Origin: a virus
DNA length: 64,000 nt
Virus record (IMG/VR): IMGVR_UViG_3300042448_002155
Span: 1 to 64,000 of that record
Reading direction: 5' to 3' (one strand)
Shown here: piece after piece, positions 1 through 64,000 of the stretch
How positions within the stretch are numbered: position 1 is the first letter of the stretch
How the letters are laid out: each line of letters begins with the position of its first letter
The notes under the pieces: generated by a model
Told to the model about the DNA's origin: nothing
What the model saw: the letters and a program-made list of their open reading frames with translations, nothing else
The model's database searches: none
Translations under genes and position numbers: made by a program

Positions 1-596
1 TGATTAAATACTTTTCTTTGCTCAGATAGACCATGATCTTGAATTTCAATAAAGTAATTTTCTTTTCCTACAATATCTTGCATCTTTTTAGCCGACGCTA
101 GTGCGTAGTTAAAATCATCTCTCAATAAAGCTTGAGACACTTCTCCATTAAGGCACCCAGACAAAACAATAATGCCATCAGAATGTTCCGATATGAGATC
201 ATGATCGACTCTTGGCTTAACATAATACCCTTCAAGAAAAGATCTAGAGGACATTTTAATTATGTTACTATACCCGGCATTATTCTTAGCCAAAATAGTT
301 ATATGATAAGGCCCTCTTTGCTCCCACTCATTCTTAGCTGGGCCTGATCTTTCTTCTGGATCTTTATCGAATCTTGTTTTTCTAGCTTGATAAAATTCAG
401 AACCTAGAATTGGCTTAACCCCAGTTGCTACTCCAGCATCATAAAAATCTAACCATGAATGGATGTTGCCATGATCGGTAGTTGCTAGTCCCTTCATCCC
501 AAGGGACTGCGCTCTATCTAAATACTGCTCTATCCGACCATGACCATCCAACATGGAGTAAACCGTATGGTTATGTAAGTTTGTCCAATTTTTCAC
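1..596 (-). CDS. dnaE: DNA polymerase III alpha subunit, N-terminal PHP domain (runs off the window; absent from the ORF track)
   Basis: Manual translation from GTG at 596 (TAGTG overlap with the upstream stop): MKNWTNLHNHTVYSMLDG...GLATTDHGN...GVKPILGSEFY...HITILAKNNAGYSNIIK...GYYVKPRVD...LSGCLNGEV...YFIEIQDHG. These are the classic DnaE PHP motifs. The frame stays open to the window edge. Confidence 0.95.
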   Translation of the reverse strand, partial: MKNWTNLHNHTVYSMLDGHGRIEQYLDRAQSLGMKGLATTDHGNIHSWLDFYDAGVATGVKPILGSEFYQARKTRFDKDPEERSGPAKNEWEQRGPYHITILAKNNAGYSNIIKMSSRSFLEGYYVKPRVDHDLISEHSDGIIVLSGCLNGEVSQALLRDDFNYALASAKKMQDIVGKENYFIEIQDHGLSEQRKVFN

Positions 597-802
597 TAGA
601 TTCCTCTACTTTTATCCGAACCATCTAAGGCTCTATTTCTTATGTGACGATAAGTAATAATGACTACTCCACCACAAAACTTACAGGGCACTGACTTTCC
701 CTCTTGAGCGAATGGACTATTGTACATATACTTCTCAGGTTGATCTGATTTACATTCAGAACAAACACCGATAACTTCGTCTTCTTCATTGTTCTCTTCC
801 AT
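596..802 (-). CDS. Small zinc-ribbon protein (CxxC...CxxC)
   Basis: CSEC and CKFCGG pairs. RBS GGAGGTG 3 nt before the ATG at 802 favours this start over 808. Confidence 0.7.
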   Translation of the reverse strand: MEENNEEDEVIGVCSECKSDQPEKYMYNSPFAQEGKSVPCKFCGGVVIITYRHIRNRALDGSDKSRGI

Positions 803-1997
803 GTTCACCTCCCTTGCTGAGAGCTACGTAGGCAAATCTGATTGGGGATGGCGCAGATTGCTCTTGAGTTTCCATAAATTTGTCTCCTACTTTTACCCAT
901 TTATTTCTTTTATCCAAAGAGCATTCGCCGCATCCTACTCCGGCTGCGTTTGCTCTTTCGCAAGTATAGGGTCTTCCACCAATTCCTAAGTTTCTTCTTT
1001 TGACCCAATCATTAATGTGGCTGTTAGTTTTCTCCACATTGTAGTCGTCACAGTTACTTAGTATACCGTGCAAAAATTCAATAGATTCCTGGTTGTATGT
1101 CAGGATTGAGCATAGGAATAATCTAGCCTCATGTTCTAGATACTTACTGTCAATCGCCTGTTGCCATAGTCTCTTAATGGCGGAGCAGCTTTCCAGCAAT
1201 CTTTTTGGAGTAAAGTCTTTTTCTTTTTCTTCTACCGTCTTAAAGGCAGATGACCCGTGTCTATTGAAGTATCCAATAAAATCTTTAGATCTTTCTTTAT
1301 CTATTTCTAAGTTATATGTAAACTCTCTAAACCATTCATTTGCTCTGGCATTAAATGCTTGTTCTTGTATCGTATTTTCCGACTGCTCTTTACAGTACTC
1401 CAATACTTCAGCTATTCCCTTACTTAATACCTCAACTGGAATTATATTTTTATAGAGGCCAGTGTCTTGGTGTTGACTTCCTTGTAGTCTCCACATTCTT
1501 CTTGCGTCATATACGCTAAAATCCAAAGAGGTAAGGCTAAGTTTTTCTTTTAAAGAAGTGGCAATGAATCTGAATATGTTTGGAAGATTGTTAGAAGGGC
1601 TAATACCCAGAGTAACAGCCTCACATTCAATGTGAAATCCTTTCTTGCCCGTAAAATAAACTATTATTGCGGATTTTGGAATGTACTGCAGGAGGTACTC
1701 ATATAGCTTTACGCACTCTACGTAGGATATTTCCTGGTCCTTGTTGTCAATATCAAAATACAAAGAACCTAGTCTAACTGCTTCCTCTAGGTCCTGAGAA
1801 TTATAAGACCAGACAGATGTATATAGTCCTATGTTTTTATTCTCTGCTCTAAAAGACTCAATACTATTGACGTCTATTAGAATTGGCTTATCGCCATTCT
1901 TAGAACGTATTACTCTAGAAAGAGAGGGCACATACTTAGCTATCTCTACATACTTCCAAGAAGACAAATATTTAGAGTCATCATCTGGTATTCTCAT
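786..1997 (-). CDS. Archaeo-eukaryotic primase (AEP catalytic domain fused to a PriL-like Fe-S C-terminal domain)
   Basis: AEP motifs YFDID, FTGKKGFH and LDFSVYDARRMWRL. The C-terminal ESCSAI...LEHEARLFL...YTCE...GCGEC matches the PriL 4Fe-4S domain pattern. Confidence 0.85.
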   Translation of the reverse strand: MRIPDDDSKYLSSWKYVEIAKYVPSLSRVIRSKNGDKPILIDVNSIESFRAENKNIGLYTSVWSYNSQDLEEAVRLGSLYFDIDNKDQEISYVECVKLYEYLLQYIPKSAIIVYFTGKKGFHIECEAVTLGISPSNNLPNIFRFIATSLKEKLSLTSLDFSVYDARRMWRLQGSQHQDTGLYKNIIPVEVLSKGIAEVLEYCKEQSENTIQEQAFNARANEWFREFTYNLEIDKERSKDFIGYFNRHGSSAFKTVEEKEKDFTPKRLLESCSAIKRLWQQAIDSKYLEHEARLFLCSILTYNQESIEFLHGILSNCDDYNVEKTNSHINDWVKRRNLGIGGRPYTCERANAAGVGCGECSLDKRNKWVKVGDKFMETQEQSAPSPIRFAYVALSKGGEHGREQ

Positions 1998-2179
1998 AAT
2001 ATTTTAGCTTTACCCTCTTCGCAATTAATGTCAATCGTGGCTATTTTTTCTTCTATAATACTGCCAGAATGTGACCTATAGTAAATGGACTCTTTTATTA
2101 TATCATCTAGGTGCGACAGAATAAACATCCTATTAACTATTCTTATTTGTTTATTTCGAAGACTTTCTCCACTGCTCAT
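1994..2179 (-). CDS. Hypothetical protein
   Basis: 61-aa ORF that overlaps both neighbours in the operon. Confidence 0.5.
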   Translation of the reverse strand: MSSGESLRNKQIRIVNRMFILSHLDDIIKESIYYRSHSGSIIEEKIATIDINCEEGKAKIL

Positions 2180-2825
2180 TCATTAACTCGCTATCTTCAA
2201 TAACATTGTGAATTTTACTTGCAACGTTGTCTGCTATGTGAACAATATAGTCCATATATGTTATGGGGCAAGTCTCTGGAACCGGAGACCAAGGGCCAAG
2301 GTGACATCTTACCAGGCGCAAAATAGTTTGAGCCACATCCTCTGATATAAAAAGACTGGTTGACTGGGAGTCATTTCCGTATTCTTTATCATGCGCTTGA
2401 CACTTTGATATAAAATTACCCACCGTATAAGGATGCATCGGATCATAATTAAATGAAGTTGAATCCTCGGAAGCAATTCCTTTTGTTATGTCGTGCAGTA
2501 TGCATGCTGCAATTATTATATCTCTTTCGTCCCCTGACAACGAATAGGAATCACACAATATAGCGGCAACTCTGACTACACGCTTAGTGTGAAGAACATT
2601 GCCTCCGACATTATGTTCATCTGGCGGATGATACTTCCCAGAAAAACTAGATGGTATATTCCAAAAAATCTCTGCTTTAAGTAAGATTGATCGAACAAAG
2701 GATGCTATCGAGTCATCGTTGATTAAATTAATTTCATTTAAAAGTTCAGATAAAACTTCATTCTCATTAGAAATGATATCGCTTTTATCATCTTTTAATA
2801 TTTCATCTAATATATTTTTTGCCAT
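2151..2825 (-). CDS. HD-domain phosphohydrolase (YhaM-like HD domain)
   Basis: KYHP...GGNVLHT...ACILHDITK...CHLGPW...VHIADNVAS. Start placed at ATG 2825 by the TAATG overlap with the upstream stop. Confidence 0.85.
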   Translation of the reverse strand: MAKNILDEILKDDKSDIISNENEVLSELLNEINLINDDSIASFVRSILLKAEIFWNIPSSFSGKYHPPDEHNVGGNVLHTKRVVRVAAILCDSYSLSGDERDIIIAACILHDITKGIASEDSTSFNYDPMHPYTVGNFISKCQAHDKEYGNDSQSTSLFISEDVAQTILRLVRCHLGPWSPVPETCPITYMDYIVHIADNVASKIHNVIEDSELMNEQWRKSSK

Positions 2826-3601
2826 TATTTCCATCCATTCCATTTTGAGCAAGGCGCATCGAATGGACACTTCTTGCAGTATTGTGTTAAGCCTCTTCGT
2901 GGAACAAAGACCTCTTTAGATTCTATTGAGTCACACCAATATTCTATCGAATCTATGTCCTGTTGATTTATTTCATATTCATTAAACGATAAATTATTAG
3001 ACAATAAATCTATATATCCAAACTTGGTATTTTTTATTTTAGCTGGATGTAGATTTTTAAATGCAAGATACATGGCTGCAAAGTCCATTTGATATATGTG
3101 TCGATAATTATTTTTGTAATTAAACATTAATTTAACTACATAGTTTTCATTATCTTTTCTATATATAACATCAAATTTGTCTTCTATTCTAACGTTATTG
3201 TTTATTGTAATTATATAGTCATCATAGATAGACAAAGGTATGAGATCAGTTTGACTATATGTTTCATGGAATCTCAATAGCAATCCCGCTGCCTGCGTTG
3301 TAAGGCTCGCTGCATTGCCGTAGGCACTCTCGTGCTTTTCTGTAGCGATATCATAGTGACTAGTATCTTTTGGAAACCAAATTTTTTCCCATCTATTTAA
3401 TAAGGAGGCGTATGACGGGGTAATCCCACCTTGTTTCTTGAACCAAAAAAAATGTATAATGCTTTTAATTGTTGCTTCAAATCTAGAAGTATATATATCT
3501 CTAGAGTAAATAGTTTCTGGAAGCTTTTCTACATATCTATAATCGTATAGTCTTTCGCATGTCTGAAAATCTTTAATTGAATTTACATTAAGGTTGATCA
3601 T
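2825..3601 (-). CDS. Cas4/AddB-like PD-(D/E)xK-fold protein with Fe-S cysteines, catalytic motif degenerate
   Basis: N-terminal SIKDFQTCERLYDYRY and C-terminal CKKCPFDAPC. The expected GxxD...(D/E)xK reads DKFD...VVKLMF. Confidence 0.75.
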   Translation of the reverse strand: MINLNVNSIKDFQTCERLYDYRYVEKLPETIYSRDIYTSRFEATIKSIIHFFWFKKQGGITPSYASLLNRWEKIWFPKDTSHYDIATEKHESAYGNAASLTTQAAGLLLRFHETYSQTDLIPLSIYDDYIITINNNVRIEDKFDVIYRKDNENYVVKLMFNYKNNYRHIYQMDFAAMYLAFKNLHPAKIKNTKFGYIDLLSNNLSFNEYEINQQDIDSIEYWCDSIESKEVFVPRRGLTQYCKKCPFDAPCSKWNGWK

Positions 3602-5064
3602 CAATCAAATCCTTCTCCACTTAATAGGTTTTGTAAGTCTGTTTCATCAGAATATGAATTCTTAGAAACATGTTCATATTCTTCATATATTTTCTTTTCA
3701 TCATTATATCTAACTAGAGGTGGATCATACATGAATGCAGATCCAGTAATTCTATTCTTAGGTATTTGTAGTTGCATTACGTGCTCATCCTCAGTTTCGT
3801 CATTTGATGCCAGACGTTTTTCTGTAATGAAAATAGTTACTGCACACTTTTGCTGAATAGCGAGAGATCCACCAGTATCTGACTGTTGAACAACTTCTCT
3901 TTTTTCTTTCATTCTATTTGAGTTCTCTTGTGCCGTAATGATTAGCGCACAGTTCATGTCTCTAGCTAGCTTCTCTAGGCGAACCATCATCTCTTCGAAT
4001 TCACCCCAACGTGGCTTGCCTTTGCCTGCGCCTCTCGTAAACATTGACTGAATTGTATCGATAATTAAAACATCAGGAATTTTATCTCCATGACCTATTA
4101 AGTCTCTTAACCAAAGTTCAAGATCTTCAAAATAAGGTGTGTCCGGATCATGGCGAACCATTAAGCGATCTCCCCATTCTTCAAGCTTAGCCTTGAACTG
4201 ATTCAAGTATCCCTGCTTTTCAGTTTCTGTCCATTTGTCTGATTCTGAATAAACATTCTTGCCAATAATTTGGGTCATTAATATTCTTTCCCAGTGACCA
4301 GTGGCTTCCTCAAAGTTAACAAAGAGAACCCTATGTCCAGTATCTAGCCAATGATTCGCTAGGCACTTTGCGAACGTACTTTTTCCCTTGCCTGAGGCAG
4401 CTATGATGGCGTGTACGGCGCCCTTGAAGAACCCACCATCATCTGTATACCCCATAGCCCTATTTAGGGATTTAAACTGAGTAGACATGAAGTTAGGGAT
4501 ATCCAGAAGACCATCTACTCTGCCAAGAATGTCATTAGCAGTTGTGAGCTTATCCAGCGGATTGTATTTTATTGAATTTTCTAATTCTTTAATTTGAGAT
4601 GTTACTTCATTTATTCTTTGTACATCTTCTATTGACTTCAAGCCTTTTTTATTTAGAAGCAGCTGCAGCTCGTGTAGGTAATTAATTTGCTTGCGCTTAT
4701 TAGCCTTATGCTTGAGCAGCTCTAAGACGGACTCTCTACTAGGTGTGTCGACACTTAGAATGTAGTCCAGCATGATTGATATGCCAGCACCGCCGCCTAG
4801 GGCAGAATAAATATCTGTTTCACTTTCTAGCCAAGATTTAAAAGCTATTGGATCAACTATCTCCAGATTAGTGGCCCTATGGAAAGATAATAAAGCTTCA
4901 TAAAATTCATGAGTTCCCTTTTCGCCATGTATCAATCCGACTATATCGGTTGGTAAATTGTCATTAAAAAAGGCTATTGCCCCATGCTCTTTTAGGCATA
5001 GGGCAAAAGCCTGATACTCTAATGGTGAATTTTCTGACTCAGAGATTTCTTCTATTGTCATCAA
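3601..5064 (-). CDS. dnaB: Replicative DNA helicase, DnaB-like (SF4)
   Basis: Walker A AASGKGKST, FVNFEE, Walker B VLIIDTIQ, LIITAQEN, GSLAIQQ, and KNR arginine finger. Confidence 0.9.
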   Translation of the reverse strand: MMTIEEISESENSPLEYQAFALCLKEHGAIAFFNDNLPTDIVGLIHGEKGTHEFYEALLSFHRATNLEIVDPIAFKSWLESETDIYSALGGGAGISIMLDYILSVDTPSRESVLELLKHKANKRKQINYLHELQLLLNKKGLKSIEDVQRINEVTSQIKELENSIKYNPLDKLTTANDILGRVDGLLDIPNFMSTQFKSLNRAMGYTDDGGFFKGAVHAIIAASGKGKSTFAKCLANHWLDTGHRVLFVNFEEATGHWERILMTQIIGKNVYSESDKWTETEKQGYLNQFKAKLEEWGDRLMVRHDPDTPYFEDLELWLRDLIGHGDKIPDVLIIDTIQSMFTRGAGKGKPRWGEFEEMMVRLEKLARDMNCALIITAQENSNRMKEKREVVQQSDTGGSLAIQQKCAVTIFITEKRLASNDETEDEHVMQLQIPKNRITGSAFMYDPPLVRYNDEKKIYEEYEHVSKNSYSDETDLQNLLSGEGFD

Positions 5065-5695
5065 TTTTAGAACCTTTTATTTTTCTGTATAGACTTTTTC
5101 TATACTCAGAGTTTTTCTTTTTTGCTTCGTTGTAGAATGGATTGTCTGTAAGTGATTTTTTTTGCTTCTTATCAGAGATATAATCACTAGACCTAATTGC
5201 CTCTAGCATTCTATTATACACGCTATCTTCAGTTAGGGAGTCGTTATAGCGGAAAACTATTAGAGCAATACCGTTATCTTTACAGTATTGGACTTTCTTT
5301 TCATCTCTTTTTTGGGCTTCTTCAAACTCATATTTAGATTCAAAAAATCTACTAGTGTAAAAAAAATGCTGACGCCCATGATATTCTGCCGCCAGCTTAT
5401 ATGAGGGACAGTAAACATCAAATCTTAGTCTATCATCAATGTGATATTCATTTACTATTTCTTCACCTGGAAGAATTTTTTGCATGATCTGAGTTAGGGC
5501 TGTTTGACCTCTAGACATTTTTTTTCTAGACTCTTTCAACCAAGACAAACCTAATTGATTTATCTTTTTGTTAACTTCGTTAACTGAAACATCTAGCTGT
5601 CTAGCTATTGCACTAATTGATGAATTTGTCTCTAGTAAAAGATCAATCAAAAACTGTACATCGTCTTCTTCTAGCTTATTCTTTTTATCTTTCAT
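5039..5695 (-). CDS. HTH domain fused to a Vsr/DUF559-like endonuclease
   Basis: N-terminal SISAIARQLDVSVNEVNKKI helix-turn-helix. LRFDVYCP..KLAAEYHGRQH...RDEKKVQYCKDNGIALIVFRY nuclease signature. Confidence 0.75.
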   Translation of the reverse strand: MKDKKNKLEEDDVQFLIDLLLETNSSISAIARQLDVSVNEVNKKINQLGLSWLKESRKKMSRGQTALTQIMQKILPGEEIVNEYHIDDRLRFDVYCPSYKLAAEYHGRQHFFYTSRFFESKYEFEEAQKRDEKKVQYCKDNGIALIVFRYNDSLTEDSVYNRMLEAIRSSDYISDKKQKKSLTDNPFYNEAKKKNSEYRKSLYRKIKGSKIDDNRRNL

Positions 5696-6333
5696 GCTAC
5701 TGGCTGAGGATATGTAACCTTACTCAAACTAAGTGTTTTACCAAAATCTATGGTTGACATATTTAAGTTGTCCCATATTTTTGACATTAAGGCTAGACCT
5801 AATACTCCACAGTCCATAATGCAATAGTCAACTCCACCTTCAAACTCTGCAAGTTGTGCATATATGTTATCAATTTTTTCATAATAATTAGTATAAGCTA
5901 CGTTGATAATGTGGGTATTGTTTCCAAAGTGTTTTTGAATTATCTTTTTATCATGAAAAGTAATAACAACACTAGGTGTATTCTTAATGTAATAATTGAC
6001 TGTTGAATTATATATCTCTTTATTATTCATGTAATAATATTCAAAGATATTAGAATAGTAATACTCTCCATTTTTGTGAAGGCCTATCTTGTAATGCTTG
6101 CCGTCTTCAATGTCAGATACTAGCGAATGCGAAATTGCTTTCATTACATTTGGATCTGTATTCTTCAATGATGAAACTACGTTTTTTGCAAAATGACTTG
6201 GAAAAGAATTGTCCGAGTTTTTGCTTAAGGCAATTATTGCTGATTTTGGAACATTGATGTATGAAAATTTTTTCTTCTTTTCCATAGCAGATGTTAAGTT
6301 GATGATGGACTGTGTTTGATTTAAAAATGTCAT
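5692..6333 (-). CDS. GT-D-fold (DUF1792-like) glycosyltransferase-like protein, divergent
   Basis: C-terminal CIMDCGVLGLALMSKIW...STIDFGK resembles the GT-D GPxAxxL...AIDIGH block. The N-terminal RFGDGE motif is not conserved. Confidence 0.5.
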   Translation of the reverse strand: MTFLNQTQSIINLTSAMEKKKKFSYINVPKSAIIALSKNSDNSFPSHFAKNVVSSLKNTDPNVMKAISHSLVSDIEDGKHYKIGLHKNGEYYYSNIFEYYYMNNKEIYNSTVNYYIKNTPSVVITFHDKKIIQKHFGNNTHIINVAYTNYYEKIDNIYAQLAEFEGGVDYCIMDCGVLGLALMSKIWDNLNMSTIDFGKTLSLSKVTYPQPVA

Positions 6334-6342
6334 ATTTTCCTA

Positions 6343-7035
6343 TTAAATTCCAAACGTTCCCCAGTCAATTAAGACTGGGTTAGTGTCCAATATTGAGTTG
6401 ATATGGCTAAGGTTATGAAACTCTCCACCATCTATTTCTGTATATCTTTCATGCTTTATCTGCTTATCTTGATCTAAGATGTAACCTAGATGTTGCATTA
6501 CTAGCTTAGAGTCTTTCCAAAAATTACCTTGTCTCATCCAGTCAGCTACATAGGTAGGTTCCGAACCGCAAGCCAGTTTTCTATTTGCAAATCCGCCACC
6601 CTCTACAAATCTAAAAATTCTAGAACTATTATTTGGCGCCCAAAGCTTGTCTACTCGATACTGGTTTTCATTCCACATATGATAAAATCTTACATTAACT
6701 ACATCCTGCGGAGATTGACCTAGTACTGTTCTGATGTCAATATTTTCCAAGTGAAAAAGTTTTTCATCACAATCAATTGCAATAATCCAATCACCTTTTT
6801 TGGCGAACTTTTCCATATTGCCCCAGGCATATGCTCGAAGCTTACCTTCGTGAACTTTAAATAGTGGCTCTGGCGACTGAAAAACTTCTGCGTACTTTGC
6901 AGCTATTTCAGGAGTATTATCAGTAGAGCAGTCGTCTGTGAAAATAATTTTGTCAACTTGACTGCTAAGTTTTTGAAGAACATCTTCTAAGAATCTAGAA
7001 GATTCATTGCGGCCTATCATTTGTGCATAAATCAT
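6343..7035 (-). CDS. Family 2 (GT-A) glycosyltransferase
   Basis: MIGRNE...IIFTDDCSTDNT...WIIAIDCDE (DxD)...HLGY. Start placed at ATG 7035 because the longer ORF start lies inside the terminator hairpin. Confidence 0.85.
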   Translation of the reverse strand: MIYAQMIGRNESSRFLEDVLQKLSSQVDKIIFTDDCSTDNTPEIAAKYAEVFQSPEPLFKVHEGKLRAYAWGNMEKFAKKGDWIIAIDCDEKLFHLENIDIRTVLGQSPQDVVNVRFYHMWNENQYRVDKLWAPNNSSRIFRFVEGGGFANRKLACGSEPTYVADWMRQGNFWKDSKLVMQHLGYILDQDKQIKHERYTEIDGGEFHNLSHINSILDTNPVLIDWGTFGI

Positions 7036-7050
7036 TATTGTCCTAAGGGT

Positions 7051-7085
7051 AAAAAAGATTGAGGGGAGAGACCCCCCCCTCAATC
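7051..7085 (-). terminator. Intrinsic (Rho-independent) terminator
   Basis: Perfect 10-bp stem GATTGAGGGG/CCCCTCAATC (7057-7066, 7076-7085), followed on the minus strand by TTTTTT (7056-7051). Confidence 0.8.
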
Positions 7086-7112
7086 TAAATTGAATATGAT
7101 ACGAAGGTTATT

Positions 7113-7307
7113 TCAGTTAACTAGTTGTTCGCGAGCTTCAATAGCAGAAATTCGCTCGATCTCTACATCGCTGCAGATGAGTTCTCCGGAAATACCAGAA
7201 GTACGACGACCGTTGCTCATTGCAATTTTTTGAGCTTCAGCCTTATTGTTTGCCTTGACTACTGATGTTGTTGTTACTGTGAAATACTTGAACTTATTGT
7301 CTGACAT
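7113..7307 (-). CDS. Small hypothetical protein
   Basis: 64 aa, strong RBS AGAAAGGA, followed by a terminator. Confidence 0.7.
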   Translation of the reverse strand: MSDNKFKYFTVTTTSVVKANNKAEAQKIAMSNGRRTSGISGELICSDVEIERISAIEAREQLVN

Positions 7308-7323
7308 TTTAGTCCTTTCTAGA

Positions 7324-7728
7324 CTAATTTGATGGATAATTGACTGCGATATATTCTATCGCATCTTGCATTGATGGTGCAAGCTTTGTTGCCATGTATT
7401 TTAGATAGACTCTATTTTTATTGGAGTCACAGCAAAAAACAACTGCTGGCTGATTATTAAACTTAGCCCAAGCTAACTCAAAATCAGTACCTATATACGC
7501 GCGATCTTGTAACATATATTCTACCAGAATGATATCTGCTCTGCGTTGCATGAAAAGATTTTTTTCAACAATTTCTTCCGGTGTTTCGTAATCTTTATCA
7601 GCGATATTCATTGGATCCAATACGTCATAGCCTGCAAGGTGCAAAGCTTTTGTTGCAGACTTGCGCCAAAAACGACCATAGTCTTCAACTCCTTCTATTG
7701 CTCCGGAAAGAAATACTTTAAGAGGCAT
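7324..7728 (-). CDS. Nucleoside 2-deoxyribosyltransferase/hydrolase-like protein
   Basis: KVFLSGAI...VLDP...RADIILVE...GTDFELAWA, the typical NDT-family pattern including the catalytic Glu. Confidence 0.8.
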   Translation of the reverse strand: MPLKVFLSGAIEGVEDYGRFWRKSATKALHLAGYDVLDPMNIADKDYETPEEIVEKNLFMQRRADIILVEYMLQDRAYIGTDFELAWAKFNNQPAVVFCCDSNKNRVYLKYMATKLAPSMQDAIEYIAVNYPSN

Positions 7729-8137
7729 ATGCTACTCCTGGCCAATAGTATTCTAAATCAATTGGTTCATCGAAATATTGTGAATAGTATGAAAAATCTT
7801 TACGAAGAAGATTTGACCTATGTGATCTATGAAACTCTTCATTTCCAAACCATGCTGGCATGACTACTGAGTTTGGTTCTATTTCCTCAAGGGACATATT
7901 ATTCTTATATCCTCTACGGGACCATTCGCGGATAGTCATATTCTGATACAACTTTAAAGCGGATTCATAACCGGTCCACATTAATGTAACCGGATGATTT
8001 CGCCAGCCTTTTGTAGGCGTTCTTTCTAGCAGTATGTTAAGAACCTGATATGTTTCAACGCGTTGCTTTCCAAGACGACGGTAATCTAATGTTTCTACAG
8101 ACTTTTTAAAATCTGCATATGGTAGAAATGTCTGCAC
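7718..8137 (-). CDS. MSMEG_6728-family / pyrimidine-dimer DNA glycosylase-like protein
   Basis: MQTFLPY.DF...LD.RRLGKQRVE..Q...GWRNHP...MW.GY...HRSHRSNLLRKD...Y.WP. Confidence 0.85.
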   Translation of the reverse strand: MQTFLPYADFKKSVETLDYRRLGKQRVETYQVLNILLERTPTKGWRNHPVTLMWTGYESALKLYQNMTIREWSRRGYKNNMSLEEIEPNSVVMPAWFGNEEFHRSHRSNLLRKDFSYYSQYFDEPIDLEYYWPGVAYAS

Positions 8138-8138
8138 T

Positions 8139-8537
8139 TTAGTCCTTTTTAAATTCAGTGAATGTTTTGTCGCCTACGCCAAAGTACTCTCTAGCTAGAC
8201 CAGATGCTATTATAGCATCATTTAGGCACTCTCCGGCTGCATTCCATACTCGAGCTAAAACTCTTCCGTACTTTTCATTCTTGTCAAGAATAGTTTCTAT
8301 CTTGACCTTATGGCTAGCCGCTGTTAGCCACTGGTCAGTAAACTCTTTTGCTGCTAGACCCATTTTCTTTTCTTCTAGATTCGTAGTGCGACTCTCTGGA
8401 GTATTTACTCCATAAAGACGAACTCTACCCTTTCTTAGAGTATCAAATCCTAAGTCAATAACAATATCGAACGTATCGCCATCAACAACTTTTTTTACCT
8501 CTGCGTTATATATCCATGGATTTAATTTATCTGACAT
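8139..8537 (-). CDS. Thermonuclease (staphylococcal nuclease family)
   Basis: VVDGDT...VRLYGVNTPE...KYGRVLA...LNDAIIASGLAREY. Confidence 0.92.
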   Translation of the reverse strand: MSDKLNPWIYNAEVKKVVDGDTFDIVIDLGFDTLRKGRVRLYGVNTPESRTTNLEEKKMGLAAKEFTDQWLTAASHKVKIETILDKNEKYGRVLARVWNAAGECLNDAIIASGLAREYFGVGDKTFTEFKKD

Positions 8538-8538
8538 T

Positions 8539-9330
8539 TTAATCTCTTTCTATTCCGATATAATCGCATGCTTTGCGAAATATTGCTTGACTTGTTTTAA
8601 AGTGGGAATCTGCTTCGCCCCCAACAGTAGAAGACTTGTGCCAGCTATGGCCAATAGAAACACTCCCATCATATACTACGTTATAACCTAAGTGTCTTGC
8701 AAAATATGAACACCAAGTCTCTTCATAATAGTGAGGAGTAGGGAGAAATGCTCCTTCTGCATCAGGGTGCATTTTTTTATAGCCTGAGTGATTAGTTAGT
8801 GCGTTCCAAACTTCCCTACGAATGAAGTATGCTGAACCTGACACGGTAACGCATTCAACTCTATCCTTATATAAAAGATCTGCCGGGTCGTGCTCGCGCC
8901 ATCCCCGATGTCGTGGCTGTGTATTTGTTCCAACAATTCCTGCGTGAGTTATATATCCGTTTTCGTCTCTTTGCTTTGGGCCTAAGATGTGGATATCTGG
9001 ATTGTTGTTAAATATATTTTGAATATTAACTAGACTCTCGCTTGATAGCCATACGTCTGCGTTTAACAGACAGATTATATCTGCTTCCCCGTCTTTAGCT
9101 AATTGATTACACGCAGCTGAATATCCTATATTTTCGTTATTGTATACCTTATTAATTTTATATCTTTGAGAATTATACTTAAGCCACTCTGCGCTGTCGT
9201 CTTTTGAATCATTATCTGCTATATACAGATTCCATACTTTTTCATTTGCGTGCAAATCGTTATGCAAGCAGTCTAGGAACCTATTGAGTAAGGGCCTAGT
9301 GTTATAATTTACTACACATAAATCTATCAA
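8539..9330 (-). CDS. Family 2 glycosyltransferase (WbbL/rhamnosyltransferase-like)
   Basis: VVNYNT...ADNDSKD...ENIGYSAACN...LLNADV...VSGSAYFIRRE...YYEETW. Confidence 0.88.
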   Translation of the reverse strand: MIDLCVVNYNTRPLLNRFLDCLHNDLHANEKVWNLYIADNDSKDDSAEWLKYNSQRYKINKVYNNENIGYSAACNQLAKDGEADIICLLNADVWLSSESLVNIQNIFNNNPDIHILGPKQRDENGYITHAGIVGTNTQPRHRGWREHDPADLLYKDRVECVTVSGSAYFIRREVWNALTNHSGYKKMHPDAEGAFLPTPHYYEETWCSYFARHLGYNVVYDGSVSIGHSWHKSSTVGGEADSHFKTSQAIFRKACDYIGIERD

Positions 9331-9584
9331 TTTAGTTCTCCACTAAAAGTAATTGCCTCAAAGGCCATTTCTGGACTCATTCCAAAATCAATTAAATTAA
9401 AAAATTCTTGTTCAATACTTTCTAATTTATCTTCATTAAAAAATTCTTTAAATCTATTTAAATATTGATGTAGTGTTGGGTTTTTTCTATGTTCTTCTGA
9501 CATTTTTTTTGATCTATTCTGTCCTAAAGTGTATCCAATTGCAAGTAAGTTGACTATGAAGAATAGCCTATTACCATTCTTCAT
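9327..9584 (-). CDS. Hypothetical protein with an N-terminal hydrophobic segment
   Basis: ORF in the operon containing LFFIVNLLAIGYTLG. Start uncertain (9584-9605). Confidence 0.55.
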   Translation of the reverse strand: MKNGNRLFFIVNLLAIGYTLGQNRSKKMSEEHRKNPTLHQYLNRFKEFFNEDKLESIEQEFFNLIDFGMSPEMAFEAITFSGELN

Positions 9585-9804
9585 AGTCATCATCCATCGA
9601 ATCAAAATAATTTTCTATAGCCTGCATTCTCACAGTGTCGGCTACTCTTCTAAAAGAATCTGCGTGCTCGTCTTGATTTTCATTAGCAAGATAATCGTAT
9701 GTTTCGGCTATATGCATGGCTGTTTCATAGTCTATGACTATGGCGGTTTCCCCGATTGATAGTTTAACGCTTAACTTCTTTTTATTATTCTGTTTCTTTG
9801 ACAT
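9571..9804 (-). CDS. Hypothetical protein
   Basis: 77-aa ORF coupled to both neighbours. Confidence 0.6.
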   Translation of the reverse strand: MSKKQNNKKKLSVKLSIGETAIVIDYETAMHIAETYDYLANENQDEHADSFRRVADTVRMQAIENYFDSMDDDYEEW

Positions 9805-10003
9805 TGCTTTCTTCCTTATTATTTACTCTATGTATTGCAAGATTATCAGTATCTGGCTCAAATGTTACAAAAAAAATATTCTTCTCATCTAAAGAATACC
9901 CTTCTGGCGGAGGACTATCTAGTGCTATTTTCTTAGAAGAGCAACCATAGACTTGACTGTGATTTTTGTATACTACCAAATAGTTTAACTTAGCTGCTGG
10001 CAT
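9785..10003 (-). CDS. Hypothetical protein
   Basis: 72-aa ORF with a GGAGG RBS, overlapping its neighbours. Confidence 0.6.
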   Translation of the reverse strand: MPAAKLNYLVVYKNHSQVYGCSSKKIALDSPPPEGYSLDEKNIFFVTFEPDTDNLAIHRVNNKEESNVKETE

Positions 10004-10445
10004 GATTCGCCTCCAAAACCTTTACGGAACACTCAGACAAAAACTTCTTCACTTTAGGCCATTCCTTATAGGATTGATCTAATAAACAATAAACTGTATC
10101 TACTGTTGAGTTAGCAATTAGTTTAGCACATGAGAAGCAGGGTGGTCCATTGATATACATTTTTTTTGCTCGTGAAGAATAGTCAGAATGGAGCAACGCA
10201 TTTGCCTCTGCGTGAATTGCTATGCAATTATCATAAATGGAACCGTTCTCAGATCCTTGCGTTAATCTTGGGCATCCACCCTCATCACAATGTTTCACCC
10301 CACTGGGGCCACCATTGTAACCAACTCCAACTATATGACCATATTCGTCTACTAAAATGGCAGCGTATTTTCTTTTTGCGCAAGTTGAAAATATCTTAGA
10401 TATGGAACTACACAGTTCCATGTATTGTTCATCTTTTCTATTCAT
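9990..10445 (-). CDS. dCMP deaminase
   Basis: STC.KR...VGYNG.P.G..HC...HAEANAL...PCFSCAKLI zinc-deaminase motifs. Confidence 0.92.
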   Translation of the reverse strand: MNRKDEQYMELCSSISKIFSTCAKRKYAAILVDEYGHIVGVGYNGGPSGVKHCDEGGCPRLTQGSENGSIYDNCIAIHAEANALLHSDYSSRAKKMYINGPPCFSCAKLIANSTVDTVYCLLDQSYKEWPKVKKFLSECSVKVLEANHASS

Positions 10446-10452
10446 AAGATTA

Positions 10453-10611
10453 TTACTTTACTACCAACGCAGCGGCTACGCCTGAGACTAGACAAAGAAG
10501 GATTGCAACTGTCTTTTCTTTTCCTTTTGGAAGAGACTGATTAAGTATCTGGAGTGATATGCACCAGTTAATTATTAATGTAAATATTAAAAGTTTTAAT
10601 ATATCAATCAT
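10453..10611 (-). CDS. 52-aa two-helix membrane protein (not in the ORF track)
   Basis: Manual translation MIDILKLLIFTLIINWCISLQILNQSLPKGKEKTVAILLCLVSGVAAALVVK exactly fills the gap between thyX and the deaminase. Confidence 0.65.
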   Translation of the reverse strand: MIDILKLLIFTLIINWCISLQILNQSLPKGKEKTVAILLCLVSGVAAALVVK

Positions 10612-10612
10612 A

Positions 10613-11314
10613 TTATTGCTTGGTTAGTAGCTCAATGCACACTGGAAATTTATCCACTATTAGAGAATAAACTGCTCTAGCGTACTCCTGTATTTCTTTT
10701 TGCGAGTCTTCAGCTAATCTTTGATTCAAAAATAACGCCACAGATTGAAGACTTGCTGACCAGCGATAAACAACATGCATGCCGTAGGCTGGTAGAAACA
10801 ATCTAGCTTGCTCTGGTGCTACTCCATTTTCCATAGCCATAGAATAAAGGGCTTCACCTTGATCAACATAATCCTGCAACTGTTGAGTCAGGAGTGAGCC
10901 AGTCCATGGATCTATTGGGCCACCAGACCCTTGCTTCTTGTCATCTGGAGCTAAACGCCATTGCTCACTAGTGGGAATGTAAAACTCCGGATCCATAGTG
11001 ATATATCTTCTGCTGGATTCATTCCATGAGTCCATTGTATGGTCAGAGCCCACTACGTATTTCCAGTGCTGACGTGCAACCATAAGGGGGGCCTTCATTT
11101 CAAACGTCATAAACGCATGACGAAATGGGGACATATGATTTTCTCTTACTAAGAAATCCAACAGTCTTCCATCGTTGACTGTCATCTCCTTAGATTCTTT
11201 AGCAAATGATGCTCTGGCAGCATTGACTACGGATAGGTCAGAACCCATAACGTCAACCAGTCTAACATATCCATTATTTAATACCGTAATTAATTTATCT
11301 TCATTCTGTTCCAT
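10613..11314 (-). CDS. thyX: Flavin-dependent thymidylate synthase
   Basis: GSDLSVVNAARAS...ENHMSPFRH...PLMVARQ...NESSRRY...EQARLFLP...SQKEIQEYA. Start likely MEQNE at 11314. Confidence 0.93.
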   Translation of the reverse strand: MEQNEDKLITVLNNGYVRLVDVMGSDLSVVNAARASFAKESKEMTVNDGRLLDFLVRENHMSPFRHAFMTFEMKAPLMVARQHWKYVVGSDHTMDSWNESSRRYITMDPEFYIPTSEQWRLAPDDKKQGSGGPIDPWTGSLLTQQLQDYVDQGEALYSMAMENGVAPEQARLFLPAYGMHVVYRWSASLQSVALFLNQRLAEDSQKEIQEYARAVYSLIVDKFPVCIELLTKQ

Positions 11315-11657
11315 CTTCAAAATCCTCATCTTCATCATCAACGATTACAAAAGAGATAAAGTTATCCGTCATGCAATCATTAAAATCTTCCGATATTTTA
11401 TATAATGAACCAAGTATATCAGATATTTCGCTATCTGGCTCACCAAGCATATTCTCCCCATCTAGGGAGGCTATGATTACTTCTGTAATATTAGAAATAT
11501 TATCAGATAGTGCCTGTTGAATCAATAGCAGTTCTTTTACGCCAAGTTTTACCTCTGACGTAAAAGAATCTGATATCTCTTTTAACTCATTAGAATTAAC
11601 TATTTCAGAAAATTTCTTTTCAAAGTCTTCATTCTCAAATTCATTTTTTTCAGACAT
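11301..11657 (-). CDS. Acidic hypothetical protein
   Basis: Start placed at MSEKNE, just after the nrdJ stop. Very D/E-rich. Confidence 0.6.
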   Translation of the reverse strand: MSEKNEFENEDFEKKFSEIVNSNELKEISDSFTSEVKLGVKELLLIQQALSDNISNITEVIIASLDGENMLGEPDSEISDILGSLYKISEDFNDCMTDNFISFVIVDDEDEDFEDGTE

Positions 11658-11661
11658 AATA

Positions 11662-13596
11662 TCACTTGATTGGGCAAGCTCCGCCTTCACACTCAAGACT
11701 ATCCAGTAAATCCATGTTGCTAGAGTCGGTAAAATTAATTCCATCTTTAATCTTCGACTTTAACTTATTGTATACTTCTTCAGTAATTTCCTCATACGGG
11801 GCAAGAGTAAATCCATGCTCACTGTGTAGCAGGAACGATACTGATTTTACTTTGTTTTTATAATTCTTCTTCATCCACTCTTGAATCTCTGGAAGTTCTT
11901 CCTTCTTGTAGTAAACGGTAACGCTTACGTTATTATCTGCCCATGTTGACTGAGCTTTGACTACCCATTCAAGTTGATTGATTGCAGTTATCTGACCTGC
12001 AAGAGTAGCGTGTTCAGGAGTCTTGCATGGGAAGTCAACAACGCAGATCGTGTGATTTTCTTTACCGTCTAACCCTACGTCATACTGAACCTTGTGTCCT
12101 TTATCTCTGCAGTAATTTACGAGTGGATCGTTGCTACCCATGCGTACTCGACGGATATAATATTTTGCGTAAGCTGGATGAATGCCTGGCGTAACTCCCG
12201 CCAACAGACTTAGGGTTCCACTGGGCTTTACGGTTGTTAGTTTAATTGACTTATTTATTCCCAGAGTAGCAGACCACTGCTCATCGATCTGCTTAAGATT
12301 TTTGTACGCTTCATCAATCCAAGATAATTGCTCTTCCGTAGATTGCAGCCATCCCGTAATACCCTGGCCCAATCTTCGGTTTCTTTCAATGACATCTTGA
12401 CTCTTCTTGTACGGATAGGCCAATGTTGTTATTGCCTTCTGAGTTTTATAGAGGAGCATGCTGACATCAAAAAGCTCTTCTTTTGAAGTGATATTAGGAA
12501 GAAAAATCTCAGCTAGATTACAAGGCTCTCCATCTTCTAGACCAATTTCTCCACATGGATTGGTGCCAATTACTCGGCTGTCGTTAGCCTTTTCGCCTAG
12601 TCTACCATTTTTACGAATAAGGTTTCTGTTAATCAAACCATAAGGTTCACCGGATCCATCATAGCCCTTCCAGAATTCATCAATGATCTCTTCGTATGCA
12701 TCAGCGTAGATTGAATTATTTGAATTGCCACGCCAAGCAGGGATGTCACCCTTGCCCCAATTCTTCGCTTTTAAGAAAAGGAAATCATCAGGGTCTCCAA
12801 TAGCTATTTGGGCAGATCGTCGAGCAGAGCCCGCTACAACTATCTTTCCGATGATATTAGCTATGTCCAAGGCATCGATTGAGCGAATCTTTTTTCCAAT
12901 ACGAGAATTCAAAATATCGCAAATATTCTTAATGCCTTCGATAAGAACTTCAGGGCCAGACGCTGTTCCACCAAACGTCTTCAGGGGTGCACCATACCCT
13001 CTTACTAGAATGGTACTATAAGTAAAGGATTCTCCAGTTTCAAAATAGCTTCTTAAAACCTTACCAAGTAACGCTGACCAACCCTTTCTTGAGTCGCCAA
13101 CAATAAAGTCTGCGTCATTAGTTTTTTCATGTCGAATAGATTGAACGTTTTGCACCTTGGGGAAATCATGAACACTTGCTCGCTCTACGGTAAAGCCAAC
13201 GCCACCGCCAACCATTAGGTGATCCATCAGGAATTGAAAGTCTTCTACTTTAGATATTGTTGTCATCCAACAGTTGACTAGGGAGACGCCACTCATCTTT
13301 TCTACTAAAGGTGTCCCCAATTGCCACAAGCAACGTCCGGCAAAAATGCCCTTAAGATTAAAAATATAATCAAACAGTCTTTCTGCTTCTTCTACCGTAT
13401 AGCCTGCACCTATCTTCTGAGCGCCATCTATACAACGTGCTATTGTTTCATGCCAATATTCTTTTCTACCTAAGGACTCTATTTCTCTAGAATAGGTTCT
13501 TCGATATACTATCTCGCCTAGACCATTAAATCCCCAAGGAGCTACCTTGTCTGCGTATGAGTTTATAAAGTCTTTAGAAAGAATACTGTTTTCCAT
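11662..13596 (-). CDS. nrdJ: Class II (adenosylcobalamin-dependent) ribonucleotide reductase, monomeric RTPR type
   Basis: RTYSR, LVNCW, GGGVG, RRSAQIA, TNPCGE, TTVKPSGT and the C-terminal CEGGACPIK redox tail. Confidence 0.95.
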   Translation of the reverse strand: MENSILSKDFINSYADKVAPWGFNGLGEIVYRRTYSREIESLGRKEYWHETIARCIDGAQKIGAGYTVEEAERLFDYIFNLKGIFAGRCLWQLGTPLVEKMSGVSLVNCWMTTISKVEDFQFLMDHLMVGGGVGFTVERASVHDFPKVQNVQSIRHEKTNDADFIVGDSRKGWSALLGKVLRSYFETGESFTYSTILVRGYGAPLKTFGGTASGPEVLIEGIKNICDILNSRIGKKIRSIDALDIANIIGKIVVAGSARRSAQIAIGDPDDFLFLKAKNWGKGDIPAWRGNSNNSIYADAYEEIIDEFWKGYDGSGEPYGLINRNLIRKNGRLGEKANDSRVIGTNPCGEIGLEDGEPCNLAEIFLPNITSKEELFDVSMLLYKTQKAITTLAYPYKKSQDVIERNRRLGQGITGWLQSTEEQLSWIDEAYKNLKQIDEQWSATLGINKSIKLTTVKPSGTLSLLAGVTPGIHPAYAKYYIRRVRMGSNDPLVNYCRDKGHKVQYDVGLDGKENHTICVVDFPCKTPEHATLAGQITAINQLEWVVKAQSTWADNNVSVTVYYKKEELPEIQEWMKKNYKNKVKSVSFLLHSEHGFTLAPYEEITEEVYNKLKSKIKDGINFTDSSNMDLLDSLECEGGACPIK

Positions 13597-14314
13597 TTTT
13601 ATCTCCTGTGTTAATTGCTATTGTTTTTATGTATTTATTATTAGTTTTAGCTAGTTCAGCTAATTTTATTTTCTTAATTTGTTCTACTGAATAAACGTTA
13701 TGTATTTGCTTCTCAAAGAAGTAGCCACTTCTCCAATTGAAAACCTTATCTACATTAGATTTATGGTTCATGAATATATTACATATAACAGCCCCACCGT
13801 ATGCTTTGACTAGGTTGGTTAGTTTATCTTTCAATATCGACGCATCGACCTTAGACATGTCTTCAAACTCTTCGGCTTTTTGATATAGCCAATTGTAAGC
13901 TTGTCTTGTAATCGGAGATATATCTATCGGATCTATTATACCTAATACTATGATCTGATTTCTCATTGCATTAATTTTTACATCTTCTTTTAGGATATCT
14001 ATGTAAAGAGTAAACCAATCATTTTTACTGAATTGAGCCCAGCCTGTACACCAAAATAATAGATTTGTAGCAGGATCGGGGATAGTCGTTTTTTCCATCA
14101 GAGGAAGTATAGTAGCACAACTGATAGCCTTCTTTACATGTTCTTTTGCAGCTTCTTGATTCTGCATTTTGTTAACGGAGTTTTTCCATAGAGTAGCAAT
14201 TGAGTCCTGCCACGATATGTCAGCGACGTAGAGCTTAAGGTACTTTTCAGCAACGCTTATAGGGAGCGAGTTATTATCAATGGCCTGTTGTACTTCTTGT
14301 ATAGACATCATCAA
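13574..14314 (-). CDS. Hypothetical alpha-helical protein, first gene of the replication/metabolism operon
   Basis: 246-aa ORF with TAAGGA RBS and no recognisable motif. Confidence 0.7.
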   Translation of the reverse strand: MMMSIQEVQQAIDNNSLPISVAEKYLKLYVADISWQDSIATLWKNSVNKMQNQEAAKEHVKKAISCATILPLMEKTTIPDPATNLLFWCTGWAQFSKNDWFTLYIDILKEDVKINAMRNQIIVLGIIDPIDISPITRQAYNWLYQKAEEFEDMSKVDASILKDKLTNLVKAYGGAVICNIFMNHKSNVDKVFNWRSGYFFEKQIHNVYSVEQIKKIKLAELAKTNNKYIKTIAINTGDKNGKQYSF

Positions 14315-14360
14315 TCCTTAATAGTTCCAGATAAAATTATGTAAACATATATACTTGCCG

Positions 14361-14399
14361 AAGAAAACAGACAACCCCGCCTCATGTGGACGGGGTTGT
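14361..14399 (-). terminator. GC-rich hairpin with T-rich tail (terminator or attenuator)
   Basis: Stem ACAACCCCG/CGGGGTTGT (14371-14379, 14391-14399), followed on the minus strand by CTGTTTTCTT. Confidence 0.65.
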
Positions 14400-14425
14400 T
14401 GTAACATTGGCTTTCTCATTCCTGC

Positions 14426-14434
14426 ATTATAGCA
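14426..14434 (-). promoter_or_regulatory. Extended -10 housekeeping-sigma promoter (TGCTATAAT)
   Basis: Perfect TGnTATAAT on the minus strand in the gap between the structural and replication modules. Confidence 0.65.
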
Positions 14435-14462
14435 TGAGAGTGCCAGATTATGTTCTATTGAC

Positions 14463-14663
14463 TTAATTTTTTATTGTTGCTGCACTCTCGGGATTACCCA
14501 TTTTTGTTGCAACCAAACCTTTAACAACACTTATTGCTGCTGCAACTGCAGCTGTAGCTGCTGACTTAATTTCATCAACACCACCTACTGTGTAAACAGC
14601 AATGAAAGCTTGCGCCGCTGTCCATATAGCTCTTTCTAAAATGTCTTTTTGTAATTTATTCAT
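14463..14663 (-). CDS. Holin (r1t-like, actinophage type)
   Basis: KDILERAIWTAAQAFIAV...AAVAAAISVVKGL resembles the r1t-family ERAxKTFAQ signature. Two hydrophobic helices. Confidence 0.7.
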   Translation of the reverse strand: MNKLQKDILERAIWTAAQAFIAVYTVGGVDEIKSAATAAVAAAISVVKGLVATKMGNPESAATIKN

Positions 14664-14673
14664 AATGCCTTCC

Positions 14674-14922
14674 TTAGGAAAAATTCTTTCTAATTAGCTT
14701 CTCTATAAGAAGATGAAAAGTTAAACCTAGCCACACTCCTGTGAATATACTTCCTGTTATTCTATTTTCTGTATGCCTCCAAAAAGCTCGAGTTAGTGTC
14801 TCGATTTTTTTGGACTTTATAGCATATATGTCATACGCTATAATCCCGAGGGCTAAACCGCCCCAAGCTATGGTCCCACTTTTTTTGTCATCTCTTTCCA
14901 AGATGAGCGGGGTGCCAAACAT
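14674..14922 (-). CDS. Small membrane protein (AW..L..G...Y...ETL...HL type seen in actinophages)
   Basis: AWGGLALGIIAYDIYA...ETLTRAF...WLGLTFHLL. Start uncertain (14922, or upstream to 15006). Confidence 0.6.
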   Translation of the reverse strand: MFGTPLILERDDKKSGTIAWGGLALGIIAYDIYAIKSKKIETLTRAFWRHTENRITGSIFTGVWLGLTFHLLIEKLIRKNFS

Positions 14923-14923
14923 C

Positions 14924-15556
14924 TTAGAGAGCTTTAGCGGAAGGAACTCCATTAAATTCTTGGACCTTTTCACGACCATAATCTCCAGTAGTATTTGCCT
15001 GACCATAACCGCTAGTGAATATTACAGTGCTAGTGACGCCATTGAATTGAGTCGGTTGGAAGAATCCAAACGAAGAAGCTGCGCCAGCAGCATCTGTGCG
15101 CTGAGCATGGCCGGTGTTGGCAAAAATATCAGCAGAAGGTACACCGTCAAATATGTTGTTATCATATAGGGCGTAATCGTTGACCCTATTGTATGCATGT
15201 CCAAACGTTGAGGGGAATGCGGATGCGCCAGCTAAGCCCTTGTATTCATTAGGCTTAAATCTAGCTCCATCATACGTAGCAGTACCATCAGGGAACGTTC
15301 CAGAAAGAGGATGAACGTATAATGTAGATCCGTTAAATATCTGGGACATAAATCTATTGCCCGGGAATTGACCGGTGCCAGGAGCAAAATGATTGTCTGG
15401 CGCACCATCTAGAACGTGACTGGTGCTATACAATGGATAGAAAGAATATGTACCAGTACCCTTGACTTTGCCGGTCATTGAGACATATGGGTTGACCATT
15501 CCAGCTGTTGTTCTGCCCTTTAATACTGGTCTGGGCCCTTGGTAAAACGTTGCCAT
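14924..15556 (-). CDS. Gly/aromatic-rich protein, probably virion-associated
   Basis: Strong RBS AAGGAG, G/T/F/Y-rich composition, located at the end of the structural block. Confidence 0.6.
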   Translation of the reverse strand: MATFYQGPRPVLKGRTTAGMVNPYVSMTGKVKGTGTYSFYPLYSTSHVLDGAPDNHFAPGTGQFPGNRFMSQIFNGSTLYVHPLSGTFPDGTATYDGARFKPNEYKGLAGASAFPSTFGHAYNRVNDYALYDNNIFDGVPSADIFANTGHAQRTDAAGAASSFGFFQPTQFNGVTSTVIFTSGYGQANTTGDYGREKVQEFNGVPSAKAL

Positions 15557-15619
15557 TTATTTTCTCCTTATAAAAAGATACGTGTCTTTATAGTACACCT
15601 AAAATGTTTTTTTTAAACC

Positions 15620-16873
15620 TTAGTTGTATTGAATAATTAAATCAGACAAAACTGGTGCTGTTGTGTCATTTGCCACATTTAAAGTAACTTCAATCCATAC
15701 ATGGTTATTTGCTCCTGGATTGTCCAAACTATAGGTCCCCCCATCATCATATATGATCCTATAGTCAAAAACGTTACTAATTTGACTTAATGGAACATTA
15801 TATATTTTTGGAGTAACGCTAGTTATTTCATTTATAACATCACCAGATATTGGGGTATATTTTATTATAGTTCTTCCAGTGGGTAGGAATTTATCATACC
15901 TTATGTCTAGGTCTGAAAGGCCATAGGTGTATATGTAATTTCCAAGCTCTGTAAAGTAATTTTTTTGATTAAATTTTACTCTTATAGCGGTAACTTCTGT
16001 TTCCGGGAATTGATAGCATAGGGGTCCGGAGTTCTTTACTGAATCTGCGCCTGAGGTATTCCATCCTCCAGGAGCAACTTTCCCGATTGCCGAAAGATCA
16101 CCATCATAATAGCCATTCGAATTAAGGGGTATCCATATATCACTATTTGATAATGTTGGATTTGGCCTAGTTGTGTATTCTATTGAGAATATTTCGACAC
16201 CAAATGATGGAAATGGATTTAGCTTTATTGTGTTCGTTTTAGACGATCCTGCAATTTCCGGAGATACTTTTACGTACATCATCATTTGAGCACCGGTGAT
16301 AGGATTGCTATTGGAAACTATTGTTCTTTTCCACACCTTATCTTGAGAGTCTAGAATGCAGTTATATATGGGCGTTGAGTCTATGGTGGCTCCATTTGTA
16401 TCTACTCCAGTAAATGTAAGATCTAGCATCGCCTTGAAATAGTCAGGAACGATTTGCCCAACACCCGGCTGCCCAAATTTAAGCTTAGAAAAAGATCCGC
16501 TAGAGACTTTAGGCAGAGATATGACATTGTATGTTGGATCAAAACTTAATAGTTCAGTTCCTGATACAGCGAAACTGCTACCGATAAAACTAGAATAATC
16601 TAGCTGTGAAAAAGAATGAATAGATAGAGTATTGCTTTCGGATTCTAGTGCCTTGATTCTGTCAGAAATATCATTAATGGCGTTTGCCAAAAAGGTGTGA
16701 TCCTTAAGGACGCGCTCAAAAGCTGCCGACAACTTTGTGTCAACCATATTTGATTTATTATACAGATACACTAAGTCTTGATAGTTTTCTTCTATTCTAG
16801 AATTATAATCAGAACTATCAACAGGGCCATTATATTTGTAATCTCTTTTTTTAGTTTTTAAAATGTCTGACAT
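15620..16873 (-). CDS. Baseplate/tail appendage structural protein (paralog family member)
   Basis: N-terminal coiled coil plus beta-rich body. YTYGLSDLDI and C-terminal APVLSDL motifs are shared with upstream paralogs. Confidence 0.6.
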   Translation of the reverse strand: MSDILKTKKRDYKYNGPVDSSDYNSRIEENYQDLVYLYNKSNMVDTKLSAAFERVLKDHTFLANAINDISDRIKALESESNTLSIHSFSQLDYSSFIGSSFAVSGTELLSFDPTYNVISLPKVSSGSFSKLKFGQPGVGQIVPDYFKAMLDLTFTGVDTNGATIDSTPIYNCILDSQDKVWKRTIVSNSNPITGAQMMMYVKVSPEIAGSSKTNTIKLNPFPSFGVEIFSIEYTTRPNPTLSNSDIWIPLNSNGYYDGDLSAIGKVAPGGWNTSGADSVKNSGPLCYQFPETEVTAIRVKFNQKNYFTELGNYIYTYGLSDLDIRYDKFLPTGRTIIKYTPISGDVINEITSVTPKIYNVPLSQISNVFDYRIIYDDGGTYSLDNPGANNHVWIEVTLNVANDTTAPVLSDLIIQYN

Positions 16874-16874
16874 T

Positions 16875-17270
16875 TCAGTTACCGTTTTCTAATAGTGAAA
16901 CTTTATAAAATAATCTAGCCAGCTTTCCGCTGAGCTTATTCATGGTGTCAACCTCAAGTAAATTTTCGGTAGCACCTGGGGCATCTATATAAATACCTAT
17001 TCCTTCTAGGGCGTAACTTGTTCCGTCTTCTAACTTTGCAGCTTGGTCATAATCTCTTACGCTACCAATAAAATAATTTAACTTATTTAAAATGCCTAGA
17101 TCCACCGTTGTAAGTTCATCTAGTATTCTTGAAAAGTCAATTTTTAATAAATTACTTTCTAGATTTTCAGACAAACTATTTCTTGAAGATTTAAATTTAG
17201 TTCTATTAAGCTGGAATAATGGTTCTCTAATTCTATTCTTATTTTCATTTTTGCTAAAAGTTATAGCCAT
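16875..17270 (-). CDS. Small structural protein
   Basis: 131-aa ORF within the structural operon. Confidence 0.55.
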   Translation of the reverse strand: MAITFSKNENKNRIREPLFQLNRTKFKSSRNSLSENLESNLLKIDFSRILDELTTVDLGILNKLNYFIGSVRDYDQAAKLEDGTSYALEGIGIYIDAPGATENLLEVDTMNKLSGKLARLFYKVSLLENGN

Positions 17271-17271
17271 T

Positions 17272-19416
17272 TTAACCTTCTTCGTTATGTTTGAATTTAA
17301 CTCTTACACTATCTATTGATGGAGATACCAATGGATTATCTGACCTATATAGATCTGCCCTATATCGAACTGCGCTAACTGGCTTAGCTACGTCTGAATA
17401 ATACTTGATTTGAGAGACGCCATATAAATACTGAGATGAAATTATTTCTCTAGAACCAAAAACATTATCTATTGTAAATACAAATGAAGATTCAGAAACA
17501 CGCTGCCTAAATTCATATGGATCTAGATAGGTATAATAGTCTAAAAATAAAGTTCCATAATCAGATATTGACTTTCCAGACATTATATTAAAAGTAATTA
17601 ATCCTTCAAAGTTTTTATCGTAGGCAATCTTTATGAAGTTTATTCCTCTTTTAAAATCCCACTGAACATCTTTACTTAATGTACCCGAGGGAAGATCTGC
17701 TATCAGGGTATCGTTAAGGTATATTGCTAGATTGAAATCTTCTCTACTTTTTGTTACGACGTGTACTGCAGAGTTTTCTGAATCGCAGTTAATCTTGCCG
17801 TCTAATAGGCCAGAGCATATGCTATTGAATCCTGGACTAATGGAACTAAGCTGATTTGTTATTGGGGAACTAATGGTTACATCTGACGTATTAGCGGTGT
17901 TTATTTTTTCGCTCCATACGTTTAAGGCTTTGTATATTTCCACTGCATTTACAGATGAGGATCTGATTATTGAATAATTCTTAAATGAATTTATCCCAGA
18001 TAAAATAAAAGGCTGCTTAATGACCTCTACGCCAGCCACCGCTATTCTGTAAACGTTTTTACTGAAGTATACAGAAGTATTAGGGTTTAGTTCATTTGTA
18101 TTAGCGGATGTTGTGTTTAGATCAATTAATTCCAGTCCACCAACAAGCAGTCCCCCATCCTGTATATTCTTTACTGCTCTGGTGGAAGATTGAAGATTAA
18201 CAAATGTTGCATTTGAATTACTGCTTGCGTTAATTGGATCTATCGGAATCCAATTAAAATTTTCTACCCCCACTGCAGAAGGATTGTCTACCGCAACAAA
18301 ATAACTTACGTCATATCCAGATCCAACTTGATGCTCTACATCTAAAGCTATAGATTCTATTGTCAGCAGTCCGTTGTCAGTTTGTGGAATTGATAGTGGC
18401 CTAGAGATTAAGGTTGCTCTCTTATCGTGATACTTTGCTCCTATGAAAAAATCTCTTAAACCAAAATCATATATATAAGGCTTATCGGAATCATTTGAAG
18501 TTTCATCAGGGTATGTTTTAAATAATGTTAGTTTAACTTTAGAATACTTTAGGGGGTTGAAAGTAAAGGAAAATCTATCATAATCATTTCTTGAGTCTTT
18601 AATTTTTATTTGCTCTGGAATTGAGACATCATTAGGGGTCATAGTAACAATTACCGTAGTTGGACTTCCGGTCAACAAAGTTCCCTCAATCTTAGATACT
18701 GTAAAATTATTATTAATTGGAATGTCTATATCCATTGAAACTATAGACATATTTGCAGACTGGTACTTATAGCTCCAGTACGTATCCGTTAAACCATCTA
18801 AAACATTGTCAAAATCATTTACAGAAGAATTGCTATAAACTTCATTGCCATTTTCAAATATTGAAACCTTTACGGATTGAAGATTAACTACGGATGAAGA
18901 TATCATATCAAATATGCCAGAGCTAATTTTGGGAATAGTTACATTTCCTATAGATGTATCTACGAAAGCATCTGTGAGCGACATATCTATATTAGTTGTA
19001 TTAGAAAAATTATCTATAAAAGAATAAAAAAATCCATCTGAATTTAAATTAGAGAATATTAGTTGATCGACTTTACCTTCTAATTCTCTTCTTTTTGCTT
19101 TTAGATTTGACAATCTTTTATTTAAGGATGTTATTGTCGACATTAACTCATAGTTATTTTCGTTAATGCACTCATATAATATTTCTAGATTAAATAAAGA
19201 ATTAATCATGAGCTCATTAAGATCAGAATGGTTAATAAAATCTGATAAACTTATAGCATTATAGTCAACGGAAACAGGGAGACCTAATTTATTAGTTGAA
19301 AAATATGTATTAAATATTTTTCTAATTTCTTCTTCTGAGGGTCTATTTCCTGAAGAATAAAATAATTTATATATATTATTTAAAAATTTTCTCTTTTGTA
19401 TTGTTGCTATGTTCAT
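17272..19416 (-). CDS. Baseplate/tail appendage structural protein (paralog family member)
   Basis: Coiled-coil N-terminus, VLDGLTDTYW jelly-roll-like signature, YDFGLRDF, C-terminal SPSIDSV. Confidence 0.6.
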   Translation of the reverse strand: MNIATIQKRKFLNNIYKLFYSSGNRPSEEEIRKIFNTYFSTNKLGLPVSVDYNAISLSDFINHSDLNELMINSLFNLEILYECINENNYELMSTITSLNKRLSNLKAKRRELEGKVDQLIFSNLNSDGFFYSFIDNFSNTTNIDMSLTDAFVDTSIGNVTIPKISSGIFDMISSSVVNLQSVKVSIFENGNEVYSNSSVNDFDNVLDGLTDTYWSYKYQSANMSIVSMDIDIPINNNFTVSKIEGTLLTGSPTTVIVTMTPNDVSIPEQIKIKDSRNDYDRFSFTFNPLKYSKVKLTLFKTYPDETSNDSDKPYIYDFGLRDFFIGAKYHDKRATLISRPLSIPQTDNGLLTIESIALDVEHQVGSGYDVSYFVAVDNPSAVGVENFNWIPIDPINASSNSNATFVNLQSSTRAVKNIQDGGLLVGGLELIDLNTTSANTNELNPNTSVYFSKNVYRIAVAGVEVIKQPFILSGINSFKNYSIIRSSSVNAVEIYKALNVWSEKINTANTSDVTISSPITNQLSSISPGFNSICSGLLDGKINCDSENSAVHVVTKSREDFNLAIYLNDTLIADLPSGTLSKDVQWDFKRGINFIKIAYDKNFEGLITFNIMSGKSISDYGTLFLDYYTYLDPYEFRQRVSESSFVFTIDNVFGSREIISSQYLYGVSQIKYYSDVAKPVSAVRYRADLYRSDNPLVSPSIDSVRVKFKHNEEG

Positions 19417-22157
19417 GATCTTTTAACCTTAGCTATTAGTTGATAAGAGTATATACTTGGAGTAAAGTTTAGTCTATTCTTTTTAGTAATTTTTATTTTA
19501 ACTAGAATACTTTTTACCTCTCTTGGCACTGCGGGATAAGTGAGATACGAGGCTCCAGAAAGCCTATACTCACTTAGCACTGACTGGTTAAACAGCAGAA
19601 CTTCTGGTATGCCGGAAAAGTCCAATTGTATAGGAGATATCTGAATCCAGTTATTGCCTCCGTCTACAGAGATGTATCCTAGTAGGGATATATTTTTTAA
19701 CATAGCTTCGTCAATATTGGAGTCAATGCTTAGCATTACTGATTCCACTGGAAAGTCAAAGTTAAACGGCAGAGAAACAATTTCTAATTGAGAATTAAAT
19801 GTTTCCTTGTAAACTTCTATATCCTTTAGACCTATACACCAACGCTTAGCCGGATATCTTTCCTTGGCTGACTGCACCAAAACTTTATGCGTTTTTATTC
19901 TTTCTTGCGCGGTAAAAGATTCTTCAACTAAAGACATTAAATTTACCGTACTTCCGTCATCTAGTAGCGTTGGACCAATATCTGTAATAGTTAAAGTTAA
20001 GTTATTTGTTGGTGCCGTACCACCAAGGCTTGTTCCAAGAATAGTAATAGTATCCCCTATGGCGTAACCAGTGCCATACTTAGTCATTGTGACTGTTGTG
20101 TTTCCGCTGTAATTTGCGCTTGATCCAGTTTTAGTGATGGTAAATACTGCGTCAGCACCAGCCCCACTGGTGACGCTTTGAATAACTCCAGGATAAGCTG
20201 TCGCTCTAGTTGCAACTGTTAGGGTCAAGTCATTTGTTGGTGACGTACCACCAAGGTTTGTTCCAAGGATGGTGATCGTATCTCCTACGGCGTAGTTGGA
20301 GCCACCATTGGTTATTGTGACGGTTATATTATCGCTGTAAACGGCGCCTGACCCAGTTTTGGCGATAGTAAATACCGCGCCAGTACCAGTCCCACTGGTG
20401 GCGCTTTGACTTCTTGCCGTATAAGTTGCAGCAGCGGTGACGCTAGTTCCAGAAGCAGTAAATGTTGTAGCGCCCTGAACCAAGGGGGACTTGGTAATGC
20501 TCGTTCCAGAAGCGGTAAACGTTGTGCCACCTGGAACCAGAGCGGTATTTAATACATAGAGGTCCATTAGCTCATCAAAGTCGTTTTGCGCTGCCTCCAT
20601 AGTGTTGTAGTTTTTATTTTTTATTTCATCTTCAGAATATTCTATTGATGGTAGGAAGGATGCACTCTTGGTAACCTTGCCTGTTCCTAGCTCAAATTGA
20701 GAATCCCATCTTTCAAAGTAAACTTTTCTCCGCACATCTAACGGACTAGTTAAGGTCAGTTCTATAACGTAAAACTTTCTTGCTACTGGTTTCTTTTTTA
20801 TTGAAACATCAATACTTTTAAAGGCGGCTCCTAATCTGGAATACTCTGTTGGATTAGACTGTGTCGGCAGTAGGTTGTACTTGTTATATTCAACTTTTTC
20901 GTATATATCTTTACTCAGTGCATCCGGATTAAATCTTTCTAAATTTACAAAAGGATTATTTCTATTTGATGCTGTTGGCTTCCAGTACAGGTGCTGAATA
21001 TCTATATTAGAATACTCTGGCTGTCTAAAAGAGACTTGAATTTTAAAAACTTGTCTTTCCGAAAATCTTATTGTGGCTTTATCATAGAAGTATGATTTAG
21101 CCATTTGTAGATTTAGTGGCACTAGTGAAGACCCTATGTATATGGGAGATTTAAGAATTTGCTCCGAAACCCCATCCTTACCATATACTATTATGCTATT
21201 AACCTCAACATATTTCATAGATCCAAAATACGGAGTAATGTCTATACTATTTGCAACAGCACTATTTGAAGATGCTAATTCTAAGTCAAGGACTAAGGGT
21301 TCGTCCACTGGATGGTTTGACCAATCTAGTAAATCACCTTCTCCGGTTTTGGAGCTGCTAAATTCTGATGTAAGATATTTAAATTCATTTTGTCTTGCCG
21401 GAATAGATGGCTTAGGTGATGGGTTACTTTTGTCTACATTTAATGCTTCATATTCAAAGTAGCTTAAAGGGTTAGAATCTTTTATACTGGTAAGATTATT
21501 CAATGTGGCACTATTCTCAAATACATATTTATAATCGCTACTCCGTTCAGCGTCTAGCGATCTAACTACCTGATGGCTATTGCCTATAAATCCTCCAGAG
21601 CTTAATACTTTTACTAAGTTTGCATTCCATTTTTGGGTAGCTGAGATTGAAAGGCTCATTACTCCATTTTTAATTAATGGATTAAATCCAGCTTGTATTT
21701 TTGAGTAATCTATTGAATCATCGTTATCAAAGGAATCACCAACATAAAATATATCATCAGCTGGACTTCTAGAATACATTTGTAGGACTTTGGCTTTTGA
21801 TGCTATTCGTTCGGAAAATCTTTTTTCATTTTCTATTTCTTTTGTGAATAGATTAAACACACTAATAGATTTTGCATTTAATGAGTCTATCTGACCAGCA
21901 GCTACGTTAATGTCCGATGTAGAGCCTTCAAAAAATAAATTAACCTTTGAAGACATGGGTGGTTCGCCTTTAATGAAGGGATCATACTGAGTTAGTGGTG
22001 CGCCCATCTGTTGCTGCACCTCTGTTAAAATTGTTGAATATTCACTAGCTATTTCTTCTTTGGAAAAAATTCCTTTAGAATTTACTACATTAATTAACCT
22101 AGCTACTTTGATTAAAAGTTGCTGGTAAGATAATAGGTTTGAGGATAATTGTGTCAT
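19413..22157 (-). CDS. Baseplate/tail appendage structural protein with inserted tandem Gly/Thr-rich domains
   Basis: Paralog motifs WCIGLKDI and TPSIYSY, plus an internal duplicated beta-domain. Confidence 0.65.
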   Translation of the reverse strand: MTQLSSNLLSYQQLLIKVARLINVVNSKGIFSKEEIASEYSTILTEVQQQMGAPLTQYDPFIKGEPPMSSKVNLFFEGSTSDINVAAGQIDSLNAKSISVFNLFTKEIENEKRFSERIASKAKVLQMYSRSPADDIFYVGDSFDNDDSIDYSKIQAGFNPLIKNGVMSLSISATQKWNANLVKVLSSGGFIGNSHQVVRSLDAERSSDYKYVFENSATLNNLTSIKDSNPLSYFEYEALNVDKSNPSPKPSIPARQNEFKYLTSEFSSSKTGEGDLLDWSNHPVDEPLVLDLELASSNSAVANSIDITPYFGSMKYVEVNSIIVYGKDGVSEQILKSPIYIGSSLVPLNLQMAKSYFYDKATIRFSERQVFKIQVSFRQPEYSNIDIQHLYWKPTASNRNNPFVNLERFNPDALSKDIYEKVEYNKYNLLPTQSNPTEYSRLGAAFKSIDVSIKKKPVARKFYVIELTLTSPLDVRRKVYFERWDSQFELGTGKVTKSASFLPSIEYSEDEIKNKNYNTMEAAQNDFDELMDLYVLNTALVPGGTTFTASGTSITKSPLVQGATTFTASGTSVTAAATYTARSQSATSGTGTGAVFTIAKTGSGAVYSDNITVTITNGGSNYAVGDTITILGTNLGGTSPTNDLTLTVATRATAYPGVIQSVTSGAGADAVFTITKTGSSANYSGNTTVTMTKYGTGYAIGDTITILGTSLGGTAPTNNLTLTITDIGPTLLDDGSTVNLMSLVEESFTAQERIKTHKVLVQSAKERYPAKRWCIGLKDIEVYKETFNSQLEIVSLPFNFDFPVESVMLSIDSNIDEAMLKNISLLGYISVDGGNNWIQISPIQLDFSGIPEVLLFNQSVLSEYRLSGASYLTYPAVPREVKSILVKIKITKKNRLNFTPSIYSYQLIAKVKRS
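19987..20427 (-). repeat. Two diverged in-frame tandem copies, 228-bp (76-aa) period
   Basis: GTACCACCAAGG at 20017 and 20245; CCCACTGGTG at 20163 and 20391. The protein has Q.S.TSG.G..AVFTI.KTGS..Y..N.TVT....G..YA.GDTITILGT.LGGT.PTN.LTLT twice. Confidence 0.9.
20440..20541 (-). repeat. Two in-frame tandem copies, 57-bp (19-aa) period
   Basis: LVPGGTTFTASGTSIT / LVQGATTFTASGTSVT, with GTTCCAGAAGC repeated 57 bp apart. Confidence 0.85.
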
Positions 22158-22167
22158 AAGAGTCTCT

Positions 22168-24771
22168 TTATCTGAACGTAGAATTTAACTTATCATAATA
22201 GGAATCATAATTTATTGTTTTCATCTTTAATACCAGACTGTCAATAGATATCGGATCTGTCGATTCAGGTATATTCTTTCTTAAAATTATTCTAAATCTT
22301 AAATCGTTAGGAACATACTGATAATCTACTTTAAATGGCGTATTTATATTTTTATTAAAAACGATTCCTTGACCGCTGTGAATAAATATAGTGTTATTAG
22401 TTTGAAAGAATTCATTTTTTTGAGAGCTAGAAGTATAGTTAGTTATGTTTAACGCGAAAGATCCATCTGACAATTGAACTCTTACCGGAGAATAGCCGGA
22501 AAAATTACCCGTAAAACTAGTACCGCTAGACTTACTGAAGAAGGCATTGACAGCCGCGCCCCTATTAATGTAGGGTGCATACGACAATCTAACATACGAA
22601 TTAGAGTCAGTTTGCTTGAATTGTTCCCCTGGCCCATTTACTGTTCCAAATGACTTAACAGATTCAAGGAATATGTTTTGTCTAATAAAATCAATTTCAT
22701 TGTGTAAAGCTAAAGAATAGTCCAAGGAATAGCTAGCTACATATGTATCTGCTGGATTGAAAGTTTGACTAGACAAAGTAATTGTTTTATTTGAGCTAGA
22801 ATAAGAATAGCTAATCGATCCTCGCGGCATAAGTGTTCCGTTTTTATATATATTAATAGAGTTAGCTATAGCACTAAAGCGAAGGGTTGCCTTTTTTGAA
22901 GTTGGATCAAAGAACAGCATTTCAGACTCTATAAACGAAGTACCATATGATGCTACTGGAGTCCAGTCAGATTCCCTATTGGGAATTGGCTTATTAGATA
23001 TTGAAAGTTCATAGGACGCTGGAGATCTAAGATCTAATTGAGAAGACATAACAGATAGGGAATTTGTTGCCTGATTTATTTTTGCTTTTACTGCCGTTAT
23101 TTGTCCGTCTACTGGGATTTTTTTACTAACAAAAACTGCTTTATTACTCTCCGCATTTAAAGTTTCAATTAACTCTATAGATTTTAAGGAAAAAGTATAT
23201 TCATAAGAGTTTTCAGATTCCATAACTTGTGAATTATTTACTGCATTTGTGTTGGGAAATGAAATTATTGGATTAAAAAATTGATTTTTATAATCAGACA
23301 TTTGATTCGAAGAACTGTATTGGCCGAATCCAGCTTGATTAAGACTGCTTACAGAACTGCTACTTATTCCTTTTTCCGTATACTGTGTATTGTTAAAAAT
23401 GTTTAATTTACCAGAAAAACTATCTAGCATAGTGTTCATAAGATTTATAAATACTGGAGTATTAGAAAAAATATTTCTGTCTTCCATCGCCAAGGAATTA
23501 AAATCTTTAATCTGATCATTTAAAGTAGAGATATAAGAATTAAACTCAGATGGAAATCTATATGTATAGTAATCATTATCTGAATATTTGTTTTTGGATA
23601 AGCCAGAAACTGTATTTTTTCTAGAAAAAAACCAATAAACTATATCTTGAAATTTGCTAAATCTTTTTGTTCTATCATTAATTATTTGCTTAACAAAAGA
23701 ATCTAAAACTTTTGAGTTTAGTTCTGAGACTAAAGGAGTTTTATTTGATCTTATGTAATTTGATTGATTAAATAAAAATATAATCTTTTTTACATTCTTT
23801 TTATCAAATCTTAATTCAAAGACTCCATTAATTAATGTTGGTCGATCTAACAAGGTAGTATAAACTTCTGCTGAATTTAAATTATTAGATTGTTCTGGAG
23901 AGTTATGGAATAACACCACCTGCAGCAATTGAAAGTTATTGGATTGATTTGGGTTAAATCTAATTGTATCAATATTTATATTTCTTTGCAGATCGACTTC
24001 CGCGGATGTAACCGCTCCCTTGATTAATGTGTAATCATATCGAATATATTTTAAAGATTCTCTAATTTGAGAATCTAATATAACTGGACTCTTGACTGTA
24101 ATGCTCCATGAATCTGAAAAGTTATCATTAAACAAATTAAAAAAATCATTATTAGTAGTTATATAATTATCATAATTAGTTTGAATATTTATATCTTTAA
24201 TATTTCTAATTATATTTTTGATATCTTGAGAGCTACCTATCTTAAATACACCTAAGGAACTGTCGATAAAAGCGTTGCCATTTTCAGCAAAGGCAACGTT
24301 GTCTCTATCCGGAATACCGAAAGTTACGTTGTCTGATCTGTAATCATTAATAAAGCTATCGAATTTTTCTATGTAGTTAGCATTGAAGAGGTCATCTTTA
24401 CCTGAGATGAATTCATAATTATCAATAAATAATTCTAATTTATCTAAATCAGTCTGAACTTTATCTATTTCAGAAGAAAAAATATCCACCATAGACGTCA
24501 ATACTAACCCATTTGCATTTGCTGCAGAGAATAATTGTTGCTCTCTTAAAAATAAATTTCTGAATGAATCAATTAATATTTCTTTTGAGATCAAAGAAAA
24601 TGCTGGAATGCGAGCAGCTGAGAAATTCCTGTCAATTACGTTGTTATTCATTTTATTTATTAACGTTGGCAAGTCTTCTTTAGAGACCTTCATGTTTCTA
24701 ATCAAAGAAGAAATACTAGCTCTAGTTGAGGAGGAGTATTGATTTATCGTTTCTGGTAAATAATTTAACAT
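22168..24771 (-). CDS. Baseplate/tail appendage structural protein (paralog family member)
   Basis: Coiled-coil N-terminus, FNDNFSDSW, YTFSLKSI, C-terminal PISIDSL. Confidence 0.6.
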   Translation of the reverse strand: MLNYLPETINQYSSSTRASISSLIRNMKVSKEDLPTLINKMNNNVIDRNFSAARIPAFSLISKEILIDSFRNLFLREQQLFSAANANGLVLTSMVDIFSSEIDKVQTDLDKLELFIDNYEFISGKDDLFNANYIEKFDSFINDYRSDNVTFGIPDRDNVAFAENGNAFIDSSLGVFKIGSSQDIKNIIRNIKDINIQTNYDNYITTNNDFFNLFNDNFSDSWSITVKSPVILDSQIRESLKYIRYDYTLIKGAVTSAEVDLQRNINIDTIRFNPNQSNNFQLLQVVLFHNSPEQSNNLNSAEVYTTLLDRPTLINGVFELRFDKKNVKKIIFLFNQSNYIRSNKTPLVSELNSKVLDSFVKQIINDRTKRFSKFQDIVYWFFSRKNTVSGLSKNKYSDNDYYTYRFPSEFNSYISTLNDQIKDFNSLAMEDRNIFSNTPVFINLMNTMLDSFSGKLNIFNNTQYTEKGISSSSVSSLNQAGFGQYSSSNQMSDYKNQFFNPIISFPNTNAVNNSQVMESENSYEYTFSLKSIELIETLNAESNKAVFVSKKIPVDGQITAVKAKINQATNSLSVMSSQLDLRSPASYELSISNKPIPNRESDWTPVASYGTSFIESEMLFFDPTSKKATLRFSAIANSINIYKNGTLMPRGSISYSYSSSNKTITLSSQTFNPADTYVASYSLDYSLALHNEIDFIRQNIFLESVKSFGTVNGPGEQFKQTDSNSYVRLSYAPYINRGAAVNAFFSKSSGTSFTGNFSGYSPVRVQLSDGSFALNITNYTSSSQKNEFFQTNNTIFIHSGQGIVFNKNINTPFKVDYQYVPNDLRFRIILRKNIPESTDPISIDSLVLKMKTINYDSYYDKLNSTFR

Positions 24772-24772
24772 T

Positions 24773-27547
24773 TTAACTCCAGTTATCTCCGCTCATGTTC
24801 TGAAGGTCAAAAACAACTCCAGCTGTAAGATTATTTTGAATTATACTATATATTTCTTTTTCATCAATAAAGTTATCTTTTACTTCTTCTGGCATTCTAA
24901 TTATAACATACCCACCTCTTGTATAGGCGTTTCCTTGGGCTGGATATGTGTCCCAGTAAGAAAGTATCTCATCAATATTCTCAATTGCTTCCGAATTCTG
25001 TACTGTCGATTTTACTCCTCCACCCCTCAATCTTAAGTCTGTCAATTTTGGCTTATCCCTGTTGGGATCATTAGTAACATACATAACTGCTATTACTAAA
25101 GCAAAGGGATCATAGTTAGTTGACAGCACATTAAAGATTGTTGAATCGTAAGTAAAGTTTACACTTTGATTATAATCATGATCTAGAACTTCTATATATT
25201 CGACTGGTTGCGAGGAGTCATCGCCATATCTTTTTTTGTATATATTTTTTGGAGTTAGATATATATAAAGTGGCTTATCAAATTTAATAGTGCCTGCATT
25301 TAGCAGCGGGTTTAATGGTACTGGATTTCCATCTACATGCCTTATTAGAAGATCTTTATTTTCAGTTGTGTAGGAGACTTTAATAAAAGAACTATTTGAA
25401 GGAACAACAGCCCGCTTAAAAGTGATAACTCCTGTTTGCGAATTAATATCTTTTATTAACCTATAGGGCACTTGTGTCCACTGGCTATCGTCTGTTTCTT
25501 TAGTGAATACTTTAACTTCACTTTTTATTATTCCAGCTATTGATGATGAATAATTAGTTGGATGATTCCAGTTTAGTATTGGAGTTCTTCTTACTCTTAT
25601 ATTTTTGCTATCTAATACTGTAGGATATTCATCTATGATGTCATAATGCCCATGGCCATATATTCTAGACCAAGAAACATCCTGCTGATCCAAAGTACTA
25701 TATTGAGCTAGCAGTCTTTGGTTCTTGTAGTCTTTCTTCCAGTCAAACCATTGATTTGCTGGGGAGATATATATTTCTTTTGAAAAAGTACCAGAAGTAA
25801 CTGGAAGCTCCCATGCATCAAACTTTGACAGGTTTGGACTTATTGGATTAACCTTAATGGCACTTGAGGATTTGTATCTAACTGAATATATTGGAACGAT
25901 ATACTTTAATGGAACCCTACTTGGTATAAAGGTATTGGAATTATTGATACCAAAAAATTCACCATCTCCCGGTCTGCCGTCTGCATCCAACGCACAAATT
26001 CCTATGAATATGTTCTCCACGTTTCTACTAAAAGAGCTTTCTGACCTTGAGTAAAAATCAACATAGTTTAAGTAATTACCTAAAAATTCTTTTTGCTCTA
26101 TGTCATAGAATCCGTATCTAATACCATCATCTGGGAATTCATTACTTATCGAGAAGGTTCCGTACTGAAGATCTCTTTCTTCTAATTCTATTCTATTCTG
26201 AGATGGAATATCATTAATTGCAGATCTTATTTGTCCAAGGGTAGGTATTCCAATTGGTCTACCTTCTTGATTGCAAAAGAGCAGTATTCCATCCCCATAA
26301 TTAATAGTATTTTTATCTTTAGACGATAGCACTATGCCAGAAACGGTTCTCATATAATTAACAGATAGGTCAATTGAGCTCGTGGTTACTATGGAATCCC
26401 CATAATAAGTAGCTGAAGTTTCAATAGTTAATACATTATTTGAATTGCTAATTGATACTGGAGTTTCACCAGTGACCAGTTGTCCACCCGAGGTAACATT
26501 GCTTAATGTTAAACCAGAAAGGACTATGGCACGGTTTGTGTCTCTATCAGAAAAAGTTTTAATTCTTACTTCATTGTTTTCATAGTCTACTGTATTCAAT
26601 GTCTTTGCATCGCTGGATGTAAAGGTAATAGATGTATTTACACCTTCTGTTTCGGAAGGATATTCTATTTTAGAAATATAATGAGAACCATTGCTTAACG
26701 AGGTTATGGACTTAATATTATCTAAATTATTTAAAGGAACCGTTATTGATCTACTGGGGGATACGTTTTGCACTTCTCCAGATATTGAAACGCTAACAGT
26801 AACTGGCATAGGGGAGTAATCAATCCTGCTTCGCGGGACCGTCAAAGGCCCAGGCTGAACTATTCCTTCTACATCTATTCTTGCAATAGAAAACCCTTCA
26901 GCTTCTCCAAAGCCAGATATCTTATTACCGATAAGGCTAATGCACATATACTTTGCGTCAGACGTGTTCCTGCCATTCATTGGAATTGTTACTTTCCCGG
27001 AAGCTGCAGATAGATCTAATAGTTCAGCCCCCCCAAATTTTAAAAGATCAGTCTGGTAAGTAGGCGACCAAAAAATGGAAGTTACTTTAAATTGTCTCCA
27101 TTTTGGATTTGAATCCGCTGTAATAATAATATTATTTATTTTTAATATATCATCTGGTATTTCAAAGAAAATATAATCTAATGCTATAGAGGGACCTACT
27201 GTCCCAGAGAAACTTATTTTTTTATAGCTTCTGTCAGAGTTAATAGATGAGGTAGTGCCCATATTTTCTACGGCAATAATATACTTTCTTATATCCTCTG
27301 AAGCAAAGTTCTTCCAGCCTTGAAATAATTCTGGAGTTGACAACTTCATGTTCAACCAGACTTTAGCTAAATACCATTTAGTTTCACTATCAACTTTCCC
27401 ATCGCGAAATATTTGATTATTTTTTATTTGGAAAGTTTTTACGGCTGAAGTAGTAGCTGGTCCATAAGCGCCATCTATAGCCTTGGCATAGGATCCACTA
27501 GCAGCTAATGTATATTGTATATATTTTACGTATTCATGTGATGACAT
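24773..27547 (-). CDS. Structural protein with an N-terminal peptidoglycan-binding domain (PG_binding_1)
   Basis: VKYIQYTL...IDGAYGPATTSAVKTFQ...DGKVDSET is the PGBD consensus. The rest is beta-rich and ends with a DLRLRGGG...GGYVIIRMP block. Confidence 0.7.
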   Translation of the reverse strand: MSSHEYVKYIQYTLAASGSYAKAIDGAYGPATTSAVKTFQIKNNQIFRDGKVDSETKWYLAKVWLNMKLSTPELFQGWKNFASEDIRKYIIAVENMGTTSSINSDRSYKKISFSGTVGPSIALDYIFFEIPDDILKINNIIITADSNPKWRQFKVTSIFWSPTYQTDLLKFGGAELLDLSAASGKVTIPMNGRNTSDAKYMCISLIGNKISGFGEAEGFSIARIDVEGIVQPGPLTVPRSRIDYSPMPVTVSVSISGEVQNVSPSRSITVPLNNLDNIKSITSLSNGSHYISKIEYPSETEGVNTSITFTSSDAKTLNTVDYENNEVRIKTFSDRDTNRAIVLSGLTLSNVTSGGQLVTGETPVSISNSNNVLTIETSATYYGDSIVTTSSIDLSVNYMRTVSGIVLSSKDKNTINYGDGILLFCNQEGRPIGIPTLGQIRSAINDIPSQNRIELEERDLQYGTFSISNEFPDDGIRYGFYDIEQKEFLGNYLNYVDFYSRSESSFSRNVENIFIGICALDADGRPGDGEFFGINNSNTFIPSRVPLKYIVPIYSVRYKSSSAIKVNPISPNLSKFDAWELPVTSGTFSKEIYISPANQWFDWKKDYKNQRLLAQYSTLDQQDVSWSRIYGHGHYDIIDEYPTVLDSKNIRVRRTPILNWNHPTNYSSSIAGIIKSEVKVFTKETDDSQWTQVPYRLIKDINSQTGVITFKRAVVPSNSSFIKVSYTTENKDLLIRHVDGNPVPLNPLLNAGTIKFDKPLYIYLTPKNIYKKRYGDDSSQPVEYIEVLDHDYNQSVNFTYDSTIFNVLSTNYDPFALVIAVMYVTNDPNRDKPKLTDLRLRGGGVKSTVQNSEAIENIDEILSYWDTYPAQGNAYTRGGYVIIRMPEEVKDNFIDEKEIYSIIQNNLTAGVVFDLQNMSGDNWS

Positions 27548-27576
27548 ATTTCTTAGCTCTCATGTACTAGTGTTTT

Positions 27577-30500
27577 TTATGGATTGTAACTTATAAAGCT
27601 TGCTGGAAATGTACCCAAACCATGATTCCTGCTAAGGTGGTGCACTTGTGCTAGAGTTGTCTTCCCAATAAAATAAACCCTACCGAGACTTCCATTGAAG
27701 AATGATATGTCATACATGCCAAACTCCCCTTGATTATAATATCTAAATATTTTAAAGTCAGTAAAAGGTTGTATGCCGCTACTCGTTGGTATCGATCCAT
27801 GCTTATATCGCGTAAGCGTTATTGCAATAGGATTGGGAATATCTCTTAAGCTAATACTTGGTGCCACCGTTATAACATCTGGTCTATATGTGGTTGAATC
27901 GGTAATTGGAGCAACAGGTGGAACTGGAGTGGTATCGGGTGGAAGACTGGCAATATATGCAGCTATGGCTGCCCAGTCTATTGTCTCATCACCATCATCA
28001 TCACCAGGATCACTATTATCTACTGTCTGCTGCCATATCGCTGTAATTCCATGTATGTCTATATCTCCAGTATAGGGAAATACATTTGTACTCTCTGAAA
28101 CATTAGTACTGCGTCGCAAGCCAAGGTCGTCAATGGCAGATTGAGAATTTTCAACTCCTACAGTATCGTTTCTCTGTGCGGGGGTTACAGTTTCAAACCA
28201 CGTTACTAATTTTTTACTTTCACCATTTATAGTTAAGGTAGCCGTACCGGAAAGATTACAACTAAATCCATATGGCAAATCTATTCCTTCAAAAGAGATA
28301 TACTTTGAAGACAACTTAAATGGATACGAATTAAATCCTGAAGAAAATCCTATTAAAGAATTAAGATTTCTAGTAGAAGATGTTCCAGTAGGCCTCTCGA
28401 TGAGCAGATGGGGGCCAAGCCCACCTATCTTCTGTAATGAGGGAGAGTACTTTTTGGTATAAGCAAGCAGTGGAGAATTTCCTCCGTTAGATGTTATTAT
28501 CTTGTGCAGAGAATATGATGATGGTATATTTTCTGTTGAGTCTGGATTATCAACAACTTCAGCGTCTTTAAACTTAACATCAGGATTGGTGACTTCTATA
28601 TAAAAAGTGACATCAGCTATATCTATCTCAGATAAAAGATTACTCTGAATACTTACTAACTTTTCTGCCATTTGTGTCTTCAAATAGGAAAAAATGCTAG
28701 AAGTATTTGAAGATGTGTCTGTAGTTAGATTTCTAGCATAGACGCTTTCTGATGCCGACAGTGTAACAATTTCAAATAAAACTTTTTCAGAATCCTCTAA
28801 TGCTGGTGAATACATTACCCAAGATGAATCCCAGTCTGTAACAAAATTGATTAAAGATGAAGCTGTTGTTATTTGTCTGGACGATTGTGATTTGCAATAC
28901 ATCCCGTAAGAAATTGCATTATACAACAACTTAAGAGGTCCTTCTAATATCGCAGAGAAAATATTATTATCATTCTCAATATTCCCGAAATGAGATGAAC
29001 CACTATTATAATTTGTTACTCTTTCAGAGTATGCTGTGTCGTATATTGAATTACAGTATGCTAATAGGTTAAAGGTAGTAGCTATAATATTACCTTTAGA
29101 TAAATTATCTATACTACTAGAGGCGGGGATAATTGCCCCTATGGGATACTGTGCAGAAGTAGTAGCTCCGGCCTTAATAAAAGCGTTGTCGTTTGCTAAG
29201 GATGAAAAGTATTTATAAGTTTTTGGCTGACTAACGTTTCCATTCATTAATCTTGATCCAAATATTCCGTAATAGTCTTTTTCAAAAATATTATCCGAGA
29301 GAGACCATCCACCATTTTTATTAGAATCTATAAGATAGTTAGCGTCTATCATGTCAACAGTGTTCGCAGTCGCTCCATCAGACATTACTAACTGAGTTCC
29401 TGCATTTAACTTTGATGCGTCGGGGCATAGTGACAGATCTAATATTAATGTACCAAATTTATTAGCGGTAAAATAATTAATTTTAGCTGCCTGATCAGGA
29501 GTAATTGCTGCGTCAGGAGACCACAATAAAATGTCATATTGACCTATTTCAGATATCGAAATTGTGTCTATGTTTACTTTCCAGTAATTAGCTTGATTTT
29601 TGATTGTACCAGTTGTTGCTAAAGGATTTTCAAATCTTAAACGAGTAAGATTAAAGGGAGAATTTTGAAGTCTATATAGGGAGTACGCATTTATGTTTAC
29701 ACTATTTGAATCAGTATAGAGCACTGCCGCATTTACAGTTTTTAGAACTGTGTTTGAGTTTGCATCCAACTCAACACCATAATTAACCTGATCAAAATTA
29801 AGATTTCTTTTAATTCTTCCTATTAATCTCCAGTTAAAAACTTCATAAGTTCTATAATCTTTAATAGCTTTACTGGGAACTACTACCTGATAGCCGTTCT
29901 CAATGGGTTGATTAATCAAATTTATATTAGTATATTTTTGTTCTATCTTTTTTATAGAGAAATTTTTTGAGCCATAATAGTTTGGATCAATTACAAATGA
30001 CTCTTCTGGAAGTTCTTTAAAATACTTTACTGGATTTATTGTTTCTGCGTATCGAAATTGGAATCCGGATATATTGCCAGACTCATCTGCCTCAACCTTA
30101 TTATACATCAACTTTAAATTAACTGGCTCTTGTGAGTCCAAGAACACTAAAACCCTATAGGGAATTTCAGAAAGAGAAGTATTGGATTCTGTTCTAAATG
30201 GTTCTAATAAAATTTTATATCTTTTTTTATTTGTAATTGTATTGACGTAGTCTTTTCCAGACTCATCTAATACTTTTACTCCTAAATCAACGATTACATC
30301 ATCATTAATATAATCGTCTAGCGATGTTAGCGCGAATACTGCTGGTGCCACTATAAAATATCTACTGACATAAAAATAATGACTAAAAGAATCAGGGCTT
30401 ATGGCATCAAGATCTAAAATTTCCGAAACAGTTCGCCTGTCTATTAGTGAGTTACTTATGGTTATATCTTGAGTTGCTATTGAGGATGACCCATTAAGCC

Positions 30501-30726
30501 TTCTCAAGATACCTAGCTCATCTGCATACATGATTTCTGACGAAGATGTTTCTTTAATTTTATTTTCTACAATAGTGCTAGAAACGTCTATAGCAGATAC
30601 ATTTTTTCCTGGACTAATTGACTCTGAAGTAAACCATGAAACATTTACGGCATCGGCTGGAACTCTAGTTCCTATTTTTGTTGCTTTTTCCTTACCAGAT
30701 TCGGTTAAGTTGTTAAATATTTCCAT
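27577..30726 (-). CDS. Large structural (baseplate-associated) protein
   Basis: 1049 aa, N/S-rich, coupled to the upstream gene, with an acidic/Pro-rich segment near the C-terminus. Confidence 0.6.
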   Translation of the reverse strand: MEIFNNLTESGKEKATKIGTRVPADAVNVSWFTSESISPGKNVSAIDVSSTIVENKIKETSSSEIMYADELGILRRLNGSSSIATQDITISNSLIDRRTVSEILDLDAISPDSFSHYFYVSRYFIVAPAVFALTSLDDYINDDVIVDLGVKVLDESGKDYVNTITNKKRYKILLEPFRTESNTSLSEIPYRVLVFLDSQEPVNLKLMYNKVEADESGNISGFQFRYAETINPVKYFKELPEESFVIDPNYYGSKNFSIKKIEQKYTNINLINQPIENGYQVVVPSKAIKDYRTYEVFNWRLIGRIKRNLNFDQVNYGVELDANSNTVLKTVNAAVLYTDSNSVNINAYSLYRLQNSPFNLTRLRFENPLATTGTIKNQANYWKVNIDTISISEIGQYDILLWSPDAAITPDQAAKINYFTANKFGTLILDLSLCPDASKLNAGTQLVMSDGATANTVDMIDANYLIDSNKNGGWSLSDNIFEKDYYGIFGSRLMNGNVSQPKTYKYFSSLANDNAFIKAGATTSAQYPIGAIIPASSSIDNLSKGNIIATTFNLLAYCNSIYDTAYSERVTNYNSGSSHFGNIENDNNIFSAILEGPLKLLYNAISYGMYCKSQSSRQITTASSLINFVTDWDSSWVMYSPALEDSEKVLFEIVTLSASESVYARNLTTDTSSNTSSIFSYLKTQMAEKLVSIQSNLLSEIDIADVTFYIEVTNPDVKFKDAEVVDNPDSTENIPSSYSLHKIITSNGGNSPLLAYTKKYSPSLQKIGGLGPHLLIERPTGTSSTRNLNSLIGFSSGFNSYPFKLSSKYISFEGIDLPYGFSCNLSGTATLTINGESKKLVTWFETVTPAQRNDTVGVENSQSAIDDLGLRRSTNVSESTNVFPYTGDIDIHGITAIWQQTVDNSDPGDDDGDETIDWAAIAAYIASLPPDTTPVPPVAPITDSTTYRPDVITVAPSISLRDIPNPIAITLTRYKHGSIPTSSGIQPFTDFKIFRYYNQGEFGMYDISFFNGSLGRVYFIGKTTLAQVHHLSRNHGLGTFPASFISYNP

Positions 30727-33700
30727 TATTCTTCCTCGTGATCCGGATGCAGTAGGGAGTAATCAGATATATAGTACGGAGTGGATCCCATCAAACCCAT
30801 TTGATATTGATCGTATCTGTTTAGTGGAACCCATTTTGGAGGTGACCAATTTGGTGTCGAGTTATATGAGTATATAATTTCTGCATCAGCGTGACTATAG
30901 GCAAACTGGGGGGTTGCCAGTATTTGCGAGCCCTCTTGCCTATTAATCGTATATATGTTCGGTAGCGGAATATCATTCTCATAGCTATACTGGATGGAAT
31001 CATATGATTCATGCCAATAGATAACGTCTCCAGATATAGTAACGTCATTAGAGGAAAGAACCTCTCCACTGGAAGTTAAAATAGATGTAACAGCCTCTGG
31101 ATTAGAAACATTAACACGAGCAAACCAGTAACCTGGCGTACTTGAATCATTGGCTGTAATCGCATTTGATATAGTAAATTCTCCATTAGAATCAGTATTC
31201 ACTACGTAATCAGGCGTAGCAGCAAAGAGATTCTTTAATGTTCTTCCAGTGTTCCATGAAAGTTGGATCTGATTATTGAATGGCTTATTCTTCCAATATA
31301 CTTTTCCGGATATTGATAACTTGCTGATTCCATCGGCATTTACGCTGAGGTCAGATGCTGCTGCCTTAACTGATAGATTAAATGGATCGTTTCTATTTAC
31401 ATTAAACGGGACGCTAAGGGCATAACCCTCTGAGGAGCTGTTGGGTCCACCATTTGGCGTGCTCAATCCTACTCCAACGATATTGATAATACTTTCGCTA
31501 TATATTGCTGGTATGTCACCGTTGTATCTAATTACAGATGTAGCCAAACCATTATCGCTAGTCGTGACATATGAAGGAGTGGCCGAAATTACATCTCCCG
31601 ATATAGCAAATGTCTGGCCTGGCTTTAGGTTCTTTTCATTATCGTAAGACACCAAAGATAGGTACATTAGATCTGAAGTAGAATCAGAAATATATGCTGG
31701 CGATAAATAAGCTTCCACATGAGAGAATGGATAATCCTGATCACTCACATATATGTAGCCTTCATCTATTGGATTTGCTGATGAACTTAAAGATAGATCT
31801 ATAGGATATGTATTGTCATTTATCGAATTTTCATAAGTAATATGATATACAGAATCAACATTTGGCGTTGCGCTAAAATATATGATTGAATTATATTCAT
31901 CATTAGCGAGGCTATAAACATCGCTATCAAGATACCATGCGTTATTAGCCTTATATGATACTAGGTATTCCCTATCGTACACTAACGGTGTGGCACCTGT
32001 GTCCATTTTGACCCGATTAGATTCTACAACAATCGGCTCTACCATTTGTTTGCCGGTATAATTATCAATGATTGATACATTTAAAATATCTTCATACGCT
32101 AGATAAATTATTTGATCAGCACTGGCGTTCACTATTTCACTATTCTGAAAAGTTAACTTTCCAGGAGTAGCGGCGTCTTCGAAAACAATATTTCTATAGC
32201 TCTGACCATTAACATCTACAAGTACGGGTGCGCCATTCCTAGGTGTATTCGAAAGATTAATATTAAAAAATCTTCCAGTAGAAGATTCTGTTACTGGATT
32301 TGCATATATGTAATAATCATTTTCATCTAGGTACATCCAGCCTGTATGAAGTGCTGATCGCTGCTCTTCAATTAAGAATCTATCTTTTTTAGCATGTATG
32401 TCTACTGACATTTCAATTTCTTGGCTAAAAGAAGAATTCAGATCGCTTAGGAGTCTGTTTCGAGATTCTGCATAAGCTTCTATTTCATCTTGTCCAGTAT
32501 CAAATGTTGCATCTTTTATTATATAGACATCATTTTCGATAAGACCAAAAGAACTTTTGTCCAAATATATCTTACTTAAAAAAGAATCAGTATTGAAGTA
32601 AGAGTTAGATTCATTTTCGCTTGATTCATAAACATTATCTAATGAATCTATGTATCCACTAAAAAGATTAGGAGTTGTTTGAGCCGTAAATGATTCATAG
32701 GTATCAAAATATATTGGATAATAATTTGATGTAGCTGACTCGATTAGTAGATAGTGCGGTGTTGCTGCATAATTAATTGTAGCAGAATCAAAATAATCAG
32801 CTGCCCCCAATGACACATCTAAAGAATCAAAAGGTTGCCATAATATATTTGGAGAAGATGAAACTAAATATTGCGAGTTGTCATCTGGATTTATAGTTCT
32901 TCCGCCAATAATTCCTGATTCTATATCTTCTGCTCCAAAATATCCTAGGCCATTTGGGGCTTCAACGTTTACATAAAGGTACTGAGGAGTAGCACTCGGG
33001 GGCAAAATGACTCTATCTAGCAAATCATTTACATAAATAGACTTTGTTGAGGTACCTAAGATGGAAGGATCATTTTGCGGATTCAGACTAAAGGTATTTT
33101 TTAATATATTGGTATTTAAAGATACTACTTTTGTTGCGTAGTTTGTAGATCCAATTTTTATGTTTGCATCTTGTGGGCGCCTATTTGGAGTGGCCATTGA
33201 TGTGTAGGAATTGGCAGCTGGGTTAGTATAGTAATTTGGAGTACTCGTAGTAAAGGAGGCCCAATAGCTTGCAGTCGCAAGGGAAGTATCATATGCTTGA
33301 GAGACATAATTCCATCCGCCATTTGAGAAGACTATCTTTACTGAAGAAGCGTCATTAAAGGTAATGTTATTAGTTATGGGAGATGCATGGGTGTTTAGGT
33401 AGATCTGATTATATATTTTATCTTTGAATACCACATCAGGAACTGTGTTACCTTCCTGATCAAATATTCTAATATAGTTAAATTCAGGACTAGCAGAACT
33501 TGTAGCTGGAAATCTATTTCCAACATAAAAATCATCTCTATTGCTATAGTTTAAATTTGAATAGAATGTAGAAGGAGTAGCATAGTTGTCATGTGGCGGC
33601 ATTATTATTTCATATGTTAATCCAACTCCAACATCCTGAACTACTCCAGATTTTCTTCTGCCGGCTTCGTAATCCTGAACAGTTCTTAAGTAGTTAACAT

Positions 33701-35330
33701 ACCATGAATAGTCTACAAGGATTGGCGTGTAGGCGTACTCTATCCCGGTTTTATGCACTCCGGCTATAGACATTGACCCATCGAATGATATGGTGGATTT
33801 CTCTAGCGATTCTAGAATAAATCTTCCGTCAGAAAAATCTCCGATACCTGGCTGATAATATTCTGACAGTGGAGATGTACCTATGTCATATATAGCAGGT
33901 ATTCTAGCGACACCTTCGCCATCTAATCCGGAGTAGTCCCAAGTTCCCTCGCCCCATCTAACGTATCCTATATTGGATGGATACCTACTATTTAGATCAT
34001 TTACTAAATCTTTGAAGATTTTTTCTGGCCTACCAGAAGGTGAAAAGTACGGTGTTGTTTTTTCTAAGTCTGAAATTTCATATATACCTGGAAAAGATTG
34101 AGTGCTAGCAGAGTTTACATCTAGGCCGTAAGCATTCCAAATGTCTAACTCTCTTCTCAGTGTTCTCTTTAGGCCGTCGGCATAGATTGCTGGAACATTT
34201 TGTGAAACATCTAATATTCTTTTTTTGTATCTAGAATTAGTTTCTTTATATAGTCTTTGTAAGCCTGTTTTTGCGCCAAACTCATCAAAATCGTTAAAGA
34301 TGTTAACTGCGTACTGCTCGTAGGGAGATCCGTTAATTAATAATGAGACATATTCTCTCATCATGAGAATTTGCTTATCTATTGCATTGTAGTAATAAAC
34401 GTGATCTGTTATTTTACTTCTATGAAAATCTGCCAAAGAGTTTACTGGTACAACATTAACGTCATCTCCAACGACAGTCTGAAGATTGGTTGGAGTATCG
34501 TACGATACGAAAGCCCAAGCGAGCATGTCTTCGTCGGCGCTATTGATAAATGCGTTGATGTCTCTCAAGTCCATTTGTGAAACTATGTCATCTATATTTT
34601 CCTGGACTAATGCTGTCAGGAATTTACCGCCTGTAGATTCAGGAATGGCTAGAGAGGGCGTAGCAGGCTCTAGGGAGTCATCAAATAGCTTTGTCCATGT
34701 TGGGAATCTTCTTAAGATATTCCTTGCTACAGTCGAAACTACTGGAGATGTAGGCTCATGTATGCCTATTTCCAAATAAAATAATAGTCCTAAATTTGAA
34801 ACATCTAAGTTTTCGGAAAATATTTCAAGTTCTATTTTTATCCATGGTTTAGAATTTCTAATAAATATAACATTAGAATCAAATGACAGAGAGGACTTTA
34901 ACCATGGCCCATTTTCTACATCAGATTCATGAATCTGGATATTGAAAGACGGAGTCTCAAGTCCTTGCGTATTAGTGAAAGTGTGCTTATAAGCTAGTAT
35001 GTCTATTCTTGAGCTAGTGTCCAAAAAGCGTAGCAGGTCGGGCGTAGCGGGCTCATAGACTATTTCTCCAACGTTAGTTACATACACCACATTAGAGCTA
35101 AGGGGTGTAGATGATTCCTGAGAATAGGAAGGCGAAGTAACTTCGGTACCAACGTAAGTATTGTCTCCGATTAAATTAAGACCATAGCGAGACCTGGTGT
35201 AGGAGTAGTTCTTATATTGACTATTGCTATACAGGTTTACGGCGTTACTTGTCCATAGGGGATTTCCTGTTAAAGCGTTAGATGTCTTGACGAAATCTCC
35301 GCTTTTAAAAAGTAACAAGTATTGCTTCAT
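30726..35330 (-). CDS. Large baseplate wedge protein (gpI/gp7-like motif) with dispersed [A/S]TP motifs
   Basis: FDEFGAKTGLQRLYKETNSRYKKRILD matches the wedge LDxxGxxxGxxR...ExxxxYRxRI motif. The gene lies directly after baseplate J. Confidence 0.65.
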   Translation of the reverse strand: MKQYLLLFKSGDFVKTSNALTGNPLWTSNAVNLYSNSQYKNYSYTRSRYGLNLIGDNTYVGTEVTSPSYSQESSTPLSSNVVYVTNVGEIVYEPATPDLLRFLDTSSRIDILAYKHTFTNTQGLETPSFNIQIHESDVENGPWLKSSLSFDSNVIFIRNSKPWIKIELEIFSENLDVSNLGLLFYLEIGIHEPTSPVVSTVARNILRRFPTWTKLFDDSLEPATPSLAIPESTGGKFLTALVQENIDDIVSQMDLRDINAFINSADEDMLAWAFVSYDTPTNLQTVVGDDVNVVPVNSLADFHRSKITDHVYYYNAIDKQILMMREYVSLLINGSPYEQYAVNIFNDFDEFGAKTGLQRLYKETNSRYKKRILDVSQNVPAIYADGLKRTLRRELDIWNAYGLDVNSASTQSFPGIYEISDLEKTTPYFSPSGRPEKIFKDLVNDLNSRYPSNIGYVRWGEGTWDYSGLDGEGVARIPAIYDIGTSPLSEYYQPGIGDFSDGRFILESLEKSTISFDGSMSIAGVHKTGIEYAYTPILVDYSWYVNYLRTVQDYEAGRRKSGVVQDVGVGLTYEIIMPPHDNYATPSTFYSNLNYSNRDDFYVGNRFPATSSASPEFNYIRIFDQEGNTVPDVVFKDKIYNQIYLNTHASPITNNITFNDASSVKIVFSNGGWNYVSQAYDTSLATASYWASFTTSTPNYYTNPAANSYTSMATPNRRPQDANIKIGSTNYATKVVSLNTNILKNTFSLNPQNDPSILGTSTKSIYVNDLLDRVILPPSATPQYLYVNVEAPNGLGYFGAEDIESGIIGGRTINPDDNSQYLVSSSPNILWQPFDSLDVSLGAADYFDSATINYAATPHYLLIESATSNYYPIYFDTYESFTAQTTPNLFSGYIDSLDNVYESSENESNSYFNTDSFLSKIYLDKSSFGLIENDVYIIKDATFDTGQDEIEAYAESRNRLLSDLNSSFSQEIEMSVDIHAKKDRFLIEEQRSALHTGWMYLDENDYYIYANPVTESSTGRFFNINLSNTPRNGAPVLVDVNGQSYRNIVFEDAATPGKLTFQNSEIVNASADQIIYLAYEDILNVSIIDNYTGKQMVEPIVVESNRVKMDTGATPLVYDREYLVSYKANNAWYLDSDVYSLANDEYNSIIYFSATPNVDSVYHITYENSINDNTYPIDLSLSSSANPIDEGYIYVSDQDYPFSHVEAYLSPAYISDSTSDLMYLSLVSYDNEKNLKPGQTFAISGDVISATPSYVTTSDNGLATSVIRYNGDIPAIYSESIINIVGVGLSTPNGGPNSSSEGYALSVPFNVNRNDPFNLSVKAAASDLSVNADGISKLSISGKVYWKNKPFNNQIQLSWNTGRTLKNLFAATPDYVVNTDSNGEFTISNAITANDSSTPGYWFARVNVSNPEAVTSILTSSGEVLSSNDVTISGDVIYWHESYDSIQYSYENDIPLPNIYTINRQEGSQILATPQFAYSHADAEIIYSYNSTPNWSPPKWVPLNRYDQYQMGLMGSTPYYISDYSLLHPDHEEE

Positions 35331-35358
35331 TTAATCCTCAGTTTAATTAAAGTTATTG

Positions 35359-35383
35359 TATAAATAAAATATATTTATTTATA
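35359..35383. repeat. AT-only inverted repeat in an intergenic gap
   Basis: TATAAATAAA-ATATA-TTTATTTATA, with perfect 10-bp arms. Confidence 0.7.
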
Positions 35384-35393
35384 TAGCTTATTT

Positions 35394-36563
35394 TTAATAA
35401 GTTGCAGATCCCATTATAACAGAATTTATAGTGACAGTTCCAGCGGAAACATATTTTTTAATGCCTTCTAAGGAAAAATCTTGTATAGACAATTCCTTGC
35501 CATCCGCTGTGAGACTTGAAACAATTGCACTTCTGATGTAGTCAGACGATCTATTGATTTGGGCTTCAATTTCCTTTATGGATACCGAGTCTCCAATAGT
35601 CAATGAATTTAAATACCTCTTAATGAATAAAGATGCCTGATTTTTAATGCCAGAAGATAAGGTTTCAGATACGCCCATGGGAATTCTGATCGTAGCACCA
35701 ACTGATACTGTTACCTTTTCGGCTATTCGAATATTTAGCTTAATGCCGACGGGCTTAACTGCATTAACTGCTATCAAAACGTTTTGTGGAAGATTACTTA
35801 AACCACTTGTAGTCTCTGGCACAACTACAACATCGCAAGATCCAATTCCATACGATCCTTCTCTAATTCTTACATCCCTTACTCCTCTTACGGCGAGGGC
35901 AGCAAACCTTACCGACTCAGCGCTTCCTATGGCTTTTGACTTAATCGAGGCAATTATTCTTCTTCTAAAGTTGGAGTCAGATTCTGAATTTATATTGGAA
36001 TATACTTCCTTAGGATTATTGCAAAATAGTATTACTCCAGCTGGAGAAAAGAAGTTATGCTTTGTTAAGGAGTTAACTGGAGCGACATAGGCGTTGTCGG
36101 AAAAGTTTGGTTCCACCCTACCATAAGCCCTAGTGGACCCAACCGGAATAACTACATCTCCAGCTAATTTAAAGCCATATTGTGTAGAGATAAAGTTAGA
36201 CACATCATTGTATACTAATACGCCTTTTGGTATTGTAATTGATGTACTATGGGCTTTATCTATGAAGAATTCTATATTGAATGATTGCCTGTCTTCAGAG
36301 GCATACTCTGTTATGCTCTTTCTTGAAATCCCATAAAGGTCGCCAATAAGATCTAAGTTTCTACCGGATGCGCTAGACAAATTACTTTGATTTATATTAA
36401 ATTTTAATGCCTCATAAAGATCTGACACTTCAGAGCTAAACGCCTCAGCAAATGCCCTGGCAATAGACCCTGGATAGACTGCAGATATTCCTGCATCTTT
36501 CTGTAAAGAATTTAATATATTTATTAATATATCTGACTTGCTCTTAATACCGTAAACAGACAT
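35394..36563 (-). CDS. Baseplate J-like wedge protein
   Basis: PGSIARAFAEA...ASGRNLDLIGDLYGISR...ESDSNFRRRI...AVRGVRDV...VKPVGI. Confidence 0.88.
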   Translation of the reverse strand: MSVYGIKSKSDILINILNSLQKDAGISAVYPGSIARAFAEAFSSEVSDLYEALKFNINQSNLSSASGRNLDLIGDLYGISRKSITEYASEDRQSFNIEFFIDKAHSTSITIPKGVLVYNDVSNFISTQYGFKLAGDVVIPVGSTRAYGRVEPNFSDNAYVAPVNSLTKHNFFSPAGVILFCNNPKEVYSNINSESDSNFRRRIIASIKSKAIGSAESVRFAALAVRGVRDVRIREGSYGIGSCDVVVVPETTSGLSNLPQNVLIAVNAVKPVGIKLNIRIAEKVTVSVGATIRIPMGVSETLSSGIKNQASLFIKRYLNSLTIGDSVSIKEIEAQINRSSDYIRSAIVSSLTADGKELSIQDFSLEGIKKYVSAGTVTINSVIMGSATY

Positions 36564-36566
36564 TTA

Positions 36567-36947
36567 TTAATCTCCTAGATTTTGACTTACTGATAAAATT
36601 ATGGGCTCATCTATATCTGACACTATATGAATATCAAACTTAATAGTATCCTTACTGGTTGGGACTGCGGTTATCTTAATATTGCGCCCCTTGAAAAGCC
36701 CCTCCCTTTGAAGGCCAGCTCGAATAAGATTTTTTCCAAATTCCGCTGTTTCCTTTGTTTGTGGCAATCCGTAAAGTCTAGACAGATCTATACCAAGCTG
36801 AGGATATATATAAAAGTCTCCAGGCTCTGTCATCAATCTTAAGTAGATTTGTTGTATATCTTCCTGCATAGACGATGGAGCTAAGGATAAGTCTTTATTT
36901 CCATTGATGAGAAAGTCTCCATTTAAAGTAAAATATAGGTCACTCAT
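36567..36947 (-). CDS. gp25/gpW-like baseplate wedge (sheath initiator) protein
   Basis: GDFLINGNKDL...QQIYLRLMTEPGDFYIYPQLGIDL, in the canonical position before gpJ. Confidence 0.78.
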   Translation of the reverse strand: MSDLYFTLNGDFLINGNKDLSLAPSSMQEDIQQIYLRLMTEPGDFYIYPQLGIDLSRLYGLPQTKETAEFGKNLIRAGLQREGLFKGRNIKITAVPTSKDTIKFDIHIVSDIDEPIILSVSQNLGD

Positions 36948-37584
36948 TAATTTCCTCTAATGCTAACTGATGTGCTTGTTCGAAAGATGCTCCATCCTTC
37001 ATGAGATTTATCATGTACAGGATATGCTCTTTAGAATAGTCAGATTGATATATCTCCAATAGTCCTATTTGTTCGTTTGTCAGTCCATCTATGCTATATT
37101 CTGACTGATAATTCTGCTTAAGAGGGTCTATTGATGGGGCAAATCCATATTCACCTGTTATAGTAATAGGTTTTTGCTTTTCTTCCTGATCATATTTTTT
37201 AGCTGAATCTAAATAATAACTAACGCCATTTTGTGCAGAATGTATCAAATTATGATTTATTTTAACTAAAGTTGGCTCAATATAGGATGAGGCTGCGTAG
37301 TTAAAATTGTAGCTATTCCACCTAAGGCCGTCTTCTTTTGTGTTAATTCGAACAGAATCTCCAAAAAAAGAAATAGATTTTGACCTTGCGCTGATTATTA
37401 TTCCTATCCCTGGCGCAGCAAAAATCTCTATATCGCCTTGATCATTTAGTCTTATAAAGCTAGATAGGTCCGGATGACTTAAACCTACCTCTCTGTCGGA
37501 AAACTCTTTTCTTTTTTTTATCTCAGACGATACTGGTATGGGGGAATCTTGGTAGTTTATTTTATTTATTGATTGCCTGCTCAT
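36940..37584 (-). CDS. Baseplate spike-associated protein
   Basis: Beta-strand-rich EVGLSHP..SSFIRLNDQGDIEI, located between the spike and gp25 genes. Confidence 0.5.
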   Translation of the reverse strand: MSRQSINKINYQDSPIPVSSEIKKRKEFSDREVGLSHPDLSSFIRLNDQGDIEIFAAPGIGIIISARSKSISFFGDSVRINTKEDGLRWNSYNFNYAASSYIEPTLVKINHNLIHSAQNGVSYYLDSAKKYDQEEKQKPITITGEYGFAPSIDPLKQNYQSEYSIDGLTNEQIGLLEIYQSDYSKEHILYMINLMKDGASFEQAHQLALEEINE

Positions 37585-37952
37585 TAGTGAACCATAAACC
37601 TTGGTACTCCTGTATTGACCCTATACTGATATGCTCTATTGTATCCAGAATTTGTATCATCATAGTAATTAATTATATAAGGTCTAGATTCATTATTGTC
37701 TCTAAAGCCTATCAGGCATCTTGAGCCCGGGACTGGCGCTACTACTTGAACGCCCCTTAGACTGGGACAAACTACATCTTTAACTATATTTCCTAGATTT
37801 TCAGAATACTGATCTTCCAATACTACAACCGCAGTGTTGCTAATATTACTATAGGACATGATAACTCCAGGCCTCGTCTTGGCCTTTTGCATTTCGGACA
37901 AATTAATTTGGTCCTGTATTTTTTTATCAAACTTTGGATAATTAACTGGCAT
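37584..37952 (-). CDS. Baseplate spike OB-fold (gpV/gp5 N-terminal-like) protein
   Basis: PGVIMSY...TAVV...VVCP...PVPGSRCLIGF......PYII is the spike OB-fold pattern. Confidence 0.65.
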   Translation of the reverse strand: MPVNYPKFDKKIQDQINLSEMQKAKTRPGVIMSYSNISNTAVVVLEDQYSENLGNIVKDVVCPSLRGVQVVAPVPGSRCLIGFRDNNESRPYIINYYDDTNSGYNRAYQYRVNTGVPRFMVH

Positions 37953-37983
37953 AAAAAATCTCCTTATTCATAAACTATAATAC

Positions 37984-40218
37984 TTAATTATTATTTACTA
38001 AAATTGCGCCATCTAGCCATTGGGTGATATACGCAGCAGAATTCTTGTTTTGCGTACCAGAATCTTTGGCGTATACATCTTTAACCCATTGCTTCAGTGC
38101 TGCTCGAGTTCCTCCACCACTTTCATAAACCCTTACGGCGTCGTCAAATTTAACTGATCCTATCCATCCATAAGGCTTCTTGTAGTTATCGCCCCACGCT
38201 TGGAATTGATATCCGGTCTCTGGCGTCATTCCTAATTTTGTAAAACCATAGGATGGGGGACCTCCCATTCTCAAGGTATAAAACATGTATGCTTGATTTA
38301 ATGGTATCCAAACTCTATGGTCAACTAGTTCTCTTAATTTTTCAACAGTGGAATTGTATGTGCCTTGTGCTCGATAGTATTTATATTTTTCACTTAATTT
38401 TCTATTATAGGTATCTGCAGTAGGGGGTTGTTCTCCTGGAAAAACTGTGGTCCAGTTTTTGCTTGCCATTTGCCAACCCTGAAGCTGCTCTTTTCTTGAG
38501 CCTTCTGTTAATTCATAAAGTTTCCCACCATGTGCATTTGTTGACATATTGATCTGAAATATACCTAAAGACATGAAGTCACCGGTACTAGTATTAGGAT
38601 TACATGAAGTTGGACAGCCTCCACCACTTTCTCTGACGGTAATTGCCGTAAAAATTGCTGCGACTTCCTTTGAGCATACGGTCGTATGCAGTAGCTCGTA
38701 AACTGCGTCTTGTCCTATATTCTCTCCCCAACGACCATAATAATTTGTTGTAAGAATAGAACTAGGAGTAGTTGTTCTTGTATCGGGGAATGTGCCAATT
38801 CCCGGAATATAGATTGTTCCAGGGGGTGAAGCTGTTTCATTGGAATAATCATCATAAATTATTCCTGCTGCATTCATTTGTCCATCAGGGCCCGTATACT
38901 TTCCTGCGCGCATTCCACTAAAACTTAGGTGTATATGATTTGTGTGAGCGTTATCTCTGTTGTCGGCAAAGAAGTTTACATATTCTAACTCTGGTCGACT
39001 TATTTTAAATGCGCATGTGCTAGCGTCATCGTTACCACTTTGATCAATTCCATAACTGATGGCATAGTCCTGATGAACGCACATCAAATCAGGAAGTAAA
39101 TATCTAGGAACTTCCACTAATGCGTCCAGTAACATATACAATGCGTCATCGTATATTGTTCTGGAAACTCCACCACTTAGATTTATTGGATCTTTATTTA
39201 TTTTACCAACAGATGATATGTCTACAGCTCTTCCACTAGAGTGATCACTCATCCATAATTCGTTCTTTTCATTCAGATCCATTCCCCACTGTCTTCCGGA
39301 ATCAAAACTACCACTAATAACTATTCCCTGTCCGTGCAAATGCAGTAAAAGTTCTATGAGTGCCGGAGCTACATAAGCGTTAGCGTCGGTTGGATTTTGC
39401 AGAATAATATCTTTAGAGATAACTCTTTGTGAAAGATTTACTTTTGCATCTGGAAAAGATGTATCTTCACCATTGTATACCGTAACTCCTTCGCGAGCAA
39501 ACTCGTTAGGAATGTCAAATTTAAAACTTGTACTAAGAAAAGTGCTAGGATACTTGGAACGCAATAATGCTATTCTTCCTTGATACCACCCTTTTTCTTC
39601 TTCAGTCATCTGGGCAAAAAACGCTACATTTCTAAATCCTCCACTTTGCGTTTCAGCGGAGGCTGTTTTATCATTGGAAGACGACGTTGAGTCACTTCCT
39701 CCGTCTTTGCCGCTAAAATTTCCAACACTTATTTGCTGCAGATTTGCTACAGATCTACCTACGAAAGACCCACTGAAATTTTTTCCAGCCAATGAATTTG
39801 CTATAACCCTATTAATTGCATCTCCGCCTGTTAGCTTAACAGTTCCGGTTTCCGCGTTTGATGCAGCGGTTATTTCATCTTCTCCTTGACTTTCTGGATT
39901 ATTAACTGTCAAGTAATCTGGATTTTCTACAGTCCCTGCTGTGGCTATTGATCCACTTCCCGTAATTAAAGTATTTAAAGATGAAGATACACCTCTGGAC
40001 ATTGCTGCAATTGCATACTTTGGGCTCCTAAAAAATGCATCACCGTTAACTACATCGGACAAAGTTCTGGCACTTAAGGTTTGGCCGACCATCGGTCGAC
40101 TTATTGATGCGCTAGTATTTTTGACTGGAGTTTTTCCACCAGGGAAGAAGTCTGCGTGAAGTGAGGTGGCAAACGACGCAGAATCAGATAGAGCTGCATT
40201 ATTAAAACTAAAAGACAT
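37984..40218 (-). CDS. Tail-associated lysin: M15-like Zn peptidase plus lytic transglycosylase
   Basis: SDHSSGRAVDI (Hx6D) and HTNHIH, then AITVRESGG...LGIFQIN...FQAW. Confidence 0.75.
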   Translation of the reverse strand: MSFSFNNAALSDSASFATSLHADFFPGGKTPVKNTSASISRPMVGQTLSARTLSDVVNGDAFFRSPKYAIAAMSRGVSSSLNTLITGSGSIATAGTVENPDYLTVNNPESQGEDEITAASNAETGTVKLTGGDAINRVIANSLAGKNFSGSFVGRSVANLQQISVGNFSGKDGGSDSTSSSNDKTASAETQSGGFRNVAFFAQMTEEEKGWYQGRIALLRSKYPSTFLSTSFKFDIPNEFAREGVTVYNGEDTSFPDAKVNLSQRVISKDIILQNPTDANAYVAPALIELLLHLHGQGIVISGSFDSGRQWGMDLNEKNELWMSDHSSGRAVDISSVGKINKDPINLSGGVSRTIYDDALYMLLDALVEVPRYLLPDLMCVHQDYAISYGIDQSGNDDASTCAFKISRPELEYVNFFADNRDNAHTNHIHLSFSGMRAGKYTGPDGQMNAAGIIYDDYSNETASPPGTIYIPGIGTFPDTRTTTPSSILTTNYYGRWGENIGQDAVYELLHTTVCSKEVAAIFTAITVRESGGGCPTSCNPNTSTGDFMSLGIFQINMSTNAHGGKLYELTEGSRKEQLQGWQMASKNWTTVFPGEQPPTADTYNRKLSEKYKYYRAQGTYNSTVEKLRELVDHRVWIPLNQAYMFYTLRMGGPPSYGFTKLGMTPETGYQFQAWGDNYKKPYGWIGSVKFDDAVRVYESGGGTRAALKQWVKDVYAKDSGTQNKNSAAYITQWLDGAILVNNN

Positions 40219-40227
40219 TTATTACTC

Positions 40228-43200
40228 CTAAGTTCCGGGATTCAATGTAACTTGTTTTGGAATTAGTGCAGATTCTTCTGCGCTAATAACGGACTGTGAT
40301 TCGACTAAGAGCTGCTTTGTGTATACTGTAGCTAGATTATTGGCTACCAGTTCCCAGTTCAAGCTAACTGGATGGCCATCCTCATAGTACTCGTCCCAAA
40401 ATATAGTAGGCCATTCATCTACTTTATTGTAAGTAGCTTCTAAGACCTTGAAGCAGACTAGGTCATTATAGAATCTATTAAATTCTTGTTCCGGAATTCC
40501 ATAATCATCTAATGCGCTAATTGACAGACTTAATGGTGGAGCATACTGAATATCTAAAGATTTAATTTTATCAAAAATATTACTTCTTTTTATAAAAATT
40601 GGAGACTCTTTATAGATTGAACCCAATCCTGGAAAATCTTTACCAAAGAACTCTTTAGTAACGGGGTTGTCTATGTCTGTTGTAACTATTGTTTTTCCTC
40701 GATTTAACATAAAGCACTGGTTGACAAAGTCTTTTATTTGATTGATCATTGATTCTGGCTGGTAGTACCAAACAGTTCCCAGGATTCGATCGAAAACGTC
40801 TTTTGTATAATTTTCTAATCTATTCTCAGTAGCGCCTGGTTCAAATTGAGCTTCAAATATAACGTTTGTATCTGCTTTGTTTGTAACTTTTATTCTTAAG
40901 ACGAATACTCTATTTTTTAGCTTTGCTTCCGTATACAACATAGCTCTACCTCCAGGAGTGGAAATAGGTGTTATAGTTGTTCCATCGGCACCTGGCTCAT
41001 CTGGAATAGACCCAACTTTCATAGGGCTGGTTTCCCCAGTATTTATTCCATCAAATCTAACAGTAAATGTAGCACCAGATATGACATCCTCAACATCAAA
41101 CGTGTCACCGTCGTTAAACTTAGTAACTGTTGCTATCACCTTAAATAAAGATGTTTGCAGATTTGCTTTTTCTGGACCTAATCCAGAAAGGCTAAGTACG
41201 CGAGCGTGCGTTAGGGCGTTTTCGTAATCGGTATATCTTACTAGATCTTTTATTTCTGTTTCTTGCCAGCCAAGACTCTTTAGTAAGTCATCACTTCTTA
41301 TGAAGGTATTTCCATCGGCAGTTTTGACTTTTGTTCTTGCGCCTAATATTCCTGGCAATAAAGCTTTTGTATGATACCTACCCACTACCATTCCTTGATT
41401 ATACGATAGGCCGGCGTCCATTGGTTGACCATTCTTATTAAGATACTGAACATAGCAGCCATGCTGATCGAGTACATTGTCCCTTAACCATGTCCAACCC
41501 CTCCAGGCTAACTGGCCAACGATTGGAACTGCTCTTGCTACGCTTGCACCCACAACTTGCATAATAGTATCTGCCCCTGAAGCCTTACCCTGCCCCTTGC
41601 TTTCTATTTCTTGTAGTGCTTTATCTGGGAGACTTAGAGCAGTTTGATTTGCCATAATGTCTTTCATCAATGCGGAAGATCCGTGAGTATACTGGACTCC
41701 ACCAATCATTTGAGTGCTCAGTGAATCTGCTAGCGCATCTATGGAAATGTTTCCACCCATATTTATTCCAGTGTTTGATGCCATGATATTATCCATGTAG
41801 AATCTAGTGTCATTCCTCATGTTTTGCATGCTGAGCCATGAGTGCAGCCATGATGACATGAACCATCTGGATGGATCATTTACAGTAACTAAAGCGTTGG
41901 GTGTGACAGTAGTAATGTATCCCATCTCTGAAGTGAAGTGATGCACTACTTGTTCTACTTCAAATATTCCATACATTCTATTATAGACATCAGATAGATA
42001 TACTAAGTCGTGAGGCCTAATGTCTGGATTGCCGATCAGCGTGAGTTCCCCACCATAAATATCTTTAATTGATTCCTTCAAATGAGATAGTGCTACTCTT
42101 CTTGCGGAGAGTTCGTCTGGTGTGCCCTGTAATGTTTTTGCATATCCCCTAAATGATTCTAGCGGGTGCATAAATGGGTGCAGCACTCCGAGGAAACCTG
42201 AGCCAACCATATTATCATAATATAACCCAGTCTCTACTGTAGTTTCTGTTTGGCGCTCGGATGGCGCACCCTTATCTAATGCCACGGTGACTGGATTTTT
42301 TCCATCTGACACTGCGGTGATAACAGTAGAAACATTATTTAAATTCTCTTGAATTTGATTAGATATAATATGAGAGAAGGAACTTAGGTAATGTATTCTC
42401 TGAAATGGCTGACGAATTTCAATTACCGGTTCTCCATATTCTCTAGTGAAAGGATTGTCAACAGCTCTCAATAAGGTACCCGGCCTGCCAAGGGAATAAT
42501 AAATTGAATCATTCAATACTTTATTGAGGATATGAGCTTGTTTACTAAAGTTTCCAACTTCAGAAAGTGCATATCCCATTTGCATCATACTTAGCTTGAA
42601 CATACCCAAGAGTGAGCTCAGACCATCCCCAATAGCCCCAAGTATCGGACCTATATTCTCGCTATAAAAATCTCCTATATCTTCATCTAATCCACCGATA
42701 AATGTTGAAGAATTACTTCCTTCTCCTTTTGTGCTAACTAATAATTTTAAGAATTTATCATTATTTTTAGCGTACTGGCTATAGGGACTGATGAATGCTT
42801 CGAAAACTTTATCTACCGGCTTGAAAGACCATTGCCCATCTTCTCCGCCTCCACCTGGGGTAATAAATCCACGCTTTCTATCCGGTCTGAGGACTAACCA
42901 AGCCCTACCGTAACCTGTACTCCAAAGCTTTTGTCTAAATAATCCAACCATTAATAGGAAGAGCTGCTTAGGCGTATTGATCACTTCAGCTAGCTTTATA
43001 GCTGCTGCTGGATCATCTTTATTTTCAATTGAAATTGAAAGCGCGTTATTAATTACCTGTGATTCAAAAAAGTTTGATCGAATTCCATCTAGAGATCTAG
43101 TGATGACACTATTAAAGTACTGTATTATTCCAGCGTCTCCGCGTATTCCCTTACTTTCGTAATCTATATAGTTTTTTCTAATAAATTCTACAGCTTCTAT

Positions 43201-46200
43201 TCTAGATGAGGCACCATTGAGGCCGACACCAGATCCCAAGTCAGTCGTAGTGTCTGGCGCGTTAAAAAAGTCAGAACCTAAAAGAATAGCCAATTCATCT
43301 ACTCCTGTGGCGTCTGATCTTCCAACTGTAGAAAGCCCAGGAATGCTGACAATAGATTCTGAGAATTTTTTGAATGGAGTAGTATTAGTTCCTCCTAATA
43401 TTTTTCTAAACTCTTCAGGAAAAGGATCGGTTGAATCAGCGTCCATGCCATAATGTCTAGTGAATATAGCTTTAACGCTATCGTATGTGTGATAGCCAAA
43501 TCTAAATTGGTCCCAGATATCGGAAGCTTGACTAAGGGTTCTTCCATTTCCGGCAATCACTGAAACATTGGGGTCATAATTTTCATCATAGAAAGATCTA
43601 GCTTCTACTGATGTGCTATCCAATACGGAATAAACTGGAGCAAAGCCTACTCGTCCACTGCCAGTTTCTTCATCTCCTGTTGTATAAAGCTCAGCGTCTA
43701 GGCGGTCCCATAGTTTACCTTTATCTAGGGCATCATAATCTAAATCTACAATTGCTTGAAAGTAGCTTGGATCATCTCCGCTTTGAAGAATGTTTCCACC
43801 GTATGCATAGTTATATGCAGTGACTTCGGAATTTGTTGCAGAGTATTCCTCTAGTGAGCTATTTTTATCGCCATCAAGCTTAAAGTAATCTCCTACGCTA
43901 GGCTGACCAAAATCTCCAGGACCAATTATTTTTGGTGAGGCGGTAAACTTATTAGCATCTCCGTTGTCGTCTATAGCGAAATTACCAAAACCAATAATAT
44001 AAGAATTTTTATCTGCGTCATTAAAAAATCTTTTTACTGGTGCTGCGCCGGACGAGACAACTCCCAATGGAGTATCGTCAGGGACAAACCCAAAAAAACA
44101 ATCAACGTCTCGAGGGAAAGTGCTTAGTCCTGTTTCGCCTTCTATTTTTTTTAGGATAGAATTTTCAAGGCCTACTCCATCATGCAGCGAGAGATTTGCC
44201 CACGCTGGCAAGGACTCCGCTAACTGGCTGCCATCTATAGTTATTTTGTCGTCTACTGTAGAAACAAAAGTGCCTAAATACCACGCAGCATCGGGGGACA
44301 CAACTGCCTCAACGTCATCGTCACCTTCTCCCCATAGGAAATAAGCTGGAGCACAAACGACTGCCCTTCCTGTTAAGGGGCTGAATACAAGTACTTTTCT
44401 TTTCTTATAATCTGCGGCGCTACCGTATAGATCTTCGAATCCATATACTTCTTTAAATCTTTCCAAAGAGGCGTCTACTGCATCGGGCTTGTATGGCCAT
44501 CTCATTGCTATGTAAAATTGCTCTTCTTCTGCGGTGGCAGGAGATCCCCACTCCTGGTAGGATATGGGCTGACTTAACTCATACTCAAAACTAAAATCAT
44601 CTTTATTTTCTTCAGTCGAAGCTTTTGCACTATTAACTAGCACAAATTCCTTGGGTCTACCTTGTGACTCGACCGATGGCAACGGCATTCTGCTGTATGT
44701 CGTTTGACCTAGACCAATTAAATCAGAGACGCTTGAATCAACTGCTGCCATAAAACTAGCAAAACCCAATGGTCTATCTAGCTCTAAGATGCCGGAACTA
44801 GGCTTTATGGTAATTCCTGTTTCATTTAAAAATTCTGCTTCCAATTGAAGAAAGTATATAAGATTAGCAGAAAGTGCAGCTCCGCCTATTGAAAAAGATT
44901 TTGAGTTAGCTTCGCTAATTCGTTCCTGTAGATTTTGTTTGCTAGACATATTTGACAATTGTGCTTCATTACTTTCACCATCTTCAAATGAGTCTACTAC
45001 TTTAGCGGCAGCGCTGACGGGGTTGAACCAGCCGAGAAAATTACCTCCAACACTATCAACAACTCTAGATAGTGTTGATGCCTGATTGCCACTAATGTCA
45101 TCTACGTAATTGCCGAATAATCCACCATCTCTAACTTCGTAAGACTTTTTGTCAAGAACTGTAGCTTCTGATATTGTATAGTACGGGTATTTAAATCTTG
45201 GGGGAATATTATCTAATTGCCTATGGTCCACACTTAGGCTTGCATAGGTCTTCTCTCCGTCAATTGGTAGGTGGAAGCCCATCTTAACCCTACCAATACT
45301 GGCAGGTAGTTGAGATAAAACAATATCATTTCCATCACTATCTTTACTAACTCTTTTCGTAGCTAACTGTGAATTAAAGTTTAGTAATTTTCCTGTTAGC
45401 CTTTCTGTGGGAGCGTATATTCCAGTGGAAGAAGCTTGATCTTTTGCAAGCGCAGCCATAACATCGCTAAGCTCTGAAGACCTTTTGAAAGCTTCATAAT
45501 CAGCCATTGAGTTTGACTGCCTATTGATATTATTCATAATCGTTTGAATATCTTCATCAGGACTTCTATGCTTTGGATAGCCCGGAAGGTCTAATTCATT
45601 AGCTTTCTTCACACTTGGGAAGCCCGTAGTGACTGGCACTACGCCAGAGGTATATAACCAATGCGGCTTTCCATAAAAAATGGTAGACCTATCTTCAAAA
45701 GGCCTAACTGCTACTATATAATTTGGTAACAGCCTTGCACATATCTGGAAAAGGTCCCATACAGTTCTCATATATGTTTGTGCGCGGAATGACACTTCAT
45801 CGAATCCACTTAAGTCATCATCGGCATTGGGTGCAATGATTCCCATTGTCCTAAATACGTTAGTGCCACCCCTTCCTCTCAGTAGACCACCTAGGGCTGC
45901 GCCTCCCGTCAGTCCTGCGACAACATTGACTCCTGGTATGGCAGCAATTCCGGCTGCGAATCCGCCCAGTAGAGCATTTTTTACGGCTCCCGCTCTCCCT
46001 TCTGCTGAAACTAACTTGTTATCTTCAACGACGGAATCTATGGTATTACTGGAAGATACTGAACCATTTTGAGCCTCTGCAATTAATCTATTCCATGATC
46101 TATCTGTGCCAGCTTCTAAATATCTTTGACCAGCTAAAGTTTTAGTATCGCTTTCCACTAGGGATGTCGCTGTTGACCAACCGTCATCTAAATCTCCGCC

Positions 46201-49200
46201 TAAGAATTGTGCAAATCCCGTTCCATTTCCAGGATAAATATTTCTTTTATATAATTCAAGATCTACCTCTGCGCAAAAGTTGGACATTAGTTGTCCCATA
46301 CTTGTCATTATGGTGCCGTCTCCAAAAAATGTACTGACGGGATTTCTTTGGAATATATTTGTTGATAATTTAAATGTTGCTGCATTAGCTGCTCCGCCCA
46401 AATCGCCTTGTCCCGCATTGGAGTAGGCATTGGAAACAACATTTCTCAGTCCATCGGCTCTTTGTTTTTCAACTTCGTTAATTGGTTCATATAGCATTGT
46501 GCCGAAGTGTCTAATTCCAAAACGATTTTCGGAAAATATAGTTCCATTTGTCGCTCTAGCTAAAGCCTCTCTTGTTCTGGATGCGCCCATACTCAAAAGT
46601 CTAACCATTAAATCTCTTGGTTCAGAAAGATACATTCCAGTATCTACTCCACCATCAATTTTTCCAGAGTCACCTTTTTTATTTGTTGAGTTAACAACAG
46701 CGCCAAGTTCAATTGCGTCAGATTGGGCAGTAACAGTAACTATCTCTCCCTCTTCAACGTTGGTTATGACTCCGTTAAACAAAGTTTGCAAGGAATTTGG
46801 ATTTGATCCATAGCCTCCCCTGAGGTGAACTCTAACTCCTGGCTTTAATCTTATATTATTAATATCAACTACGTAGTCATTTCTCATTCCTGAGACAATA
46901 TTTTTAGCTATATTTAAAGTTCGGTCCAAGATAGCACTAATTCCGTCTATAGAGTTCAAGGGATCGCTATTAAAATCGTCATTTCGCGCATTAAATATAT
47001 CTGTAGATGGGCGTGTTGTTAGCTTTGAGTACATATTCGAAACTCTTAGTATTAGCGTATCTCCTAGTAAATCTTCAGATGATACAACTGAAAAATCTAT
47101 AACAGATTGAAGACCATAGAAATTATCAAACAGTTTGACTCCTGCGAACATTCCCCCTTCGTCTATTAGCCATAGCATGTAGGTCGGAAATGCTCTAAGC
47201 ATGCGCCCTGATATATCCCTGTACTGAACATCATTTAACATCTTTTCCATATGATTATTAAATGAGCCGTCGTAAGCTTTTTGATATTCGGACAATGGCT
47301 GAGCTCCACTAATTCCAGTCAAAGATTTATCACAACCAACGTCTGGAGTTTGCATGTCTTTCGTGTAATTGCTTTCAATTTTTTTTGCGCCATCAGATTC
47401 AATTGTAACATTAGTTCCATCTGCAGTAAGATAAAATCTTCCATTATCTTTATTTATATATCCGAAATGGGACCCCAAAGCGGTATACATAATTGCAGGT
47501 AGCTCGCTAGGATCATCTACCTCTGGATTGCCCAGTGGCATCAAATATATCATTTTATGAAATTCAACTTCGTCTGGATCAAAACTGACAAATTCCTCTT
47601 CGGCCAGTTTGCTGGTCGCTAATATAGTTTTGATCATATTTTCTGTTTCCCCGTTTGTCACTCCCACATTTCCTATGAGAAATGGTGATCCATTAATTTC
47701 TTCGAAAAGTGGGTCCCCTTCAGAGGATTGCGAAGCTAAAAATATAAAATCAGTTAATAAAGTATTTTTTGAAACGTCAGCGTTTGCTTCGTTGATTACT
47801 TCTTGAAAGATAGAAACAAAATTATGTGGACTAATTCCAGATTGATTTACGTAGTCTATTATTTCGTTAATTAAATCTTCATTGGTCTGTACCCTTGCAT
47901 CTACTGCAGCTGCGTTAGCTACGTTAGTTGTTGAATATCTTCTAAGAAAATTTCTAATTGTATATTTTACAGATTCTTTTTTTTGTGCTATTTCATTATC
48001 TGATCCCTGGAAGAAACCATCAGAGCTATCAAAAGTGAAATTTTTAGTTAAATCTATCTGAGTAGTGGTATTATTTATGATATCGCGATCAAACATTTCA
48101 AAACTTCTAAAATAGAAATCTGGATCTAGATTGCCAACAATATCTCCTTCCTTATTTTTGACGCCCAATGGAAGGTCTGGATAGGCATTGAATGATCCCC
48201 ATAGCTGCTTGATTCTTAGGAAGGGGTTTCTCTTTGTGCCAAAATGCTCAATTAATTCTGTCTGTTGCTTTGAGGATATTTTTTCTCTTTGTTGTTGGAA
48301 TATGTCAAAGTCTACCAAGCTCAACTGCACTGCATAAACGTGAGGAAAGTTAGGTATGGTGTCAACCTTATAGTTAAGGGGAAGAACATATTTAATTCCG
48401 CATAAAGCTGTTATGATATTTTTTATTCCCAAAAATCCTATAACACCAGTAGAATGCTCAAGCCTAGCTAACGCATTAGTGTGATCAAATACTGATCTAA
48501 TTTTTAATAATTCTTTTTCGCCAAAAACAGTCATCGATACATTAATATAGCTGTCTTTTCCTCCAATGTACTGATAACTTGGTTCGTCTTGCATTTGGAT
48601 CTGTAGCTTTGCTAGATTATTCCCCATTGATATACTAACGCCATTTACTATGGCGGTCTTTGGGTCAAGATCTACTCGATTCATTGGAACTTCCCACTCA
48701 TTGAAGTGGTAGTCTCCATCTTTTAATCTTGTTGCTTCCATCATATTTTTGATGAAGCCGTCAGTAAAAAATCTTTCATACATATTGACTTGAAAGGCTT
48801 CAGTAACTTGCTGTGCAATTTTTGCTCTATCTGGCTCTACTCCAGCGCTTTTAGTCTGTCTGACAAATTCCTCATCAATAAGTTTTTCTAAAATAGTTCC
48901 AGACGAACTAGCTTTAAGGTGAAGGTCTTTTTTGATATTGTTCAAACTGCCCTGAACTAATACTCCATTTATAAAGTATGACTCTGCCGTACTTTCATAC
49001 TGTGTAAAATAACCATTTACCCCGCGAAGCTCTATCTTTTCTTGATAATCTAAGAACCACCTTTTTTGTTCATTATCTAATCTTGTATCGTTATTGGATA
49101 TAAAGGATTGCGCTAGGTAAAGGTAAACTTTTTTATATTCATCAGTAGTCGAGATGCCAGCTGTCAGAATATCAATTGCTTGTCTAACCATATTCTTAAC

Positions 49201-51492
49201 AGATTTTGGAAAGTTTGATTCGGTAGCCATTGAATCAATATCTTTAATATCTTTTATTAAAGGAGTCTCTAAAGTTCTTTCTATCCCAAATGAATTAAGA
49301 AGTTTATCCCATAGCCCAGAAGCTGTATCGTTTAATATTTTTTCTTGTTCACTTCTAAAGGAAGTGTTGTCTGGTAAGAATATTTTTGTCTGTGTCTCAG
49401 CCGGAGTAAATAAAGTTATATTACTTCCGTCTCTCCATTGAGTAATTATGTTAGTCTCTAAAACGTCATTTTCAAAAGAATTTTTTCTTTCGATTTCAAA
49501 ATCTTCCCGCTGTTCCATCAAAGTAGATACGTCTACGCCTATATGTGTTCCATAGTCAATCACATCCACATTGGCCGTGTCGGAAACCTTACTGTCAGAC
49601 GTCTTCAATAAGAAGCTTTCGTTAACATATCTGTGCATTTCTCCAGCGGCTTTGCCCATATACTGACGATACTTACCCCAGTGTATTGCCTGATTAAAAT
49701 CTTTTAGCATCGGTAAGAATGGCTTGTGATTAAAGTGCACCATTTCCAAATCAATAACTAGAGCGAATGGATAATTTGGAACTGTTGATACTGACATATT
49801 AGAAAGTCCAACGGCAGTGATTCCATGTATTGAGTTAAGGTATTGATTCTTTACTGGTAGTATTGGCGAATATTTAAATGCTGCGACTAGACCTCTAAGG
49901 GAAGAAAGAAATTTATCTATTTTCTCTTCGTCATGTCCACCTTTTTTGAAGTCAATCTTAAAGCTTTCGTCTAGATTTATTGACGCTGCGTCATCTATGG
50001 ATAAGCCCCATATCTCTTCATAGTTAGGAAAGAAGAGCCGCATAGAAATAATGGTTTCTTTGTAACCTGCGTTAAACTTAGGAGTATTTTTTTGTCTAAT
50101 GGCTCCACCAGTTAATGATCCTGTTTTGTAATTAGAATTAACACTAATTGAAATCGGAGGAACGTAGAAGTTTGCTGCACCCAATCGAAGATGGAACATG
50201 TCTGGTTTTCTAGGTGGAATGTTTTCTCTAAAGGGAAAATCTTCAATTGCCTTTTTAATTTGTTGTGCGGTATTTTTTATCTGAAAAGCCAAGGTAAATA
50301 TTGGCCTATTATCTTTGGTGACTCCAAAAGCTCTTTCCAATGATATAATTGCATCAGCCTCATTGTTTAGCGTGTCTTCTGCTCCACCGCCTTGACCATT
50401 ATTGGAATAGTCCCCGACTACTGCTAGAGCATCAAAGACAAAGGTAACTAGGCTCGGAAAATAATAATTAATTATTGAAAATGATATTGGATCTCTTTGA
50501 AGGTTGTAAACTACTTCACTCAATATTGTTAACCACGGCGTATCTATTGCCGGATCAATATATTCATCCATTGATGTTTTAGCTGTTGCAACACTCTGCA
50601 GTCTTTTTTTTGCAAAGTTGCTAATTTCGTACGCGAATGACGCTAGGTACAGAAGTCCACTAGACTCTAGCTTAGCATAAACTGATTTAGAAGATGCCTC
50701 ATCCAAGCTTGAGGCAAGAGAGTTTAAGGAAAATACCCTACTAGTCGTCCCTTGAGCGTTGGCATCTGACACATAATCTTGACCTCTAGTCTCAGTAAAG
50801 TATCTACCTATTACTCCATTGATATCATTAGTCTCATTTACTGGATCGCTCCCGTATACATTATGTAAAAATATTTTAAATTCCGCTAAATATTCTAAGG
50901 TCAATTCGCCTTCAGTGTTGCCATCACTTAGTTCTTCATCTTTTTCTGATGTATTTATTTTTTCCGTTTGCTCAAGAGCAGCTAATTCCTCATCAGTTAT
51001 TCCGTCTTCACCTATATAACTTTTCCAGATATTAAGCCTGTCAAGAATAATTGACTTAGCTGTTTGCATTGTGATTTTTTTTGGAGAATTGTTAGGTAAG
51101 TAGGCGTAAAAAAACCAACTTAATGCTTCAGATAGTGTTGGAACATTTATGGTAGCATACCCGAAATTAACTGCCCATGTCTGAAATGTTTCAAGTACAA
51201 ATTCTAAATTTGAATCTTTATCTAAAACTTCGCAGTTTGCCAAACGAAGTATTGACAAATAGGCGTACTGGTCGCCTGTGCTTTTGAAGTCATCATCAAT
51301 TGCATAAATAAGGGCTTTTCCAGCTTGATTGTTATCGTAACCAATTATATCCGGATAATATCCTGGCAAAATTAAGAACGCGTACATATCGTTTTCATCG
51401 AAGCCCGTAATATCTTCAATTATTGAATTAATACGATCTTCATCTTCAGATAGATACTTTAAAAGATCTTTTGCTATTGGATTAATTGCCAT
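40228..51492 (-). CDS. Giant fused tail-tube initiator/baseplate hub protein with a C-terminal thermonuclease domain
   Basis: Two tube-like domains ending STVPNYP and DTIPNFP. Hub motifs VHLRGGYGSN...FNGVIT and LIGNPDIRPHD...FEVEQVVHHF..GYITTV. C-terminal NDGDT...VRFDGINTGE...DVFDRILGTV...LNWELVANNLA. Confidence 0.75.
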   Translation of the reverse strand: MAINPIAKDLLKYLSEDEDRINSIIEDITGFDENDMYAFLILPGYYPDIIGYDNNQAGKALIYAIDDDFKSTGDQYAYLSILRLANCEVLDKDSNLEFVLETFQTWAVNFGYATINVPTLSEALSWFFYAYLPNNSPKKITMQTAKSIILDRLNIWKSYIGEDGITDEELAALEQTEKINTSEKDEELSDGNTEGELTLEYLAEFKIFLHNVYGSDPVNETNDINGVIGRYFTETRGQDYVSDANAQGTTSRVFSLNSLASSLDEASSKSVYAKLESSGLLYLASFAYEISNFAKKRLQSVATAKTSMDEYIDPAIDTPWLTILSEVVYNLQRDPISFSIINYYFPSLVTFVFDALAVVGDYSNNGQGGGAEDTLNNEADAIISLERAFGVTKDNRPIFTLAFQIKNTAQQIKKAIEDFPFRENIPPRKPDMFHLRLGAANFYVPPISISVNSNYKTGSLTGGAIRQKNTPKFNAGYKETIISMRLFFPNYEEIWGLSIDDAASINLDESFKIDFKKGGHDEEKIDKFLSSLRGLVAAFKYSPILPVKNQYLNSIHGITAVGLSNMSVSTVPNYPFALVIDLEMVHFNHKPFLPMLKDFNQAIHWGKYRQYMGKAAGEMHRYVNESFLLKTSDSKVSDTANVDVIDYGTHIGVDVSTLMEQREDFEIERKNSFENDVLETNIITQWRDGSNITLFTPAETQTKIFLPDNTSFRSEQEKILNDTASGLWDKLLNSFGIERTLETPLIKDIKDIDSMATESNFPKSVKNMVRQAIDILTAGISTTDEYKKVYLYLAQSFISNNDTRLDNEQKRWFLDYQEKIELRGVNGYFTQYESTAESYFINGVLVQGSLNNIKKDLHLKASSSGTILEKLIDEEFVRQTKSAGVEPDRAKIAQQVTEAFQVNMYERFFTDGFIKNMMEATRLKDGDYHFNEWEVPMNRVDLDPKTAIVNGVSISMGNNLAKLQIQMQDEPSYQYIGGKDSYINVSMTVFGEKELLKIRSVFDHTNALARLEHSTGVIGFLGIKNIITALCGIKYVLPLNYKVDTIPNFPHVYAVQLSLVDFDIFQQQREKISSKQQTELIEHFGTKRNPFLRIKQLWGSFNAYPDLPLGVKNKEGDIVGNLDPDFYFRSFEMFDRDIINNTTTQIDLTKNFTFDSSDGFFQGSDNEIAQKKESVKYTIRNFLRRYSTTNVANAAAVDARVQTNEDLINEIIDYVNQSGISPHNFVSIFQEVINEANADVSKNTLLTDFIFLASQSSEGDPLFEEINGSPFLIGNVGVTNGETENMIKTILATSKLAEEEFVSFDPDEVEFHKMIYLMPLGNPEVDDPSELPAIMYTALGSHFGYINKDNGRFYLTADGTNVTIESDGAKKIESNYTKDMQTPDVGCDKSLTGISGAQPLSEYQKAYDGSFNNHMEKMLNDVQYRDISGRMLRAFPTYMLWLIDEGGMFAGVKLFDNFYGLQSVIDFSVVSSEDLLGDTLILRVSNMYSKLTTRPSTDIFNARNDDFNSDPLNSIDGISAILDRTLNIAKNIVSGMRNDYVVDINNIRLKPGVRVHLRGGYGSNPNSLQTLFNGVITNVEEGEIVTVTAQSDAIELGAVVNSTNKKGDSGKIDGGVDTGMYLSEPRDLMVRLLSMGASRTREALARATNGTIFSENRFGIRHFGTMLYEPINEVEKQRADGLRNVVSNAYSNAGQGDLGGAANAATFKLSTNIFQRNPVSTFFGDGTIMTSMGQLMSNFCAEVDLELYKRNIYPGNGTGFAQFLGGDLDDGWSTATSLVESDTKTLAGQRYLEAGTDRSWNRLIAEAQNGSVSSSNTIDSVVEDNKLVSAEGRAGAVKNALLGGFAAGIAAIPGVNVVAGLTGGAALGGLLRGRGGTNVFRTMGIIAPNADDDLSGFDEVSFRAQTYMRTVWDLFQICARLLPNYIVAVRPFEDRSTIFYGKPHWLYTSGVVPVTTGFPSVKKANELDLPGYPKHRSPDEDIQTIMNNINRQSNSMADYEAFKRSSELSDVMAALAKDQASSTGIYAPTERLTGKLLNFNSQLATKRVSKDSDGNDIVLSQLPASIGRVKMGFHLPIDGEKTYASLSVDHRQLDNIPPRFKYPYYTISEATVLDKKSYEVRDGGLFGNYVDDISGNQASTLSRVVDSVGGNFLGWFNPVSAAAKVVDSFEDGESNEAQLSNMSSKQNLQERISEANSKSFSIGGAALSANLIYFLQLEAEFLNETGITIKPSSGILELDRPLGFASFMAAVDSSVSDLIGLGQTTYSRMPLPSVESQGRPKEFVLVNSAKASTEENKDDFSFEYELSQPISYQEWGSPATAEEEQFYIAMRWPYKPDAVDASLERFKEVYGFEDLYGSAADYKKRKVLVFSPLTGRAVVCAPAYFLWGEGDDDVEAVVSPDAAWYLGTFVSTVDDKITIDGSQLAESLPAWANLSLHDGVGLENSILKKIEGETGLSTFPRDVDCFFGFVPDDTPLGVVSSGAAPVKRFFNDADKNSYIIGFGNFAIDDNGDANKFTASPKIIGPGDFGQPSVGDYFKLDGDKNSSLEEYSATNSEVTAYNYAYGGNILQSGDDPSYFQAIVDLDYDALDKGKLWDRLDAELYTTGDEETGSGRVGFAPVYSVLDSTSVEARSFYDENYDPNVSVIAGNGRTLSQASDIWDQFRFGYHTYDSVKAIFTRHYGMDADSTDPFPEEFRKILGGTNTTPFKKFSESIVSIPGLSTVGRSDATGVDELAILLGSDFFNAPDTTTDLGSGVGLNGASSRIEAVEFIRKNYIDYESKGIRGDAGIIQYFNSVITRSLDGIRSNFFESQVINNALSISIENKDDPAAAIKLAEVINTPKQLFLLMVGLFRQKLWSTGYGRAWLVLRPDRKRGFITPGGGGEDGQWSFKPVDKVFEAFISPYSQYAKNNDKFLKLLVSTKGEGSNSSTFIGGLDEDIGDFYSENIGPILGAIGDGLSSLLGMFKLSMMQMGYALSEVGNFSKQAHILNKVLNDSIYYSLGRPGTLLRAVDNPFTREYGEPVIEIRQPFQRIHYLSSFSHIISNQIQENLNNVSTVITAVSDGKNPVTVALDKGAPSERQTETTVETGLYYDNMVGSGFLGVLHPFMHPLESFRGYAKTLQGTPDELSARRVALSHLKESIKDIYGGELTLIGNPDIRPHDLVYLSDVYNRMYGIFEVEQVVHHFTSEMGYITTVTPNALVTVNDPSRWFMSSWLHSWLSMQNMRNDTRFYMDNIMASNTGINMGGNISIDALADSLSTQMIGGVQYTHGSSALMKDIMANQTALSLPDKALQEIESKGQGKASGADTIMQVVGASVARAVPIVGQLAWRGWTWLRDNVLDQHGCYVQYLNKNGQPMDAGLSYNQGMVVGRYHTKALLPGILGARTKVKTADGNTFIRSDDLLKSLGWQETEIKDLVRYTDYENALTHARVLSLSGLGPEKANLQTSLFKVIATVTKFNDGDTFDVEDVISGATFTVRFDGINTGETSPMKVGSIPDEPGADGTTITPISTPGGRAMLYTEAKLKNRVFVLRIKVTNKADTNVIFEAQFEPGATENRLENYTKDVFDRILGTVWYYQPESMINQIKDFVNQCFMLNRGKTIVTTDIDNPVTKEFFGKDFPGLGSIYKESPIFIKRSNIFDKIKSLDIQYAPPLSLSISALDDYGIPEQEFNRFYNDLVCFKVLEATYNKVDEWPTIFWDEYYEDGHPVSLNWELVANNLATVYTKQLLVESQSVISAEESALIPKQVTLNPGT

Positions 51493-51501
51493 TGCGCTTT
51501 C

Positions 51502-51951
51502 CTATTTAAACATCATATTGTTACGAATAATAGTTCTAAGTCTATCACTTGAAGAATCTTTCATAGTAATAGAACTATAGTTATCTATTATACTAGACTT
51601 TGTTTCTCTTTTGAATGAATCTAGAGTAAAACTTTGTTTTTTTGTTTGCAGGTCTTTATTGTATCTGGCTTGCTGATGTCTTTTTCCGCTATATCCACTG
51701 CCATTCATCTGGATATGCGTACTTGGAGCATTGTCTAGCCCCTCTTTGGAGTACTTGATTTTGTCAGATTTTCCTGATGACTCCATTTTTTGGCGCGATT
51801 CACCAACAACATTTTGCGATGGAGTTTTGCTTGAGACTATCTTTGCTGCGTACTTACTTGCCGTTAAGGATCTATGAGACGTATCTTTGGGTTGTTTAGC
51901 AGCAGCACTTAATGCTTTATTTTGGTCCTTGACATTTAAAATCATATACAT
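51502..51951 (-). CDS. Basic, probably disordered hypothetical protein
   Basis: 149 aa, K/S/Q-rich, between the polymerase-like gene and the hub gene. Confidence 0.6.
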   Translation of the reverse strand: MYMILNVKDQNKALSAAAKQPKDTSHRSLTASKYAAKIVSSKTPSQNVVGESRQKMESSGKSDKIKYSKEGLDNAPSTHIQMNGSGYSGKRHQQARYNKDLQTKKQSFTLDSFKRETKSSIIDNYSSITMKDSSSDRLRTIIRNNMMFK

Positions 51952-51957
51952 TTAACC

Positions 51958-54900
51958 TTAATAAGATCGGGCTATCGATTGATATGGGTCTCTTGCCACA
52001 TCCGGGATTCTATTATACATAGTACTGTTAATACTCCCATTAGTGAGTCCCGATGCTGCTGCACTAAATTTTTGTATTTGGTCCCTATCGCCAAATAGGG
52101 AGACCTTATAATTCATGCCCGCAGTAAAGCCTTGACCTCGTGCCTGTGGAATTTCTGACATTCTCTTTGGATAGTCGGACTCATAAGCTGATCCTCCTGG
52201 CAAAAGGGGTGGGCCGGACATGGCTTCCTGAGTGTGATCTTTTTTGTTTTGATATAAAAAGCTAGCTGCTATAGCTATTCCAGCACCTATGGCTGCATTG
52301 CGGACTCCGGGTTTGGCGAACTGCTCTGCTAGATATTGTTTGTTCATTCTTTTGTACATCGATTGTGAGGCAGTTGATTTCTTTACCTGCGACAGGTCCC
52401 TAAGGGTGTCTGCAACAACTCCTGGAGTTGTTTCTGTTATATCATCTGCGGAAGAAAGAATTCTACTTGAAGCTAAATCTCCATTTAAGAAGGCTGCAGC
52501 TTCCTTGTCTGCCTGTGCATTCAATTCAAAGGCAGTTTTATTTCTTAGCGCTCTAGCTATTTGCTGTTCTTCCATAGTGCCTGCCCCTTCCTCGGCCTGG
52601 CCTTTTATGATTGATGAAATAACAGAAGAAGTTTTGCCTGTTCCAAAAAAGTCATCTGCAAAATCTAAGTCCAGCGCATCATCCATGATGCCTGCCTTTT
52701 GAGTATCGGACATATTGCCAAAAATGTCATCGACGTATTGTCTTAGTTGAAGGTTCTTAGTTGACTTTTCGTATATAGCCTTTTGATCTGACATTTGCAT
52801 ATACCTATGAAAGAGATTAAGGCTCTCATTGTCTATGTTTGTTGATGAGTCTGGAAGTTTTGTAAAAAACTCTGGAGCTATTTTTCTTCTTAATCCGCCA
52901 TATTGAAGGGCGCTAGTTAGTTCATACCCAGATATGCCCATTGATTTTTGCACGTCTTGAAGATTTCTTAGTAAATTATCTCCCAGTTCTATTTTTTTTA
53001 TCTCTAATGCTATTTTTGATGATTCTGCAAAAGAGCCACTTTGTATTTCGTCAGCTAAACTTTGTACTGCTTTTATTCTTTCTTGATTTTCGTCTAATAT
53101 TTTTTCTGCTGCAATTCGTGATCTTTCGCTTGTCCTGGAGACTAGCTCTTGTTCTTGACTGATTTGCGCATTTCTTCCCAGTTTTGCCATGGCTTCTAGG
53201 TAATAGTTTGAAGTATTAGCTACGTCTACTATCTCAGAGAGTGATCCTTTTGCTATAATTCCTCTGGCCCTTAAAACTTTTTCTACTTCGTCATATTGTT
53301 GAGATTCTACGGCTTTATTAATGTCAGTTACATCTGCAGCGTTGTCTGCCTCCAACATCCCTGCTGATAAACTTCTTGCAAAATTTATAAGATCATTCTT
53401 ATTCATTTTTTTACTAGTTAAGAAAGCTTCATCGAGTACAAGGGCCTTACGTGGATCCATTGGATCCATTCCATCAAGTTTGTGTTTTTGCCTTAAGTAA
53501 CCAAACATTTTTCCATACTGTTGCATTGTTTTGTCGCCAAAATCATTTAGGTTAGTTTCTTTTCCGTATAATTCTTTTAGTACTTTTACTCCCAAGTTTG
53601 GATCTCCATTTGCAAGCTTAGTAGTTTGCCCCAACAGCATTCGTCCAGATGTAAAAGTTTGCGTCATGTCAATGACGGTTTCAGCTGGAGTAAAAGCTAA
53701 CATTAGCTTCTTATTTATCAAGTCCTCTTGTATGCCAGGAATTGTCCCCAGCATGTCTTCCATCTGCCTTAGGCCATGTCCAACCACAGTAGCTCTATTA
53801 ATGTACTGTCCAAGGATGTTTGTATTTTCTATTGCTGAGTCAATACTCTTATTTATGAAAGATTTTCCTAGTGCAATACTTTTTTGTTCAGGGCTAATAT
53901 TTAACGCATTGACTGTCTTATAAAACTTATCTGATAAACTTTGTATTTCCCTATCGGCGTCTTCAAGATCAACTCCGCCTAAATTTAAACGATTTTTTCT
54001 TTGATCTTTTAATTCTTTCGTCATCTGTTGAAGTTGACTTTTTTGCGATCTACTTATCAGGCTCATGCTATCTAGACTTGATAAGACTTCTTGTTCGAGT
54101 GGCATTTCTGCCACTTCTGCCACTAGCCTCTGGAACCCAAGTGACATTAGTCCTGGATCTTGGTCACCTAAAGCGATTAATTTTGTTGCAGAGAAATGAG
54201 TAACTCCTTCTGTGCCATCGTCTAAAGTTCCAAAAACTCCTAATTTTTTAAAAAAGTTTTTATTAAAATCTCGCATTCCGCCAGTTCTAACACCATTGTC
54301 GAACTTAGCGCCGCTTAAGATGTCATTAACCTCAATGGTTAATTGTTCAATTGTACCCATCATTGAACTATTTATGACATCATCTGAAACTCCAGATCCG
54401 TCAAATGCCATTTTTAATCCAAGAAATTTAGAATCTCCTTTAGCCATCTCATCCAAAGTCTTCATAAAGAATCTATTGCCACCAAAAATTTCACGATAGC
54501 TTTCTATGTCCTCAAACCTAGTAAGGCCAATAACTTCGCCCATTGAAGTAGGCTGACGGACCATGGCGGCACCTAGTCTGCGCTTACCTTCAGACATATA
54601 GGTTCCAAGTATAGGCAATCCCTTATCGTCTAAGTCGAAACCTCCTAGTGCATGATAGAACTTTCTAATGTCATCTTCATGAAATAAAATATTATGATTA
54701 GAAACTCTGAACTGCGCAATCTGTGCGGAAATTTCATCGCCAGCTTCACCTATCGTTACCTTAATCGGCTTTCCTGATAATATCTTTGTTGGGTCAATGT
54801 CAATTGACTTTCCTGATAGCGTCTTTCTTCCAGTAGTTCCAGTCATTGCATTTGCTTCCGAGTTAAGAGCAAATCTATATACATCACCAACCACTGGAAG

Positions 54901-56811
54901 TCTCTGCCCATTTTTTGTTTTATACAACTCAGCTTCATAGTATTTTTTTAACAGATTTAAATATTCTGGAGAATCATTAATGCTTATACCACTTCTATGC
55001 AGATCTAAGATTCTTTGCGCAAAGTCTCTATTTAACATTTTTGAAAATTGCTGAGGTTCCGCAAACTGTTCAATATCTTGTTGTGCAAGTTTTTTAATCC
55101 CCTGCAAAACTTCACTGTTATCGGTTAAGCGCCCACTTTCCAATATCCCCTTAAATTCATCTAACACATTTCTTGAGTACTTGCTGGATATTGCTATATC
55201 TTCTGTGTTTCCAAATATTGCGTCATGGAAAGAAGCCAACATTGGGTCCGTGTACACTCTAGAAGTGGATTCAGCTAGTCCGCTTAGATTTAATACAGGA
55301 GTACCTGCTGCTATTCCTGTTTCTTTCTTTAATCCACTAATTGATGTTATGATTCCATACTTCTCAAATCTTTTTGAAAAATTTTTAAATTGAGCCGCTG
55401 ACTTATAAGAGTAATCAACACCGCCAATTCGCACAGAACCTCTAACCGTACCCTGAGATAAACCTATGGCCTCTCCGTCTTTTATATTTAGCTCAGATAA
55501 CTGCCTTCTTAATTCAACCTTACGAATCATTGATTGTTCATCCCTATTTTGGGTTAGACTCCCCAATTCTTGGTGCAAGGTTTTTCTTAATTCACTTGCA
55601 AATTTTGTATTGATTAACGATGAACCATCTCGACCTTTCTCCAACTCATCTAGCAGGCTCTTAATAACTCCGCTTGTTTCATCATCAATTAAACTTGAAT
55701 TGTTAGGGTCGTTTAGGAACTTTTTTATTTCATTGGTGCCGAATATGCCCTTATCGGAGTCATTCTTTCCGTCTCTAATAATATCTTTTACGAGATTTTC
55801 TAGTGAATTAAGTATTTTTGTTTTATCTAAATTTGACGTCGGTGTTGTCCGAGATTTAATTATTTCATCTAATACATTATTAACATAACTGCTTGCTTCT
55901 TCAACCGCTGTTCCGCCACCCTTATACTGAAAAGATTCTTCCATAAATGCTCTTACGTCAAATTGCTTTGTGCCTAGGGCAAAGTTCTTAGCGGTGTCCT
56001 GATCAAAGCCTAAGGCTATTGTCTCAAACACATTGTCCATAGCAAGAGTGGCTTGTGATAATTCATCCATTATTCCTTTAGGCCCAAAAACTGTAGGCTT
56101 GCTCAGGAACGATTTCATGAGGTCTCCGGATATGGAAATATCTCTTGGAGAAAGAACACCTTTTAATCTTTTTGGAAGCTTTGCAAATAATTTAGATAAG
56201 CCTTCGTTTCCACCTTTTAATGCTTTATCTAATTCGTCTGGAGTGAACAAAGGTCTTCCGCCTTTGGACATTGCCTCTAGGGTTTCCTCCATTGACAATA
56301 CTCGATCACCTTGGCGAAGACTAAGAGCCATTCCACCCTCATCGGTAGGAAATATTAATCCAGCCTTTTGATTTTTCATGTCCTGAAGGAATTTTCCAAT
56401 ACTTTCAGAGCCAGCTTCTGCTTTATGAATTTTGATTTGAGCACCGTATTGCTGATCTCCAGTCAACCCTAATGCTTCATTAATATCCATGAGCACCTGC
56501 CCGTAACCCCTGTACGTGGAAGGGCCAAGAGTTCCTGGCTCGATATTTACTAGCTCAGTCAATCCAAAGCTAGATACATGCTGCGCAACCTCTTCTATTG
56601 AATCGGATACGAACTGTGCTGATTGGCCTGCCTTTAGCCTTAGGGGGTCAATGTAGGTTGATTTAAATTTTAATTTTCCGTCAACATCAACAACTTCTAT
56701 CAATCCTTTTTGGCCAAGATAGCTTTTACTTAAAGCCTGTTTGGCTAAAAGTAATCGTCTCTCCCTTGGCATGGGAGATAGGTATGACTGAATATAATCA
56801 GATACAGACAT
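51958..56811 (-). CDS. Putative virion-packaged single-subunit two-barrel RNA polymerase (YonO/QDE-1-like), atypical active site
   Basis: Ordered motifs KLPKRLKGVLS, RDGSSLINTKFA, TVRG...YKS...ISGLKK, ILFH...LGGFDLDDK, MVRQPTSMGEV, LGQYIN and VIDMTQT, plus a C-terminal hydrophobic helix. Located in the tail module. Confidence 0.6.
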   Translation of the reverse strand: MSVSDYIQSYLSPMPRERRLLLAKQALSKSYLGQKGLIEVVDVDGKLKFKSTYIDPLRLKAGQSAQFVSDSIEEVAQHVSSFGLTELVNIEPGTLGPSTYRGYGQVLMDINEALGLTGDQQYGAQIKIHKAEAGSESIGKFLQDMKNQKAGLIFPTDEGGMALSLRQGDRVLSMEETLEAMSKGGRPLFTPDELDKALKGGNEGLSKLFAKLPKRLKGVLSPRDISISGDLMKSFLSKPTVFGPKGIMDELSQATLAMDNVFETIALGFDQDTAKNFALGTKQFDVRAFMEESFQYKGGGTAVEEASSYVNNVLDEIIKSRTTPTSNLDKTKILNSLENLVKDIIRDGKNDSDKGIFGTNEIKKFLNDPNNSSLIDDETSGVIKSLLDELEKGRDGSSLINTKFASELRKTLHQELGSLTQNRDEQSMIRKVELRRQLSELNIKDGEAIGLSQGTVRGSVRIGGVDYSYKSAAQFKNFSKRFEKYGIITSISGLKKETGIAAGTPVLNLSGLAESTSRVYTDPMLASFHDAIFGNTEDIAISSKYSRNVLDEFKGILESGRLTDNSEVLQGIKKLAQQDIEQFAEPQQFSKMLNRDFAQRILDLHRSGISINDSPEYLNLLKKYYEAELYKTKNGQRLPVVGDVYRFALNSEANAMTGTTGRKTLSGKSIDIDPTKILSGKPIKVTIGEAGDEISAQIAQFRVSNHNILFHEDDIRKFYHALGGFDLDDKGLPILGTYMSEGKRRLGAAMVRQPTSMGEVIGLTRFEDIESYREIFGGNRFFMKTLDEMAKGDSKFLGLKMAFDGSGVSDDVINSSMMGTIEQLTIEVNDILSGAKFDNGVRTGGMRDFNKNFFKKLGVFGTLDDGTEGVTHFSATKLIALGDQDPGLMSLGFQRLVAEVAEMPLEQEVLSSLDSMSLISRSQKSQLQQMTKELKDQRKNRLNLGGVDLEDADREIQSLSDKFYKTVNALNISPEQKSIALGKSFINKSIDSAIENTNILGQYINRATVVGHGLRQMEDMLGTIPGIQEDLINKKLMLAFTPAETVIDMTQTFTSGRMLLGQTTKLANGDPNLGVKVLKELYGKETNLNDFGDKTMQQYGKMFGYLRQKHKLDGMDPMDPRKALVLDEAFLTSKKMNKNDLINFARSLSAGMLEADNAADVTDINKAVESQQYDEVEKVLRARGIIAKGSLSEIVDVANTSNYYLEAMAKLGRNAQISQEQELVSRTSERSRIAAEKILDENQERIKAVQSLADEIQSGSFAESSKIALEIKKIELGDNLLRNLQDVQKSMGISGYELTSALQYGGLRRKIAPEFFTKLPDSSTNIDNESLNLFHRYMQMSDQKAIYEKSTKNLQLRQYVDDIFGNMSDTQKAGIMDDALDLDFADDFFGTGKTSSVISSIIKGQAEEGAGTMEEQQIARALRNKTAFELNAQADKEAAAFLNGDLASSRILSSADDITETTPGVVADTLRDLSQVKKSTASQSMYKRMNKQYLAEQFAKPGVRNAAIGAGIAIAASFLYQNKKDHTQEAMSGPPLLPGGSAYESDYPKRMSEIPQARGQGFTAGMNYKVSLFGDRDQIQKFSAAASGLTNGSINSTMYNRIPDVARDPYQSIARSY

Positions 56812-59800
56812 TATCTAACACCGGCATTAATATCAATTTGCTCCGATCCAAAAGGATTCATAACTGGGATAACAGACCCTGATACTCCCATGCCACTCAT
56901 GAGTGATCTCAATCTTGATGCGGTGTCCGTTTGAGATCCAGATCCACCACCAAATCTAGGATAGCTAGGATTAGATAAACTAGCTTCCTGTAGCTGTTGA
57001 GGATAGTAACCCATCTGCGACATTTCTAGACCCATGCTTTGACCAATTTTTATTTTAACTTGATCCATACTAGTGTTTGGGTGCCAACCCTCCCAGCTTT
57101 CATCTGGTAGTTCGTGTCTAGCAAAGTAGTCAGTTAACTCTGGCCTCTTCTCTACATCCATACCCCAGGCTGCTTCATATATTCTTCTTTCAAGCCTTCC
57201 TGCTGTATCTAATATTCTTTTTCTTTCCTCTACGGGAGCATTAATCATGGCTTTAAAATGTTCTCTTTTTCTTTTGGGTATAGATAGAGAAAGCGATTCT
57301 ACATCAGTTCCATATTTTCCTGAATTTATATCTTCTATTGGAGCGCCGTACATTGTTCTCTTAGCCGCCGATTCATACTGGAAAGCTGCTCCCTTATCTC
57401 CAGCCATGTTAGCCATCTTAGCTAATCTAGTATTTTTAGTATAATTTAAAATGTCTGCATATTCTTCTAACGCAAGTTCTTTCTTTCTCGTTCTTGGTAT
57501 AAACTTTTCTCCAGTAATGGCCTCATTGGCCGAATGCAATGATGAGACGGTAAGCCCTGTTATTGCTCCTAATGTGGACATCACCAATTTACCCTTAGAG
57601 GTTTCTCCGAAAAATGAACCAGCTACTGCTAATGCAGCTGTTGCAGATATAGGATCTCTATTGCCAGCCTTATTTATCATTGGGGCTATGAAACTTTCAA
57701 AAGGTCTTTGCCATTCTGGGAAGGTTGCCCCGTATACGTTATTTCTTTCCCAATCCTCAGTTGCAGTTTGTTTGTTTACAAACTTCTTATTAATAAAAGT
57801 GTCTTTATGGGCCAGCATTTCGCCCATTCTGCCAAGAGCATGTACATTTGGATTAACGCCCATTTGCTCTGGAGTACTATTCTTGTATTTATATTCAGTA
57901 AATTCTTTTTTCTGTTGTAATGACGCTGATCGTTCTCTGAGTTCTTGAACTTTTAATTTATCTGCGGGGCCGTTCACCATCGAGTCTATGGTTTTATCTA
58001 GCGATCTGAATTGCTTTGAATACGGGGCAACATCGCCAAGTATCTTATATTGATCCATAACCCCATAGCGACCAGAGGCATCGGAGCTGAGTCTATTTAG
58101 TCTTTCATAGGCTACTCCTGGTAGTCTAAGTTCTCCTTCTGGGACTTTTGCAAACGGGTCACCCGTGGTAAAGTCAGTAAAGTATTCTGACCCAGGAAGA
58201 AATGGATACTGTCTTCCCATTGTATTCTTAATTGGGTTTATATAATCAACGCCAGATCTTTCTTTGGGTATAAATCTTCTTGTTATTTCGGAAAACTCGA
58301 TAGAACCTATTTGGCCTCCGCCTAACATAGGCACGTCCCCCAGGCCTCCTAGGTTCAGATCCCAAAATTGTCTTCCAGTTCCATACGCTTTAGAGGCTGA
58401 TTGTAATACTGATCTTTGAGGTGCAAAATCTCTTTGGCCTAATCCAAAACTTTCTCGCACACTGCTTGCTGCGAAACCATAAATTCCTAACATTTCTTGA
58501 GCCCTATATCCAAATTCTTGTGCTTGGATTTGTGGGTTACCAACACTCAATGGACTGCCAGCAGGTACGATTCGTTGGGGCATAATTCCAGATACTTTAG
58601 GTGGGCCATAAGCCATCTGCATGTATTGATTATTTATACCTGATATTGTATTTCTAGTTTCATTTCTTGCGGTGTTAAGGGATCCAGCCCTTCCTGCTAA
58701 CATTGCGTTAGAAGACGCCTGTGCGCCGTTTGGAGGGCCTCCAAAGCCTCCCATGGTCATTCCACCAGCAACTCCGCCCATACCGCCAAAAACGCCACCT
58801 CTGCCGTTAATGTATGGGTCTGCATTATATGCTCCAGACTGACCAGCCGGTGCATAGTTAGCTAGGCCTGCTGCCACTTCCTGTTGGTGCATCATCGTTT
58901 GAGGTTTCAGTATTTTACCGACAGTAGCATTTAAGGCTGGAACAAGAGGTCCGAATGGTCCACTGAAATATTCGCCAGATACAGGATATGGCCTATCTTC
59001 AAAATGCTTTCGCTCATAGCGATATGGATCAAATGGCCTAAGCGGAGAAATATCAGTATGGAACAATGCTCTTTCTATTGGGCTCCCCATATTATCTGAG
59101 GTAAACATTGCTCCAGCTTCTAATTTTCTGTATATACTTGGGCGGTAGTACATAATTTTTCCACCCATAAATGGAGTATTGCCTAACGGCCAAAACCGGC
59201 CTTGCCTAATAGCAACTTCGCCCTCAAATAATTGTTCTTTCTTTTCTTGAAAATTCATTCCACCGGGAGTAATGCCAGAACCAAGAGCTTGCAGATTTCC
59301 TACTGCTTTAGCAGCTCCGCCGATAAAGAATGGCGAGTAAACCCTTTCTCCCCTATCGTCCTTTTCATTGACCATGCCACCGATAGTTCTATCGACGGTC
59401 ATTACTCCTAAGCCAGCGCCATAAAGTGGTAGAACTCTTTTGCCCACCATTCCACTTGTAAATAGACCTATGGGAGAACCATATTGTGAGACATTAAGCT
59501 GTAAGCCAATAGTTCCAAAATATTTATTTAATCTTTCAATGCTATGCGACATTGCCGTAGATGCGCTGGAGTAGCTTTCTACGCTACTGTAGGTATTAAT
59601 TCCTAGTGCGCTTTTAACAGCGCCATATGGATTTTTGGCAAAGACGGTTCCAAAGGTTGGAACTAGAAGAGTGTCAGTTGCTGGACCCATAGCTGACCCA
59701 AGAGCATCACTAGATGATTCCGATATTCGGTAGGGGGCTGTGCTAAGTCTTGGATAAAGTGCTTTTTTGATTAATCCAGACTTTCCTACTTCTCCTATTC

Positions 59801-62800
59801 TTTGTGAGGTTCCAGTGACAAAAGGATCCAGTAAACCTTCAGCGCCCTTAAGAGTCTCTGCAGTGTTTCTTAACGCTCCTCTCTGTACTGCCAATTCGCT
59901 CAGTCCAGCTTTATTTGCTCTCATGGAACTTATATTGAATAGCGTAGCGAGTCCGGCGGCTTGTGCTTCTGCTAGCTGGCCAGGTGGCAGTTCTTTAGCC
60001 ATTGCGGTAAGAACATTGTTTAGCTCAATGAAAGTATTGGAGAAATTTTTTCCAGCTGCCCCAGCTGAGCTCGATGCTAGTAGCTCATTTCTTTGAATTA
60101 AATATTTATATAACTCGTCCTTGAGTGCATCTTCTCTTGTTAAGATTGTCGGGCTTGTAGATCTAATATGAGATCCTGAAAGTAGGTCATCTTTTTGTAG
60201 CAGATTTTGGATCCTGCTACCCGCCTGCTCCAGCGTCTGAGTTTCGTATCCCATTTGTCTTATTCTTGAAGCGTCGTGAAACCTTGCCTGAAGAACGTCG
60301 TTAGCAAATTGCTGAGTATCTTGAACATTATTAAGAGAAGAAACTCTTCTACCATTAAATAATCCTATGCCAGAATCCTCAAGGCGCGTCATTACTCTTC
60401 TTGGGAATGGATTTTTGAAGGATTGATTTCTGAAGTTTTCAAATGCACGCAACATTTGGCCTTCAGTAATCATTTCCTGTCCAGTGCCGGGAGATATACC
60501 TGTAACTGCGCCAGTATCATCTGCGAAGTTTAATTTGAACTGCTTACCCTTGGCTTCGACTGTTTCATTCTTAAGAAGACGCGCAAAAAAGGCTGGGTTT
60601 TCTGGATCAGTTTTTCTTTTTGCAAATCTTGACAACATGCGCCCAATTGAATTGGGTTGCTCATAATCAACGTCAAACTTCTGCCTGAGGGCCAGTTCTC
60701 TTTCTGGACTAACTCCAAGCCTCTTTAATAGATTTGATCTATTTTTACCATCAGCAAATTCTAATTCATTAAGCGATTTAGCCTTACCCTCTGAGGCTGC
60801 GTTTCTAGCAGACCTTGAGAGCATTTCGTTACTTCTTCTTGAGAGTGGCCTATAAAAACCTTGTAGTTCTTTTGCTTCGAATTCACCCGTAAGCGATCCC
60901 TGCTTAAAAGCCATTACATTGCTTTTACTTTTACCTCCACCATATGATAGATAAAAATCTGCGCCTTGTTCTCCCTTGGGAAGGAATGGTTGAGATATCT
61001 TGCCCTGTTGTATTTGAAAAAATGTACTTCCTGACATTTCATCAAATGAACCCTTTCCAAGCATTCGTGCTGGGTTGAAGTTGACTATGGGAATTTTTAA
61101 ATCATTAGCTAAAAAGTTACCAATGTTTGATACAGATTGTTTTAGTCCAGAAAAATCTAATACATTTCCAGATCGAGTAGTGTACATACCTTTCATTACG
61201 GAAACGCTAGATGATGTAGTGGTCGGGTCTGCTAACGCCATCCTCTTAGAGATTTCACCAAGTGCGACTCGTTCGTCTGCCCCAAGCCCCGCAAACAGAC
61301 CTTTGCTAACTCCTTCATCTAGGGTCATAGCTTTTAGTCCGAATACATTAAAGCCACCACTAAATATACCCGTACCTATTTGTTTTTCTCTAACTAAGAA
61401 ACTTCTTAGGCTGTCTAAATTGTCGGTATCTAAACCTCTTTTTCCTAACCTTTCAGCCAGTACTGCATTAGATACTTCTCTGCCGTTTGCATCTTTTAGA
61501 TTAATGCCTAATCTCTGTGCTGATCTTTTAATTAAAAAATCTTTTTTAGAAACTGATAAATTATTTAAATCTGCAAAGTCTTCAAAGTTTGCTTTTTTAG
61601 TTTTTAGAACTTTTGACGCTGCTCGAGGAATTCCATTCTCTAGTACAGAGTTCCATCCCTTTTCTGCCTTTGACATTATCGCGGCTTGAAATTCTTTTCC
61701 TTCAAATATTCTATTAGTATTTTCTATAGATGTTTTCAGGGCGTCCGTACTAAGAAAGCCTCCCTCAATCGGATCATCTACTGTTGTTGAAAATCTTTTT
61801 AATATTTCATCAAAAGCGTCGTCGCCCTCTTTTATGATTTTAGTTTTGCCAATAGTTATTTTTCTGCTAGTTTCCGTAGCTGAACTACTAACACTTATAT
61901 CATCTATGAATTTTCCTAACGTTTCAGAAAATCCCTGTCGGCTAGAGTTAGGTGTTAAATCTAATATTTGCTTTTGAAGTAGCTTCTTATATTCTACCTG
62001 CTCTATTGATCTATGGAATTCTGAACCACTAAACGACTTACTTCCAACTCCTCCGCCTCCAGTATTAGCTATCTTATTAGCTAGCCTAGATGTACCGCTA
62101 GAAAAGTTTGCTTGCACAGACTTAACTATGCCGACTAGGTCATCGGATGTCATTCCATCTTTACGTAGTGCCCCGCCCTTACGTAGTGCTGCATCAAAGC
62201 TTAACGCTTTATTTACTACGTCATATCCAATTCCAGTTTCTTTGAATTTGTTTACACCCTGATTGACTGCTCCGCCGACTCCCCTTAGTCCGGGTATTAG
62301 ATCTACATAACCAAAATTACCATCTGCCCCATCACCAAACGCTAACCTTCGACCAAATATAGCAGCCCTCTTTAAGGTATTATCATCTGCAGAGTTCGCT
62401 AAAGCCTGTCTAGCGTTGGTATTTCTTACGCTATGCAGGACTTCAGTTATGTTTGGACGGTTTTCGTAATACTTAGTCGTTGCTGCTCTAATGCCCGCTG
62501 AGGTTTGAGAGGAAACTTTTAAAGCCTGGTTTGTTATTTTACCTAAGTCATGACCTACTTCTCCAAGAATATCATCTAAGTCAGTGAATCGCTGAGCTGC
62601 TTTTGTCTTAAAGGAACTAACCCCAGACGACCTTGCAACGTCTCCCATTGATTGCCTGAAGTTATGAAGAGATGATCTTGCATTGCCTGCTGCTGCCCCA
62701 GCTAACTCAAATGGCAGGATCATAGTAGCTAAAGCTATTGATGATTCTTTAATAAAATCTGTAACAACATCTACTGGATTGTACCAATTAACCTTAGGCT

Positions 62801-63434
62801 TATCTTCTCTTCCTCCAAAAATTGGATCCACTAAGGCTTTTTGTCCAACATACAATGCTGGCAGTTCGTATGGCATTCGTCTTGCGGACGCAACCATTCT
62901 GGTCTGAATGGAGTCTCTACGCGCCCAGATTGCTGCTGGCTCATTTTCAATGCCTTTGCCCGCCTGATTGAGTTCTGCGGTAGTGAAATAATCACCCTTA
63001 TCAGTCAACTTTGTTTGACCTGCGGTTAACCTGCCATTGCTTTCAAAAACTAGATTACTATATGGGTCTAGCTGATCTGGATCCGCTCCGTCTATGGCTC
63101 TATTGACGCCACCTAGTTGGTCCATCTCTTTTCTGAGGCCAGTAAGACTTTTTACTGTCCTTGAAGAGAAACCTTCTGGATTAATGGAAGCCTGATCCTG
63201 AAGGGTTTTAGCTAGCTTCAGTCCACCTTCTCTAGTGATCTTACTAAGGACAAACATGGCGCCTAAAGTGGCTGCGCTCGTTGCAAAGAACCTTAGTACT
63301 GGATGGCCATTTAAGGCCTTGCTTACAAAGCCAGAGTTAGGAGCGTCACCTCGCTCCTCATCATTCATTGTCGGTAGGTCTCTAGACGTTACATTATAAC
63401 CTAAGTTTTGTATGGGTCCTGGATCTCTTACCAC
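56811..63434 (-). CDS. Tape-measure-like / ejected internal protein
   Basis: 2207 aa, A/G/L/K-rich and helical with several hydrophobic segments. It lies directly after the tail chaperone and before the hub genes. Confidence 0.7.
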   Translation of the reverse strand: MVRDPGPIQNLGYNVTSRDLPTMNDEERGDAPNSGFVSKALNGHPVLRFFATSAATLGAMFVLSKITREGGLKLAKTLQDQASINPEGFSSRTVKSLTGLRKEMDQLGGVNRAIDGADPDQLDPYSNLVFESNGRLTAGQTKLTDKGDYFTTAELNQAGKGIENEPAAIWARRDSIQTRMVASARRMPYELPALYVGQKALVDPIFGGREDKPKVNWYNPVDVVTDFIKESSIALATMILPFELAGAAAGNARSSLHNFRQSMGDVARSSGVSSFKTKAAQRFTDLDDILGEVGHDLGKITNQALKVSSQTSAGIRAATTKYYENRPNITEVLHSVRNTNARQALANSADDNTLKRAAIFGRRLAFGDGADGNFGYVDLIPGLRGVGGAVNQGVNKFKETGIGYDVVNKALSFDAALRKGGALRKDGMTSDDLVGIVKSVQANFSSGTSRLANKIANTGGGGVGSKSFSGSEFHRSIEQVEYKKLLQKQILDLTPNSSRQGFSETLGKFIDDISVSSSATETSRKITIGKTKIIKEGDDAFDEILKRFSTTVDDPIEGGFLSTDALKTSIENTNRIFEGKEFQAAIMSKAEKGWNSVLENGIPRAASKVLKTKKANFEDFADLNNLSVSKKDFLIKRSAQRLGINLKDANGREVSNAVLAERLGKRGLDTDNLDSLRSFLVREKQIGTGIFSGGFNVFGLKAMTLDEGVSKGLFAGLGADERVALGEISKRMALADPTTTSSSVSVMKGMYTTRSGNVLDFSGLKQSVSNIGNFLANDLKIPIVNFNPARMLGKGSFDEMSGSTFFQIQQGKISQPFLPKGEQGADFYLSYGGGKSKSNVMAFKQGSLTGEFEAKELQGFYRPLSRRSNEMLSRSARNAASEGKAKSLNELEFADGKNRSNLLKRLGVSPERELALRQKFDVDYEQPNSIGRMLSRFAKRKTDPENPAFFARLLKNETVEAKGKQFKLNFADDTGAVTGISPGTGQEMITEGQMLRAFENFRNQSFKNPFPRRVMTRLEDSGIGLFNGRRVSSLNNVQDTQQFANDVLQARFHDASRIRQMGYETQTLEQAGSRIQNLLQKDDLLSGSHIRSTSPTILTREDALKDELYKYLIQRNELLASSSAGAAGKNFSNTFIELNNVLTAMAKELPPGQLAEAQAAGLATLFNISSMRANKAGLSELAVQRGALRNTAETLKGAEGLLDPFVTGTSQRIGEVGKSGLIKKALYPRLSTAPYRISESSSDALGSAMGPATDTLLVPTFGTVFAKNPYGAVKSALGINTYSSVESYSSASTAMSHSIERLNKYFGTIGLQLNVSQYGSPIGLFTSGMVGKRVLPLYGAGLGVMTVDRTIGGMVNEKDDRGERVYSPFFIGGAAKAVGNLQALGSGITPGGMNFQEKKEQLFEGEVAIRQGRFWPLGNTPFMGGKIMYYRPSIYRKLEAGAMFTSDNMGSPIERALFHTDISPLRPFDPYRYERKHFEDRPYPVSGEYFSGPFGPLVPALNATVGKILKPQTMMHQQEVAAGLANYAPAGQSGAYNADPYINGRGGVFGGMGGVAGGMTMGGFGGPPNGAQASSNAMLAGRAGSLNTARNETRNTISGINNQYMQMAYGPPKVSGIMPQRIVPAGSPLSVGNPQIQAQEFGYRAQEMLGIYGFAASSVRESFGLGQRDFAPQRSVLQSASKAYGTGRQFWDLNLGGLGDVPMLGGGQIGSIEFSEITRRFIPKERSGVDYINPIKNTMGRQYPFLPGSEYFTDFTTGDPFAKVPEGELRLPGVAYERLNRLSSDASGRYGVMDQYKILGDVAPYSKQFRSLDKTIDSMVNGPADKLKVQELRERSASLQQKKEFTEYKYKNSTPEQMGVNPNVHALGRMGEMLAHKDTFINKKFVNKQTATEDWERNNVYGATFPEWQRPFESFIAPMINKAGNRDPISATAALAVAGSFFGETSKGKLVMSTLGAITGLTVSSLHSANEAITGEKFIPRTRKKELALEEYADILNYTKNTRLAKMANMAGDKGAAFQYESAAKRTMYGAPIEDINSGKYGTDVESLSLSIPKRKREHFKAMINAPVEERKRILDTAGRLERRIYEAAWGMDVEKRPELTDYFARHELPDESWEGWHPNTSMDQVKIKIGQSMGLEMSQMGYYPQQLQEASLSNPSYPRFGGGSGSQTDTASRLRSLMSGMGVSGSVIPVMNPFGSEQIDINAGVR

Positions 63435-63448
63435 GTTTTTTCCTTAGT

Positions 63449-64000
63449 TCAGCCTGAACCCCACAGCTTTTGAGCAATGGGGTCTTGATAAGCTGCTTCT
63501 CCTTCTTTCTTAGAAAGATTATGACGAGCAGCTGAAACTTTTTGTTTTTGCACTTCTTCTTCAGGATCAATTAATTGAAGCGTTAAATTGGTTGCTTCCA
63601 TGCCGTTCATGTTTTGCTTTATTTCAATTATTTTTTCTGAAAGAGCTACATTTTCAGCTAATTCAGAGAATGTCATATTCTCTAAATCATCTGGAGTATA
63701 TGTAGATATAGTAGCGAGAACAAAGGCTTTCATTAAATTCTTAACTTCTGTAGCTTGATATCTTTTTTCTTCAAGAACGCTTTTAGCTAAGGATACGGTA
63801 AAGAAACCTGATATATCTAATATCTCTTGAGACAATGAAGAAACTGCCCCAGGAGGTATTGACATTAGGTCAAAATCTTCTGGATGGATAATAGCGTATG
63901 ACAAGATTAAGTCTTCCATATCTGCGGAAGAAAAACCATCCAAACCTTGTAGGTATAATATTTTATTATATTCTTTAAAGGTTAGTTCTCTAAAAACTAA
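63449..64000 (-). CDS. Tail assembly chaperone-like protein (5' end outside the window)
   Basis: The frame is open from 64000 (LVFRELTFKEY...). Contains IPPGAVSSLSQEILDISGF and YTPDDLENMTFSEL, and precedes the tape measure. Confidence 0.6.
   Translation of the reverse strand, partial: LVFRELTFKEYNKILYLQGLDGFSSADMEDLILSYAIIHPEDFDLMSIPPGAVSSLSQEILDISGFFTVSLAKSVLEEKRYQATEVKNLMKAFVLATISTYTPDDLENMTFSELAENVALSEKIIEIKQNMNGMEATNLTLQLIDPEEEVQKQKVSAARHNLSKKEGEAAYQDPIAQKLWGSG

Follow-up and report, generated by a model that had tools for sequence, protein, structure and literature searches.

A candidate virion two-barrel RNA polymerase with an inverted order of catalytic motifs in an uncultured phage of about 200 kb

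The locus analyzed here raises the question of whether a phage protein, in which the catalytic motifs of a two-barrel RNA polymerase stand in an unusual order, can be such a polymerase. Two-barrel polymerases perform transcription in all cells. Eight of their active-site residues, namely the barrel B Asp, the barrel B basic residues, the R-x-P and the three Asp, are called universal, and their order is treated as universal as well (PMC2919709). An open reading frame at positions 51958-56811 (minus strand) of the analyzed 64,000-nucleotide stretch (the window) of an uncultured phage genome of ~200 kb encoded a 1617-aa protein, P0001. The original prediction had claimed for this protein a QDE-1/crAss-type two-barrel fold with a full set of active-site residues, and all of the motifs quoted in it were present at their places when the sequence was re-read. 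With the literal D-x-D-x-D signature absent and the R-x-P out of place, P0001 might use a different chemistry or have lost it altogether.

P0001 matched no Pfam family at E ≤ 0.1, including the eukaryotic-type RdRP family PF05183, and no PHROG. Searches of PDB sequences by phmmer and by profiles (single protein, A1, A3 and A4) returned noise only, a tblastn search of 50,697 phage records with P0001 was blank, and neither A4 nor A3 gave a significant hhalign match to the lone phi14:2 gp66 sequence. Weak neighbours with a 'tape measure' flavour (0.82-0.85) were obtained from the ESM Atlas for the polymerase and for the upstream ORF alike. No account of the P0001 family was found in literature searches, and its motif strings were absent from the supplements of the P23-45 paper. 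The family comprised 127 clusters at 50% identity. The whole gene was assigned as a candidate virion two-barrel RNA polymerase on the basis of the ORF, the family clusters, AlphaFold models and fold searches.

Two AlphaFold models were built from 40-45 sequences, a core model of aa 385-800 (416 residues, pLDDT 77) and a large model of aa 130-1150 (1021 residues, pLDDT 82, pTM 0.83). When the core model was compared with 48,161 PDB representatives in an unbiased search, only four chains reached Z ≥ 5, and three of these were two-barrel RNAPs. The top three were QDE-1 (Z 6.7, 254 residues), maize RDR2 (Z 5.5, 234 residues) and P74 gp62 (Z 5.5, 191 residues). In a second comparison, ranks 1-14 were all occupied by RDR2, QDE-1 or P32 gp64 (Z 5.1-8.1, 192-251 residues aligned), and below rank 14 the score fell to Z 4.2 over 72 residues. 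The large model was aligned to QDE-1 and RDR2 over 412-474 residues, and its Foldseek ranks 1-12 were all QDE-1, phi14:2 gp66 or RDR2, with E values of at least 0.035. In the unbiased search with the large model, a long helical hairpin (model residues 786-858) drew so many trivial matches that they dominated the result, and QDE-1 was the sole extended match. In BFVD, three uncharacterised phage proteins matched at ~1e-7, and ranks 4-6 were large uncharacterised crAss-like phage proteins. The fold comparison by AlphaFold, Foldseek and PDB searches, which had been proposed as a check of the original prediction, returned single-chain two-barrel RNAPs as the only extended matches. The fold scores were middling (best Z 8.1) and would persuade chiefly when taken together with the pattern of conserved residues.

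Barrel B, a connector and barrel A were arranged in the models as in the solved two-barrel members. The predicted first barrel (beta-subunit-like, DPBB-B) covered aa 394-520 (55252-55632, minus strand, as for all parts of P0001 given below). It was recognized by structural alignments and by D395-G396, Q453, R457, K470 and K495, which were invariant or nearly so. The D395-G396 motif lay at nt 55588-55632, and the QDE-1 side of the core-model alignments began at residue 701, just before D709. The connector (aa 521-628, 54928-55251) was helical in both models and lay inside the range aligned to QDE-1/RDR2. The second barrel region (beta-prime-like, DPBB-A; aa 629-766, 54514-54927) was delimited by predicted strands, conservation and covariation and contained R646...E652, R702, the Asp loop and the R-x-P hairpin; strands were predicted in both models at aa 636-651, 683-687, 694-704, 707-710, 730-740, 743-753 and 760-765. 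The catalytic-type Asp loop D726-L-D728-D729 occupied 54625-54636 (wider motif 54619-54648) and, as judged from alignment end points, fell within ~1 residue of the Asp loops of QDE-1, RDR2 and gp66. The Pro-gate-like R-x-P loop, R752-Q-P754...E759, was located at 54535-54558 (wider motif 54532-54564).

Further motifs were found on both sides of the barrels. The N-terminal basic motif K211/K214/R215 (56149-56181) was invariant in alignments A1 and A2 and may be a nucleic-acid contact. Both residues of a bridge-helix-like motif, G1001 and N1005 (53797-53820), as well as D1048 of the trigger-loop-region motif (53656-53679), were invariant in the same two alignments. The alignment of the large model to QDE-1 reached ~residue 1150, and the order of G1001...N1005 and D1048 matched that of bridge helix and trigger loop. 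By motif order only, D1048 may be equivalent to QDE-1 D1116 (PMC9508822).

The conservation was counted over 178 distinct homologous sequences, some of which were only ~20% identical overall. D726, D728, D729, R752, P754 and E759 were invariant (178/178), and K470, which had been singled out for this check along with the three aspartates and the R-x-P, was kept in 176/178. K495 was retained in 177, R646 in 172 and R457 in 161 of the 178 homologues, and D395/G396 were present in 168/168 homologues covering these positions. On these counts, the conservation of the motifs is far beyond chance. Barrel B carried an invariant Asp and basic residues (D395, R457, K470, K495) in an order and spacing that fitted QDE-1 (PMC9508822), and the three invariant Asp lay in a loop structurally equivalent to the Asp loops of QDE-1, RDR2 and gp66. 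As read from the alignments, the invariant positions correspond to the eight universal two-barrel residues (PMC2919709). Since the catalytic-type residues were invariant at an otherwise ~20-35% identity, selection would have acted on chemistry and not on shape. We concluded that, very probably, P0001 is a far-diverged two-barrel RNA polymerase, the claimed fold and active-site set being supported by both the fold matches and the conservation among 178 sequences.

In place of the D-x-D-x-D signature, D726-L-D728-D729 was found in 178/178 homologues. Distant members of one sister family retained D-Q-D-G-D, which aligned to D-x-D-D with a one-residue gap. Because these paralogues keep D-x-D-G-D, the loop in the window was interpreted as having lost its Gly, and the earlier claim of a missing Gly agreed with this gap. 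An alignment of F-D-L-D to F-D-I-D of gp66, in which the first Asp would be lost and a new one gained, was set aside in favour of the Gly deletion, as the within-clade alignment to D-Q-D-G-D was more reliable.

The second deviation concerned the position of R752-Q-P754, which sat 23 residues after D729 and not before the Asp loop. The canonical R-x-P strand lies ~35-45 residues before the loop, and no conserved R or P was found at that position of the P0001 family alignment. The list of motifs given for the known families in the original prediction was compared with the gp66 and gp96 sequences and with two papers. The R-x-P precedes the loop in the sequences of phi14:2 gp66 and P23-45 gp96 and in QDE-1 (PMC2919709, PMC9508822), so the reversal claimed for P0001 was borne out. 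As far as motifs go, such a catalytic order is not known from any characterised two-barrel polymerase. Two sister families in related phages shared the inverted order, with the Asp loop first and the R-x-P second. The columns invariant across the P0001 family and both sister families were catalytic-type residues only. An hhalign comparison of the virion family with a sister family was collinear over all motifs and weak alone (E = 0.0062, probability 6%).

From the motif order, a circularly permuted barrel strand had been inferred. It is possible, though it falls somewhat short of probable, that the strands of the second barrel are all present in the usual order and that the R-x-P hairpin is an added element, which would be a functional replacement and not a permutation. 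Both models predicted a strand at aa 683-687, the normal position of the R-x-P strand, and all sequential structural alignments to QDE-1/RDR2 passed the Asp loop and ended at aa 737-739, in accordance with an added hairpin. However, aa 657-693 were the most variable part of the domain, with many insertions and deletions and a low model confidence, and in the sister family of 858-889 aa the segment from the first strand to the hairpin preceding the Asp loop was hardly long enough for two strands. The DCA restricted to the second barrel had an effective number of 122 sequences and was too weak to fix the strand order, but its pairs F701-A748, F710-A749, I715-A748 and F718-I761 linked the hairpin to the barrel core. 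This covariation would place the R-x-P hairpin inside the barrel domain and argues against an addition. The DCA pairs between invariant columns (Asp loop versus R-x-P) and the window z-scores containing them were discarded as pseudocount artefacts. Moreover, R-I-P-N-x-G of a sister family was nearly identical to R-I-P-N-Q-G of gp66, which suggests homology of the strands rather than convergence.

The surroundings of the gene were examined in the window and in related loci. Immediately upstream, a 2207-aa ORF (56811-63434, minus strand) occupied the tape-measure position, and its stop overlapped the polymerase start, as read directly from the DNA. This ORF had no Pfam or PHROG match, and its identity as the tape measure is a weak lead from the position and a language-model score of 0.82. 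Downstream, a 149-aa ORF (51502-51951) was followed by a 3754-aa hub-like giant protein (40228-51492), both on the minus strand and in an order conserved in related loci. These downstream partners (40228-51951) matched phrog_20474 at 9.7e-120 and the tail phrog_52, and a baseplate wedge gene (35394-36563) lay downstream of the hub-like gene. Among 66 related IMG/VR loci fetched, the order of ~2200 aa, polymerase, ~150 aa and hub was found in 15 of the 16 with ORFs listed. The P0001 gene was thus placed in a structural (late) module, between the gene in the tape-measure position and the hub. No fused polymerase forms longer than 2830 aa were found, which is weak evidence. Some relatives had the gene in a split form, which could reflect a programmed +1 frameshift or two separate genes.

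The hydrophobic helix that had been claimed for the C-terminus was found at aa 1506-1520 (52252-52296); it was the single hydrophobic (membrane) helix read from the sequence and was conserved in the family. Basic residues preceded it and few followed, and by the positive-inside rule the polymerase would face the inside of the cell and the tail end the outside. The C-terminal domain (aa 1533-1617, 51961-52215), with a G-P-P-L-L-P-G-G... block and invariant columns clustered at 1533-1574, had no family match in Pfam or PHROGs. The conserved position in a tail/baseplate operon, the stop/start overlap and the membrane helix are a context consistent with packaging into the virion and injection. We proposed that P0001 is probably an active nucleotide polymerase of the single-chain two-barrel kind, with DNA-dependent RNA synthesis as its most likely activity, and that it is carried by the virion and injected.

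An active two-barrel polymerase that is not an injected early transcriptase, such as a late intracellular enzyme, a primase-like replication RNA synthase or an RNA-templated enzyme, was considered unlikely. Some members of a sister family carried PIF1-type helicase domains as fusions, as is typical of primase-helicases, and QDE-1-type enzymes accept RNA and single-stranded DNA templates (PMC9508822). However, nearly every listed relative kept the gene between the tape-measure-position gene and the hub, with the upstream stop overlapped in P0001. The conserved membrane helix and the tail-end domain would be needless for a soluble replication enzyme, and the window contained a separate primase-like gene at 786-1997.

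Among the plus-strand genes at the end of the contig, another polymerase was found that had all of these motifs, and up to three polymerase paralogues were present per genome. No beta-prime-type RNAP gene was detected in this record or in four relatives of 92-100% completeness, whereas the positive control was detected; a search for T7-type RNAP was blank, but so was its control. We tentatively suggest that freshwater-type phages of ~200 kb could form an unrecognised clade with as many as three two-barrel polymerase paralogues, of which one lies in the tail module and the others (one or two) at different places in the genome, all with the R-x-P strand moved past the Asp loop.

The best structural matches among known systems were QDE-1 and the eukaryotic RDRs (PDB 2J7N, 7Y7P, 7EU1 and 7W82), with Z up to 8.1 over 229-254 of the 416 core residues. 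As in P0001, a single chain leads from barrel B through a helical connector to barrel A. The counterparts in barrel B of Rpb2 are D837, K979 and K987. P0001 had counterparts of QDE-1 D709, Q736, R738, K743, K767, R962-x-P964 and D1007/1009/1011, and the spacing of K470-K495 was 25, compared with 24 for K743-K767 of QDE-1 (numbering of PMC9508822). Unlike these enzymes, with which it shared no detectable sequence similarity, P0001 had the D-x-D-D loop with the R-x-P after it, ~270 residues separating the Asp loop from the bridge-helix motif, a long helical tail, the membrane helix, the C-terminal domain and a location in a phage tail operon.

Like P0001, in which the core is predicted, the crAss-like virion RNAP gp66 of Cellulophaga phage phi14:2 (PDB 6VR4) is a giant protein of a virion module that contains a QDE-1-like two-barrel core. 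The Asp loop of gp66 likewise has a non-Gly residue (D-F-D-I-D), its motif series matches that of P0001 bar one swap, and 258 residues were aligned to the core model at Z 3.9. A G-x-x-x-N of gp66 at 1547-1551, inside the published bridge helix 1529-1559, may be compared with G1001...N1005. The role proposed for gp66, transcription of early genes after injection, is the same as that proposed for P0001. In contrast to P0001, R1322-I-P1324 of gp66 comes before D1361. Also, gp66 belongs to a podovirus-like crassvirus whereas the P0001 phage has a baseplate, and the two proteins had no sequence or PHROG relationship.

In Thermus phage P23-45, as in the P0001 phage, a two-barrel polymerase is tied to the tail-tape region and has membrane segments after it. 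The structural matches of P0001 were Z 4.4-5.5 for gp96 and Z 5.4-6.6 for gp64-type proteins. The P0001 polymerase has a gene of its own, located after the one in the tape-measure position, whereas gp96 is a tape-measure-fused vRNAP with a canonical R741-N-P743 followed by D779-F-D-G-D; the host lineage and the phage type differ as well. The second polymerase of the P0001 phage recalls the P23-45 pair of virion and related non-virion enzymes, the latter being gp64 nvRNAP (PMC10770324). The coliphage N4 vRNAP, a giant virion-carried polymerase injected for early genes, is a functional analogue only, as its T7-like fold is unrelated and its Foldseek rank of 24 was at noise level. To our knowledge, YonO of the SPbeta prophage is not a virion or tail-module protein. 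By description, YonO and other phage or plasmid RNAPs share with P0001 the single chain, the extreme divergence and the eight active-site residues (PMC2919709, PMC5467207).

We suggest that P0001 would be made late alongside the tail proteins, be packaged in the virion (in the tail lumen or the baseplate) and enter the cell with the DNA, where it would transcribe the first phage genes. It may remain attached to the site of entry through its C-terminal membrane helix, an anchoring also proposed for P23-45 gp96. Its chemistry would be that of QDE-1 and cellular RNAP: two Mg ions would be held by D726, D728 and D729 plus D395 of the first barrel, the product and NTP phosphates by R457, K470 and K495, while the ribose and the minor groove would be read by R752-x-P754. 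The wiring would differ in the Gly lost from the Asp loop and in the R-x-P loop, supplied by a hairpin after the Asp loop instead of a preceding strand. That P0001 is a structural tail or ejection protein of polymerase shape which no longer polymerises is very improbable: although the canonical D-x-D-G-D has changed, the Pro-gate loop stands elsewhere and the active site of crystallised gp66 could not bind Mg, so that such sites can be distorted, all catalytic-type residues of P0001 were kept in the 178 divergent sequences and formed the only invariant columns that the family has in common with the two sister families.

P0001 would be the third independent QDE-1-like polymerase in an injection apparatus, after those of crass-like phages and of Thermus phage P23-45, and its phage, unlike those two cases, has baseplate genes typical of contractile tails. 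The P0001 family and the two sister families sharing the swap offer a direct test of how far rewiring of the catalytic barrel is tolerated, and P0001 is a new data point on the evolution of the barrel fold by duplication and permutation. If the proposed clade is real, it would provide the first example in nature of a permuted strand in the catalytic double-psi barrel, and its phages, seemingly without RNA polymerase, would run a virion and non-virion transcription system of their own. A dependence on host transcription was concluded for one freshwater Bacteroidota phage lineage (PMC12619734). Large uncultured phages judged to be dependent on host transcription for want of an RNAP homologue may have been misread.

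The candidate virion RNA polymerase was encoded by a minus-strand ORF of 1617 aa at window positions 51958-56811, and every motif quoted in the original prediction was found at its place there. The protein had no match in Pfam, PHROG, PDB sequences or cultured phages, and no paper describing its family was found in a literature search. One database contained 55 clusters of its metagenomic family at a 90% identity threshold, and a second database 127 at 50%; the members were mostly 1550-1750 aa in length, and distant ones had an overall identity of just ~20-25%. When 27, 40 and 45 diverse members were aligned, the columns without variation nearly coincided with the residues named in the original prediction. 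Among 178 distinct sequences, D726, D728, D729, R752, P754 and E759 were unchanged in all, K495 was present in 177, K470 in 176, R646 in 172 and R457 in 161, while D395-G396 was present in every sequence covering those positions. This motif pattern exceeded chance.

Eight residues common to all two-barrel polymerases were listed by Ruprich-Robert and Thuriaux, the QDE-1 versions being D709, R738, K743, R962, P964, D1007, D1009 and D1011 (PMC2919709). In the QDE-1 complex structures, cations A and B are held by four Asp, the product and NTP phosphates are held by R738, K743 and K767, and R962-x-P964 is the 'Pro-gate loop', by which the 2'-OH and the minor groove are read (PMC9508822). The invariant set of the polymerase family mapped onto all of these residues, and the K470-K495 spacing was 25 as compared with 24 for K743-K767 in QDE-1.

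An AlphaFold model of aa 130-1150 (pLDDT 82, pTM 0.83) was aligned to QDE-1 and RDR2 over 412-474 residues with Z of 7.0-7.6, and ranks 1-12 of its Foldseek search were QDE-1, phi14:2 gp66 and RDR2 (E ~0.04-0.15). The core model of aa 385-800, built with 45 trimmed homologues (pLDDT 77), was compared with 48,161 PDB representatives without a pre-filter. Just four chains reached Z 5, three of them being QDE-1, maize RDR2 and a Thermus-phage gp64-type polymerase. In a second comparison of the core model, ranks 1-14 were all two-barrel polymerases (Z 5.1-8.1, 192-251 residues aligned), below which the list dropped to a 72-residue helical match. The alignment end points placed the Asp loop within ~1 residue of those of QDE-1, RDR2 and gp66. 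The core model was also matched at ~1e-7 by three uncharacterised 'uncultured Caudovirales' proteins of BFVD (851-1141 aa), whose lengths were compatible with the sister families described below. Taken alone, the fold Z-scores of these models were middling. The two-barrel identity was accepted because the extended matches were exclusive to such polymerases and the residue pattern agreed; a two-barrel fold with an intact active site is highly probable.

A second two-barrel-type polymerase gene was located outside the window, near the end of the phage contig (L002:7768-11214, genome 110267-113714, plus strand), where it was open at the contig end. Full-length members of this second family were ~1470 aa, and their alignment showed the motif series of the 1617-aa polymerase again, as D-G, R...K-G, a Lys motif, H-D-x-D-D, R-x-P-N-G-x-G-E ~47 residues on, G-x-x-C-N and V-D-x-x-Q-Q-G. 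The phage gene itself carried H-D-x-D-D and then R-I-P-N-G-x-G-E. The two families were collinear over all motifs in hhalign, at a weak E value of 0.0062. By eye, the N-terminus of the L002 gene resembled a 2-oxoglutarate/Fe oxygenase (H-x-D...H) and a SLOG/DprA-like module, for which Pfam was blank; in some relatives, PIF1-type helicase domains were instead fused to the polymerase part. The same plus-strand block encoded a full RecA (PF00154, 1.3e-117; L002:526-1623, genome 103025-104122) and, at L002:4636-5379 (genome 107135-107878, plus strand), a rhomboid-protease-like match that was weak and sub-threshold (2.7e-06; 28.1 bits, curated cut-off 22.6).

A third family, of 858-889 aa, was present in relatives that were 92-100% complete (193-216 kb), with members at L079:559-3132, L080:889-3555 and L081:1139-3757 of relatives G001, G003 and G004, respectively. 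Its motifs were H-G-G-H-D-E-D-D and, ~25 residues on, R-S-P-N-G-x-G-E. No member was detected in the 113.7 kb of assembled sequence from this phage (54% complete). In a 10-sequence alignment across the three families, the invariant columns were those of the Asp triad, the Arg and Pro of R-x-P, and a single Gly.

The placement of R-x-P after the Asp loop, as originally predicted, held: the invariant R752-Q-P754...E759 lay downstream of D726-D729, the reverse of the normal order. In the fetched sequences, R1322-I-P1324 precedes D1361 in phi14:2 gp66 and R741-N-P743 precedes D779 in P23-45 gp96; in QDE-1, R962 precedes D1007 (PMC2919709, PMC9508822). Since the inverted order was common to all three families, it was considered a character of the clade rather than a peculiarity of a single gene.

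We proposed, with slight preference, that this R-x-P strand takes the structural place of the canonical strand. R752-Q-P754...E759 was modeled on a hairpin past the strand that succeeds the Asp loop. The expected site of the normal R-x-P strand, aa 657-693, was the most variable and gap-rich stretch of the domain, with low model confidence. Alternatively, an add-on hairpin might supply an analogous Arg and Pro, a reading judged only slightly less probable. A predicted strand at 683-687 occupies the canonical slot, and sequential structure alignments all stopped at aa 737-739, leaving the hairpin without a QDE-1 counterpart. However, the 858-889-aa family had almost no sequence between the first barrel strand and the pre-Asp-loop hairpin, so that closing the barrel would scarcely be possible if the hairpin after the loop did not contribute. 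The R-I-P-N-x-G of one sister family was also nearly identical to R-I-P-N-Q-G of gp66, which suggests that the strand is homologous rather than reinvented. Finally, mean-field covariation (178 sequences, effective number 122) recovered the predicted hairpins and linked the hairpin after the loop with the core of the barrel through F701-A748, F710-A749, I715-A748, F718-I761 and G747-G762, although packing across that core would fit these pairs too. Couplings between invariant columns were discarded as artefacts.

The Asp loop of the polymerase family was D-x-D-D. Distant sister-family members had the canonical D-Q-D-G-D, and their joint alignment with D-x-D-D needed one gap, at Gly; the loss of this Gly, put forward in the original prediction, was therefore the better reading. 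Matching the F-D-L-D core to F-D-I-D of gp66 with the first Asp lost was dropped, as the paralogue alignment favoured the missing Gly. The D-Q-D-G-D proteins included distant second-family members at L076, L077 and L078 (relatives G005, G003 and G004), in which R-S-P-N-G-P-G-G followed the loop and Gly replaced the otherwise invariant Glu of the R-x-P motif. Because they kept D-Q-D-G-D yet had R-x-P after it, the R-x-P swap was considered older than the Gly loss. It was also observed that E652, six residues past R646 on the first strand (aa 646-652, window 54856-54882), co-varied with G724, two residues before D726 (aa 722-731, window 54619-54648). Wherever residue 724 was Thr (15 sequences), the Glu was displaced by one position. 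This suggests that the E652 carboxylate packs against the Asp loop, where it may be an extra metal or water ligand.

The window belonged to a 113,714-bp IMG/VR phage record, 54% complete per CheckV, with almost every gene on the minus strand. The region at 1-14 kb carried replication genes (ribonucleotide reductase, DnaB-like helicase, primase), and a long tail/baseplate block occupied 15-64 kb. At window 56809-56813 (minus strand), the TAA stop of the preceding 2207-aa ORF and the polymerase ATG had one base in common (T-A-A-T-G). Such an overlap is a typical translational-coupling junction and suggests that polymerase translation is coupled to that giant ORF, a putative tape measure without a match in Pfam and PHROG searches. 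A few bases past the polymerase were a 149-aa ORF and then a 3754-aa hub-like protein (window 40228-51492, minus strand) with strong lysis and tail PHROG matches, namely a 1954-position PHROG annotated 'endolysin' (9.7e-120) and tail-protein segments near residue 3130-3200. ORFs were listed for 16 of 66 related IMG/VR loci. The order of two small ORFs, a ~2200 aa protein, the polymerase, a ~150 aa protein and the hub (~2180 to >3170 aa) was found in 15 of them; in the exception, L058, the block was fragmented into many shorter ORFs.

In five related contigs (L025:9950-14624, L027:9575-14366, L029:9950-14765, L030:9581-14324 and L050), the polymerase gene was split just past the second barrel, the downstream part being shifted to the +1 frame and overlapping by 25-70 nt. 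The split position was identical across diverged sequences and could reflect programmed +1 frameshifting, a genuine division of the gene like that of split beta-prime subunits, or an assembly error common to these contigs.

From context and analogy, an injected virion enzyme is plausible but unproven. The C-terminal 110 residues were strongly conserved and contained a single hydrophobic helix (aa 1506-1520) with a basic run ahead of it and few basic residues behind. This would fit a polymerase on the cytoplasmic side whose tail end remains in the envelope, the arrangement proposed for P23-45 gp96 (PMC10770324). A beta-prime-type RNAP gene was not detected in this record or in four 92-100% complete relatives, in a search whose positive control worked; a T7-type RNAP search was blank, but its control was equally blank and it carried no weight.

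As in crAss gp66 and P23-45 gp96, a QDE-1-like single-chain polymerase would be part of the injection apparatus, and as in P23-45 a second, non-virion paralogue was present. By sequence, the polymerase falls outside every described family. The literal D-x-D-x-D signature and the R-x-P position of the superfamily were absent, while the residues themselves were retained. In a 2025 survey of the 'moraphages', large freshwater phages of 200-307 kb predicted to infect Bacteroidota, the authors reported detecting no gene for an RNAP or for a tape measure (PMC12619734). If the moraphages are related to this phage, that conclusion would need another look.
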